A stretch of DNA of 64,000 nt, from NCBI RefSeq assembly GCF_036971445.1, contig NC_091470.1, positions 139,934,001 to 139,998,000 of the forward strand, given 5' to 3'. Numbering within the stretch: the first letter of the stretch is position 1; every line of letters starts with the position of its first letter. The notes beneath the pieces were generated by a model. It ran no database searches. It was not told where the DNA came from and saw only the letters and a list, made by a program, of their open reading frames with translations. Source of the DNA: Narcine bancroftii. Taxonomy: Eukaryota. The translations under genes were made by a program, and so were the position numbers. This document shows, one piece after another, positions 1 to 64,000 of the stretch.

Positions 1-3000
1 TCCCACTGCTCTACAACACACCGCCAGACCTCTCTGCTCTACAACACATCCCCAAATCCCCCTGTTCTACAACACTCTGCTTTACAACACTCCCCCAGAT
101 CCCTGTGCTCTACAACACTCCCCCAGATCCCTCTGCTCTACAACACTCCACCAGATCCCTCTGCTTTACAACACTCCTCCAGATCCCTCTGCTCCACGAC
201 ACACCCCAGACCAACCTGTTCTACAACACTTCCCCAGATCCCTCTGCTTCACAACACTCCCCCAGATCCCTCTGCTCTACGACACACCCCAGACCAACTT
301 GTTCTACAACACATCGCCAGATACCTCTGCTCTACAACACACCCCCAGATCAACCTGTTCAACAACACTCTCCCAGATCCCTCTGTTGTACAACACTCCC
401 GCAGATCCCTCTGCTCCACAACACTCCCCAGATCTCTCTATTCCACAACACTCTGCCTGGATCCATTTGCTCTACCAAACACACCCAGATCCCTCTGTTC
501 TACAACACACCGCCTGATCCCTCTGCTCCACAACACAGCCCCAGATCCCTGTGTTCTACAACACTCCCCCAGTTACCTCTGCTCCACAACACAACCCAGA
601 CTAACCTGTTCTACAAAACTCCACTAGATCCCCCTGCTCTACAACACCCCCCCAGATCCATCTGTTCTACAACACTCCCCCGGATCCCTCTGCTTTGCAA
701 CACTCCCCCAGATCCCTCTGCTCTACAACACTCCCCAGATCTGTCTGCTCTACAACCCTACCTCAGATACCTCTGCTCTACAACACAGCCCCAGATCCCT
801 CTGCTCTACAACACTCCCCCAGATCCCTCTGTTCTACAACACTCCCCCAGATCCCTATGCTCTACAACACTCCAACAGATCTCTCTGCTTTACAACACTC
901 CCCCAGATCCCTGTGGTCTACAACACTCCCCCAGATCCCTCTGATCTACAACACTCCCCCGGATCCCTCTGCTCCATGACACACCCCAGACAAACCTGTT
1001 CTACAACACTCCCCCAGATCCCTCTGCTCTAGAACACTCCCCCAGATCCCTCTGTTCTACAACACTCCCCCGGATCCCTCTGCTCCACAACACACCCCAG
1101 ACCAACCTGTGCTACAACACTCCCCAGATTCGTCTGCTCTACAACACTCCCCAGATCTCTCTGCTCTACAACCCTACCTCAGATACCTCTGCCCTACAAC
1201 ACAGCCCCAGATCCCTCTGTTCTACAACATTCCCCCAGATCCCTCTGTTCTACAACACTCCCCCGGATCCCACTGCTCCACAACACACCCCAGACCAACC
1301 TGTTCTACAACACTCCCCAGATTCGTCTGCTCTACAACACTCCCCAGATCTCTCTGCTCTACAACCCTACCTCAGATACCTCTGCCCTACAACACAGCCC
1401 CAGATCCCTCTGTTCTACAACACTCCCCCAGATCCCTCTGTTCTACAATACTCCCCCGGATCCCTCTACTTCACAACATCCCCCAGATCCCTCTGCTCTA
1501 CAACACACCCGCAGATCCGTCTGCTCTACAACACTCCCCCAGATCCCTCTGCTCTACGACACACCCCAGACCAACTTGTTCTACAACACACCGCCAGATA
1601 CCTCTGCTCTACAACACACCCCCAGATCAACCTGTTCAACAACACTTTCCCAGATCCCTCTGTTCTGCAACACTCCCCCAGATCCCTCTGCTTCACAACA
1701 CTCCCCCAGATCCGTCTGCTCTACAACACTCCCGCAGATCCGTCTGCTCTGCAACACTCCCCCAGATCCCTCTGTTCTACAACACTCCCCCAGATACCTC
1801 TGCTCTGCAACCCTCCCTCAGATCCCTCTGCTCTACAACACACCGCCAGATCTCTCTGCTTTACAACACATCCCCAAATACCCCTGTTCTACAACACTCC
1901 CGCATATCTCTCTGCTTTACAACACTCCCCCAGATCCCTCTGTTCTACAACACTCCCCCGGATCCCTCTGCTTTACAACACTCCCCCAGATCCCTCTGCT
2001 CTACAACACTCCCCCAGATCCCTCTGTTCTACAACACTCCCCCGGATCCCTCTGCTCCACAACACACCCCAGACCAACCTGTTCTACAACACTCCTCCAG
2101 ATCCCTCTGCTCTACAACACTGCCGCAGATCCGTCTGCTCTACAACACTCCCCCAGATCCCTCTGCTCTACGACACACCCCAGACCAACATGTTCTACAA
2201 CACACCGCCAGATACCTCTGCTCTATAACACACCCCCAGATCAACCTGTTCAACAATACTCTCCCAGATCTCCCTATTCTACAACACTCCGCCTGGATCC
2301 ATTTGCTCTACCAAACACACCCAGATCTCTCTGTCCTACAACACACCGCCAGATCCGTCTGCTCCACAACACAGCCCAAGATCCCTCTGTTCTACAACAC
2401 TCCCCCAGATCCCTCTGTTCTACAACACTCCCCCGGATCCCTCTGCTCTACAACACTCCCCCAGATCCCTCTGCTCTACAACACTCCCCCAGATCCCTCT
2501 GTTCTACAACACTCCCCCGGATCCCTCTGCTCCACAACACACCCCAGACCAACCTGTTCTACAACACTCCTCCAGATCCCTCTGCTCTACAACACTGCCG
2601 CAGATCCGTCTGCTCTACAACACTCCCCCAGATCCCTCTGCTCTATGACACACCCCAGACCAACATGTTCTACAACACACCGCCAAATACCTCTGCTCTA
2701 TAACACACCCCCAGATCAACCTGTTCAACAATTCTCTCCCAGATCTCCCTATTCTACAACACTCTGCCTGGATCCATTTGCTCTACCAAACACACCCAGA
2801 TCCCTCTGTCCTACAACACACCGCCAGATCCGTCTGCTCCACAACACAGCCCAAGATCCCTGTGTTCTACAACACTCCCCCAGATCCCTCTGCTCTACGA
2901 CACACCCCAGACCAACATGTTCTACAACACACCGCCAGATACCTCTGCTCTATAACACACCCCCAGATCAACCTGTTCAACAATACTCTCCCAGATCTCC

Positions 3001-4320
3001 CTATTCTACAACACTCCGCCTGGATCCATTTGCTCTACCAAACACACCCAGATCTCTCTGTCCTACAACACACCGCCAGATCCGTCTGCTCCACAACACA
3101 GCCCAAGATCCCTCTGTTCTACAACACTCCCCCAGATCCCTCTGTTCTACAACACTCCCCCGGATCCCTCTGCTTTACAACACTCCCCCAGATCCCTCTG
3201 CTCTACAACACTCCCCCAGATCCCTCTGTTCTACAACACTCCCCCGGATCCCTCTGCTCCACAACACACCCCAGACCAACCTGTTCTACAACACTCCTCC
3301 AGATCCCTCTGCTCTACAACACTGCCGCAGATCCGTCTGCTCTACAACACTCCCCCAGATCCCTCTGCTCTACGACACACCCCAGACCAACATGTCCTAC
3401 AACACACCGCCAGATCCGTCTGCTCCACAACACAGCCCAAGATCCCTCTGTTCTACAACACTCCCCCAGATCCCTCTGTTCTACAACACTCCCCCGGATC
3501 CCTCTGCTTTACAACACTCCCCCAGATCCCTCTGCTCTACAACACTCCCCCAGATCCCTCTGTTCTACAACACTCCCCCGGATCCCTCTGCTCCACAACA
3601 CACCCCAGACCAACCTGTTCTACAACACTCCTCCAGATCCCTCTGCTCTACAACACTGCCGCAGATCCGTCTGCTCTACAACACTCCCCCAGATCCCTCT
3701 GCTCTATGACACACCCCAGACCAACATGTTCTACAACACACCGCCAAATACCTCTGCTCTATAACACACCCCCAGATCAACCTGTTCAACAATTCTCTCC
3801 CAGATCTCCCTATTCTACAACACTCTGCCTGGATCCATTTGCTCTACCAAACACACCCAGATCCCTCTGTCCTACAACACACCGCCAGATCCGTCTGCTC
3901 CACAACACAGCCCAAGATCCCTGTGTTCTACAACACTCCCCCAGATACCTCTGCTCTACAATCCTCCCTCAAATCCCTCTGCTCTACAATTCAGCCCCAG
4001 ATCCCTCTATTCTAAAAGACCCCCCACATAGCTCTGCTCTACAACCCTCCCTTAGATCCCTCTGCTCTACAACACACCGTCAGATACTTCTGCTCTACAA
4101 CACATCCCCAAATCCCCCTGTTCTACAACACTCCTTCAGATCTCTCTGCTTTACAGCACTCCGCCAGATCCCTCTGCTCTACAACACTCCCCCTGATCCC
4201 TCTGTTCTACAACACACGGCCAGATCCGTCTGCTCTACAACACACCTCAAGATCCCTGTGTTCTACAACACTCCCCCTGGATCCCTCTGCTCTACAACAT
4301 TCCTCAAGATCCCTACCACT
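1..4320. repeat. 28-bp unit tandem satellite (consensus ~CTACAACACTCCCCCAGATCCCTCTGCT) with higher-order variant blocks
   Basis: TACAACAC recurs at 111, 139, 167 and onward (28-bp period). The variant unit CTGGATCCATTTGCTCTACCAAAC recurs at ~457, 2293, 2768, 3020 and 3829. The array runs off the window start. Confidence 0.97.
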
Positions 4321-4647
4321 GAATGCGAAGATCCTACCACGTTAAACTTCCCAAAATGTAAACCCTTCACATTGGGGGAGATCCCGTTCATTCAATGGGT
4401 GAATCCTACGCATATTGTACATCCACTCGATCTAGGTTCACTTTCTCTCGGCACGTTCACCCTCTCCTGATTGTGTAGACGCCCACCAGATCACCCCCTC
4501 CTCTCCAGCGCTCCATGGTACAAAGCTCTAGACTTTTCCACTCCTCCCCGAGTCCAGGCAAAGGGAAAATTCAACCCGTGTGCATCTGTGAAGCGTAGAT
4601 ACGTTCGCCCTGGTTCTCGATCCCACCCCGGGCTCCGAGCGCCGGGA

Positions 4648-4686
4648 TGTTTTTGTACGAACACGCAATCTGATTGTAACACAGTG
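4648..4686 (-). promoter_or_regulatory. 23-bp-spacer recombination signal sequence (RAG target)
   Basis: Minus strand: heptamer CACTGTG (4686-4680), 23-nt spacer (4679-4657), nonamer ACAAAAACA (4656-4648). Confidence 0.87.
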
Positions 4687-4700
4687 GCTCCCGCTGTTCC
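4687..4700 (-). other. Antigen-receptor diversity (D) gene segment, GGAACAGCGGGAGC, 5' 12-RSS / 3' 23-RSS (TRBD/TRDD-like)
   Basis: 14 bp bracketed by two outward-facing RSSs with exact 12 and 23 spacers. It is G-rich, open in all three frames (GTAG/EQRE/NSGS) and resembles TRBD cores (GGGACAGGGGGC). Strand is inferred from the 12/23 order. Confidence 0.85.
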
Positions 4701-4728
4701 CACGGTGAAAGAAAGTCGTACAAAAAAA
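4701..4728 (+). promoter_or_regulatory. 12-bp-spacer recombination signal sequence (RAG target)
   Basis: Heptamer CACGGTG (4701-4707), 12-nt spacer AAAGAAAGTCGT, nonamer ACAAAAAAA (4720-4728, followed by CC). Confidence 0.85.
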
Positions 4729-4819
4729 CCATGACTATGTGAGAAACGGACCAGCCAACTCGTTAACACGAAGCATGTGACGTGCAGGGACAGTAAGACC
4801 ACCCTTGGTGTCGTGCATC

Positions 4820-4970
4820 CAATAGGCGCAGGAGTAGGCCATTTGGCACCTCGAGCCAGCCGCCGCCATTCACTGGGATCAAAGCTGGCTGTCTACAGTC
4901 AGCCCCACCGTTTCTGCCCTCTCCCCCACCCCATCCCCTGACTCCACTATTCTTGTGAGCTCTATCTGCC
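4820..4970 (-). mobile_element. CR1 LINE/SINE 3' tail fragment
   Basis: ATAGGCGCAGGAGTAGGCCATTTGG... resembles the CR1 3' ends at 10080 and (reverse) 11735-11760. Confidence 0.6.
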
Positions 4971-5310
4971 CTCTCTCCCCTTTTCTCCCCTCTTTCTCTC
5001 TTTTTCTCCCCCTCTCTCCCACCCTCACTCTCTTTCCCTTTCTGCCATCTCTCCTCTCTCTCCTCCTCTGTCTCACACTCTCTTCCCTCTCTCACGCCTC
5101 TCTCCCTCTCTCCCACCCTTACTCTCTCCACCTTTATCCCCCTCTCTCCTCTCTCTCACGTCTCTCTCCTGTGTTCCTAGCCCTCTCCCCCTCTTTCTCC
5201 TCTCTCTGTCCCACCCTCACTCTCTCTCCCCTCTCCTTCCCCTATTTCTCCTTTTCTCTTCCACCCTCAGCCTCTCTTCCCCGTTCTCCCCCTCTCTCTC
5301 CCCTCTATGA
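4965..5310. repeat. CT-rich polypyrimidine low-complexity tract
   Basis: Almost purely C/T sequence. Confidence 0.95.
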
Positions 5311-6140
5311 ATAAAATTCCATCCACCTTACCCACCACTCTCAGTTAGTAATTATAAAATGTACTCAATGAATATTATATATGTTAATAATATATATGTA
5401 CAAGTGGATGTTTTCCTTCTTTTGGAGGGAGGAGGGTTGAGGATAAAATTAAAAAATATAATTGCATCATTATTAATCCGCCATAGTCCCACTAAGACCC
5501 ACAACAAAATGTGCTTTTACTCCGTTCGCTCGCAAAACCATCTGTGACGGCGCCCTCCACAAAAATCAATGGGTGAGCGATCTTCTCGAGGCCCTGAGAT
5601 GGGCCTTCCATTTTCACCTCCGTTGAGGGAAAAGCTCTAGCCCATGCAAGGAAGGGGGAGGGAGGTCGATCGCCTGGGCTCCAACTGAGGCCTGGCTCTG
5701 GCAATTCTCTAATGAGGTCTGTTTTGAAGTGTTTGCATCGGTTTGCGACCTGCACTAAAAAACCCGCCCCCGCCATCACAATCCCCCTTCCAAAAACACA
5801 TCGATCCTTCATATAAAATGTAACATCATCGGTATAAAATTTTGCGTTCTTCAGATGAGCTTTAACTGAGGTCAGGAAATGTCCATAAATTACTTGGGGT
5901 GGAGGGAGGGGGTGGGGGGTGGGGGAAATGAGGTCTTGTTCCTAAAACAAGATCGAAATTGAAACTTGAGCGGCACAATTGAAGTTTATTAATCGAATGT
6001 TTGAATCACAATAATCTTTAAGCCGGGCTAAAATTCAAATGGCCCAAATTCACGAACAAAGAAAGGAACAGTTTATTTATAAATGGATTCCTCAACCTTT
6101 GCAAAATTATAATTTACCGATGTTAAAACATTTTATGGAA

Positions 6141-7555
6141 TTATATAACCATATAGAAATTTACAGTACAGAAACAGGCCATCTCGGCCCTTCTAGTCCA
6201 CACCGATTTACGTGAAACGCCACTAGTCCCACCTAACCGCTCCCTTTTCCATCACCCTCCAACCCCCGCACATCCATGTACTCATCCAACCTCCTCTTAA
6301 ATGACAGAATTGAACCTGCTGCAAACACGTCTTCCGGAAGGTCGTTCCACTCATCCACCACTCTCTGAGTGAAGAAGCATCCTCTTATGTTACTCTTAAA
6401 GTTTTGTCCCCTAATGCTTAACTTATGACTCGTCATTCCAATCTTCCCTACTTTCAGGAGAAAGAGCCTATTTACAAGTACTCTATTGCCCTCATAATTC
6501 TAAATACCTCTATCAAATTCCCTCTCAACCTTCTACTCTCCAATGAATAAAGTCGCAGTCTACTCAATCCTTCTCCGTATTCAAGATAATGCAATCCAGG
6601 CAACATTTTTGTAAACCTTCTTTGCACCATCTCTACCTTATTAATATCCTTCCTATAATTTGGAGACCAGTACTACCCACAATATTCCAAACTTGGCCTC
6701 ATCAATGCCTTAAATAGTCTCAACATCACCTCCCAGCTTCTATATTCTATGCTATGATTTATGAAGGCCAGCATACCAAAAGCCTTTACCACCCTATCTA
6801 CATAGGAATCTACCTTCAAGGAACGATGAACTGTTATTCCAAGATCCCTCTGTTCCTCTGCATTCCTCAATGCCCCCCTTCACTGCATACATCCTATTTT
6901 GGTTATTCTTCCAAAATGAAGCACCTCACACTTATTCTACATTAAACTCCATCTGCCACATTTCAGCCCACCTTCCTAAACAGTTCAAATCCTTCTGTAG
7001 TCCACGAAAACCCTCCACACTCTCCACCATTCCCCCTATTTTGGTATCATCCACATATTTACTCACCCAATTTATCACTCCATCATGCAAATCGTTAATA
7101 TAAATGAAGACACAACACTGATCCCTGAGGCACACTGCTCATCACCGGCCTCCTTCCTGACAGACAGTTGTCCACCAGGCCTCTCTGGCACCTATTATCC
7201 AGCCACCACTGAACCTATCCATAGAGACTGAACCTTCCTCACCAACCTTTCACGTGGAACCTTATGGAAAGCCTTACTGAAATCCAAACAGACCACATCA
7301 ACTGCTCTACCTTCATCAACCTTCCTGGTCTCCTCTTCAAAAAATTCAACAAGATTCGTCAAATACGACTTTCCCCTCACAAACCCACGTTGGGTGTCCC
7401 TGATCAATCCCTGCCTTTCCAGTTATTTATACATATTATCCCTATGAATTTCTTCCATTAGTTTCCCTACCACCGATGTTAACCTTACTGGCTGATAATT
7501 GCTTGGCCTACACCTTGCGCCCTTTATAAACAACGGAACCACGTTTGCAACCCGC
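6141..7555 (-). mobile_element. CR1 LINE, 5'-truncated, degraded RT and 3' tail
   Basis: Minus-strand peptides AVDVVCLDFSKAFHKVP, FIYINDL..SKYVDDTKIGG, EQRDLGITVHRSLKV and FFTQRVVDEWNDLP. Confidence 0.92.
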
Positions 7556-7689
7556 CAAAGACAAATGTTGCTATTGGAACTGAAGGTAAAATTTCAGCTA
7601 AAACTCCTTTGTATCAGAATAAGCTTTTATATTTTTCAATGAATAATCAATTCTTGAAAGTTTGGGAACAGAAAGGTTGAAGACTGTTA

Positions 7690-8810
7690 TTTTTAAAAAT
7701 ATTTTATTTGAAGTTTAAAATCACATAACCTAACAACATTAGTTACTACATTTTAATACAGATATAATGTGATTAATCGTTTTTATATATAAAAAACCCA
7801 ACCACCTCAACCACCCCACTAATACCCTCCCTCCTCCCTTCCCCACCTACAAAGGAGATCATTATCTAGTACAATCACTTTTAAAATCTATTGGCTGCAG
7901 GAACTGTGGCATCCATCGGAGCAGACCGAGAGATCAAATTCTAACATCAATGATTATCAGGTATAGGCTCCAAAATATTTGTCAGTCAAATTATATGCAA
8001 TCTTTTCAAAAGGAATACAGGCATTTATTTCATTATGCTATCTTTCCATCCCTAAATCCGAGTCAGATTTCCTTGTAATATCTAAACACTTTTGAGGAAC
8101 TGCCAAAGACAAACGAAAAAAAATCATTTTGATACATGTTCAATCTCAATCTTAAACTCATCGACTTAATAGCTCCTAGTAAAAACAACATTGGGTCAAA
8201 AGGTAAACTTACTTTTAATATCTGCTCTTAAAACAATTTACTTTGCAACTGCAAACTTTTAAGTCCATGTCGAATGTCCATGTCACTTCTAAAATATAAA
8301 TCTGAAGAACTAAGTTGAATATTTTTCAGTTTATGCAGAGTCAAGTACAATTGATGTAAGAAATTATACTGCACCAATCCATAACGTACATTGATTACCT
8401 TCGTCATGCTATCTTCACATAAATTTCTCCAAACATTTTCATCAATCTTTCTATCTAAATCCAATTCCCATTTCATTCTTGATTTATGAAGGTCTGGTAT
8501 ATTTTGTAACAACTTATACATTTCAGAAATGATTTTTTAAATCATCTTCAGTAAGTAATAATTCTAAAGAAGATTGTCTAGGTAATTTTAAATCATGACA
8601 CAATTATGCTTATAATTTTTTTAAAAACTTGATAATAACAAAATAAAGTGTTTGGAGGAATTTGAATGATCTTTCACGTGATTAAAAGCAAAATATTTCC
8701 CTGCTTCAAAGCAATCTTTAACATTCAATTCCTATTTTGTTTCATACTTTCAAAAACTGATTATTCACAGTAAAAGAAAAATGTTTATTCTGGTATAAAG
8801 GAGTTGAAGA
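7690..8810 (-). mobile_element. Old L1 ORF2 3' fragment
   Basis: Peptide KWELDL...INVRYGLVQYNFLHQLYLT is homologous to the L1 ORF2 C-terminus seen at 44500-44700. Confidence 0.75.
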
Positions 8811-9860
8811 CTGTCATGAAGCTGGATATTTTGTTTCATTTCAGTGTTTGAAGGAACAATATGGAATTTCTTCAAATACGTTGTTTGGTTATTATCAGGT
8901 GCATGCTTTGTCATTCAATAATTTTGGACGGAGTTTGAGATTACCTAGAAGGACTAGATTTGAAAGTTGAATTATAGGAGGTAAAAAGGGACATTACAGG
9001 AATGTATGCTTTATTGCAACATAAGTTACATGAGAAGAAGCTTCTTCGCTCAGAGAGTGGTGGCTGAGTGGAATGACCTTCTGGAAGAGGTGGTTGCAGC
9101 AGGGTCAATTCTGTCATTTAAGAGTAGGTTGGATGAGTACATGGATGGGGAGGGGGTTGGAGGGTCATGGACAGGAAACAGGTAGGTGGAACTAGTTTAG
9201 TTTCTCATAAATCAGTGTGGACTAGAAAGTGCGACATGGCATGTTTCCGGACTGTAATTGTTATATGGTTATAAGATACCTGTTGGATATTCATAAAGCG
9301 GGAAGTAAGTAGGACTGATCTGTCTGTTTCAATTTCTCAGGATGATTGGATGACAATACGTGAGGACAATGTGACTAAATTAGTAAATGTATGATACAGA
9401 TTAGTTCATTAAAATTCTATCTATCAAATACTTAACTCCTGAGAAGTTGAAGAGATATAGATTCATTTCCTCATAAATGCGTTTTCGATGTGGGGAACAG
9501 ATAGTTTTTTTTTTACATTCAGTATGGTTATGTGAGAAGATGAAACCCCCTTTCGAATTGAATTATGGAAATTTTGGAGGGGCTGTTTAAATGTAAGTTT
9601 TCATTAGATCCTTTAATATTTTTATTGGGATATAAATGGAGCTTGGAATTAAAATTGCATAAATTTCAATTTGTAATTATTCATTTGGCATTGGCAGTAA
9701 CTTGGAAGAATTAAATTGAATTAAGTATCCAAAGATGGCATATGGAACTGCGATCATGTATTCCATTGGAAAAGATAACAATTTTTCTAATAAGTATGCC
9801 TTTTTGTTAATATATGAAATATATAGGTTCCGATATGTAAGGATTGATTGGTGACATCGA
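8810..9860 (+). mobile_element. Old L1 ORF2 3' fragment interrupted by a CR1 tail
   Basis: Degraded L1 C-terminal motifs (CFRCG..FLHSVWLC; CIPLEKIT). Confidence 0.65.
9030..9273 (+). mobile_element. CR1 3' end fragment
   Basis: Closely matches the reverse complement of 6145-6380 and the direct copy at 12320-12555; ends TGTAATTGTTATATGGTTATA. Confidence 0.85.
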
Positions 9861-10069
9861 ACATGGCTATGGTGGTTTATTATATATATATTTCCTATAG
9901 TTTTGGGTTGTAGGGGACGGGAGGGAGATATATATGGGAGAAAATTATGTCCGTTTATACTTTGTATTTTATTGTGTTTTGATTTGTATACAAATGTGAA
10001 CTTGATTTGAATAGAAAGTGTTTGGAGAAATTTGTGCAAAGACAGTATGACTAAGGTTATAATTGTACA

Positions 10070-10520
10070 TAGAAAAACATAGGTGCAGGAGTAGGTCATT
10101 TGTCCCTTTAAGCCTACACCACCTGGTTCCTGGTTCCTGCTTTCTTCCCATACCTCTTGATCCACTGAGCCACAAGGGCCAAATCTAACCTACTCTTAAA
10201 TATTGACAAGGAACCGGCCTCAACTACTTCCTGTGGCCATGTTAATTCCGATCCACCACCCTCTGAGAGATTTTTTTCCTCATCTCAGTCCTAAAAAACT
10301 TCTCCCTTATCCTTAAAACGCACCCCCTCCATGGCGAGGATGTTCTTCCTCAGATAAGGAGATCAAAACTGTATGCAGTACTCCAGATGTGGTCTCACCA
10401 AGGCCCTGTACAGCCGTAGGAGGATCTCTATACTCCTGTACGCAAATCCTCTTGCTATGAATGCCAACGTAGCATTCACCTTCCTCATTGCCTGTTGCAC
10501 CTACACACCCACTTTCAATG
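10070..10520 (-). mobile_element. CR1 fragment (3' end plus internal RT piece)
   Basis: ATAGGTGCAGGAGTAGGTCATT tail; CAGTACTCCAGATGTGGTCTCACC encodes VRPHLEYC on the minus strand. Confidence 0.75.
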
Positions 10521-10984
10521 ATATAGACTAGTACAAATATTTTATTTTAACACTAATTGTATTTGAACTCTTCAGAAATTAAAGAAATTTGAATTATGTT
10601 TTTAGATTTATGTTTTAGGTGTGGACAAGAAATAGGTACCTTTTAAAAATATTTAATTATTTGCATCATTGCAGTGAAAAATATGAATAAAACTAATCAA
10701 ATATCCATAGCCAATGTTACAAAAAAGTAATTTTCTCCCCATTGCCCCTCCCACCTATTTAAACATCTACCATTTAATATACAATAATATTATCATAGTC
10801 AATCATTAATTGTTATTTAAAATTTACCAATTAAGAGGTGTTGATAAGATAGAAAGAGGTGGATGGAAAAATTATCCATAGTTTTACAAATACTATAAAA
10901 GTTTTCAACTCGATTCCTTAAACTATGATTTTTATTTTTCAAAGGAGTATAATTTTGTGTCTCATTGTACTAGCTATAGAGACA

Positions 10985-11765
10985 GATTAGGAGACTGGGA
11001 AAAATTATGGTAGATGAGATTTAAAATAGAGAATGTACAGTTGTATATTTTGGCAGTGGAAACAAACAGACAGAATAGTATTCAGACCTCGGATTTGCAA
11101 AGGGACCTGGGAGTCCTCGTTCAAGGAAACCTAAAAGTTAATGACCAGGTGAAATTGGTGGTGAAGATAATGAATCCTTTATTGGCATTCATTTCAAGAG
11201 GAATAGTGTACAAGTGTAAAGAGGTGCTGATGAGGCTCTATGGGGAACTGGTGAGACCTCCCTGTGTGCAGCTTTGGGCCCCCTATCTTAGAAAGGATGT
11301 GATGTTGTTGGAGATGGTGCAGAGGAGATTTACAGGATGATTCCTGGAATGCAAGGCCTAATGTACGAGGAGCATTTTGCAGCTCCTGGGTTGTATTCAT
11401 TGGAGTATTGGAGAATGAGAGAAGATCTCAGAGAGGATTTTCGTATTTAAATAGGGTGGATGTGGTAAGATGTTTCCCTTAGTGGGTGAATCGAGGACAA
11501 GGGGTCAGAGTCTGAAAATTGGAGGTTATCCATATAAAACAGAGATTAAGAAGAACTTCTTTAGCCAGAGGGCCGTGGATCTGTGGAACTAACTGCTGCA
11601 TACAGCAGTGGAAGCCAGATCACTAGGAGTATTTAAACAAGAAATAGAAAAGTATCTCAAGAGTGAGGGCATCAAGGGATATGGAGAAAAGGCCAGAAAT
11701 TACAACTAGTGTGGTTGTACAGAACAGACTCGATGGGCCTAGTGGCCTGCTTCTGTTCCTTGTGA
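10985..11765 (+). mobile_element. CR1 RT C-terminal fragment
   Basis: QRDLGVLVQ..LAFISRGIVYK..CVQLWAPYLRKDV..VQRRFT. Confidence 0.88.
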
Positions 11766-11829
11766 TCTATTTCTCCATCGATACATTCCTTTGTGGTTGC
11801 TATTGCAAGAATTTCGTGGAAAAAAATAG

Positions 11830-12555
11830 GACATATGCAGTGAAGGGGAGGGCGTTGAGGGACGGGGAGATGTTGGAATAATAGTTCATCATTCTTTGAA
11901 AGTGCATTCTCATGTAGATAGGGTGGTGAAGAAGGCTTTTAGTATGCTGGCCTTTATAAGTCATAGCATAGAATAAAGGAGCTGGGAGGTGATGTTGAGA
12001 CTGTTTCAGGCATTGGTGCGGCCAAGTTTGGAATATTATGTGCGGTTCTGGTCACCAAATTATAGGAAGGATATCAATAAGGTAGAGAAGATGTTGTCTG
12101 GTTTGCAGTATCTAGAATACAGAAAAAAGATCGGGTGGACTAGGTCTTTATTCACTGGAGCGTAGAATGTTGAGGGGGAATTTGATAGAGATATTTAAAA
12201 TTATGAGGCGAATAGATAGAGTAGATGTGAATAGGCGGTTCCACTTGAGGGTAGGTGAGATTGGAACGAGGGGTCATACGTTAAAGGTTAGGGGGCAAAA
12301 CTTTAGAAGTATCATAAGAGGAAGGTTCTTCACTTAGAGAGTGGTAGCTGAGTGGAACGACATTCTGGAAGAGGTGGTTGCAGCAGGGCCAATTCTATCA
12401 TTTAAGAGGATGTTGGATGAGTACATGGATGTGCGGGGGTTGGAGGGTTATTGGTAAGGAGCGGGTAGGTGGAACTAGTGGAGTTCACTTAAATCAGTGC
12501 AGACTAGAGGGGCCGAGATGGCCTGTTTCCTCACTGTAATTGTTATATGGTTATA
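11830..12555 (+). mobile_element. CR1 RT C-terminal fragment with 3' tail
   Basis: Same family as 6141-7555, in the opposite orientation. Confidence 0.88.
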
Positions 12556-12804
12556 TTTAAATCTTTCTCCCATCGTAATTTTGATTCATATATCTCTCGT
12601 TCAGTTTCTTGTAAATGTACATACATATTGGCAATAAATTTCTTGGGAATAAATGGATCTGTTATTATACTTTCAAACTGACTTCGTTCCGGGAATCTCA
12701 TACTGTTCCTAACTTAAATGTGATTTAACCCCATTTTGAAGATGGGCTATGAGTTCTGAGTTCAATGTCCTTCCGCCGTATAATTTTCTGCCTCAGATAA
12801 GGGG

Positions 12805-13114
12805 AACAGGAAAGGTTCTCCGTGGTGACCTGAAAGAAAGAGGTGATTATCTGGACCCCCCTCCCTCCCAACGAAGGGGAAAGTTTATGGCAAAGGACTG
12901 AAGTGGTCGATTGGGAGGAATCAGTTTGCGTAAAGTGGGCGACGAATCTTTCTCTCTGAAAACCGACAAGAACCTTCCTGAGCAGCGGCCATCAAGCGCC
13001 AAAGCCAGGGGAAGAGTCATAAATGTTAAATTCTGTGGCCAGTAGAATCAAGGAACTTTGAGGAGTGAGATTGGACTTTGAATCGAAGAACTTTTCTAAA
13101 CTTACACACAAATT
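12805..13114 (+). mobile_element. LTR fragment (family of 21185-21830 and 32527-33257)
   Basis: Shares GGTGACCTGAAAGAAAGAGG, TCTCTCTGAAAACC..CAAGAACC and AAGAACTTTTCTAA with those LTRs. Confidence 0.7.
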
Positions 13115-16100
13115 ACACCCAAAGGAAAAGGAATATTCATATTATTCGGGTAGACATAAAACATACTCAAGAATAGACCTATTCCTGTTATCAGCTCGTA
13201 TGCAAGACAGAGGAAGAAAAACAGAATATAAATCTAGAATATTATCGGACCACTCACCCCTGATATTGACAATAGAGTTAGAGGACATCCCTCCAAGAAT
13301 GTATAGATGGAGATTAAACTCCATGCTACTTAAAAGGCAGGATTTTAGAGAATTAATTGAAAGACAAATTAAAATGTACTTTGAAATAAATAAGGAATCA
13401 GTGAAAGATAAGTTTATACTATGGGACGCAATGAAAGCGTTCATCAGAGGGCAAATAATAAGCTATGTAACCAAGATGAAGAAGGACTACAATCAGGAAA
13501 TAGAGCAGTTGGAAAGGGAAATAGTAAAAATAGAAAAAGAATTGGCAATGAAGGAAGACACAACTAAAAGAAGAGAATTTGCAGATAAAAAAATAAAATA
13601 TGAAACACTACAAACATATAAGGTGGAGAAGAACATAATGAAGGCAAAACAGAAATATTATGAACTAGGGTAAAAAACGCACAAAATTCTATCATGGCAG
13701 CTTAAGACAGAACAAACTAAGAGAATGGTATTGGCATCAAGGATAAAAGACAAACAAATCACATATAATCCAACGGAGATTAATGAAAACTTCAGAGAAT
13801 TCTACGAACAATTATACCAAACAGAAAATGAAGGGAAAGAAGACAAAATAGATGAATTTTTAACTAAAATTGAACTACTAAAATTACAAATGGAGGAACA
13901 AAATAAATTAACAGAACCATTTGAAATAGTAGAAATACAAGAGTTAATAAAAAAACTACCAGATAATAAAACACTAGGAGAGGATGGATTCCCAATAGAA
14001 TTCTATAAAACATTTAAAGATGTATTAATTCCTCCCCTCCTGGAAGTAATCAACCAGATTGATAAAACACAAAGCTTACCAAATTCATGCAAAACAGCAA
14101 TAATTTCAGTAATACCAAAGACAGGGAAGGATCCACTCGCACCAGCGTCATATAGACAAATATCTCTACTTAACACAGATTATAAGATAACAGTTAAACT
14201 ATTAGCAAACAGATTGGCCGACTATGTACCAAAAATAGTAAATCTGGACCAAACTGGATTTATTAAAAAAGACGAACAACAGACAATATCTGTAAATTTA
14301 TTAACTTAATTCATGAAGTAGAAGGGAATAAAGCTCCAACAGTAGCAGTTGCTTTAGACGCAGAGAAGGCCTTTGACAGAGTAGAATGGAATTATTTATT
14401 CAAAGTATTACAAAAATTCAGTTTACCAGAGAAGTATATTAATTGGATTAAAGCATTATATAAGGGGCCATTGGCGAAAGTGACAGTAAATGGATATATA
14501 TCAAAGCAATTTAATTTAAGCAGATCAACAAGGCAGGGATGCCCACTATCACCCTTATTATTCGCGTTAGCTATAGAACCACTAGCAGAATTGATAAGAA
14601 CAGAAAATAAAATAAAAGGGATAAAAATAAAAGACAAGGAATATAAAATCAGTTTATTTGCAGATGACGTTATAGTATACTTAACAGAACCAGAAATATC
14701 AATAAAAGAATTACATAAGAAATTGAAGGAATATGAAGAAGTGTCGGGTTACAAGATTAACGCAAATAAAAGTGAAGCAATGCCAATGAATAATGGGGAT
14801 TTCTCAAAATTTAAGAAAGAAGCACCATTCAGATGGCAAATGCAAGCAATACGATACCTAGGTATACAAATAAATAAAAACCTCGGCCACCTACATAAAC
14901 TTAATTATTATCCACTAATGAAAAAATTACAGGTGGACTTAGAGCATTGGAAAGACTTACCACTAACACTAATAGGAAGGATAAACTGTATTAAAATGAA
15001 CATTTTCCAAAGGATACAATACCTATTTCAGGCATTGCCAATACACTTGACAGAGAAATTCTTCAAGGAGTTAAAGAAAATAATAAGGAAATTTTTATGG
15101 AAAGGGGGGAAACTGAGGATAGCACTAGATAAATTAACAGAATGGTATAAACAAGGAGGCTTACAACTACCAAACTTAAAAAATTATTATAGAGCCGCAC
15201 AATTAAGATACCTATCAGATTTTTATCAAACAAGGGAAAAGCCAGATTGGACTAGATTAGAACTAGATAAAATAGGGGCGAAGATACCTGAACATATATT
15301 ATATAAATGGGATGAAAAACTGGTACAACGTAGGAATTCTCCAATATTACATCATCTGCTCAATATTTGGAAGAAGATTCATGTAGAAAGGAATAAAACA
15401 AATTACCAATGACCAAAACTAATACTGACACAAAATCAGCTAATCCCTTTTACAATAGATAACCTTTCCTTTAGAGAATGGGAGAAAAAAGGGATCAAAA
15501 GAATAGAAACTTGCTTTTCAGGAAATAAATTACTATCCTATGAACAAATGAAGGATTAATATAATATAACTCAAAATACAGTTTTGGCATACTACCAACT
15601 GAAATCCTACTTGAAGGACAAATTGGGAAGCAGTCTGAGGTTACCAGAGGGAAGTAATTTTGAATATGTGATTACAGACACAATGATAATCAAAAAATTT
15701 ATAACAAATATGTATATTAAACTGCAAGAAAAGGAGAATGAGGAAACAAATGGTAAAACTAAACAAAAATAGGAACAAGATTTAAACATAAAGATAAAGA
15801 AGGAAGCATGGGAGAAGTTATGCTCTGGAACTATGAGAAATACAATAAACACGAGGTTACATATGATACAATATAACTGGATATACAGGTTATACATTAA
15901 ACTTCAAAAGTTAAATAAATGGGACCCAACAGTATCTGACAGATGTTTTCACTGTAAAAAGGAAATGGGAACAACAATTCATGCAATCTGGACATGTGAG
16001 AAAGTGAAAAAATTTTGGGAAGATCTAAACCAGATATTAAATAAAATCACAGAAAGCAATATACCAAAAAAACCCAGAGATCTTCCTTCTAAGTAACATA

Positions 16101-16621
16101 AAAAACAAAGAGTTTGGACTTGATTTGGATGGTGCACAAAAAAGATTTGTTAGGATAGCCCTAGCTGTAGCAAAAAAATGTATTATGTCAGGCTGGAAAT
16201 TAGAAGATAACTTGAGAATACAACAATGGTATATAGAAATGAATAAATGTATTCCATTAGAAAAAATAACATATAATTTAAAAAATAATATTGAAATATT
16301 TGAACAGATATTGGAGCCATACATGAAACACAATAGAGAAAACCTACCAGGGACATCTACCACCTAAAATGATAGAAGGAGAAGGAAATGAAAAGAATTG
16401 ACTCAGTGGAATTTCGTTTATTTCTATTGAGTGACAACATTGTTTGACGGGTTTAATGTATCTTAAATTCTGTACTTTAAATGAATGGGAGGGGAGGTAG
16501 GGAGGATGGGATGGGAAGAGGGAGGGGGGGAGAAAATGACACTGTATATATTTGAAAAGAAAAATGTATGTATCTTGATCAATGTGGTTTATAGTGTGAA
16601 AAATAAAAAATTTTTAAAAAA
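13115..16621 (+). mobile_element. 5'-truncated L1 LINE; ORF2 pseudogene (EN end, RT, CCHC), 3'UTR and A-rich tail
   Basis: YSRIDLF..SDHSP, ALDAEKAFD, RQGCPLSP, LFADD, CFHC..HAIWTC, with several stops and frameshifts; AATAAA near 16602. Confidence 0.96.
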
Positions 16622-17147
16622 GCCTTCATTACATTAAGATCCGTTGAAGTCTTCATAACTGGTGGTGCATTTTACAGCGCCACCGCTACATCAATCGGTG
16701 GACATCTCTTTAAAGTCGGGTCTTCAGCTGGCGGCGTCCCAGCTGTTCCAACTGTCAAAGATTCAGTTACAGCGCTCATAGCGGGCGTTGATTGAAATAC
16801 ACGCGCCCGGCTAGCCCTTTGATCCAAAGGCTGCCGGGCGCCATCTTTAAAGAGCCCTACTGGTAATCCTGCACTTCTCCTCTTGAATCCATTCCATGCC
16901 GAGTCCTGGCTTCTTGTAAACAGGTTGGCTCAGATAACTTTGGGAAATGTAATTTCTTAGCAATCTGTTGTCGTTTTCTTTTACTTTTTTTTTTGCATTT
17001 GTACCATTAGAAGCTAGTTCAGCACGTCTAACTATTTATAAACTTTTTAGATAGTTTCAACGGGCACTTATAGACAAAGCAATAACAAAGAGTCAGGAGA
17101 GGACTGGAAGGCACGTCTATTCCTTACGCCATCTTGCCACGCCCCCC
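16622..17147 (-). mobile_element. 5' UTR/ORF1 start of a second L1 family
   Basis: Minus strand begins GGGGGCGTGGCAAGATGGCG (YY1-type L1 5' end), followed by a K-rich ORF start. Confidence 0.55.
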
Positions 17148-18780
17148 AGATGATCCCCTTCCAAGTGGAGACAGATGCCTCAGATGTAGTGCTAGCGGCC
17201 ACACTGAATCAGGAGGGGCGACCATGGACACTGCAGTGGTCAGAGGTGAGACATTCGGCAGTGGAGAAGGAGGCACATGCAAGTCGTAGAAGCGGTGAGG
17301 CATTGGAGACACTACTTGGCTTGTAAGTGCTTAACTTGGGTCACGGACCAACGATGCATGGCATTCAAGCTCGACAACCAGAAGGGGTGGAAAATAAAAA
17401 AAAAACTTCTGTGCTGGAGGATAGAACTGTCCATGTAAAATTACGACATTCTATACTGGCCCAGGAAAGCTCAACGATGTGCCGTCCAGGGGCATCTGCA
17501 CGGCCCTCAACCACACGGCCCAGCTGCTTGATGAGCTGGGCCACCCGGGGAGGGGTCGCTAGGTTGTTCCATTTCATGAGGACCCAGAGTCTCCCATTCT
17601 CGGTGGAGGAGGTAAGGATGGTGACTGAGTAACATCTGCCCGGAAGGCAAACCGCAGTTCCACCAGCCAGACAGGGCTACACTGATAAAAGTCACCAGAC
17701 CCTTTGAATGCCTCAGCCTCGACTTTAAAGGCCCGCTCCCCTCCTATGACAGTAATGTCAGCTTCCTTAACACCATAGAGGAATACTCCTGCTTCCCTTT
17801 CGCAATCCTGTGCCCCGACATATCAGCAGCCACGGAAATAAAGTGCCTACAATCTATTTTCAGCATGTGCGGGTACCCCAGCTGTATACACACAGACTGG
17901 GGTGCTGCATTCATGACAAAGGTATTGCCACAAGCTGCAACCCCAGGGGTAATGGGCAAGTGGGAAGGGAAAATGCCACTATCTGGAAAACAGTTCTGTT
18001 GACCTTAAAGGCAAAAGACATGCCCGTGGCAAGATGGCAGGACATGATACCAGAGGCTTTACATTCGATACGCTCGCTGTTGTGTACCACCACTAACACG
18101 ACTCCACGTGACCACTTGTTTTCATCTTCAAGGAATGCCGTGACGGGCACGGTGCTGCCGAGATGACACTGGGACCTCCAGAAGCACTGCAGGCCCCACA
18201 GAATGGACACGCTGGTGGGAGCCAGTCGAGCTGAGGCACACGAACCTCCCCCCACCACTACACGGCAGTCGCGTTCGGGGAAGGGTGGGACGACACGGTG
18301 GCTGCCAGGGACCCCGTGCCAGCTGATATCGTGGGCAGTGAGGAAGGATTGCAGATCCCCCTATGGACCCTGATAGTCCAGCAAGATGTACAGCAGGGCA
18401 CCAGGACAATGACCATCATATCAACCCCAAAATGAACCGCTGACCGATACACCTCCAACAGCCTGAACCTGTCCTGAAAGTCCTACAACCCTCCCTGCAG
18501 CCTGTGCTCTCAACCACTCAATTAGGAGCACCCTGCCCCTAATAACCCCCACCTCCCCTGCCAAGTACCCCGAAGATCCAAGAGACTAAGGAAAGCTCGA
18601 CAGATCCTGGACTTATAAACTTTGGGGGGTTGGGGTTGTGGCCAAATTCCTTTAATGGGGGGGGGGGGTGTAATGAATGTGGCCACCACCTGATGACCCT
18701 GTATATAAAGCCGATCAGAGCTCATGCTCCTCCATCGGACCTAGCTGTATAAATCACTAGCTGTATATATCACTCTATTA
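17148..18780 (+). mobile_element. Gypsy/Ty3 3' fragment: RNase H, integrase, G-run PPT (18657-18668), truncated LTR from 18669
   Basis: PFQVETDASDV..ATLNQEGRP and NPRGNGQVGRENATIWK..ALHSIRSLLCT; same family as 50254-53350. Confidence 0.85.
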
Positions 18781-18782
18781 AA

Positions 18783-18981
18783 GGTCCAACAGGTTCGGGA
18801 CTTTATCCCTTGAAGATTTATTGGGACGTTGCCCGGACGTCAGGGACTGAGTTACAGGGAAAGGGTTAACAGGTTTGGGACTTTATATCCTGAATATTTA
18901 CTGGGATGTTGCCTGGATGTCAGGGACTGAGTTACAGGGAAAGGTTCGACAGGTTCGGGACTTTATCCCCTGAAGATTTAC
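18783..18981 (+). repeat. 80-bp CR1-derived minisatellite (~2.5 units)
   Basis: ACAGGTT(C/T)GGGACTTTAT at 18789, 18869 and 18949. Confidence 0.9.
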
Positions 18982-18984
18982 TTG

Positions 18985-20620
18985 GAGGGAGAAAGGGGGA
19001 GAGAGAGATGGTGGAGACAGAGGGATGGAGAGAGGGGGAGGGAGACAGAGAGGTGGAGAGAGGGGAAGAGTCAGTGGTAGAGTGTGGGGGAGAGAGATGA
19101 GGTGAGAGAGAGGGGATGAGAGACTGGGGGAGAGAAGAGAAAATGGAGAAAGATTGGATGAGAGAGCAGGGGTGAGAGGGAGAGAGGAGGAGAATGGGAG
19201 GGTGAGAGAGGGGTAGAGTCAGTGGGAGAAGGTGGGGGAGAGAGAGGGGTGAGCAAGGGAGGGAGTGTGGGGGAGAGAGAGAGGGTGAGCGAGGGAGGGA
19301 GAGTGTGGGGGAGAGAGATCGGGTGGAGGGGATGAGAGAAGGGAGAGGGGGAGATAGGTGAAATGAGGGGGCAGTGAGAGTGGAGAGAGGCATTGAGAAA
19401 GGGTGAGAGAGGTGGTAGAAAGGGGTGAGAGGGGGAGCGAGGAGGAGAGGGGGCTGAGAGAGGGTGAGAAAGGGAGAGGGAGAGAGGCTGAGGGGAAGAG
19501 AGGTGAAGATAGAGGGCGTAGAGAGATGGGAGAGGGAGAGAGTTGGTGGGAAAGGAGGGGAGAGGGGGGCGTAAAAGGGGGAGATCGGAGGAGTGAGGGC
19601 AGAGAGAGAGGGGGAGATAGAGGGTGAAGAGAGGTGGGAGAGCGGAAGAGTCAGTGGGAGAGCATGAGGAGGGAGGAAGGGAGAGCATGAGGAGAGATGG
19701 GTGGAAAGGGGGGAGATGGAGAGGGGAGAGAGGGGTGAGTGAGGAGAGAGGAGGAGAGAGGAGGATAGATAGAATGAGAGAGGAGGAATGAGGGTAGAGA
19801 GAGGAGGAGTGTGGGAGTGTGAGTGGCAGGCAGAGTGAGGGGAGAGGTGGAGAGAGGGTGGGGAGAGAGAGGGTAAGTAAGATTGGGAGAGTTTGGGGGA
19901 GAGAGTGGAGTGAATGGGGAGAGAACAGGTGAGAGGGGGTTGGGAGAAAGGGTGAGTAGGAGCAGGAGAGGGGAGAGAAGGGGTGAGAGAGGAGGAGAGG
20001 AGTGAGGGCAGAGAGGAGGAGAATGAGAGGGCGAGGGATGGGAGAGGGGAAGTGAGGGAGGGAGAGAGAGTGGGAGAAGGTGGGGGAGAGAGGGAGGGTA
20101 GGGAAGAGAGGAGGAGTGAGGTCAGAGAGAGGAGAGTGGGAGGGTGAGGGGCAGGAGGGAGAGCGGGAGACTCAGTGGGAGAAGGTGGGGTGAGAGGGAG
20201 GGAGGGGAGAGAGGGAGAGTGGGGAGGGGGAGTGGAGAGGTGGAGAGAGGGTGAGGGGGTAAAAAGGGGTGAGAGAGAGGGGGAGTGAGGAGGAGACAGG
20301 GGCTGAGAGAGGGTGAGAGTGGAGAGGGAATCGAGGGTGTAGAAAGGTGGAGAGTCGTGAGGAGAGGGTGGAAGAGGGGAAAAAAGGGGGGAGATATGGG
20401 GGGAGGAGTGGGGGAGAGACAGAGAGATAGGGGAAAGAGGGGGGAGTGAGAGTGTGAGAGAGAAAGGGGAGGGGGAGGGAGTGAGATGAGACCGAGAGAG
20501 GGGGAGAGATTGGTGGAGAGTGGGTGTGAGTGAAGGGGAGAGAGTGGGGGTGAGGGGGAGAGAGGTGGAAAGAGTGGGGCTGAGAGAGAAGGAGAGAGAG
20601 AGAGAGAGAGAGAGAGAGGG
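18985..20620. repeat. GA-rich polypurine tract
   Basis: ~1.6 kb of nearly pure G/A ending in (GA)n. Confidence 0.96.
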
Positions 20621-21184
20621 CCTGAATTATTGGTGGTTATTTTTACCCTTCCTTTCATAAACAACATAGTTTGACCAGCTGTTTCCTCACCCTTTTGACC
20701 TTTTCCTTCAACTGCCATGCCTACGGATTGTCGGTTTCATTCCCTTGATTCAACCCACCCTCTTTCCCTCTGACCCCCTCGATCTTGTCTCCCCCTTTCT
20801 TCTGCCCTGCAAAGGGGGTGTCCCAGTGCAAAAGCCTTTTCGGCAATGCACCTGGACGCTTCTTGGAGTCCAACTGATTTGCATCCCCCAATGCCCACAG
20901 GGTACCGACATGGTTCTTTATCATGCATCCTTGCAGATGAGCTGTGCATCGAGGGGAGTATGGGCACTTGGCATGCACTGTTTCCTGCAAGCGTATGGCC
21001 ATGACTTGGAAACCAGGAATGGGATTGTGTCACCGCCTTGCACCTGACAGAGAATTTAGCGGCATGATTTATGCATTCAGGAATCAATTTCCCTTTGAAC
21101 ATGTGGAGCCCATGTTTGCAAATTGGAAGGATTCACGATCTCATTGGTGATTGTTGTTTTCATTGAGAATCTTCTATCTCTTCC

Positions 21185-22184
21185 TGTGAGAGAGTATAGA
21201 TATGTTTTTGGGAGATAAATTGGGGGAAGGGTTTGTTAGTGTAGGTCACATACAAACACTTTAAACCAGGTCTTATTTAAAATACTGGAGCTCTTCCCCA
21301 TGCTCGACATGTCGGGGCCAGCAGTCTTTGAAAGAGCTTTGGAGAGTGCCCAAGAGACTTCACTAATGGATTGTTGTTTACAAAAAAGGCAATAGATGAA
21401 AGAGCTTGTCGGAGCATAAGGCTGTCTGGAGGGGAACCTGCTGTTCTTGGAGGGTCATGTTTTGCAAGCTGAGAGGGTCAAACAGGTTTTTCTCCCAGAG
21501 AGAGAGAGGGAGAGAGAGAGAGATCAGTTCTACAGTGTTACAGCCAGTGACAGCATCTGGGACTGGAACAGGACAAGCCGGCAAGCTTGTGGAAACCCCA
21601 TTTGGAAGAGGGGTTGTGAGTGCTGGCCAAAACCCTTCATGCAAGAGGAGAGGACTGGCTGTCTAATGTTTAACTTGGAATAAGAGAAACAAGAAGGAAC
21701 TCTCTGGTGACCTGAAAGAAAGAGGTTATCTTCTGGAGAATCCTGAGGGGGGAAAGTTTTGTCAGCAAGACACTGAAGAGACAAGGAACAACAAATCTCT
21801 CTCTGAAAACCAACAAGAACCTTCCTGTAATCTGTACAGAACCTAACAGTCCCATCTGGTTTCGGTACCAGAAGTGAGTTTGAAGGTCTAATAATGTCAT
21901 TCCTCAACATTTATTCCACTTCCTAATCCATGATTGTACTTTTTAGCACATCAGGAAACAAATCTGGGTATTTTGAAAATGAGTTCTTTCACCTATTGCC
22001 TTTTTGTAAACAACAATCCATTAGTGAAGTCTCTCGGGCACTCTTCGAAGCTTTTGCCAACATGCCTAGCATTAGCAGAATTCCAGTATTTTAAATAAGA
22101 TCGGTTTAAAAGTGTTTGTATGTGACCTACACTGGCAAACCTGCCCCAGTTTATCTCCCACAAACATATCTATCTTCTGTCACA
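21185..22184. mobile_element. Two oppositely oriented LTR fragments enclosing a Gypsy RT fragment
   Basis: 21185-21405 is the reverse complement of ~21980-22184. The minus-strand peptide LVPKPDGTVRFCTDYRKV lies at ~21820-21910. Confidence 0.8.
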
Positions 22185-22469
22185 GTGTTGAAATGAAATC
22201 ATGTATCACTAGAAAAGACAAGGTATCATTTGCGGGATAAATATGTTTCTCGGTATGGGTCTCTGAGTTAAAAACTCTTGGCATTTACAATTTGATCTCC
22301 CAATCTGTTCCGGTGGAGGGAGGGTGTTAGTGGGGTGGTCGGGGGAGGCTGGAGGGGAGGGTCTCCTTTAGTTATATAATGTTTGGATTGATATATTATA
22401 ACTAAAAATCGATTCACCCTGAGAGATTTATACGGACAAATCTTTCTCCCTCTTTATTATATGTGGCAG

Positions 22470-25400
22470 TGTAGCACCTGCTACACAGATTGAAACTCAC
22501 CACGACCACTTTGGAGGTTTCAAATGAACTGTTTATTCAAACTTCACGTGTGGCATGAGCTCTGCCCCCATGTCGGTGGTGATGTCACCATGCTCGCCCG
22601 AGGTGCGTGCCTTGGCTTAACCCATGCAGCAGCAAGGTCACCCGATGGTGCCATCTTCTTGCGGCTGCCTCGCCAGTGCAGCGGTACAAGCGGGGCTGTT
22701 TCGCCATGAGTATTTGCGCCACCACACAACCCTCCCAGAACCAGCTTACACATCTTGTTGCCTGGGTGGCTGTCCTTGTGGTTGCTACTGGTTGGCTAAG
22801 GTCCAGGTGTGCCTCCTTGAGTCGGTCGACTGTGAATACCCCCCCCCACCCCCTTGCCCTCGATGTCCAAGGTGAATGTCTTGCCTGAGTGCTGCAGGAC
22901 TTTGTAGGGGCCTTCATTGGGGCACTGCAGGGGTGCAGTGTGTGGGTCTCGCTGGACAAAAATGAAATCAGCCATGGCCAGCTCCTTGGGGACACAGGAT
23001 GAGTGCTGCCATGGTGGGATGTTGGTGGGAGCGCCAGTGAGGCGAGCTTACCCCGCATGTCAGGGTCTGACTCTCGGTCGTGGAGCCGCTGCTCAGGCAG
23101 AAGAATTCCCCGGGTAGTGACAGTGGTGCACCATAGACCAACTCCGTGGATGGTACCTATAGGTCTTCTTTCAGTGCCATTCTGATGCTGAGCAGGACCC
23201 AGAGCAACTCATCCGTCCAGTTGGGGCTGGTAAACTGAGCCATGAGGGCCGACTTTAGGTGCCAGTGGAAACGCTCCACTAGGCCGTTGGCTTGGTGATG
23301 GTATGCGGTGGTGTGGTGGAGCTTGATCCCAAAGGTTTGCCAGCTGTGACCAGAGGGCAGATATGAACTGGGCACCCCGTCGCTCGTCAGGTGCACCGGG
23401 ACCCCAGACCTGGTTATCCAGTGGGTGAGTAGGTTCCTGGCACAGGTCTCGGCGGATGTATCTCTCAGCGAGATGGCTTCCAGCCACCTTGTCGGGCGGT
23501 CGACCACTGTCAACAAATAGCGGGCATCCCTGGACACCGGCAGGAGGCCCATGATGTCGATGTGTATATGCTTGAACCTCTTGGCCATGGAGTCAAACTG
23601 TTATTAACATGGCGCTGGACCTTGGAGGTCTGACACTGCATGTAGTTTCTCGCCATCTGGGCTACCTGTTTCTTGAGGCCATGCCACACAAACCATTCCA
23701 CCACCACACAAACCGTTCCGCCGCCACACGAACCGTTCTGCTACCATGTGAACCATTCTGCTGCCACACGATCCATTCTGCCACTATGCTAACCAAGGTC
23801 TTGATTGAGGGGTGGGCCAAATCGTGGACCACGCTGAAGGCCTGTGGCCTCCACTGTAGTGGAACTACTGGGTGCGGCGAGCTGGTGGTGATGTCGCAGA
23901 GCAGCATGTCGGGGCTGTCCGGCAGTTTAAGGTCCTGGAGCCGGAGACCCGTGATGGTGGTATGGAAAGCTTGTGTGTCTGCATCCTCCTTCTGCGCCTG
24001 TGCTAGCTGGGCATAGTCCAGGCCAGGGGTGAGGCTGTGGATGGTGGGCCTTAAGAGCATATCTGCCACAACATTGTCCTTACCCGCTCAGTGTCGGACG
24101 TCGGTGGTGAACTTCGATACATAAGACAGATGCCGCTGCTGGCGTGGCGATCAGGGGGGGTCATTTGGCATTGCAAGGGACTGAGTGAGTGGTTTGTGGT
24201 TGGTGAACACGGTGAATGGCCTGCCCTCCAGGAGGTACCAGAAGTGCCTGATGGGTGGGTACAGGACCAGGAGTTCCAGGCACCGTATTTTAGTTCCGGA
24301 GGGCGGAGGTGCTTGCTGAAGAAGTCAAGCGGGCGCCACTGGCCATTGACTGATTGCTCCATGATGCCCCCAATGGCCGTGGCTGACGCATCCACTGAGA
24401 GTGTGGTATGGGCGTCGGGCTGTGGGTAGGCCAGTAGGGTGGCGCTCGTCATGGCGTCCTTCGTCACAGTGAAAGTGTTCTTGGCCTCTTCTGTCCATTC
24501 CAGAGTTTTGTTCTTGGTGGTGATCAGTGCGAACAATGGCCCTATGATGTGAGCTGCCCTCGGGATGAACCGGTGGTAAAAGTTGACCATGCCGACAAAT
24601 TCCTGTAGACCTTTGAGGGTGTTGAGCCTTGGGAACTGGTGTATGGCTGTGAACTTCTCGGTGCTGGGGTGGCTCCATCCGATGAGGTGGTATGGCCCAG
24701 AAACTGCAGGGACTGCATCCCACATTGACCATGAGGCCAAATTCTGCCAGGCGGATGAACAGTGCATGGAGGTGGACCCTGTGTTCATCATAGTCCCGAA
24801 TGGCAATGAGGATGTCGTCGATATAGATAAACACGAAGTCTAAGTCTCTGCCCACCGCATCTACCAGCCGTTGAAATGTCTGGGCCACATTTTTAAGGCC
24901 AAAGAGCATCCACAGGAACTTGAATAGGCCGAATGGGGTGATGATCACGGTCTTGCCGATGTCATCGGGGTGGACCTGGATTTGATGGTAACACCATACC
25001 AGGTTTTCGAGAAAACCTGGGTGGCATGTAAGTTGGCCGTAAATTCCTGTATATGCTGGATGGGGTATCAGTCTGACGTGGTCGCATCGCTGATGCGATT
25101 GTACTCCCTGTATGGGCTCCAACTCCTGGAAACCTTTCGGACCATGTGAAGAGGGAAGGCCCAAGGGCTATCCAATCTGCAGACGATTCCCAGCTCCTGC
25201 AGTCGGGAGAACTCATCCTTTTCCAGTTGCAGCTTCTTGGTGGGGGGGGGAGGGTCAACTGCCTGGCTTTGGCATGTAGAGGGGGGGGGGGTCCTGGGTC
25301 AAGATGTGGTGGCAGACTCAATGTTGGGGCATGGCAGAAGTAAACTGCAGCTGCAGGATGGAGCGGAATTTGCCGAGCTTGCGAGAATACTCATCCTTGG

Positions 25401-28400
25401 GGGCACTGATGGAAGCTATTCCTGGGCCGCTTGCGTCTGTGGCGTCGAGGCAGACAGATTGGAAGGTGCGGGCATTTACCAACCACTTGCCTTTGATGTC
25501 CACCAACAGGCTGTGCTCCCGGAGGAAATCGGTCCCCAACAGAGGTCAATATCAACTTCCAGCGGAACTTGTCCTTGCCAATCTGGATCTGTGCACTGTG
25601 TGTGCCAAAGTTCTTAATTTTTAAATTTTTTAAAATTTTTCACACTATAAACCATATTGACCAAGATACATACAGACAATTTTTCTCTTGAATATATGCA
25701 GTGTCATTTTCTCCCCTTTTTCCTCCCTCCCTCACCCCCTTCCCATTTATTTGAAGTTCAATCTATAAGATACATTAAACCCGTTAAACAATGTTGTCAC
25801 TTAATAAAAATAAACAAGAAATTTTACTGAGTCAGTTCTTTTCATTGTCTTCTCCTTCTGTCATTTTAGGTGGTGGAAGTCCATGGTAGGATTTCTCTAT
25901 TGTATTTCATGTATGGCTCCCATATTTGTTCGAATATTGTGATGTTATTTCTTAAATTATATGTTATTTTTTCTAATGGAATACATTTATTCATTTCTAT
26001 GTACCATTGTTGTATTCTCAAGTTGTCTTCTAATTTCCAGGTTGACGTAATACTTTTTTTGCTACAGCTAAGGCTATCATAACAAATCTTTTTTGTGCTC
26101 CATCCAAATCGAGTCCAAATTCTTTATTTCTTATATTACTTAGGAGGAAGATCTCTGGATTTTTTGGTATATTACTTTTTGTGATTTTATTTAATATCTG
26201 GTTTAGATCTTCCCAAAATTTTTTCACTTTCTCACATGTCCAAATTGCATGAATTGTTCCTATTTCCTTTTTACAGCAAAAACATCTGTCTGACACTGAT
26301 GGGTCCCATTTATTTAACTTTTGAGGTGTGATGTATAGCCTGTGTATCCAGTTATATTGTATCATGCGTAACCTCGTGTTTATTGTATTTCTCATAGCTC
26401 CGGAGCACAGCTTTTCCCATGTTTCATTCTTTATCTTTATGTTTAGATCTTGTTCCCATTTTTGTTTAGGTTTACCATTTGTTTCCTCGTTCTCCTTTTC
26501 TTGCAGTTTGATGTACATGTTTGTTGTAAATTTTTAAATTATCATTGTGTCTGTAATCACATATTCAAAATTGCTTCCTTCTGGTAACCTCAGACTGTTT
26601 CCCAATTTGTCCTTCAAATAGGTTTTCAGTTGGTGGTATGCAAACATTGTATCGTGAGTTATATTATATTTATCCTTCATTTGTTCAAAGGATAGTAATT
26701 TATTTCCCGAAAAATGACTTTCTATTCTTTTGATCCCTTTTCTCTCCCATTCTCTGAAGGAAAGGTTATCTATTGTGAAAGGGATTAGTTGATTTTGCGT
26801 CAATATTAGTTTTGGTAGTTGGTAATTTGTTTTATTCCTTTCTATGTGAATCTTCTTCCAAATGTTGAGCAGATGATGCAATACCGGTGAATTCCTACTT
26901 TGCACCAATTTTTCAACCCATTTATATAGTATATGTTCAGGTATCTTCTCCCCTATTTTATCTAGTTCTAATCTGGTCCAATCTGGTTTTTCCCTTGTTT
27001 GATAAAAATCTGATAGGTATCTTAATAGTGCAGCTCTATAATAATTCTTAAAGTTTGGTAGTTGTAAGCCTCCTTGTTCGTACCATTCTGTTAATTTATC
27101 TAGTGCTATCCTCGGTTTCCCCCCTTTCCATAAGAATTTCCTTATTATTTTCTTTAACTCCTTGAAGAATTTCTCCGTCAAGTGTATTGGCAATGCCTGA
27201 AATAGGTATTGTATCCTTGGGAAAATGTTCATTTTAATACAGTTTATCCTTCCTATTAGTGTTAGTGGTAAGTCTTTCCAATGCTCTAAGTCGTCCTGTA
27301 ATTTTTTCATTAGTGAATAATAATTGAGTTTATATAGATGGCCGAGGTTTTTATTTAGTTGTATACCTAGGTATCGTATTGCTTGCATTTGCCATCTGAA
27401 TGGTGATTCTTTCTTAAATTTTGAGAAATCCGCATTATTCATTGGCATTGCTTCACTTTTATTTGCTTTAATCTTGTATCCCGGCACTTCTCCATATTCC
27501 TTCAATTTCTTATGTAATTCTTTTATTGATATTTCTGGTTCTGTTAAGTATATTATAACGTCATCTGCAAATAGACTGATTTTATATTCCTTCTCTTTTA
27601 TTTTTATCCCTCTTATTTTATTTTCTGTTCTTATCAGTTCTGCTAGTGGTTCTATAGCTAATGCGAACAGTGAGGGAGATAGTGGACATCCCTGCCTTGT
27701 TGATCTGCTTAAGTTAAATTGATTTGAAATATATCCATTTACTGTCACTTTCGCCAATGGCCCCTTATATAATGCTTTAATCCAATTAATATATTACTCT
27801 GGTAGGCTGAATTTTTGTAGTACTTTGAATAAATAATTCCATTCTACATCTGTCAAAGGCCTTCTCTGCGTCTAAAGCAACCGCTACTGTTGGAGTTTTA
27901 TTTCCTTCTACTGCATGAATTAAGTTAATAAATTTACAAATATTGTCTGATGTTTGTCTTTTTTTAATAAATCTAGTTTGGTCTAGATTTACTATTTTTG
28001 GTACATAGTCGGCCAATCTGTTTGCTAATAGTTTAGCTATTATCTTATAGTCAGTGTTAAGTAGAGCCTATATGATGCTGGTGCTAGTGGATCTTTCCCT
28101 GTCTTTGGTATTACTGTAATTATTGCTGTTTTGCATGAATCTGGTATGTTTTGTGTTTTATCAATCTGGTTGATTACTTCCAGAAGGGGAGGAATTAATA
28201 AGTCCTCTGTTTTTAATTTTGGTAGTTCAATTTTAGTTAGAAATTCATCTATTTTGTCTTCTTTCCCTTCATTTTCAGTTTGATATAGTTGTTTGTAGAA
28301 TTCCCTGTAGTTTTCATTGATCTCCGTTGGATTTTATGTAATTTGTTTGTCCTTTTTCCTTAATACCAATACCATTCTTGTAGGTTGTTCTGTCTTAAGC

Positions 28401-31400
28401 TGCCATGCTAGAATTTTTTCACCTAGCTCATATTTCTGTTTTGTCTTCATTATGTTCTTCTCCACCTTATATGTTTGTATTGTTTCATATTTTATTTTTT
28501 TGTCTGCCAATTCTTTTCTTTTAGTTGTATCTTCTTTTATTGCTAATTCTTTTTCTGTATTTGTTATTTCCCTTTCCAACTGTTCTGTTTCCAGATTGTA
28601 GTCCTTCTTCATCTTAGTTACATAACTTATTATTTGCCCTCTGATGAATGCTTTCATTGCGTCCCATAGTAGAAACTTATTTTTCACTGATTCTGTATTT
28701 ATTTCAAAGTACATTTTAATTTGTCGTTCAATGAATTCTCTAAAATCCTGTCTTTTAAGTAGCATGGAGTTTAATCTCCATCTTTACATTCTTGGTGGGA
28801 TGTCCTCTAGCTCTATTGTCAATAACAGGGGTGAGTGATCCAATAATAGTCTAGCTTTATATTCTGTTTTCCTAACTCTCCCTTGAATGTGGGCTGATAA
28901 TAGGAATAGGTCTATCCTTGAGTATGTTTTGTGTCTACCCGAATAATATGAATATTCCTTTTCCGTTGGGTGTTGTTTCCTCCATATATCCAAAAGTTGC
29001 ATTTCTTGCATCGATTTAATTATAAATTTGGTTACTTTGTTCTTTCTGTTAGTTTTTTTTCCAGTTTTATCCATGTTTGAGTCCAAATTAAGGTTAAAAT
29101 CCCCTCCTATTAGTATGTTCCCTTGCGTATCTGCTATCTTCAAAAAGATATCTTGCATAAATTTTTGATCTTCTTCATTAGGTGAGTAAACATTGAGTAA
29201 ATTCCAAAATTCTGAATATATCTGACATTTTATCATTACATATCTCCCTGCTGGATCTATTATTTCCTCTTCTATTTTGATTGGTACATTTTTATTGATT
29301 AATATAGCTACTCCTCTGGCTTTTGAATAATATGATGCTGCTGTTACATGTCCTATCCAATCTCTCTTTAATTTCTTGCATTGCACTTCAGTTAGATGTG
29401 TTTCTTGTACGAATGATATAATAGTTTTTCTTTTTTCAGTAAATTTAACAGTATCTTCCTTTTGATTTGGTTATGTATTCCATTAATATTTAAAGTCATA
29501 TAGTTGAACATAGTCATTTCATACTTTGTTTATCTTTCCTTTCCATTTCTTCATCACCACCTTCCTTTCTTATCCATTTCTGCTTTCTTTTTTTGAACAC
29601 ATTATAAGACAACATTTCTAAAACATAAAATATTTCCACTATTCTCATATCTAAAATTCCTTTAACCCAAATAGTCGCTCCCCTTTCTGAGTTGCCCTTT
29701 GTCCCTTGTCGGGCAACCACATCTCCCCTCTCCATTTGGATTTGCGAATCCGCTCGCAAGCGTCAACTGATTTCGCAGTGACTGTTATTCTTCTCCACCC
29801 AGCCCCCCCAGAAAAGATTTTAATCTTCATATTTAACAAAGGTCACTCTCTTAATTTCCTCCTTACTTCCTTTCTTCCCTTTCTTTCCCTTCCTAGTTCT
29901 TACTTATACTCTATTTATATATATATAGTTTGTTGTCGTCATTTTTGTTCTTGTTACACCTCTTCATCTCTCTGTCTGTTTTCTGCAAATTTTCGTGCTT
30001 TTTCCGGATCTGAGAATAGTTTGCTTTGCTGCCCCGGGATAACTATTTTAAGTACCACTGGGTATTTTAACATAAATTTATAACCTTATTTCCATAGGGT
30101 CATTTTTGCTGCATTAAATTCCTTCCTCTCCTTCAGGAGTTCAAAACTTATATCTGGATAGAAAAAAAATTTTTGACCCTTGTATTCCAGTGGTTTTTTG
30201 TCTTCTCTTATTTTCTTCATTGCCTTCTCCAATATATTTTCTCTCGTTGTATATCTTAGGAATTTTACTAGAATGGATCTTGGTTTTTGTTGTGGCTGTG
30301 GTTTAGGGGCTAATGTTCTGGGTGCCCTTTCTATTTCCATTTCTTCCTGTAATTCTGGTCTTCCTTGGACCCTGGGGATCCATTCTTTTATAAATTCTCT
30401 CATATTTTTGCCTTCTTCATCTTCCTTAAGGCCCACTATCTTTATATTGTTTCTTCTATTATAATTTTCCATTATATCTATCTTCTGAGCTAACAGCTCC
30501 TGTGTTTCTTTAACTTTTTTTTATCAGATTCTTCTAATTTCTTTTTTAAGTCATCTACCTCCATTTCTATGGTTGTTTCTCGTTCTTCCACCTTGCCGAC
30601 TCTTTTTCCTATTTCTGTCATGATCATCTCTAATCTATTCACTTTTTCTTCTGTACTCTTTATTCTTCTTTTTATTTCACTGAATTCTTGTGACTGCCAT
30701 TCTTTTACTGTTTCCATGTATTATTTAAAAAAATATATATCTCCATGTACTTGCCCTTCCCTTCATCTTCCATTTCTCTGTGTTCTCCCTCCTCTTCTGA
30801 GTCCACTCCAGGATCTGAGTCTTTTATCTCTGTCTCTTCTGGTTTTGTTGTTGGGTTGTTTATTTTATTTTGTTGGGTATTTTTGTTCTTCTTATTTTTA
30901 TTAAAAGTGTCTTGATGTTGTTCTTCTTCCTCTGAGTTGGTCATCTGTTGTTTCTTTGATTTCCTATTTTTATTCTCTTCCTTATTGTTCCCGTTATTTT
31001 CTATGTTTTCCTGTTGAAAGTCTTGCTGTTGTGTTATACTTGTCTGTTTCGGCTGTGGAGATTTATTCCTCAGCTGGTCTCCCCTCCCGTCAGTGTTGTT
31101 TTTGTCTTGTGCATCGCACATGCGCGAAGATTCGCGCATGCGGAGTTGCGCACTTTTGTTTGGCTCTGTGAGCCATCTTTGTAGTCCTGAGTTCGGGGTT
31201 TCCACTGACCTCAGGGAGCAGGCTTCTCTCTCCACGGCGGGCTTCCTCGTACCGGTAAGGCCTTCACCTTCCTCTTCCGACATCCTTCCTTCTTTTCTTC
31301 CTGTTGTTTTTGGTTTTTCTTTCTTTGCTGCCATTTTCTCCACACTTTCACTTTCAATTTGTTATGGTTTCTGTATTAGTGACTTTGTTTTTTCTCTACC

Positions 31401-32522
31401 TTTTTTTACTTTTCTGGAGAGGGCTGGAATTCCCCGACCGGCCACTACTTCATCACGTGACTCCTCCCTGTGCCAAAGTTATTGATGGATCCATTGGCCG
31501 CCCATAGGGTTGGGACCCGTGCGCAGGTGCGGGTCTCGAGGGCGGTTGGGGGGAGCACGGTCAGTTCAGCTCTGGTGTCTACTAGGAAACGTCGGCCACT
31601 GGACTTGTCAGTTACATGCAGGAGGCTGTTTGCGCGGCCAGCCGTCACAGCCATTAATGGTGGCTGGCTGGGTTGTTTCCCTGGAATGTACAAGGCTGCC
31701 TACATTTGTGGGCTTGAGCCCCCCAGCATTGATGGTGGAAACACCAGGTGGGGAGGTGTTCTTACGGTTTGTGCTCGGTGGGTGCCTGTAGCTGATTGGG
31801 CCTTGGGTGGGCTACCTGGCTGAGGGCGGCCTCATTTTCTCACTTGGTCCACCAGAGGATGTCTGCGCGGTCCACGACTCATCGTGGATTGGAGAAATCC
31901 TCAACTGCCAGCAGGAGTTGGATGTCCTCAGGCATTTGTTCGAGGAAAGTTTCTTGGAAAAGAAAGCATTTCGTCCATGAAGGCAGAAGGGGTCTGTCTC
32001 CCAGCCCATCCAGGTTTAGGGGCCTGGAGGCGTGATGCCGCCGGGAGAGGCTGAAGGTGCCGAGGAGGAGGTTCTTGAGGGCGAGGTATTTACCTTCCTC
32101 TGGTGGGTTGTGGATGAGGTCATCCCACCCTGGCTGCGGTTTCTTCATCGAGCGTGTTCACAATGTTCTAGAACATCGTGGCGTCTGATGAGATGTGTTG
32201 GAGGCGAAACTGCGCTTCCGCCTGCCCAAACCAAGTGCGTGGTCGATGCTTCCAGAAGGAGGGGTGGGGGGGTGAGTTTCACCACGACCATGTTGGCGTT
32301 TTCAAATGAACTGTTTATTCAAACTTTGCACCCGTCCCTTTAAGGGGGGTGTGAGCTCCGTCCCTGCATCGGCGGTGATGTCACCATGCTCGCCCAAGGC
32401 ACGCGCCTTGGCCTAACCATGAGGCACGGAGGTCCCCCGATGGTGCCATCTTCTCGTGGCTGCCCCAATGGCGCAGCAGTACAAACAGGGGCCGGTTCAC
32501 CACGAGGATGTGCGGTGCCACA
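22470..32522 (-). mobile_element. CsRn1-like Gypsy LTR retrotransposon (degraded), interrupted by L1
   Basis: LTRs at 22470-22726 and ~32280-32522; TSD GCAG (22466-22469/32523-32526); PPT ~22727-22740; gag CHCC finger (CFHH..C..PC, ~31689-31743); PR FLVDTRA; RT YIDD; RH VDAS; IN HIDIMG..NGLVERFH. Confidence 0.9.
25613..31468 (-). mobile_element. Near full-length L1 LINE (ORF1 ~31334-29954, ORF2 ~29517-25866, both disrupted; internal deletion near 28205)
   Basis: 12-bp TSD TGTGCCAAAGTT (25601-25612/31469-31480); ORF1 ENYNRRNNIKIVGL; EN LIGGDFN; RT FADD. Confidence 0.97.
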
Positions 32523-33875
32523 GCAGAGCATTTAGAGGTGGTTTGGGAGGAATTGTTAGAGCAGGTTGCACACACACATTTTAAAACAGAATATTTGTTG
32601 GACTTTTGCAGAATGCTCTTTGCAGGAGGCAACAAAGTATTGACAACCTTGCCTGGGAGAGCACGGGATTTATGCAGGGAGGGACACAAGATCATTGCTC
32701 TCAGAGAGGGAGGGAATGAGAGAGTGTCACAGAAATCAGTTCCGGAGGGACAAGCTGGCAAACTTTGAAAGGCTGCCTGGTCAAAGGAGAAGGCTGACAG
32801 TGTGAAAGGTGACCAGAAAGAAAGAGGATCATCTGGAGACCCTGAAGGGGGCAAGTTCATCAGCAAGACTGCGGATGTCCTGGAAAAGGAATCTCTCTCT
32901 GAAACCCAGCAAGAACCCTCCTAAGTGGTAACTATTTGCCTGTTAAGCACCAAAACCTGGTGAACTTTGTTAATGCTGATTTCTGTGCACAGAAGAATTG
33001 CCTGCAACCAATAAGATTGGACTGTGATCCAAAGAACTTTTCTAATCTTAAATATACATTACACACACCCACGCTTAGTATTAGAGGGGGGATTAAGTGG
33101 GTTAGGTAGGTTAAGTAAGTAGGTTAAGTAATAAGTTAAAGTTTAATTCTGTTTTCTTGTTCAAATATAATTAAAAACTACTTTTGTTTAAGTAACCCAA
33201 TGTTGGCGGTGCATATCTATTACTGCTGGTATTTGGATTCCTCTGGACTCCGTAACATATAATTTTCCCAAATTATAGTGAACCATTTGGTCCTTTACAT
33301 TTACAACTTACGTCCGTACTGTCCCGATATCGAGTCATCCTAAGGGATCGATATGGACAAATCTTTCTCCCGTTTTAGTCTAGTTTTATAAACATCCAAT
33401 TTGAGTATTTAATTTGGCAATAAGTCGCAAAACACCGATATGAACCCTTTCTTGGTGCCATCAGTCAGTAAAATCTCCAATTTAGACTGTGACGTGCACC
33501 TCAAATCATCCATCGACACTGCTTTAATCAGCAATTACTTGGAAGAAGGGGACGGATTTGAGTCTTCAGCGATGCCAATTTGGATACGAGATCTTGCCTT
33601 CCATTGATGTATAAATTTATGTGATAATTATTCCCTGGTTTTCATTCAAACTTGTCACGCATTTTTGGGCCCAATCGTTAATTTCCTCCCCACACATAGA
33701 GAGTTTCATGTAATAAGATCTACACTTTGCAAGTAGTTGGGGAGGGGGCAGGGAGGGGATGAGTGGGCTAGGGTAGGGAGAGTGGGCTGGGGGGGTTACG
33801 ACCACCTCCCAAGTGACCTCTTCTCCCCGCCTTTTAGGGCCACTGCTTCAGCCAGCTTGGAAGGGCCAACTCTCA

Positions 33876-34091
33876 NNNNNNNNNNNNNNNNNNNNNNNNN
33901 NNNNNNNNNNNNNNNNNNNNNNNNNNNNNNNNNNNNNNNNNNNNNNNNNNNNNNNNNNNNNNNNNNNNNNNNNNNNNNNNNNNNNNNNNNNNNNNNNNNN
34001 NNNNNNNNNNNNNNNNNNNNNNNNNNNNNNNNNNNNNNNNNNNNNNNNNNNNNNNNNNNNNNNNNNNNNNNNNNNNNNNNNNNNNNNNNNN
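33876..34091. other. Assembly gap (216 N)
   Basis: Run of N. Confidence 1.
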
Positions 34092-35148
34092 CTAGCCGAC
34101 TGCAGGGGGGCGATCTTTGTACCTGCAGGAATATCACCGGCGGAATGACCACACCCAGCCAGCTGTCAATCAACCGCCGGGGATATAGTCCTGAGCCAGC
34201 CCCTCCCGAGCCAGTTACTCCGGAGTTACCAGTGCAGCTACCATGTAGCAGAGACTTTGAACTGAATAAAGCCTGTTGTCGGGTCTTTTCTCAAGTTTTG
34301 TGCCTGTTTACTGTTGCAGCCGTGCATCACAATTTATTCAGTTAAAATTGAGACCTGCGATGGAAAAACTTCTAACTGCCGGGAGCCCAGAGATCGACCC
34401 TTGCCACCCGGAAATCCAAGCATGCTTTGAAATCTGGAGGCATGCGGTCCAGGCAGTCATCCAGCCCCACTCCGACATGGTGAATTTGGATCAGACAAAG
34501 CTGGGTCTCCGGGCCTTCCATGCCCTCAAAGGCTGTGCAGAGTACCTGGAAGCGATGGCTACCCTGGAGGCCGTGTACAAGCCCCCAACGGACGGGGTCA
34601 ACGCCAGATATCTCCTGAGTATTTGAGCCTAGCAGCCAGGTGAGACAGCCGAAGCCTACCTGGGAACCCTGCATGAGCGAGCTCATCTGTGTCTGGCAAA
34701 GCCCGGGGTGAACAAAGGGGGTTGAGAGATTGTTAAGGGAAGCCTGCGTTCAAGGTCTGCGAGGGCCGGGTGCCGCCATTATTCATGCAACGACTTCCAT
34801 CCTCCTCGCCAGCCCGACTTCCTGCCCCAACGGGTCTACCGCCACATGCTCACCATGAGCACTGCCTGTCCCAAAGCCTTGCCAGCCAAGGACAGCGAAG
34901 AAGTCACTTCTGCAGCCGCTGATGATGTCACATTCATATCCCCCGAGCACAGCCAATGGGTAAAGCCAGCCATGCTGCCCCCACATGCGCCCTCAGGGTG
35001 CCACCATCTTGCATCGGCTGAGCCCTGCCGCCATCTTGGGGATATTGTGCTGACTCAGCGCACAACCCTACCTCCCACCAGAACAGGGCAACAACGGCAA
35101 TGACGTGGTCAACATGGGCGCTAACCAGGCTGTCCTTCCGACTCACCC

Positions 35149-35662
35149 TGTGAGAAACAGAAGTACCTTCACAGAAATTGCTCGAGACAAAAATTGAGAA
35201 CAAAGAACATTTATTATACAACAATGCAAAACTGGGTGCTTCCCCTTACCCTGGGAATACACACATACACTGGGGCTCACCCAACTTTTATACAGTTGAT
35301 TTCAGTATAGAAGTACCCTCCCCCTTACATTCTTCTGCCTCTTGGATGAGTTTGGCATTAGGCAATCCTGTCTGCCTACGTGCTGTTTCTGTGAACTTGG
35401 AGGACCAGAGGGTATCATGTCATTGTCCTTACTGTCCTTATTCACAAACCTGCCTTTGTTCTTATTCACACCTTCCCGACTCTCAGGGCTACTAACTTCT
35501 TATATGCAGGCTAGAAGACCCTTATCTTATTCAGACTAACTTTACCTTCCTACATTCTATTATCTATCCTTATCCTATTCATACTGGCTTTATTCATTAC
35601 ACATATATCCATACTAGTTTTCATCTTTCATATTTTCATATTAGTTTTACTCATCTCTCACA
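35149..35662 (-). repeat. ERV 3' LTR
   Basis: Direct repeat of 49407-50249; preceded on the minus strand by the PPT AAAAGAAAAGTGAGGAT (35663-35679). Confidence 0.95.
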
Positions 35663-35695
35663 ATCCTCACTTTTCTTTTAGCTATGCTTTGTGAC

Positions 35696-36830
35696 TTCTC
35701 AACTGGAATGTATTACTTGTAAACTTGGTCTTTTTCCCAGCTCGTCAGACAGAATTATGGAAACAATCATCCTTTGGGTTATAGTGTTCTGACGAGGGGT
35801 CTGTTGAATTAAATACTGCACACAAGTCTTTAGGCAGGGGAGCACCATAATAGCCAGAATAGCGAGTCCAGCTGCTATAAGGGCTGTGAGTATCAGACTC
35901 CAGTTACCAATAAAAAGTCTAGTCCATCCCACACCGGACTAAGTTTGCCAAGTCTGAACCTGGGCATGGGAAGATTTTCGAACTCCTGAAGAAGTGTCTT
36001 TAACCGCCTGACCGTTGTGAGCATTGTCATTAATCAGACTTTCACAAACGCTGCCTTCAGCAGCCAATGAGTAATCGAGAGCCAGGCGGTTTTGTTGAAC
36101 TGTGGCTCGTATCTGTCGTCTTTCTTCAGCCCATAAATTCAGGGCAATCGCTGTCTGTTTGGTGATGATCTCCAAGGCTGCCTGGAGTCTGATTAAACAA
36201 TTTAAATGCCAAGCAGCTGTGGTGTTCTGGAGCAGCTTACGTCGTTTACAACTGGAACTCCCCTTACCGTGGTGGTGCTAAACATTCCGAATGTCTGTGT
36301 GACCCAAAGGATGATTTACAGGAGACCAAGTTGGGGAGGGGTGTTTCTTGTCAGTGGAGTTGCAGCTTGTCTGTGAACATTAGCATATGTATTCACTCTA
36401 TGCATTTTACCCCCTCCATAAATCTTCGTCCGCGAAGCCAAGCCAAAGAAAGAAGATCTCTGCTACATGTACAATCCTGACTAACATTCTGTCTGTCATT
36501 GTCCCACCATCTTCTTTGTGCTATCTCTTTAAAACTCCTCTTTTTAATATCTGTAGAGGCCGGAATACAAACCAAGTCTACTGCCCTAGGACCATTCTGT
36601 TCCTCTGGTCCATGTTGGGATCCTATATTAACCCATACCCCACTATGACTATACTCTATACCTGTGCCCTATCTGCATTCTAAAGGTAAATAATTGTCAC
36701 CTCTGCTGCCCCTATTCCAGGAGGACTTAATACATTGTGAGCAATTTGGTGATTTCCCAAAAATTGGGAACCAACAGGTAAACAAAACAACAAATGGTAA
36801 AAACAACATTACAGCACTTTTTCCCGGCAT
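35696..36830 (-). pseudogene. env: ERV env remnant (TM ectodomain with immunosuppressive domain and membrane anchor; SU largely deleted)
   Basis: QQNRLALDYSLAAEGSVC; hydrophobic LILTALIAAGLAILAIMVLPC. Confidence 0.85.
36403..36456 (+). mobile_element. RTE (AviRTE-like) 3' tail stub
   Basis: TACCCCCTCCATAAATCTTCGTCCGCGAAGCCAAGCCAAAGAA matches the tail at 49861-49900 (reverse). Confidence 0.85.
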
Positions 36831-39149
36831 AGTGTAACTTTCAGATCAGAAGGATGAAGGACTGCACGCCAGGTGGAGGGTAGATTATCAATGTCGTTAT
36901 TCTGCGGTTCAGCAACTCGTTTAATTCATTGAATGTGGCTCCATCCCTTTTCTTTCATTCGTACGGCAGTGTCTGTAATCAAAAGTACACAATAGGGGCC
37001 ATCCCAGACAAGTTTTAGTTGGTGATCTTGCCACGCTTTTACATATACCTAATCACCAGGTTTTATAGAATGAATAGGATTCTCCAGGGGTGGGGTTTGA
37101 GCTAATAAGCCCTTCTGTCGTAAATCATACAGAGAAGTAGAAAGTCCCTGTAAATATTTAGATATGTACTGGTCATTAGCCTCAGGGATAGAGGTATGTA
37201 TGGAATCCCATGTAAGGAAGACCAAACATCATTTCATATGGTGAGACAGCAAGGTCCTTACAAGGAGCTGTGCGAGTCCTAATAAAAGCTAAGGGTAAGC
37301 ATTTAATCCAGGAGAGGCCAGTTTCCTCATGAAGTCGAGTGAGCTTATTTTTCAAGGTCTGATTCATTCGTTCAACACGGCCTGAGCTCTGGGGGTTCCA
37401 TGGGGTATGTAGCTGCCAATCTATTCCCAGTACTTTACACACACCCTGGAGTACCTGAGAGGTAAAATGTGTACCTCGATCTGAGTCAATGGTTTGAATC
37501 ATATCATATCGTGGAATCACAGACTCCAGTAGTATCCTGATAGCGGTGCTGGCACAATCATTAGGGGTCGGGAAAGCCTCAACCCATCATGTGAAATGAT
37601 CTACCATCACCAGGAGGTATTTGTAAACCCCTATCTTAGGTAATTCCGTAAAATCAATTTGTATCCGTTGAAACGGGCGTACAGCTATATTGCGACCGTC
37701 AGGCATTACCTGGCGCATAACTTTCTTATTTACTCTCTGACAGATTGGACAACTCCGAGTACTTTGCTTGGCTATAGTGTATATGCCCGAACAATGAAAA
37801 GACCGTACAAAAGTATCCACAAGTGCCTGTGTTCCCCAGTGTGTCTGCTGGTGGAAATGATCAATAATTTGCTGAGCCAAAGCTTTGTTCAGCACTTGGC
37901 ATCCTTCTGCCGTCCACCACAACCCATCAACAGTTTGACGCATTCCCTGGTCTTTCATGTAAACCTCCTCTTCCCGTGAAAAGATGGGAGTCTTTTGAAC
38001 CTCATATGGGGTGGGCAGTAACAGCTGCATGTCTATTTTCTCCGTGAGCACAGCCTGTTTGGCAGCTGCATCTGCCTGACTGTTCCCCTGTGCTTCAGGA
38101 CTGCCACCACTTTGATGGCTCCGTACATGAACTACAGCTATTTTCCTCAGATAATGTAAGAGCATCTAGAGATTGGACAATTAAGTTTTCATGGATCAAC
38201 TTTTGTCTTTTTCCAGTTATCATTCCCCGCTCTTTCCAGATCTTCCCAAAGGTGTGCACTACACCAAAAGCGTACTTTGAGTCTGTGTAGATCGTGCCCA
38301 CCTTGTTCTCTAGACCCTGGAGAGCTCTACAGAGGGCATACAATTCACAAGATTGTGCTGACCAATGACCGGGAAGGCGACCGGCTTCAATCACTACTCC
38401 TTCCTTCCCATCCACTACACTATACCCACTATAGCGAGTGCCATCAATGCAACAGGAAGATCCATCAATAAACCACCTTTCACCCTCCTGTAAAGGCTCA
38501 TCACTTAAATCCTCTCTAATTTTGGTCTGTAAATCTATTACCTCTAAACATACATGCTCTAAATCATTTATGGTATTGTCAGAATTTGGAGAAACCAAGA
38601 AAGCTGCTGGATTGTGTTCTTTATTCGTAATCAGGGTCAAATCATCCCTATCCATTAGGATCGCTTCATATTTTAAAATTCTAGAGTCTGTCAGCCACCT
38701 TCCAGCACGTTGTAAGAGAATATTGCGGACTGTGTGAGGGGTGTGAACTATCATCGGGGCACCAAACGTAATCTTTCGTCCTTCCTCAACTAAAATAGCA
38801 GTGGGAGGAGTCACGTGATGGAGTAGTGGCCAGTCGGGGAACTCCAGCCCTCTCCGGAAAAGTTTAAAAAAAACACAGAAAACACAAAGGCACAAACATA
38901 AAAATTAAAATAAAGTGAAAGTAAAGGTGGGAAGAAAATGGCAGCGAAGAAAGAAAAGTCGAAAGCAACGGGAAGAAGAGAAGAAGAAAGAACGTCGGAA
39001 GAAGAAGGTGAAGGCCTTACCTGTCCGAGGAGGCCCACCGCGGAGAGAGAAGCCCGCTCCCTAAGGTCAGTTGAAGTCCCGAGATCTGGACTACAAAAAT
39101 GGCTCGCAGAGCCAAGTAAAAGTGTGCGACCGAGCATGCGCGACTCCTT

Positions 39150-40172
39150 GTGCATGACAAAAAAAACACTGATGGGAGGGGGGACCAGCTGAGGAGTCGA
39201 TCTCCACAGCTGAGAATGACAGCTACAACACAACAACAGGAAGAGAACATAGAAAACAACGAGAACAAGAAAGAAGAGAGTAAAACGAAAACAAGGAAAA
39301 AACAGATGACCAACCCAGAGGAAGAAGAAGAAGAAGAACATAGAGAAATAGAAGAAGAAGGGAAAGGCAAGACAATGGATATATATTTTTTTAAAGAATA
39401 TATGGAATCAGTAAAAGAATGGCAATCACAAGAATTTAGTGAAATAAAAAGAAGAATTAAAAGTACAGAAGAAAAAATGAATAGATTAGAGATGGTCATG
39501 TCAGATATAGGAAAAAGAGTGGACAAGGTGGAAGAACGAGAAACAGCCGTAGAAATGGAAGTAGAGGACTTAAAAAAGAAATTAGAAGAATCTAATAAAA
39601 AAGTTAAAGAGAAACAAGAGCTGTTAGCTCAGAAGATAGATATAATGGAAAATTATAATAGAAGAAATAATATAAAGATAGTGGCCCTTAAAGAAGATGA
39701 AGAAGGCAAGAATGTGAGAGAATTTATAAAAGATTGGATCCCCAGGGTCCTAGGAAGACCAGAATTACAGGAAGAAATGGAAATAGAAAGGGCACATAGA
39801 ACATTAGCCCCGAAACCACAGCCACAACAAAAACCAAGATCCATTTTAGTAAAATTCCTAAGATATACAACAAGAGAAAATATATTGGAGAAAGCAATGA
39901 AGAAAATAAGAGAAGACAAAAAGCCACTGGAATACAAAGGTCAAAACATTTTTTTCTATCTAGACATAAGTTTTGAACTCCTGAAGAAGGGAAAGGAGTT
40001 TAATACAGCAAAAGCGATCCTATGGAAAAAAGGATATAAATTTATGCTAAAGTACCCAGCAGTACTTAAAATAATTATTCCACGGCAGCAAAACAGACTA
40101 TTCTCGGATCCGGAGGAAGCACGAAAATTTGCAGAACAACTACAAAACAGACAGAGAGATGAAGACATGTAA
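39150..40172 (+). CDS. L1 ORF1p (coiled coil, RRM, CTD), open C-terminal 340-codon portion
   Basis: MENYNRRNNIKIV, EIERAHR, PRSILVKFLRY, KYPAVL. Confidence 0.8.
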   Translation: MHDKKNTDGRGDQLRSRSPQLRMTATTQQQEENIENNENKKEESKTKTRKKQMTNPEEEEEEEHREIEEEGKGKTMDIYFFKEYMESVKEWQSQEFSEIKRRIKSTEEKMNRLEMVMSDIGKRVDKVEERETAVEMEVEDLKKKLEESNKKVKEKQELLAQKIDIMENYNRRNNIKIVALKEDEEGKNVREFIKDWIPRVLGRPELQEEMEIERAHRTLAPKPQPQQKPRSILVKFLRYTTRENILEKAMKKIREDKKPLEYKGQNIFFYLDISFELLKKGKEFNTAKAILWKKGYKFMLKYPAVLKIIIPRQQNRLFSDPEEARKFAEQLQNRQRDEDM

Positions 40173-40542
40173 CGAGAGTAAAAATGACCACGAACTATAT
40201 GTATGTGTGTATATGGGTATATATATATATATGTGTGTGTGTGTGTATGTATATATGTGTGTACATGAGTGTATCCATGTTTAAAGGAAAATATAGAGAG
40301 TACAGATAAGAATTAATAAGGGAAAGAAAGGGAAGAGAGGAAGTAAGGAGGGAATTAAGAGAGTGACCTTTGTTATATATGAAAATTGAAATCTTTTCTG
40401 GGGGGCTGGGTGAGGAGGAGTTACGGTCACTGCGAAATCACTTGACGCTTGCGAGTGAATTCGCAAATCCAAATGGAGAGGGGAGATGTGGTTGCCCGAC
40501 AAGGGATAAAGGGCAACTCAGGAAGGGGAGAGGATAGTGGGG

Positions 40543-41206
40543 AACCTCACAAGATAAGCGTATACAGAGCCGTTGTCATACCCACACTCCTGTTCGGCTC
40601 CGAATCATGGGTCCTCTACCGGCATCACCTACGGCTCCGAGAATGCTTCCACCAGCGTTGTCTCCGCTCCATCCTCAACATTCATTGGAGCGCCTTCACC
40701 CCTAACATCGAAGTACTCGAGATGGCATAGGCCGGCAGCATCGAGTCCACGCTGCTGAAGATCCAGCTGCGCTGGGTGGGTCACGTCTCCAGAATGGAGG
40801 ACCATCGCCTTCCCAAGATCGTGTTATATGGCGAGCTCTCCACTGGCCACCGTGACAGAGGTGCACCAAAGAAAAGGTACAAGGACTGCCTAAAGAAATC
40901 TTTTGGTGCCTGCCACATTGACCACCGCCAGTGGGCTGATATCGCCTCAAACCGTGCAACTTGGTGCCTCACAGTTCGGTGGGCAGCAACCTCCTTTGAA
41001 GAAGACCGCAGAGCCCACCTCACTGACAAAAGGCAAAGGAGGAAAAACCCAACACCCAACCCCAACCTACCAATTTTCCCCTGCAACCGCTGCAACCGTG
41101 TCTGCCTGTCCCGCATCGGACTTGTCAGCCACAAACGAGCCTGCAGCTGACGTGGACATTTACCCCCTCCATAAACCATAGTCCGCAAAGCCAAGCCAAA
41201 GAAGAA
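40543..41206 (+). mobile_element. RTE-clade LINE 3' fragment (AviRTE-like) in the L1 inter-ORF spacer
   Basis: VYRAVVIPTLLFGSESW, GHVSRMEDHRLPKIVLYGEL, CNRCNRVCLSRIGLVSHKRAC; GAA-type tail. Confidence 0.9.
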
Positions 41207-44200
41207 GTGATAGGAGAATAAGGGAAATGTTTGATGTTTTAGAAATGTTGTCTTATAAAGTGTTCAAAACAAGAAAGCAGAAATGGATAAGAATGAAAGG
41301 TGATGATGAGGAAACGGAAAGGAAAGATAAACAAAGTATGAAATGGCTACATTGAACTATATGACTTTAAATATTAACGGAATACATATCCAAATCAAAA
41401 GGAAGTAACTGTTAAATTTACTGAAAATAGAAAAAATTGATATAGCATTCGTGCAAGAAACACATTTAACTGAAATGGAGCACAAGAAATTAAAGAGAGA
41501 TTGGGTAGGACATGTAACAGCAGCGTCATATAATTCAAAAGCTAGAGGAGTAGTATATTAATCAGTAAAAATGTACCAATTAAAATAGAAGAGGAAATAA
41601 TAGATCCAGCAGGGAGATATGTAATGATAAAATGTCAGATATATTCGGAGTTTTGGAATTTACTCAATGTATATTCACCTAACGAAGAAGATCAAAAATT
41701 TATGCAAGATATTTTTTTGAAGATAGCAGACACGCAAGGGAACATACTAATAGGATGGGATTTCAACCTTAATTTGGATTCAAACATGGATAAAACTGGG
41801 AAAAAAATTAACAGAAAGAACAAAGTAACCAAATTTATAATTAAATCGATGCAAGAAATGCAACTTTTGGATATATGGAGGAAACAACACCCAAAGGAAA
41901 AGGAATATTCATATTATTCGGGTAGACATAAAACATACTCAAGAATAGACCTATTCCTTTATCAGCTCGCCTGCAAGACAGAGTAAGAAAAACAGAATAT
42001 AAAGCTAGAATATTATCGGACCACTCACCCCTGATATTGACAATAGAGTTAGAGGATATCCCTCCAAGAATATATAGATGGAGATTAAACTCCATGCTAC
42101 TTTAAAGGCAGGATTTTAGAGAATTAATTGAAAGACAAATTAAAATGTACTTTGAAATAAATACGGAATCAGTGAAAGATAAGTTTATACTATAGGATGC
42201 AATGAAAGCGTTCATCAGAGGGCAAATAATAAGTTATGTAACCAAGATGAAGAAGTACTACAATCAGTAAACAGAGCAGTTGGAAAGGGAAATAGCAAAT
42301 ATAGAAAAAGAATTAGCAATGAAGGAAGACACAACTAAAAGAAGAGAATTGGCAGATAAAAAATTAAAATATGAAACACTACAAACATATAAGGTGGAGA
42401 AGATAATAATGAAGACAAAACAGAAATATTATGAAATAGGAGAAAAAACACACAAAATTCTAGCATGGCAGCTTAAAACAGAACAAGCTAAGAGAATGAT
42501 ATTGGCATCAAAGAAAAAAGACAAACAAATCACATGTAATCCAACGGAGATTATTGAAAACTTCAGAGAATTCTACAAACAATTATACCAAACTGAAAAT
42601 GAAGGGAAAGAAGACAAAATAGATGAATTTTTAACTAAAATTGAACTACCAAAATTACAAATAGAGGAACAAAATAAATTAACAGAACCATTTGAAATAG
42701 TAGAGATAATAAAAAAAACTACCAAATAATAAAACACCAGGAGAGGATGGATTCCCAATAGAATTCTATAAAACATTTAAAGATTTATTAATTCCTCCCC
42801 TCCTGGAAGTAATCAACCAGATTGATAAAACACAAAGCTTACCAGATTCATGCAAAACAGCAATAATTACAGTAATACCAAAGACAGGGAAAGATCCACT
42901 TGCACCAGCATCATATAGACCAATATCTTTACTTAACACAGATTATAAGATGATAGCTAAACTATTAGCAAACAGAGTAGCTGACTATGTACCAAAAATA
43001 GTTAATCTAGACCAAACTGGATTTATTAAAAAAAGACGAACAACAGACAATATTTGTAAATTTATTAACTTAATTCATGCAGTAGAAGGAAATAAAGTTC
43101 TAACAGTAGCGGTTGCTTTAGACGCAGAGAAGGCCTTTGACAGAGTAGAATGGAATTATTTATTCAAAGTACTACAAAAATTCAGTTTACCAGAGAAATA
43201 TATTAATTGGATTAAAGCATTATATAAGGGGCCATTGGCGAAAGTGACAGTAAATGGGTATATATCAAATAACTTAAGCAGATCAACAAGGCAGGGATGC
43301 CCACTATCGCCCTTATTGTTTGCGTTAGCTATAGAACCACTAGCAGAATTGATAAGAACAGAAAATAAAATAAAAGGGATAAAAATAAAAGACAAGGAAT
43401 ATAAAATCAGTTTATTTGCAGATGATGTTATAGTATACTTAACAGAACCAGAAATATCAATAAAAGAATTACATAAGAAATTGAAGGAATATGGAGAAGT
43501 GTCGGGTTACAAGATTAATGCAAATAAAAGTGAAGCAATGCCAATGAATAATGCGGATTTCTCAAAATTTAAGAAAGAATCACCATTCAGATGGCAAATG
43601 CAAGCAATGCGATACCTAGGTATACAAATGAATAAAAACCTCATCCATCTATATAAACTTAATTATTATACACTAATGAAAAAATTACAGGATGACTTAG
43701 AGCATTGGAAAGACTTACCACTAACACCAATAGGAAGGATAAACTGTATTAAAATGAACATTTTCCCAAGGATACAATACCTATTTCAGGCATTGCCAAT
43801 ACACTTGATGGAGAAATTCTTCAAGGAGTTAAAGAAAATAATAAGGAAATTTTTATGGAAAGGGGGAAACCGAGGATAGCACTAAATAAATTAACAGAAT
43901 GGTATAAACAAGGAGGCTTACAACTGCCAAACTTTAAAAATTATTATAGAGCCGCACAATTAAGATACCTATCAGATTTTTATCAAACAAGGGAAAAGCC
44001 AGATTGGACTAGATTAGAACTAGATAAAATAGGGGTGAAGATAACTGAACATATATTATATAAATGGGATGAAAAATTAGTACAACGTAGAAATTCTCCA
44101 ATATTACATCATCAGCTCAATATTTGGAAGAAGATTCATGTAGAAAGGAATAAAACAAATTACCAATTACCAAAACTAATATTGACGCAAAATCAGCTAA

Positions 44201-46185
44201 TCCCTTTTACAATAGATAACCTTTCCTTTAGAGAATGGGAGAAAAAAGGGATCAAAGGAATAGAAAATTGCTTTTCAGGAAATAAATTACTATCCTTTGA
44301 ACAAATGAAGGATAAATATAATATAACTCAAAATACAGTGTTGGCATACTACCAACTGAAATCCTACTTGAAGGACAAATTGGGAAGCAGTCTGAGGTTA
44401 CCAGAGGGAAGTAATTTTGAATATGTGATTACAGACACAATGATAATCAAAAAATTTATAACAAATATGTATATTAAACTGCAAGAAAAGGAGAATGAGG
44501 AAACAAATGGTAAAACTAAACAAAAATGGGAACAAGATTTAAACATAAAGATAAAGAAGGAAGCATGGGAGAAGTTATGCTCTGGAACTATGAGAAATAC
44601 AATAAATACGAGGTTACGTATGATACAATATAACTGGATACACAGGCTATATATTACACCTCAAAAGTTAAATAAATGGAACCCAACAGTATCTGACAGA
44701 TGTTTTTGCTGTAAAAACGAAATGGGAACAACAATTCATGCAATCTGGACATGTGAGAAAGTGAAAACATTTTGGGAAGATCTAAACCAGATATTAAATA
44801 AAATCATAAAAAGCAATATACCAAAAATCCCAGAGATCTTCCTCCTAAGTAATATAAAAAACAAAGAATTTGGACTTGATTTGGATGGTGCACAAAAAAG
44901 ATTTGTTAGGATAACCCTAACTGTTGCAAAAAAAATGTATTATGTCAGGCTAGAAATTAGAAGATAACTTGAGAATACAACAATGGTATATAGAAATGAA
45001 TAAATGTATTCCATTAGAAAAAATAACATATAATTTAAGAAATAATATTACAATATTTGAACAAATATGGGAGCCATACATGAAACACAATAGAGAAAAC
45101 CTACCGAGGACATCTACCACCTAAAATGACAGAAGGAGAAGGAAATGAAAAGAATTGACTCAGTGGAATTTCTTGTTTATTTTTTTTGAGTGACAACATT
45201 GTTTGACGGTTTTTATGTATCTTAGATTCTGTACTTTAAATGAATAGGAAGGGAGGTAGGGAGGGTGGGATGGGAAGAGGGGGCGGGGGAGAGAAAACTA
45301 CACTGTATATATTTGAAAACAAAAATGTATGTATCTTGATCAATGTGGTTTATAGTGTGAAAAATAAAAAATTTAAAAAAAAACTAAAATAGCAGTGGCT
45401 GCGATGGCTTGCACACATTCTGGCCAAGCACGACAAACAGGGTCTAAATCTTTTGACAGAAAAGCAACTATTTGTCTCCAGCCTGCCCTCTCTTGTGTTA
45501 GTACACAAAGGCCACACCTCCTTTCGCATTGGTATATAGGTCAAATGGCTTATTTAGGTCAGGTAAAGCCAACACTGGGGCACTAATAAGGCGCTGTTTC
45601 ACCAAGTTAAATTCTTTAATCTCTTCCTCTGTTCAGACAACAGCTTCGCCCCCTAGAATCGTGAGTTTATCATAGAGAAATCTGACCAGGCTAGAATAAT
45701 TTTCAATCCAGATTCTACAGTATCACACTAAACCAAGGAATTTCCTAAGTTCTTGGGAGGTGGGATCTGTAGAATACCACGTATCCTCTCTGGACTTATT
45801 TTCCTAGCTCCCTGACTCACCAGATGACCTAAGTATTTAACTTCTGATTGACCAAATTGTAATTTGGATTCGCTCACCCTGAGACCCTTATTCTCCAGAA
45901 AATTCAAAAGTTCAACAGTATACTGTTTAACTAATTCGTACATTTTTCCCATGATTAACAAATCATCAACATATTGTATCAACTGGCAATTCTCTCTCCA
46001 AGGAGCCTCGTCTAGTATTTGTTCTAAGACCTGGCCGAATACATTTGGTGATTCTGTAAAGCCCTGGGGAAGGACCATCCACCGGTATCGATTCTTGCGT
46101 CCAGTAAAAGGATTTTTCCATTCAAAGGCAAACATGTCTCTGCTCTCCGTTGCTAATGGACAGGTCCAAAAAGCATCTTTGAGCT

Positions 46186-46734
46186 TGTGAGAGATGAGTA
46201 AAACTGATGTAAAAATATGAAGATGAGGAAACTAGTATAGATATATGTGTAATGAATAAAGCCAGTATGAATAGGATAAGAATAGATATTAGAATGTAGG
46301 AAGTAAATTTAGTCTGAATAAGATAAGGTCTTCTAGCCCTAGACAGAATTAGCAAGTTCTGCATATGTAATTAGTAAGCCCCAGACAGTATTAGCAAGTT
46401 CTGCATATGAAGAGGTTGTAGCCCTGAGGGTTGGGAAGGTGTGAATTAGAACAAAGGCAGGTTTGTGAATAAAGGACAATAAGGATAATGACATGATGGG
46501 ACACCCACAGGATACACCCTGGTCCTCCAAGTTCACAGAAACAGCATGTAGGCAGACAGGATTGCCTATTGCCAAACTCATCGAGGAGGCAGAAGAATGT
46601 AAGGGGGAGTGTATTCCAATACTGAAATCAACTGTAAGGGGAAGCACCCAAATTTGCATTGTTGTATAATAAATGTCCTTTGTTCTCAATTTTTGTCTCA
46701 AGCAATTTTTGTGAAGGTACTTCTGTTTATAACA
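46186..46734 (+). mobile_element. Solo LTR of the same ERV family, inverted, inside RT
   Basis: Reverse-complement homolog of 35149-35662; TSD AGCT (46182-46185/46735-46738). Confidence 0.93.
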
Positions 46735-47489
46735 AGCTCAATCACACTAAACCATTTACTATGGGGATCGATTTTACCCATTATTGTATAGGGATTAGGT
46801 ACAACCGGGTGACGGTGAGAATAATTTTGTTCAGCTCCCTCAAGTCCTGCACTAATCGATAGGTACCGTCTGGTTTTTGGACAGGTAAAATTGGGGTATT
46901 AAAAGGTGATATACAAGGTTCGAGTATACCATCTTTCACCAACTGGTCAATTACTGGCTGCAGCCCCTTTCGGCCAGCCATAGGAATTGGGTATTGTTTT
47001 CGACTAATTACTTGCTCAGGATCTTTTAAAGTAACTTGTAGGGGAGGAATATCTAACACTCCTCTACTGCCTCTTTTTGCCCATACTCCAGGATTTATTA
47101 GTTCCCGATCTTCCTCGCTTAATACATACAATTGAACCCCGATACCCGATTCCTGTGGTCTGGTGCCGATAGCCAATTGGTCCTGTAAATCTCGTCCTAA
47201 CAAACAAACTCCAACTTGGGGAACAAGTAAAATATCCTCTGTTATTATCTTTTCTCCCATTTGTATTCTTACATCCCTTAATGCAGGGACTGTAAAGTCT
47301 CTTCCTCCTACTCCCGAAATCATCACTGTCCCCTCTATCTTAACACCCTCGGGTGGTTGTAAAATACTAGACCGGGCTGCCCCAGAATCTACTAAGAAGG
47401 TAATCTTGTCACTGTGGGGTCCTATGCTTAAATTTACCAATGGTTCTCCGTGCAGCCCCACGGTGTGTATTGACTGAGAACCGTGACCC

Positions 47490-49174
47490 CCATTCATAAT
47501 CTGCTTCCATCAGGGCGTAAGATCGCGTCTCCCTGGTTCGCATTGGGCATTCTCTCTTAAAATGTCCCTCCTTTTTACAATGGTAGCAAACTAATGCTCC
47601 TGTTTCCCAGTTCCTACCAGGGCCTCCACGGGGTCCCGGGAATGGTCGTCGTCCCTGGAATTCTCCTCTACCCCTGCCTCTGCTCTGGTCTCTACTTCCC
47701 CACTCCTGGCATTCCTCCCAACGTCCAGGAGCTGGCACACAGCCCCTACCCTTTCCTTGCTGTCCCTCCACGACTTCCTTGACTGCCTGCATCAAAATCT
47801 TAGCCTTTCCTTTCTGTTTATCCTCGGACCTCTGGACATATGCCCTTTGTGCGATCTGTAAAAGCTGTGTTATTCCCTGCTCATGCCAATTCTCAGTCTT
47901 CTGCAATTTCCTTCTAATGTCTGGGGCTGAGTTTGTAACGAAGCCCATTAATACCAATTGTTCACCCGCTGTGGATTCTATATCCAGACCCCCATATTGC
48001 TGTATGGCCATACGTAATCTATTCAGAAATGCAGAGGGGGTCTCCTTGGGACCTTGGGGAACCTCAAATGCTTTCTTAAAATTCTGTCCCTTTGGAACAG
48101 ATTCCTTGATTCCTTTTATCAGATTAACCCTATATTCCTCCATTAATGTGCGACCATCATTAGTATTCTTATCCCAATTTGGTTTTACCAGGGGGAATTT
48201 AAGTTCCCCAGGTGTCGCCTCTGGTCCCCCTTGGTGTTCCCTATCCCAGACTCTAATCCCTGCATGCCGAATCATTCCACGTTCATCCAAAGTGAACAGA
48301 GCCCTAAAGATCGATGTTAGCTCATCCCATGTATATATATTTGGTCCAAAAAATTGATCTAATTGTTCGGCACATCCCTGAGGATCCTCTATCAGGGAGG
48401 TAATTTCTCTCAAAGTTATGCACCTCCGTACTAGTCAGGGGCACATTTACGAAACCGAGACCCCCTCCCACGGGAACTTCCCATAAAGGTCTCATCTAGT
48501 TAATTTCTGGCTTATAATGTCTAGGTTCCTGCTCTCCGGGAAATGAATCAAAGGGTTCTGCCCTTTCCTCCCAGAGGGTCTCACACTGTTCTGAGTCTCC
48601 TCCCTCTCTTGTCAATAGAGGTGGTAATCTAGTACTTTGTGAACGGGTCATCATACTACACCTACTTTCTTTAGCTGTGGGGGAGGAGGGGAAGGTGAAG
48701 AAGAGTAGAGCATAGGAGAGAGGGGAAAGATAGGAGCCGGCATAGGAGGAACATAAGGTGGAGGAAGGGAATGTAACACATCCCATTCTTGTGTTTCAGG
48801 GACAAAAGGTTCCTCATCCTTCTTGTCCTTACATTCCTTTTCATTCAAAACCAGTTGATCAACCGATCCACTTAGCCAGCAGGCTGCATATTCTCTGCTC
48901 TCAATATTATCTCTTTGGTTTTGATAGAGCCAGATGTTTAATGCCTGACATAGCCAGTCCTCCTTGGATCTGAACTTTGGCCAATATACCGAATTCCCTT
49001 TTATCGGTCTTTTAACCCATTCCAGACAGCAATACCTGACCATGGTCTGTTTTCTTTCCCGCGGGTTCTCCCCGCACCCCAATCTGATAGCATTAATCCT
49101 ACCAGACTTTGCTTAGTTATCTGATCGACCCGTCCTTCCCTAGGACTATCTTCCATGCTACTCACACCTCCCAT
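47490..49174 (-). pseudogene. gag: ERV gag (MA-CA-NC, single CCHC), frameshifted
   Basis: MGGVSS myristoylation-type start; WPKFRSKEDWLCQ; PPPY late domain; QGPKETPSAFLNRL (major homology region); CYHCKKEGHFKREC. Confidence 0.92.
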
Positions 49175-49386
49175 ACTAACAGGTAAGTAAAATTCCTCTT
49201 ACCGGGATCCAGTAGCTATTCCTAGCGCGCTTCCTTAATGTCCTCCCGTCGTTTGTTCTCAATGCCTCTTCTCGAATATCACTCGCTTCATCCACTGACC
49301 AGTCACCCGCTGTCCGTGAGTCCAGCTGAATCAGCTGGGGTGCACCTAGCCTCATCGTCGGGCACTCTGTCAGTGGAGGGAGTGGG

Positions 49387-49404
49387 ATCCTGGACGAGAC
49401 CCCA
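49387..49404 (-). promoter_or_regulatory. Primer binding site, tRNA-Pro
   Basis: TGGGGTCTCGTCCAGGAT matches TGGGGGCTCGTCCGGGAT at 16/18, and lies 2 nt after the 5' LTR. Confidence 0.9.
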
Positions 49405-49406
49405 TT

Positions 49407-50249
49407 TGTGAGAAACAGAAGTACCTTGACAGAAATTGCTTGAGACAAAAATTGAGAACAAAGAACATCTATTATACAACAATGCAAAGTTGGGTGCTTT
49501 CCCCTTACCCTGGGAATACACACATACAGTGGGGCTCACCCAACTTTTATACAGTTTATTTTAGTATAGAAGTACCCTCCCCCTTACATTCTTCTGCCTC
49601 TTGGATGAGTTTGGCATTAGGCAATCCTGTCTGCCTACGTGCTGTTTCTGTGAACTTGGAGGACCAGGGGGTATCCTGTCTGTGTCCCATCATGTCATTG
49701 TCCTTATTCACACCTTCCCGACCCTCAGGGCTCACTAACTTCTTATATGCGGAACTTGCTGATTCAGTCTAAAAGGCTAGAAGACCCTTATCTTATTTAG
49801 ACTAACTTTACTTCCTACATTCTATTATCTATCCTTATCCTATTCATACTGGCTTTATTCTTTGGCTTGGCTTCGCGGACGAAGATTTATGGAGGGGGTA
49901 AAAGTCCACGTCAGCTGCAGGCTCGTTTGTGGCTGACAAGTCCGATGCGGGACAGGCAGACACGGTTGCAGCGGCTGCAGGGGAAAATTGGTTGGTTGGG
50001 GTTGGGTGTTGGGTTTTTCCTCCTTTGCCTTTTGTCAGTGAGGTGGGCTCTGCGGTCTTCTTCAAAGGAGGTTGCTGCCCGCCAAACTGTGAGGCGCCAA
50101 GATGCACGGTTTGAGGCGATATCAGCCCACTGGCGGTGGTTAATGTGGCAGGCACCAAGAGATTTCACTGGCTTTATTCATTACACATATATCCATACTA
50201 GTTTTCTTCATCTTTCATATTTTCATATTAGTTTTACTCATCTCTCACA
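49407..50249 (-). repeat. ERV 5' LTR with RTE insertion
   Basis: Homologous to the 3' LTR and adjacent to the PBS. Confidence 0.95.
49861..50166 (-). mobile_element. RTE (AviRTE-like) 3' fragment
   Basis: 13-bp TSD ACTGGCTTTATTC (49848-49860/50167-50179); near-identical to 40895-41200. Confidence 0.93.
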
Positions 50250-50569
50250 ACCCCAAGCCTATAGACGCCACCGACCACCACTCATTGATGCACTCCACGC
50301 CTGCAAAGGACGCCACCGGCTGCCACTCGCCTCAACCATCAGGGAGCAACGACTCTGACCCCGAGATGGTCCTAGCGACCACTGCATTAAAGAGAGACAT
50401 CCCACATGGCCTCAGGCACTCCATGGTAGACGTCGATATTAACGGCCAGGTAACAGAATGCCTGTTCACCAGTGGGAGCACCGAGAGCTTCATACACCTG
50501 GACGTGGCCTGAACTTTCAGACTTAAAATCTGCCCAATGAGCTTTGCTATCACTTTCACTGTTCAGGAC

Positions 50570-51121
50570 TGTAGGAGTTTAGAAACAGTTATTATTTTAA
50601 TTGAAGGAGTTTAGAAATGGATATTATTTTAATTGCAGGAGTTTAGAAACAGTTATTATTTTAATGTTAGGAGTTCTGAAACAGTTATAGCAGGTAGAAA
50701 GAAAAAGCAAGAAAAAAGCTAAAATGTTCTTTGTGTAAAATGGCACATGAAAAACAGCAGAACAGAGTAAACAAGATAACAGAGGAATTTAAGAAATATG
50801 CACGCACACACACAAAGAGCTTGTTTAATAGGGGGTGGGGAAAGGAGATATGAGTACGGGATAGGAGAAAGTCGGAGTCAGTCAAGATTCAGGCGAATAG
50901 GGAAAAGTGCCAAACCAATCCAAGAAGGATAAATGTAAGAAAAATGTGAGGGGAGGTGAATTTAAAAATGTATAAAAACAAAGAAGCTTCCCGCCCTCGG
51001 TGTACTTTCCCGAGGTAGGGGGAGAGTACCCAACCTTGCAATGTTGTAAATGTAAATAAATGTTCTTTGTTCTCAACTTTTGTCTCGAGCATATTTTGTG
51101 AACGTGAAGGCACTTCTCACA
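50570..51121 (+). mobile_element. Solo ERV LTR of a related family
   Basis: TG..CA ends; TSD GGAC (50566-50569/51122-51125); 3' part shares AATAAATGTTCTTTGTTCTCAA.TTTTGTCTCGAGCA with the ERV LTR. Confidence 0.88.
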
Positions 51122-53549
51122 GGACCACTCCATAAAGACCCTCGAGTGCTGCTCTGTTGATCTGGCTGTGGGGGGGGTTGAGGGGGCAGACAATCAACAG
51201 GTTCAGGCTCCTGGTCATGACCAAACTCTGTGGCCCGGACCTTGGCTTAGATTTCCAGTGCCACCTTCTCCTTCAGTGGGCTCCTACCCCTGCTCATGCT
51301 CCACAGCATGCCATCCGACCAGGCCTGGCCCACCTGCGGCCTCTCCACACTGCTCATCAACCTCCTGCCCTCTTTTCCTACCTCAAATCAATAGCGGCCA
51401 AAAGCAGGCACTATTGTGCAGCCGATAGGGAATTCATTAAAGTGGAATAATCCAGCTTCTGACGGAGGGTGTCATAGAACCCAGCACCAGCCCATGGAGA
51501 GCCCAATTCGTGGTGGTCAAAGAGGGCAGCAAACCGAGAATGGTCATAGACTACAGTCAGACCATTAACCGGTAAACCTAGCTGGATGCCTACACCTTAC
51601 CCAGGATAGCTGACATGGTCAATGAGAAAGCCCGCTACAGGGTCTTCTCCACAATCGACCTGAAAGTCAGCCTATCACCGGCTTCTGATCCATGCACGGG
51701 ACAAGTCCTATACCATCTTCGAGGCAGGCGGGTGTCTTTACCAGTTCTGCCGAGTTCCGCTTGGGATCACTTCCAGTCGACCGGATGGTCGACTTCCAAA
51801 AGCTGAGAGTGACCTTCTCATATCTGGACAATGTCACCATGTGCGGCCACGATCAGCAGGACCTCGATGCCAACCTGGAGAGATTCTTCCAGACGGCTGA
51901 GGAGCTGAACCTCACATAACAAAGAGAAGTGTGTGTTCAGCACCACCCGCCTTGCCATCTGGGGTATATTGTGGCACATGGTGTCATCGGCCTAGGTCCA
52001 GAGCCTATGCGCCTGTTAGAGGAGGTACCCCTCCCACACACGCTCAAGGCCCTCTGCAGGTGCCTCGGCCTCTTTTATTACTACTCCCAGTGGATTCCTG
52101 CTTCTCGGACATGGCTAGCCCAGTGGCCCAGGCCACCACCTTTCCTCTCCCACCTGAGGTGCAGGCAGCCTTTATCCGCATCAGGCAGGACATCGCAGAT
52201 GCCACGATGCATTCAGTGGATGAGGACTCCCTGTTTCAGGTGGAGTGTGATGCCTCCGATGTGGCCCTTGGCACCACCCTCAACCAAGGAGGGCACCCGG
52301 TCACATTCTTTTCCAGGACCCTCCATGGCTCTGAGCTAGGGCACTCCACCATTGGAATGGAGGCCCAAGCGATTGTGGAAGTGGTCCACCATTAGCGCCA
52401 CAACTTGACCGGCAGGAGGTTCACCCTTCTCACTGACCAGTGGGCCGTGGCATTCATGTTCAACACCACCCACGGCGGAAAGATCAAGAACGATAAGATC
52501 TTGCGCTGGAGAGTCGAGCTGGCAATGTTCAGCTATGACATCCAGTATCATTCGGGATGTTTAATGGCTCTCCTGACGCCCTCTCCCGGTCCTGTGCATC
52601 GGCCCAGGCTGACCAATTGCAGGCACACCACGAGTCCCTCTACCACCCAGGCATCATCTGCCTCTATCATTTTATCAAATCCTAGAACCTCTCATACACT
52701 GTTCTGGACCATGACTGAGGCATGTCGGGTCTGCACGGAATGCAAGCTTCACTTCTTCCACCACTCCAGGCCCACATTGTGAAGGCCACGTGGCCATTTG
52801 AATGCCTCAATATGCTCCTCAAGGGCTCCCTGCCTTCTACGAAGTGGAAGGTCTATTTCCTCGTCGTGATAGATGAGCACACCCATTTTCCTTTCGCCAT
52901 CCCGTGCCTAGACACCTCCACAACCACCGTCATCAGGGCACTGACACAGATCTTCACTCTGTTCGGCTACCCCACATGCATCCACAGCAATCAGGGGTCC
53001 AGCTTCGTGAGTGAGGAGATGCGCCAGTATCTGGCAGCGAGTGGCATCGCAACTAGTCACATGACTAGTTACAACCCAAGAGGTAATGGGCAGGTGGAGC
53101 ACGAAAACGAGGTGATCTGCAAGGCAGTTCTCCTGGCCCTAAAGTCAAAAGACTGGTATGCGGACTACTGGCAGGGGGCCCTCCTTGAGGTGCTCCAGGC
53201 CAGCAGGTCGCCCCTATGCACGGCTACCAATGAGATCCCCCACAAATGCTTGTTTTCATTCCCCAGAAAATCGGCACTGGAATCTCTCTCCCAGCATGGC
53301 TCGCTGACCTGGGACTAGTGCTCCTATGTAAACACGTACGGGCCCAGAGGAAGATCACTGGAGGACAGTCCAAACCTGCCCGGATGTCCATCAACTGCTC
53401 AGGATATAATCCTGAGCTGGCTCCTCCCGAGACAGTCAATTGGGAGTCACGAGTACAGCAACCAGGTGACAGAGACTTTGAACTGAAAAAAGCTGGTTAT
53501 ACTCAAGTTTTATGACTGCTCAAACGCTGCAGCAGTTCATCAATCTTTG

Positions 53550-56500
53550 CCACTCTCTCCCTCTCCCTCTCTCCACCCCCTCTCCTGCTCTCTCCACCTC
53601 CCTTTCCCTCTCTCCCCTCTCCCTCTCTTTCCCCCTTCCATCTCACTCTCCCTATCTCCCCCTTTCCCCATCCTCTCTCAACCTCCCTCTCCCCTCTACA
53701 CCACTCTCTCCCCTCCCCTCCACCACCTCCCGCTCCATGCCCCTCCCCCTCTCTCCACCTCACTCTCTTCCCCACTCTCTCCACCTCCCTCTCCCCCTCT
53801 TCTTCCCTCTCCCACCACTCTCCAAATCCCTCTCCCTTCCCCTCTCTCCCCCACTCTCTCCACCTTCCTCTCCCTCTCTCTCCACCTCCCTCTCTCTCCA
53901 CTTCCATCTCTCTCTCAACCTCTCTCCACCTCCCTCTCCCTCTCTCCCCTCTCCATCTCCCTCTCTCCCCATTCTCTAACTCCCTCCCCTTCCCCCACTC
54001 TCTCACCCCTCTCTCCACCTCCCTCTCCCCCATCTTTCCACCTCCCTCGCTCCACATCACTTTCCCTCAATCCCCCCTCACTACCTCCTTCTCCCTCTCT
54101 CCACCACCCTCTCTCCACCTCCCTCTCCTTCACTTCCCCCTCTCCCCAACTCTGCCCCCCCACTGTCCACCTCCCCCTCCCTCTCTCCCCCTCACTCAAC
54201 AACCCTCTTGCACTCTCACCCCCATGTCCACATAATTTTCCCTCAATCCCCCCTCTCTACCTCCTTCTCCCTCTCTCCCCCACCTCTCTCCACTTCCCTC
54301 TCCCTCCTCTCGCCAGCTCCCTCTCCAACTCCCTCTCCCTCTCGCTCCCCTCTGCACCTCCCTTTCCCATCCCCTCTCCAGCATCGTCTTTCTCTCTCCT
54401 CCTCCCTCCCCTCTCTCCACCTCCCTCCCTTTCTGCCCCCACTCTGTGCCTTCCTTTTCCCCACCTCGCTCTCACCCTCCCCCTCTCCACGTCCATCACC
54501 CTCTCTCCCCCACCGCTCTCTTCCCCCCCACCCTCTCACTCCCCTTCTCTCACCCTCTCACTGTCTCCCCCTCTCCCTCTCCTTCCCTCCCACTCTCTCT
54601 CACCTCTCAGCTCCTCTCTCAACCTCCCTCTCGCCCTCCCCCTTTCTCCCCCTCTCCACCTCTGCCCCTCTCTCCAACTCCCTCCCTCTCTCACCACCTC
54701 TCTCCACCTCCCTCTCCCTCTCTTCCCTCTCTGCACCTCCATTTTCCTCTATCTCACTTTCCTCTCCATCTCTCCTGTTCTCTCTCTCCTCTCGCACCCT
54801 CTGTCCCTCTCCCTACTTCTTTCCATCTATCCTCTCTCTCCACCTCCCTCTCCCTCTCTCCTCCTCCTTCTTTCCCCCTCTCACCCCCTCCCTCTGTCTC
54901 CCTTCCTCTCTCCCCCACCTTCACCGTCTCTCCCCTGACTCCACCTCCCTCTCTCCTCTCTCTCTCCACCTCTCCCCCATGTCCACATCACTTTCCCTCA
55001 ATCCCCCCTCTCTACCTCCTTCTCCCTCTCTCCCCCACTCTCTCCCATCTCTCCGCTCCTCTCTCCCTCCCTCTCTCCAACCTCCCCCTCCCCCCTCTCC
55101 ATCTCTTTCTCCCTCTCTCCAACTCCCTCTCCATCTACTACTTCTCTATCCACTTCTCTCTCTCCACCTCCCTCTCCCTCTCTCCCCATTCTCTCCCCCA
55201 TCCACCTCCCTCTACCTCTCTCCAGCTCCCTCTCCCTCTCTCCACCTCTTTCCTTCCCCCCCTCTCACCCACTCTCCCTCTGTCTCCCTTCCTCTCTCCG
55301 CACCTTCACCGTCTCTCCCCTGACTCCACCTCCCTCTCTCCTCTCTCTCTCCACCTCTCCCCCATGTCCACATCACTTTCCCTCAATCCCCCCTCTCTAT
55401 CACATTCTCCCCCTCTCCCCCACCTCTCTCCACCTCCCTTTCCCTCTCTCCCCTCTCTGCACCTTCATCTTCCTCTATCTCACCTCCCTCTCCATCTCTC
55501 CTGCTCTCTCTCCTCTCGCACCCTCTGTCCCTCTCTCCCCATCTCTCCACCCCCCACTCCCTCTCTCCCCCACTCTCCACCTCCCTCTCCCTCTCGCCCC
55601 CCTCTGCACCGTCCTCTCCATCTCTCACCTTCTCATTCTCTCCCGCTCTCCCCCCCACTATCTCCCATCTCTCCACTCCTCTCTCCACCTCCCTCTCGCT
55701 CTCCCCCCTCATCATCTCCCTCTCCCCTCCCCCCTCTCCATCTCCCTCTCCCTCTCTACCACCCTCTATCCACTTCCCTCTCTCCACCTCCCTCTACCTC
55801 TCTCCACCTTCTTTCCCCCTCTCCCACTCTCCAACTCCTTCTCCCTCTCTCCACTTCCCTCTTCCTCTCCTCCATCTCCCCTCCCCCGCATCACCTCCCA
55901 CTCCCTCTCCCCCTCTCACCACCTCCCTCTCCCTCCCCCCACTCCCTCCCCCCTCTTCAACTCCCTCTCTCTATCTCCAACTCCCTCCATCTACCACCCT
56001 CTATCCACTTCACTCTCCCAACTCTCTCCACCTCCTCTCTCTGCCCCTCTCTCCAACTCCCTCTCCTTCTCCCTTCTCTCCACCTCCCTCTCCCCCTCTC
56101 CCCATCCACCTCCCTCTACTTCTCTCCACCTTCTTTCCCCCACTCTCCAACTCCTTCTCCCTCTCTCCACCTCCACCTCCCTCTCCCCTCCCCCTCATCA
56201 TCTCCCTCTCCTCCCCTCTCACCACCTCCCTCTCCCTCTCCCCCTCCCCCTCTCCAACTCCTTCTCCCTTTCTCCCCTTTCTCCACCTCCTCCCTCTCTC
56301 CCCATCTCTCCCCAACTCCCCTGCTCTCACCCTTCTCTCCCCCTCTCCCCTCCTCTCTTCAGCACCCTCTCCCTCTCTCCCCACTACTCTCCTCCTCCCC
56401 TTTCTGTCCACCTCCCTCTCCCACCTCTCTCCACCTCCCTCTCCCTCTCTCTCTCTACTTCTACCCCCACACTCTCCACCTCCCTCTATCACCTCTCACC

Positions 56501-59500
56501 ACCTCCCTCTACCCCATCTCTCCCCTCTCCTTCTCTCTCCCATCTCTCCTCCCCTCTCTCCACCTCCCTCTCTCTCTCTCCCCAATCTCTCACCAAGTCT
56601 CCAGCTCTCACCACCCTCTCCCCCACTCCCCCACTCCCATCCTCTCTCCATCACCCTTTACCTCTATCCACAACACTCTCCTCCTCTCTCCACCTCCCTT
56701 TCCCTCTCTTCCACCTCTCTCCACTTCCCTCTCTCCTGCCTCTCTCTACCTCCCTCTCCCTCTCTCGCCCTCCCTTCCCCCTTTCTCCCTCTCTCCCCTC
56801 TCCACCTCCCTCTCCCTCTCTCCCCTCTCCTCTCCCCTCTCCTCTCCCCTCTATCCCTCTCTCCCTACCTCTCTCCACCTCCCTCTTTCTCTCCTTCTCT
56901 CTCCACCTCCCACTCCCTTAACCCCCTCTCTCCACCTCCCTCTCCCTCTCCCCCATCCAACTCTCCTCCTCCTCCCTCTCCCTTTCTCCCCACCTCTCTG
57001 CTCCTACCTCTCCCTATCTCTCCCCCACTCTCTCAAAACCCTCTCTCCACCCAACTCTAGCTCTCTCCACCTAACTCTAGCTCTCTCCACCTAACTCTAG
57101 CTCTCTTCACCTCTCTCCCCCTCTCTCCACCTCCATCTGCCTCTCTCTCCCCACTCTCTTCACCTTCCTCCCTCCCCTCTCTCCCTCTTTCTCCTCCCTC
57201 TCCGTCTCTCTCTCTAACCATCCCCTGGCTCTCTCCCATCACTCGGCACCTCGCCCTCTCTCCACAACCCTCTCCCTCTTACTCCACTTCTCTCCCCCCT
57301 CACTTTCTCCCCCTGTCCCTCTCTCCCCCTCTCTCCCCCTCTCTCCCTCTCTCCACCTCCCTCACTCTCGCTCTCCATCTCCATCCCATCTCTCCTCCTC
57401 CCTCTACTCCTTCTCTCCAACCCTATGCCTCTCTCCACCTCCCAATCACCCCTCCACCGATCTCTCCCCTCTCCTCAAATTTCCACACCATGTCTCCCCA
57501 TTATCTCCAACTACCTCTCCCTCTCTCTCCCCCTCTCTCCACCTTCCTCTACCTCTCTTCCTCTTCTCCACCTCCATCTCCCTCTCTCTCCCCATCTCCC
57601 CTCTCTCCAACTCCCTTTACCTCTCTCCCACCTCACTCCACCACCCTCTCTCTACTTTCCCTATCTCTCCAGCTCCTTCTCCCTCTCTGCCCACCTATTT
57701 CCTCCTCAGTCCACTCTCTCCCCCTCCCCTCCTCTCTCCAACTCCCTCTCCCCATCCCTTCCCCCCTCTCACTAACTCCCCTTCTCTCCCCCTCACTGTC
57801 CCCTTTCCCTCTCCCTCTCCCTCTCGCTCCCATCTCTCCATCCCCCTCTCCACCTCCCTCTCCCTCTCCCATTTCCCTCTCTTTCCCCCCTCTCCACCTC
57901 CCTCTCCCTCTCCCATTTCCCTCTCTTTCCCCCTCTCCACCTCCCTCTCCCTCTCTCCCCCTCCCTCTCCCTCTCTCTCAGTCCTCTCTGACACTCTATC
58001 CCCCTCTATCCCTCTCTCCACCTCCCCTTTCCTCTCTCCCCTCTATCCACCTCCCTCTCCCTCTATCCCCCACTGCCTCTCTCCTCTCTGACACCTTTCT
58101 CTCCCCATCTCTCCCTCTCCCCACTCTTTCCACCTCCCTTTGCCTCTCTCCCCCATCTCTCCACCTCCATCTCCCGCTCTCCCCCTCCAACTCCTTCTCC
58201 CCCTTCTGCCATTCTCTCCTACCCTCCCCACCTCCCTCTTCCCCCTTTCTCCACATCCCTCTCCCTCTGTCCCCTCTCTCCCCTCACCCTCTCCTTGCCC
58301 TCTCTCTCCTCCCTTTCCCTCTCTCACCTCATCTTTCCACCTCCCTCTATCCCCCTCTCCTCTCTCCCTCTCTCCCCACTCAGTCTCCCCCTTTCTACCC
58401 ACCTCACTCCATCTCTCTCTCTCCCCACCCTCTACACCTTTCTACACCTCCTCCTTACTCTCTCCCCCTCTCTACACCTTCTTCTCCCACTCTCCCCCTC
58501 CTCCTCTCTCCCCTCTCCCTCTTTTTCTCTCCTCTTTCCACCCTCTCCCTCTCCTTCCACCCCTCTCCTTCTCTCACTCCTCTCTGACCCTTCCCCCCTT
58601 TACCCCCTCTCCCTGTCTCCACCCTCACCCCTCTATCCACCTCCCTCCCTCCCTCTCTCCTCCCCCTCTCTCACCCCTCTTTGATCCTCTCTCCCCTCTC
58701 CATCTCTCCCCCCTCAAGCCACCTCTCCCCCTCTATATCCCCTCCCTCTCTGCCACCCACACTCTCCACCTCCCTCTCTCCCCACCTCTCTGTCCACCTC
58801 TCTCCCCCTGTCTCCCCTTCTCTCCACCTCCCTCAATCTCTCCGTCCCTCTCTCCCTCCTCTGTCCACCTTCCTCTCCCTCTCTCCCCCTCTCTCCCCAT
58901 TTCTACTCCCATCACTCCACCTCCCTCTCTCCCCACCCTCTCCACCCCTCTCTCCACCCCCCTCTCCCCCTCTCTCCACCTCCCTATCCCTCACCCCCTC
59001 TATCCACCTCCCTCTCCCTCTTACCCCCTCTCTCTCTCCTCTGTCTCTTCATCTGTCTCTCCCCCTCTCTCTTCCTCCACCTCCCTCTCACTCTCTCCCC
59101 CTCCCTTTCCCTCTCTCCCCATCTCTCTACCTCCATCTCCCTCTCCCTTCCCCATTCTCTCCCCCTCCAGCTCCCTCTCCCCTTTTCTCCACATTCCTCT
59201 CCCTCTCTATTCCACTCTCTACCCCACTCTCCACTCTCTCCCCTTCTCCCTTTCTCCCCTTTCTCTCCTCTCCTCTCCCTCCCTCCTCCTCTCTCCTTCT
59301 CTCCCTCTCTTCCCTCACTCTCTCCTCTTCTCTCTCCCTTTCTCCCCTCTCTTTATAAACCTCTCTCTTGCTCTCTCTCCCTCCCCTCTCTCTCCTCCTT
59401 TCTCCCTCCCTCCCCTCTTTCTCCCTCTCTCTCCCCTTACCCCTCTCACCATCTTTCTCCCTCTCTCCTTCTTTACCCCTTTCTCCCTCACCCTCTCTCC

Positions 59501-60236
59501 CCTTCCTCTCTCCTTCTTTCCCCTCTCTCCCTCTATCCCTCTCTCTCCCTCTCTCCCCTCTCTCTCCATGTCTCTCCCTTTCTCTATCCCTCTCTCACCC
59601 CCTTTCTCCCTCCTCTATCCCCCTCTCTCCCTCTCCCTCTCTCAATTTGTCTTCCTCTCTCTTCCTCTCTCTCCCCCTCTTTCTCCCTCTTTCCCTCTCT
59701 CCCTCTTTCCCTCTCTCTCCCTTTCTTTTTCTCTCCCTCTCTCCCCTCTATCCCAATCTCTGCCCCTCTCTCTCCCCCTCTCTTACTTTCTTTCTCTCTC
59801 CCCCTCTCTCTTTTCCCCCTTATCTGTCTCTCTCCCCTTTCTCCCCCTCTCCCCCTCTCACTTTCTCTCCCTCTCTCTTGCTTTCTCTATCCCTCTATCC
59901 CTCTCTCTCCCTCAATCTTCCTCTCACTTTCTTTCCCTCTCTCACTTTCTCTCTCCCGTATCCCTCTATCTCCCCTCTCTCCCCCTTTCTCCCTCACTAT
60001 CTCCCCCTCTCACTTTCTTGCCCTCTCTTTCCCATTATCCCTCTCTCTCTCCTCTCTCCCTTGCTCTCTCACCTTCTCTATCCCTCTCTCTCCCTCTCCC
60101 CTCTCTCCCTCTCTCTCTCCCACTCTCTCCCCCTGTCTCTCCCCTTTCTCTCCCCCTCCCTCACTCACCCTCAACTTTTCTTTCTCTCTCCCTCATTTCC
60201 CCTCTCTCACCCCCTCTTCCTTCCCACCCCCTCTCT
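53550..60236. repeat. ~6.7-kb CT-rich polypyrimidine tract
   Basis: Near-pure C/T with recurring CTCTCCACCTCCCTCTC motifs. Confidence 0.97.
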
Positions 60237-60239
60237 CTA

Positions 60240-60316
<77 letters not shown>

Positions 60317-60317
60317 C
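60237..60317. repeat. (TATC)n / GATA microsatellite
   Basis: About 19 perfect units. Confidence 0.98.
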
Positions 60318-60399
60318 TGGCTCGACCTGTTCCAGATCCAGCTGCTAAACTGTAGAACTGAATTCTCGAGGCTTGTCTTGTTCTAGTGCCAGCTGCTGA

Positions 60400-60550
60400 A
60401 ATGGGGTATAGTACAGACTAGAAGGGCCGAATTGTCCTTTTTCTGCACTGTAATTTTTATAGGGTAAATGGAATGAGGTGGGAGAAGGGGTTCAGCATGG
60501 ACTAGAAAAGCTGAACTGGCCTGTTTCTGTGCGGTAATTGTTATATGGTC
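60400..60550 (+). mobile_element. Two short CR1 3' tails
   Basis: GACTAGAA..CCTGTTTC..TAATTGTTATATGG, as at 9220-9270. Confidence 0.65.
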
Positions 60551-60874
60551 CACCATCTGTAATTGATCAAGATTTGCTTTTATTGAATATGAAGGGTCTC
60601 AGATGTTTTCATGATACCTGCCTCATGTTTTTGAAGCTAATATAATTTTCCTCTAAAACATTTTGTAAGATACGTACAGTTGAGTATGCTTTCAAATGTC
60701 ACTTTTTCCACTTTCCTTGATACCACATCAGACTGAAGTCACGGATAAAATATTGAGTTTCATCTACTTTCAGAAGCAACAATTTATGAATTGATCCTGA
60801 AAATACGGCCAATGATTTCTGATAAAGTTATGAATGAATGGGAAAGAGATGATTCAGGTACCTTTATTTATAGA

Positions 60875-61620
60875 TAAACCATATAAACCATATCTGTGAC
60901 AGATACCCTTACTGATAGGGAGGTGGGTAACATTCTCCCATGGGTTAAAACTTCTTTGATATGTACTAGACACTTTCTGATACAGTTTAAAGTAGCCCAT
61001 CTGTCCAAGGACAAGATAGCTCGCTGTTATCCCCATATAAACCCTATCTGTGACAGATACCCTTACAGATAGAGACACAGGAACATTCTCCAATTCATTA
61101 AAACTTTGTTGATATGTGCTCGATGCTCTCTGATACAGTTTAAGATGGCCCATCCATCCAAGGACAAGATAGCTGGTTGTTACCCCCATATAAACCTTGT
61201 CTGTGACAGATACCCTTACAGATAGAGACATGGGGGAACATTCTCCAATTCATTAAAACTTTGTCGATATGTACTCGACACTGATACAGTTTAAGGTGGT
61301 TCATATGTCCAAGAACAAGTCAGCTTATTGTTCCTCCCAAATAAACCCTACCTGTTATGGATGTCATTCTGAGGCGGCTTCCCGGTCCCGATATCGGAAA
61401 GACCTTTCAGATATTACTTCAGCAGTATCCCTCATTGACCTCCAACCTCATGTCATCACTGCACATTTGGGGTGACCCATTTTGGTCTCTGGCCCATTCT
61501 CCGCTTCACCTCGTCATGCGATTGCATTTGTGACTTTAATAGTTCAACTCAAGAAGGAAAGGCCCTAAACTGACGAGGTTGTTTCGATGGTTTTCCCAAA
61601 TGATCGTGTTTAAATTTAGA
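60875..61620 (+). mobile_element. Old L1 ORF2 3' fragment with a ~154-bp tandem amplification
   Basis: TCTGTGACAGATACCCTTAC at 60893, 61047 and 61200; peptide LIQFKVVH..INPTCYGCHSE. Confidence 0.75.
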
Positions 61621-61764
61621 AAAAAAATATTTTAATGCGTTTAACTTCTATTCTAACATATTTATGTAAATATGTTCCTTAGTCCTGGTGAAATGCTATC
61701 TCGTCTTTCACCGTGCGGTTATTGTCTGAACGATAAATGAAGATGGCTTGACTTGATTTGAGTT

Positions 61765-62105
61765 GAGATGCTCATGTCCCACCAGCAGAGGGTGCAGGGA
61801 ATTGATATTCTATGGTCACTTCCCGCAACCAGGGGGTGCAGGGGATTGAGATGCAATGTTCATGCCCTGCCACCATGGGGGAAGGGGCAGGGGTTTTAGA
61901 TGCAATACTCACGTCCCACCACCAGGAGGTAAGGAAAACGAGGTGCGCCACTCAAGTCCCGCCAGCAGGGGATGCAAGTGATTGAGATGCAATGCTCGGG
62001 TCCTGCCAGCAGGCGGTGCAGGCGATTGAGATGCAGTGCTCACGTCCCGCCAGCAGGGGTGCAGGGGATTGAGGTGCAAAGATCACTTCCCACCGCCAGG
62101 AGGCC
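61765..62105. repeat. Degenerate ~41-43-bp minisatellite
   Basis: Repeated GAGATGCAATGCTCACGTCCCGCCAGCAGGGGTGCAGGGGATT. Confidence 0.8.
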
Positions 62106-62129
62106 AGGAGACAATCTGGATGATACTTT

Positions 62130-62600
62130 GGTAAATGGATATGCAAGTTTGCAGATGACGTGAAGATCGGAGGCATTGTGGCCAGCGAGGAAGGCTTTTG
62201 GAGCTTGCAGAGAGATCTGGACAGGCTGGAGAAATGGGCTTCAAATTGGCAGATGGGGTTTAATGCAGACAAGGGCGAGATGATGGACGGACCAAGACCG
62301 CACATCAACGGTGGACAGTTTGGCCCTGAAGAGGGTGGTTGGACATAGGGGATCCAAGAAAATGCAGAGACATCGTTCCCTGAAAGTAGCGTCATGGGGT
62401 GGGGTGGGTGGATGTACAGGGACGTGGAGAGAGCTTTTGGGACATTGGCCTTCATAAATCAGATCATCGAGTCCAGGGTGTTCTCATGAAGTTCTACAAG
62501 ACATCGGTGAGGCCGAATCTCATGCTTTGTGTGCAGTTTTGGTTACCAAATGACAGGAAAGAGCATAATCAGTTAGAAAGAAGGCAGCGAAGGTTCAACA
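62130..62600 (+). mobile_element. CR1 RT fragment
   Basis: KFADDVKIGG..LQRDLDRLEKWASNWQMGFNADK; VRPNL..CVQFWLP. Confidence 0.85.
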
Positions 62601-62811
62601 GGTTCGGGACTGAAGATTTACTGGGATGTTGCCCGGACGTCAGGGACTGAGTTACAGGGAAAGGGTCGACAGGTTCGGGACTTTATCCCCTGAAGATTTA
62701 CTGAGATGTTGCCCGGACGTCAGGGACTGAGTTACAGGGAAAGGGTCGACAGGTTCAGGACTTTATCCCCTGAAGATTTATTGGGATGTGGCCCGAATTG
62801 CAGGGACTGAG
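62597..62811 (+). repeat. 80-bp CR1-derived minisatellite (second locus)
   Basis: TGAAGATTTA at 62611, 62691 and 62771; unit near-identical to that at 18783-18981. Confidence 0.9.
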
Positions 62812-62859
62812 ACGGGAGAGAGATTGGGAGAGTGTGGGGTGAGAGGGGAATAGATATAT

Positions 62860-62953
62860 TCATTCCATCCATTCATCCGTCCGTCCGTCCGTCCATCCAT
62901 CCATCCATCCATCTCCTGCTATGTATTAATCTTTCTATCTGTCCATCCATCCA
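62860..62953. repeat. (TCCA/TCCG)n microsatellite
   Basis: Direct inspection. Confidence 0.85.
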
Positions 62954-64000
62954 ACAATGTGCCCTTCAGTCTGTGGGAGTAATGGGTCGGCCCCCTGTGT
63001 CCAATCGCTGTAGGTGACCGCCTTTCCCTGCCATGCCTGCAGTCTGAATTACCCCACCACGCCTCGCCTTTGAAGGCGGAACTGTGATGTCGATAGATTC
63101 ATAGAGAGGCAGGGGTTGTGCTGTGAGGAAGTGATGCAGGCGGCAGACGCCCAATCTGACGGTGACATTCGGATCGGACAGAACGGTGGACTCCGAATGA
63201 AACCTGGTTTTGAGTCCCAGAGCGAGTGAGAGCGAATCCGTTGAAGGATGGTGCATGCTCCAGCGTGCTTCGTTCAGTTTATGATCTCCCTCCCGGGTAA
63301 CTATCTCCAACAGGCACAGGGAAACGAGACCAAATAACTTTGGTGGCGGGCGGAACAAGACTCCCATCCAATCTCTTTCCGGATGGAATCCTGGGTTTGG
63401 AGAGCGTGGAAATAGGCGCTTCGGCCCAATGTTCACATGTTACCCTAACCGCCCAAGTCCCACATACTCCCAAACGCTTCCTGACTGTGAATCCGTCCAA
63501 GTGCCCACCTGGCTAAGTCCAGATTCAACCCGTCCTACCTGTGGTTCCGTCCCACCCACACTGGTCGCACCTGTCCCACAATCTGTTAAACCCGGTCCCA
63601 TCTTCGGATCCGCCCAACTGATTCTACACTGATGCAGTAGACCCTCACCAAACCACACACTGCCCCAACGCGTTCTGTACACCCACCGCCCTCCATACCA
63701 CTCAAGGTCCTGTTAAAGCTCTACCCCCTCACCTCCAATCCTCCGAGGCATCGCGATCCAAGTTTGCGACGGGGACGGGTGCGAGCAGTGGAGGTGGAGT
63801 GGGGGGGGGGGAGGAAGTGGGGGGAGCAGGGACGCAATTGAAGCAGCCTCTGCCCCATATGTTTTCCCGGCCTCTTCAGGGAGGGTTGGGAGGTGATCGG
63901 GGGGAAAGGGGACTGAAAGCGCACAGCTCAGGTGCCGAGAATTCCATTAGCAAATTTTGGCGACAAATCTTGTCTCTCTCTCTCTCTCTCACTCACCCTC

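What the first reader, a model, noticed from the sequence alone, without database searches (positions are those of the whole stretch)
4648..4730. Hidden V(D)J D segment with exact 12/23 recombination signals
Seen: on the minus strand, TTTTTTTGT-12 nt-CACCGTG [GGAACAGCGGGAGC] CACTGTG-23 nt-ACAAAAACA. Both heptamers keep the CAC at the coding border, both nonamers keep the A-tract, and the spacers are exactly 12 and 23. Known: 5'-12/3'-23 is the arrangement of TRBD and TRDD segments and of cartilaginous-fish IgH D1. The core is open in all frames (GTAG/EQRE/NSGS) and resembles TRBD GTGG/GTSG. Inference: this is a RAG1/2 substrate, so the window lies in a T-cell-receptor (beta or delta) or related locus transcribed towards lower coordinates. 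ORF-based annotation would miss it entirely.
Basis: partly seen in the sequence, partly recalled or inferred. Interest (0 to 1): 0.9.

Follow-up and report, generated by a model that had tools for sequence, protein, structure and literature searches.

The report
Solitary TCR-beta-type D gene segment
A very good antigen-receptor D segment (12-spacer signal, 14-base G-rich core, 23-spacer signal) really is here, probably an extra or stray member of the T-cell-receptor beta locus of an electric ray, but the window holds no J, C or V partner and nothing shows that it is used.

Summary
On the minus strand at 4648-4728 lie TTTTTTTGT, a 12-nt spacer, CACCGTG, the core GGAACAGCGGGAGC, CACTGTG, a 23-nt spacer and ACAAAAACA. 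These are the only two near-consensus recombination signals in the 64 kb. The pair is expected about 5e-6 times per window and about 0.3 times per 4-Gb genome. The core is three edits from the vertebrate-conserved TRBD core GGGACAGGGGGC (chance 8e-5 to 8e-3). A second DNA sample carries the unit unchanged. One contig of a probable RNA run holds a paralogous core-end/23-signal copy, 56 of 63 letters alike.

The window has no V, J or C exon, only retroelements. A 28-bp minisatellite of at least 4.3 kb starts 334 nt downstream of the D and runs off the window.

This scan had not noted this D. It had noted a TCR-beta D1-D2-J-C cluster 126 kb beyond the window's end (s1-878358). That cluster probably lies on the other strand.

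Verdict: a real TRB-type D segment, solitary here, whose use is unproven. It is a new member of a known kind, of modest interest.

The parts
4720..4728 (-). 5' nonamer TTTTTTTGT (ACAAAAAAA read from the coding side; 2 mismatches, at positions 8-9)
4708..4719 (-). 12-nt spacer of the 5' signal (ACGACTTTCTTT)
4701..4707 (-). 5' heptamer CACCGTG (CACGGTG read from the coding border; CAC kept, 1 mismatch at position 4)
4687..4700 (-). D core GGAACAGCGGGAGC. It is open in all three frames (GTAG/EQRE/NSGS) and is edit distance 3 from the conserved TRBD core GGGACAGGGGGC
   Evidence: PMC11754216
4680..4686 (-). 3' heptamer CACTGTG (1 mismatch at position 4)
4657..4679 (-). 23-nt spacer of the 3' signal. 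It is largely shared with a paralogous copy seen in a contig of run X10
4648..4656 (-). 3' nonamer ACAAAAACA (1 mismatch at position 9)
4315..4960 (.). Unique, CpG-dense block that carries the D. It has 34 CpG in 646 nt. The stretch 4401-4900 has CpG observed/expected 0.85 against a window median of 0.44. It is single copy within the window and has no terminal inverted repeats round it.
2..4314 (-). 28-bp minisatellite, about 152 units with a 111-bp higher order, G-rich on the D's sense strand. It starts 334 nt downstream of the 3' nonamer and runs off the window start. It fills the place where a J cluster would be expected.
4820..4860 (.). Core of a high-copy interspersed repeat about 90 nt upstream of the D. 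It is not part of the D unit and marks the upstream limit of the unique sequence.
   Evidence: hundreds- to thousands-fold depth in all four runs, with unlike flanks

Best explanation
This is a genuine germline D gene segment of the T-cell-receptor beta type. A 14-nt G-rich core is flanked by a 12-spacer signal on its 5' side and a 23-spacer signal on its 3' side, on the minus strand. It belongs by descent to the TRB D family of this genome, which earlier scan notes call the lesser electric ray.

Expected mechanism (inferred, not shown): RAG1/2 would pair the 3' 23-signal with the 12-signal of a J-beta segment to make a D-J joint. It would then pair the 23-signal of a V-beta with the 5' 12-signal.

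No J, C or V lies in the window, so the partner must lie outside it. In my order of likelihood:
1. An unseen J-C block at lower coordinates beyond the minisatellite. That would be a second TRB unit, head-to-head with the known one.
2. No partner at all: an orphan copy that is still intact.
3. Inversional joining to the D-D-J-C cluster about 185 kb away.

I put about 0.8 on 'real TRB-type D segment' and about 0.4 on 'actually used'.
For: - Exact architecture with all functionally critical positions kept. That CAC and nonamer A5-A7 are the critical positions is established knowledge, from memory.
- These are the only two near-consensus signals in 64 kb, and they face each other across 14 nt. The pair is expected 5e-6 times per window, and the pattern matched in 0 of 100 shuffles.
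- The core is edit distance 3 from the vertebrate-conserved TRBD core. The chance of that is 8e-5 (uniform) to 7.6e-3 (same composition) (PMC11754216).
- The unit is identical in a second DNA sample (X5, record 10).
- A 180-nt contig of run X10 (guessed to be RNA) matches 4633-4695 in 56 of 63 letters and is unlike beyond. So a paralogous D/23-signal copy exists, and its similarity to this one is confined to the core and signal. Conserved D-signal spacers among TRBD paralogues are reported in trout (PMC10464911).
- The D sits in the most CpG-dense unique 500 nt of the window. It is not part of a repeat family or a transposon with terminal repeats.
- Lead, not verified by me: a followed-up scan note places a TRB D1-D2-J1-4-C cluster 126,274 nt beyond the window's end on the same piece.
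Against: - No J (FGXG plus a 12-signal), no V-set or C1-set exon, and no V-like end before any weaker signal was found anywhere in the window.
- In described TRB loci a D lies closely upstream of its J cluster. Here the 334 nt downstream hold no J, and then come at least 4.3 kb of minisatellite.
- No RNA contig covers this copy, and no joint or loose end was seen at the heptamer borders. Only contigs were available, and they cannot show rare rearranged molecules.
- The TRB linkage and the species rest on earlier AI notes that I could not check.
- The core is 14 nt and differs from the conserved 12-mer by one substitution and two insertions.
Confidence: 0.78

Rival explanations
1. Orphan relic. 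This is a true TRBD copy by descent, stranded away from any J-C block by duplication, inversion or the minisatellite expansion, and never used. Its signals are still intact only because elasmobranch DNA changes slowly or because the copy is young.
For: - It is solitary in the window: 59 kb upstream hold only retroelements, and no J lies downstream before the window ends.
- It is probably inverted relative to the only noted TRB cluster (inference from unverified notes).
- No RNA contig lies on this copy.
Against: - Both signals keep every critical position, while similarity to the paralogue is lost just outside the signal. That pattern looks more like constraint than like a young neutral copy.
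- The surroundings are CpG-dense rather than CpG-depleted.
- What lies beyond the window start is unknown.
Confidence: 0.35
2. Chance pair of cryptic recombination signals with no relation to antigen-receptor genes.
For: - Cryptic signals are common at permissive thresholds, about 5e-4 per bp (PMC2193808).
- At my stringent threshold about 0.3 such pairs are still expected somewhere in a 4-Gb genome.
- There are no Ig-superfamily exons in the window.
Against: - The core also matches the conserved TRBD core (chance at most 8e-3). That brings the genome-wide expectation to roughly 2e-3 or less.
- A paralogue exists that shares the 23-nt spacer.
- A TRB cluster is noted on the same piece within 200 kb.
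Confidence: 0.03
3. A D segment of another locus type: either a TCR delta D, or a D of a cartilaginous-fish IgH (IgM/IgW/IgNAR) cluster or its remnant.
For: TRD D segments share the 5'-12/3'-23 arrangement.
Against: - IgH clusters are compact. No V, second D, J or C was found near the D or anywhere in the window.
- The core resembles TRBD.
- Scan notes place the TRD D-D-J-C cassette on another sequence piece and TRB on this one (unverified).
Confidence: 0.05
4. A D unit carried here by a mobile element. The same scan noted a TCR V pseudogene inside a hAT transposon elsewhere in this genome.
For: - The window is dense in transposons, and a high-copy repeat core lies 90 nt upstream.
- There is a precedent note, s1-877789 (unverified).
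Against: - No terminal inverted repeats flank the D within 4300-9500.
- The stretch 4633-4800 is not multi-copy in four runs, apart from one paralogous contig.
- Other copies of the repeat core diverge from this sequence at 4820, so the D lies outside that element (loose ends).
Confidence: 0.04

Closest known systems
TRBD gene segments of jawed vertebrates (conserved core GGGACAGGGGGC; 5' 12-signal, 3' 23-signal)
   Same: It has the same signal arrangement, a G-rich core readable in all three frames, and a core three edits from the conserved 12-mer (PMC11754216; PMC10464911).
   Different: The core is 14 nt, with one substitution and two single-base insertions. No J cluster follows within 4.6 kb, whereas described TRBD genes lie just upstream of their J cluster. 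Use was not shown.
Salmonid TRB organisation: two V-D-J-C loci in opposite orientation on one chromosome (PMC10464911)
   Same: It would be a precedent if this minus-strand D belongs to a second TRB unit facing away from the noted D-D-J-C cluster. That paper also reports conserved 12- and 23-nt D-signal spacers among paralogous TRBD genes, as the X10 paralogue suggests here.
   Different: No second J-C block or V array has been seen here, and the orientation of the neighbouring cluster is inferred from unverified notes.
Inversional joining in TCR loci (the inverted V gene 3' of the last C-beta in mammals and duck; PMC10464911, PMC5278385)
   Same: A segment lying in the opposite orientation can still be used, by inversion instead of deletion.
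   Different: The known cases in TRB are V segments close to the C gene. This would be a D about 185 kb away, and no evidence of any such joint exists.
Cryptic recombination signals (Cowell et al. 2003, PMC2193808)
   Same: These are heptamer-spacer-nonamer matches outside annotated gene segments.
   Different: Here two near-consensus signals of complementary spacer length face each other across a TRBD-like core. That is far rarer than single cryptic signals.
TRB D1-D2-J1-4-C cluster noted earlier in this scan (s1-878358)
   Same: It lies on the same sequence piece, about 126 kb beyond the window's end, and probably belongs to the same D family. The X10 paralogue may be one of its D segments.
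   Different: This D is solitary and probably on the other strand. I could not read that cluster, so no direct sequence comparison was made.

Membership tests
TRBD (T-cell-receptor beta D gene segment) | 5' recombination signal with a 12-nt spacer, CAC at the coding border and an A-tract nonamer | tested here: met
   CACGGTG-12-ACAAAAAAA at 4701-4728
TRBD (T-cell-receptor beta D gene segment) | 3' recombination signal with a 23-nt spacer | tested here: met
   CACTGTG-23-ACAAAAACA at 4686-4648 on the minus strand
TRBD (T-cell-receptor beta D gene segment) | Short G-rich core, open in all frames, related to the conserved GGGACAGGGGGC | tested here: met
   The core is 14 nt, has no stop in three frames and is edit distance 3 from the conserved core (chance 8e-5 to 7.6e-3) (PMC11754216)
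TRBD (T-cell-receptor beta D gene segment) | Lies in the TRB locus, upstream of a J-beta cluster and C-beta on the same strand | tested here: inconclusive
   No J or C lies in the 4.6 kb downstream or anywhere in the window. The downstream side is cut off by the window start inside a minisatellite.
TRBD (T-cell-receptor beta D gene segment) | Found in rearranged TCR-beta junctions, or cut by RAG in lymphocytes | tested here: inconclusive
   Only assembled contigs of four runs could be laid. They showed no joint and no loose end at the heptamer borders, but contigs cannot show rare rearranged molecules.
Cartilaginous-fish IgH cluster D segment | Sits inside a compact V-D-(D)-J-C cluster, with V and J within about a kilobase (from memory) | tested here: not met
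   No V-set or C1-set domain in 282 open frames of at least 62 aa, no J motif, and no V-like end before any signal
TRDD (T-cell-receptor delta D segment) | Lies in the TRA/TRD locus, upstream of J-delta and C-delta | tested here: inconclusive
   No J or C in the window. Scan notes put the TRD cassette on another piece (unverified). The core resembles TRBD.
Chance cryptic signal pair | Occurs at a frequency compatible with random sequence | tested here: not met
   Expected 5e-6 times per window and about 0.3 times per 4 Gb for the signals alone. Multiplying by at most 8e-3 for the core similarity gives far below one per genome.

The most novel reading that the evidence does not exclude
The D is functional although it is solitary and inverted relative to the known D-D-J-C cluster. 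Either it marks a second, head-to-head TRB unit, an arrangement so far described in salmonids and not, in the papers I could search, in cartilaginous fish. Or it is used by long-range inversional D-to-J joining over about 185 kb, which would add a third D to the beta-chain repertoire.
Probability: 0.3. Interest if true: 0.5.

Novelty: new member of a known kind. Interest (0 to 1): 0.33.

Why it matters
D segments are too short for gene finders, so maps of TCR loci in sharks and rays are incomplete. I found no paper in the searchable library on TCR loci of electric rays.

An intact beta-type D that lies far from any visible J-C block, probably on the opposite strand to the neighbouring cluster, is a useful landmark for annotating this TRB locus. 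It also gives a concrete test of whether batoid TRB has more than one rearranging unit or uses inversion.

If it is merely an orphan copy, it is an ordinary by-product of locus duplication. In neither case does it change how V(D)J recombination is understood.

Tried and rejected
- **V, J or C in the window:** I ran regex scans for V (C..W..Q..D.A.Y.C) and J (FGXG, with or without a 12-signal) in six frames. I also ran Pfam on 282 stop-to-stop frames of at least 62 aa outside low-complexity DNA. Only reverse transcriptase, integrase, RNase H, gag, protease and endonuclease domains came up.
- **Weaker signals:** a relaxed scan gave 30 hits. None follows a V-like end.
- **Copies in the window:** none.
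- **Transposon termini round the D:** none.
- **DNA hairpin:** folding is no better than shuffles (z -0.45).
- **Rfam:** no match in the window.
- **Reads:** only Logan contigs were on offer. There were no joints, no RNA contig on this copy and no information on tissue. 'No support' here is not evidence against use.
- **Scan notes by sequence and by 'near':** blank.
- **Literature:** I found no germline TRBD of a shark or ray in the papers I could open. PMC3222143 is not held.
- **RIC scores:** not computed, because the model's parameters are not available here.
- **N run 33876-34091:** left untouched.
- **Retrovirus-like stretch:** only described.

Full report
**What is there.** The minus strand of 4648-4728 reads TTTTTTTGT, ACGACTTTCTTT (12 nt), CACCGTG, GGAACAGCGGGAGC, CACTGTG, TTACAATCAGATTGCGTGTTCGT (23 nt), ACAAAAACA. 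Read from the coding borders, the signals are CACGGTG-12-ACAAAAAAA and CACTGTG-23-ACAAAAACA. Every deviation from CACAGTG/ACAAAAACC falls on heptamer position 4 or nonamer positions 8-9. These are the positions that tolerate change best; that, and the importance of CAC and nonamer A5-A7, are established knowledge that I give from memory. The core has no stop in any frame (GTAG, EQRE, NSGS).

**Is it more than chance?**
- I fixed CAC and allowed at most one further heptamer mismatch and two nonamer mismatches. These two signals are then the only hits in the whole window, on both strands, for spacers 12 and 23.
- Block-wise Markov shuffles give 0.14 and 0.19 hits per window. A 12-signal and a 23-signal facing each other across 6-30 nt are expected 5e-6 times per window and about 0.3 times in a 4-Gb genome.
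- The combined pattern matched once, and in none of 100 dinucleotide shuffles.
- The signals alone therefore do not exclude a one-off chance hit somewhere in a large genome. The core does. It is three edits (one substitution, two single-base insertions) from GGGACAGGGGGC, the TRBD core reported as conserved across vertebrates (PMC11754216). Random 14-mers reach that similarity at 8e-5 (uniform) to 7.6e-3 (same composition).
RIC-passing cryptic signals occur at about 5e-4 per bp (PMC2193808), so by my rough arithmetic D-like pairs at that threshold would be common.

**Evidence from sequencing runs.** Only assembled contigs were available.
- A DNA run from another sample and study (X5, labelled as a different organism) covers 4405-4909 in three contigs with no difference. 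The D unit lies wholly inside one of them, so the unit is real DNA and not an assembly artefact.
- In run X10, which the tool guesses to be RNA, a 180-nt contig matches 4695-4633 in 56 of 63 letters. That stretch is the last nine core bases, the whole 23-signal and 15 nt beyond. The contig then runs on for 117 nt that are unlike the window.
- So a paralogous D/23-signal copy exists, possibly transcribed, and its resemblance to this copy is confined to the core and signal. Trout TRBD paralogues likewise keep their 12- and 23-nt spacers (PMC10464911).
- No contig of the three putative RNA runs lies on this copy itself. No joints or loose ends lie at the heptamer borders. Contigs cannot show rare rearranged molecules, so this says nothing against use.
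- The stretch 4820-4860 is the core of a high-copy interspersed repeat. Other copies diverge from the window at 4820, so the D lies outside that element.

**Surroundings.**
- Downstream of the D (lower coordinates) come 334 nt of unique sequence without a J. Then a 28-bp minisatellite of about 152 units, G-rich on the D's sense strand, fills 2-4314 and runs off the window.
- Upstream, a GA-rich low-complexity stretch is followed by 59 kb of retroelements: LINE reverse transcriptases and endonucleases, and retrovirus-like gag, protease, RNase H and integrase pieces.
- I scanned 282 stop-to-stop frames of at least 62 aa against Pfam. None hits V-set, C1-set or any Ig family.
- Six-frame regex scans found no V and no J. 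None of 30 weaker signal matches follows a V-like end.
- The D block (4315-4960) is single copy in the window and has no terminal inverted repeats round it.
- It is also the most CpG-dense unique stretch of the window. It has 30 CpG in 4401-4900, with observed/expected 0.85 against a median of 0.44. That fits a germline-hypomethylated regulatory spot, but this reading is only an inference.

**Locus context.** It comes only from earlier notes of this scan, which are leads and not evidence.
- The notes call the genome an electric ray, and one says lesser electric ray.
- A followed-up note (s1-878358) describes a TRB D1-D2-J1-4-C cluster that starts 126,274 nt beyond the window's end and spans 22,307 nt.
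- A first-reader note (s1-878377) puts a candidate E-beta enhancer at 151,722 nt beyond the end.
- If the enhancer lies 3' of C, as in mammals, that cluster is on the plus strand. Our minus-strand D would then be about 185 kb upstream of it and inverted.

**Interpretation.**
- The unit is a TRB-type D segment by structure and very probably by descent (about 0.8).
- How it would work is textbook and inferred: the 3' 23-signal joins to a J-beta 12-signal, and then a V-beta 23-signal joins to the 5' 12-signal.
- Whether it works at all is open (about 0.4).
- It may serve an unseen J-C block below the window start. Two V-D-J-C units in opposite orientation are known in salmonids (PMC10464911).
- It may be an intact orphan.
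- It may join by inversion, as the inverted V gene 3' of C-beta does (PMC10464911, PMC5278385).
- Intact signals next to flanks that no longer resemble the paralogue, together with the undepleted CpGs, lean slightly towards constraint. The missing J and the solitary, probably inverted position lean towards an orphan.
- The chance reading (about 0.03), an IgH or TRD D (about 0.05) and transposon carriage (about 0.04) are poorly supported.

**Novelty and interest.** D segments are always invisible to ORF-based annotation, so 'hidden' is normal. This is a new member of a known kind. Its only unusual traits are its isolation, its probable inversion and the large minisatellite beside it. Interest is modest (0.33). 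The scan had noted the neighbouring TRB cluster but not this D.

**Housekeeping.** The N run at 33876-34091 was left alone. The retrovirus-like pieces were only described.

Noticed in passing
window 2-4314: A very large minisatellite: a 28-bp unit (CTCTGCTCTACAACACTCCCCCAGATCC on the plus strand), about 152 copies with a 111-bp (four-unit) higher order. It is G-rich on the D's sense strand and runs off the window start. Blocks of several hundred bases recur almost exactly, which points to recent expansion.
   Followed up: partly
window 4401-4900: The 500 nt round the D are the most CpG-dense unique stretch of the window (30 CpG, GC 0.54, observed/expected 0.85 against a median of 0.44). This is CpG-island-like and could be a germline-hypomethylated regulatory spot.
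   Followed up: partly
window 4657-4667 and 4716-4726: The two nonamer regions pair over 11 nt (TTTTTTGTACG with CGTACAAAAAC). The complementarity runs 3 nt past the nonamers into both spacers. The fold is no more stable than shuffles.
   Followed up: yes
window 4633-4695 (run X10, a 180-nt contig): A paralogous copy of the core end plus the 23-signal, with 56 of 63 letters alike and unlike flanks, in a run guessed to be RNA. It may be one of the D segments of the neighbouring TRB cluster seen in a germline transcript.
   Followed up: partly
window 4820-4860 (also 10079-10102): A 41-nt core of a very high-copy interspersed repeat. It is present at hundreds- to thousands-fold contig depth in DNA and putative RNA runs.
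   Followed up: partly
window 18780-20620 and 53553-62811: Two huge purine/pyrimidine low-complexity tracts in opposite sense: GA-rich over 1.6 kb at 18983-20620 and CT-rich over 6.7 kb at 53553-60320. An array of the same 80-bp tandem repeat lies near each: 18780-18986 abuts the GA tract, and 62610-62811 lies about 2.3 kb past the CT tract.
   Followed up: no
window about 37000-49500, minus strand: Retrovirus-like remains in pieces: Gag_p30 plus a zinc knuckle (47409-48413), protease (46781-47497) and RNase H (38095-38895). A plus-strand LINE (reverse transcriptase and zf-RVT, 42713-44967) interrupts them. I only described these and did no reconstruction.
   Followed up: no
window 13062-15412 and 42271-44967; 26534-27793: Several copies of LINE-type reverse transcriptase/endonuclease elements. 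Two of them carry the same internal 20-bp tandem repeat (14604-14649 and 43362-43407).
   Followed up: no
window 6161-6394 and 9024-9257: A 234-nt inverted repeat (81% complementary), 2.6 kb apart. It looks like two opposed copies of one interspersed repeat.
   Followed up: no
window 60879-61355 and 61768-62091: Tandem repeats of 153 bp (3 copies) and 44 bp (7 copies) near the window's end.
   Followed up: no
window 33876-34091: A run of 216 N (a gap or masked stretch). I left it as it is.
   Followed up: no
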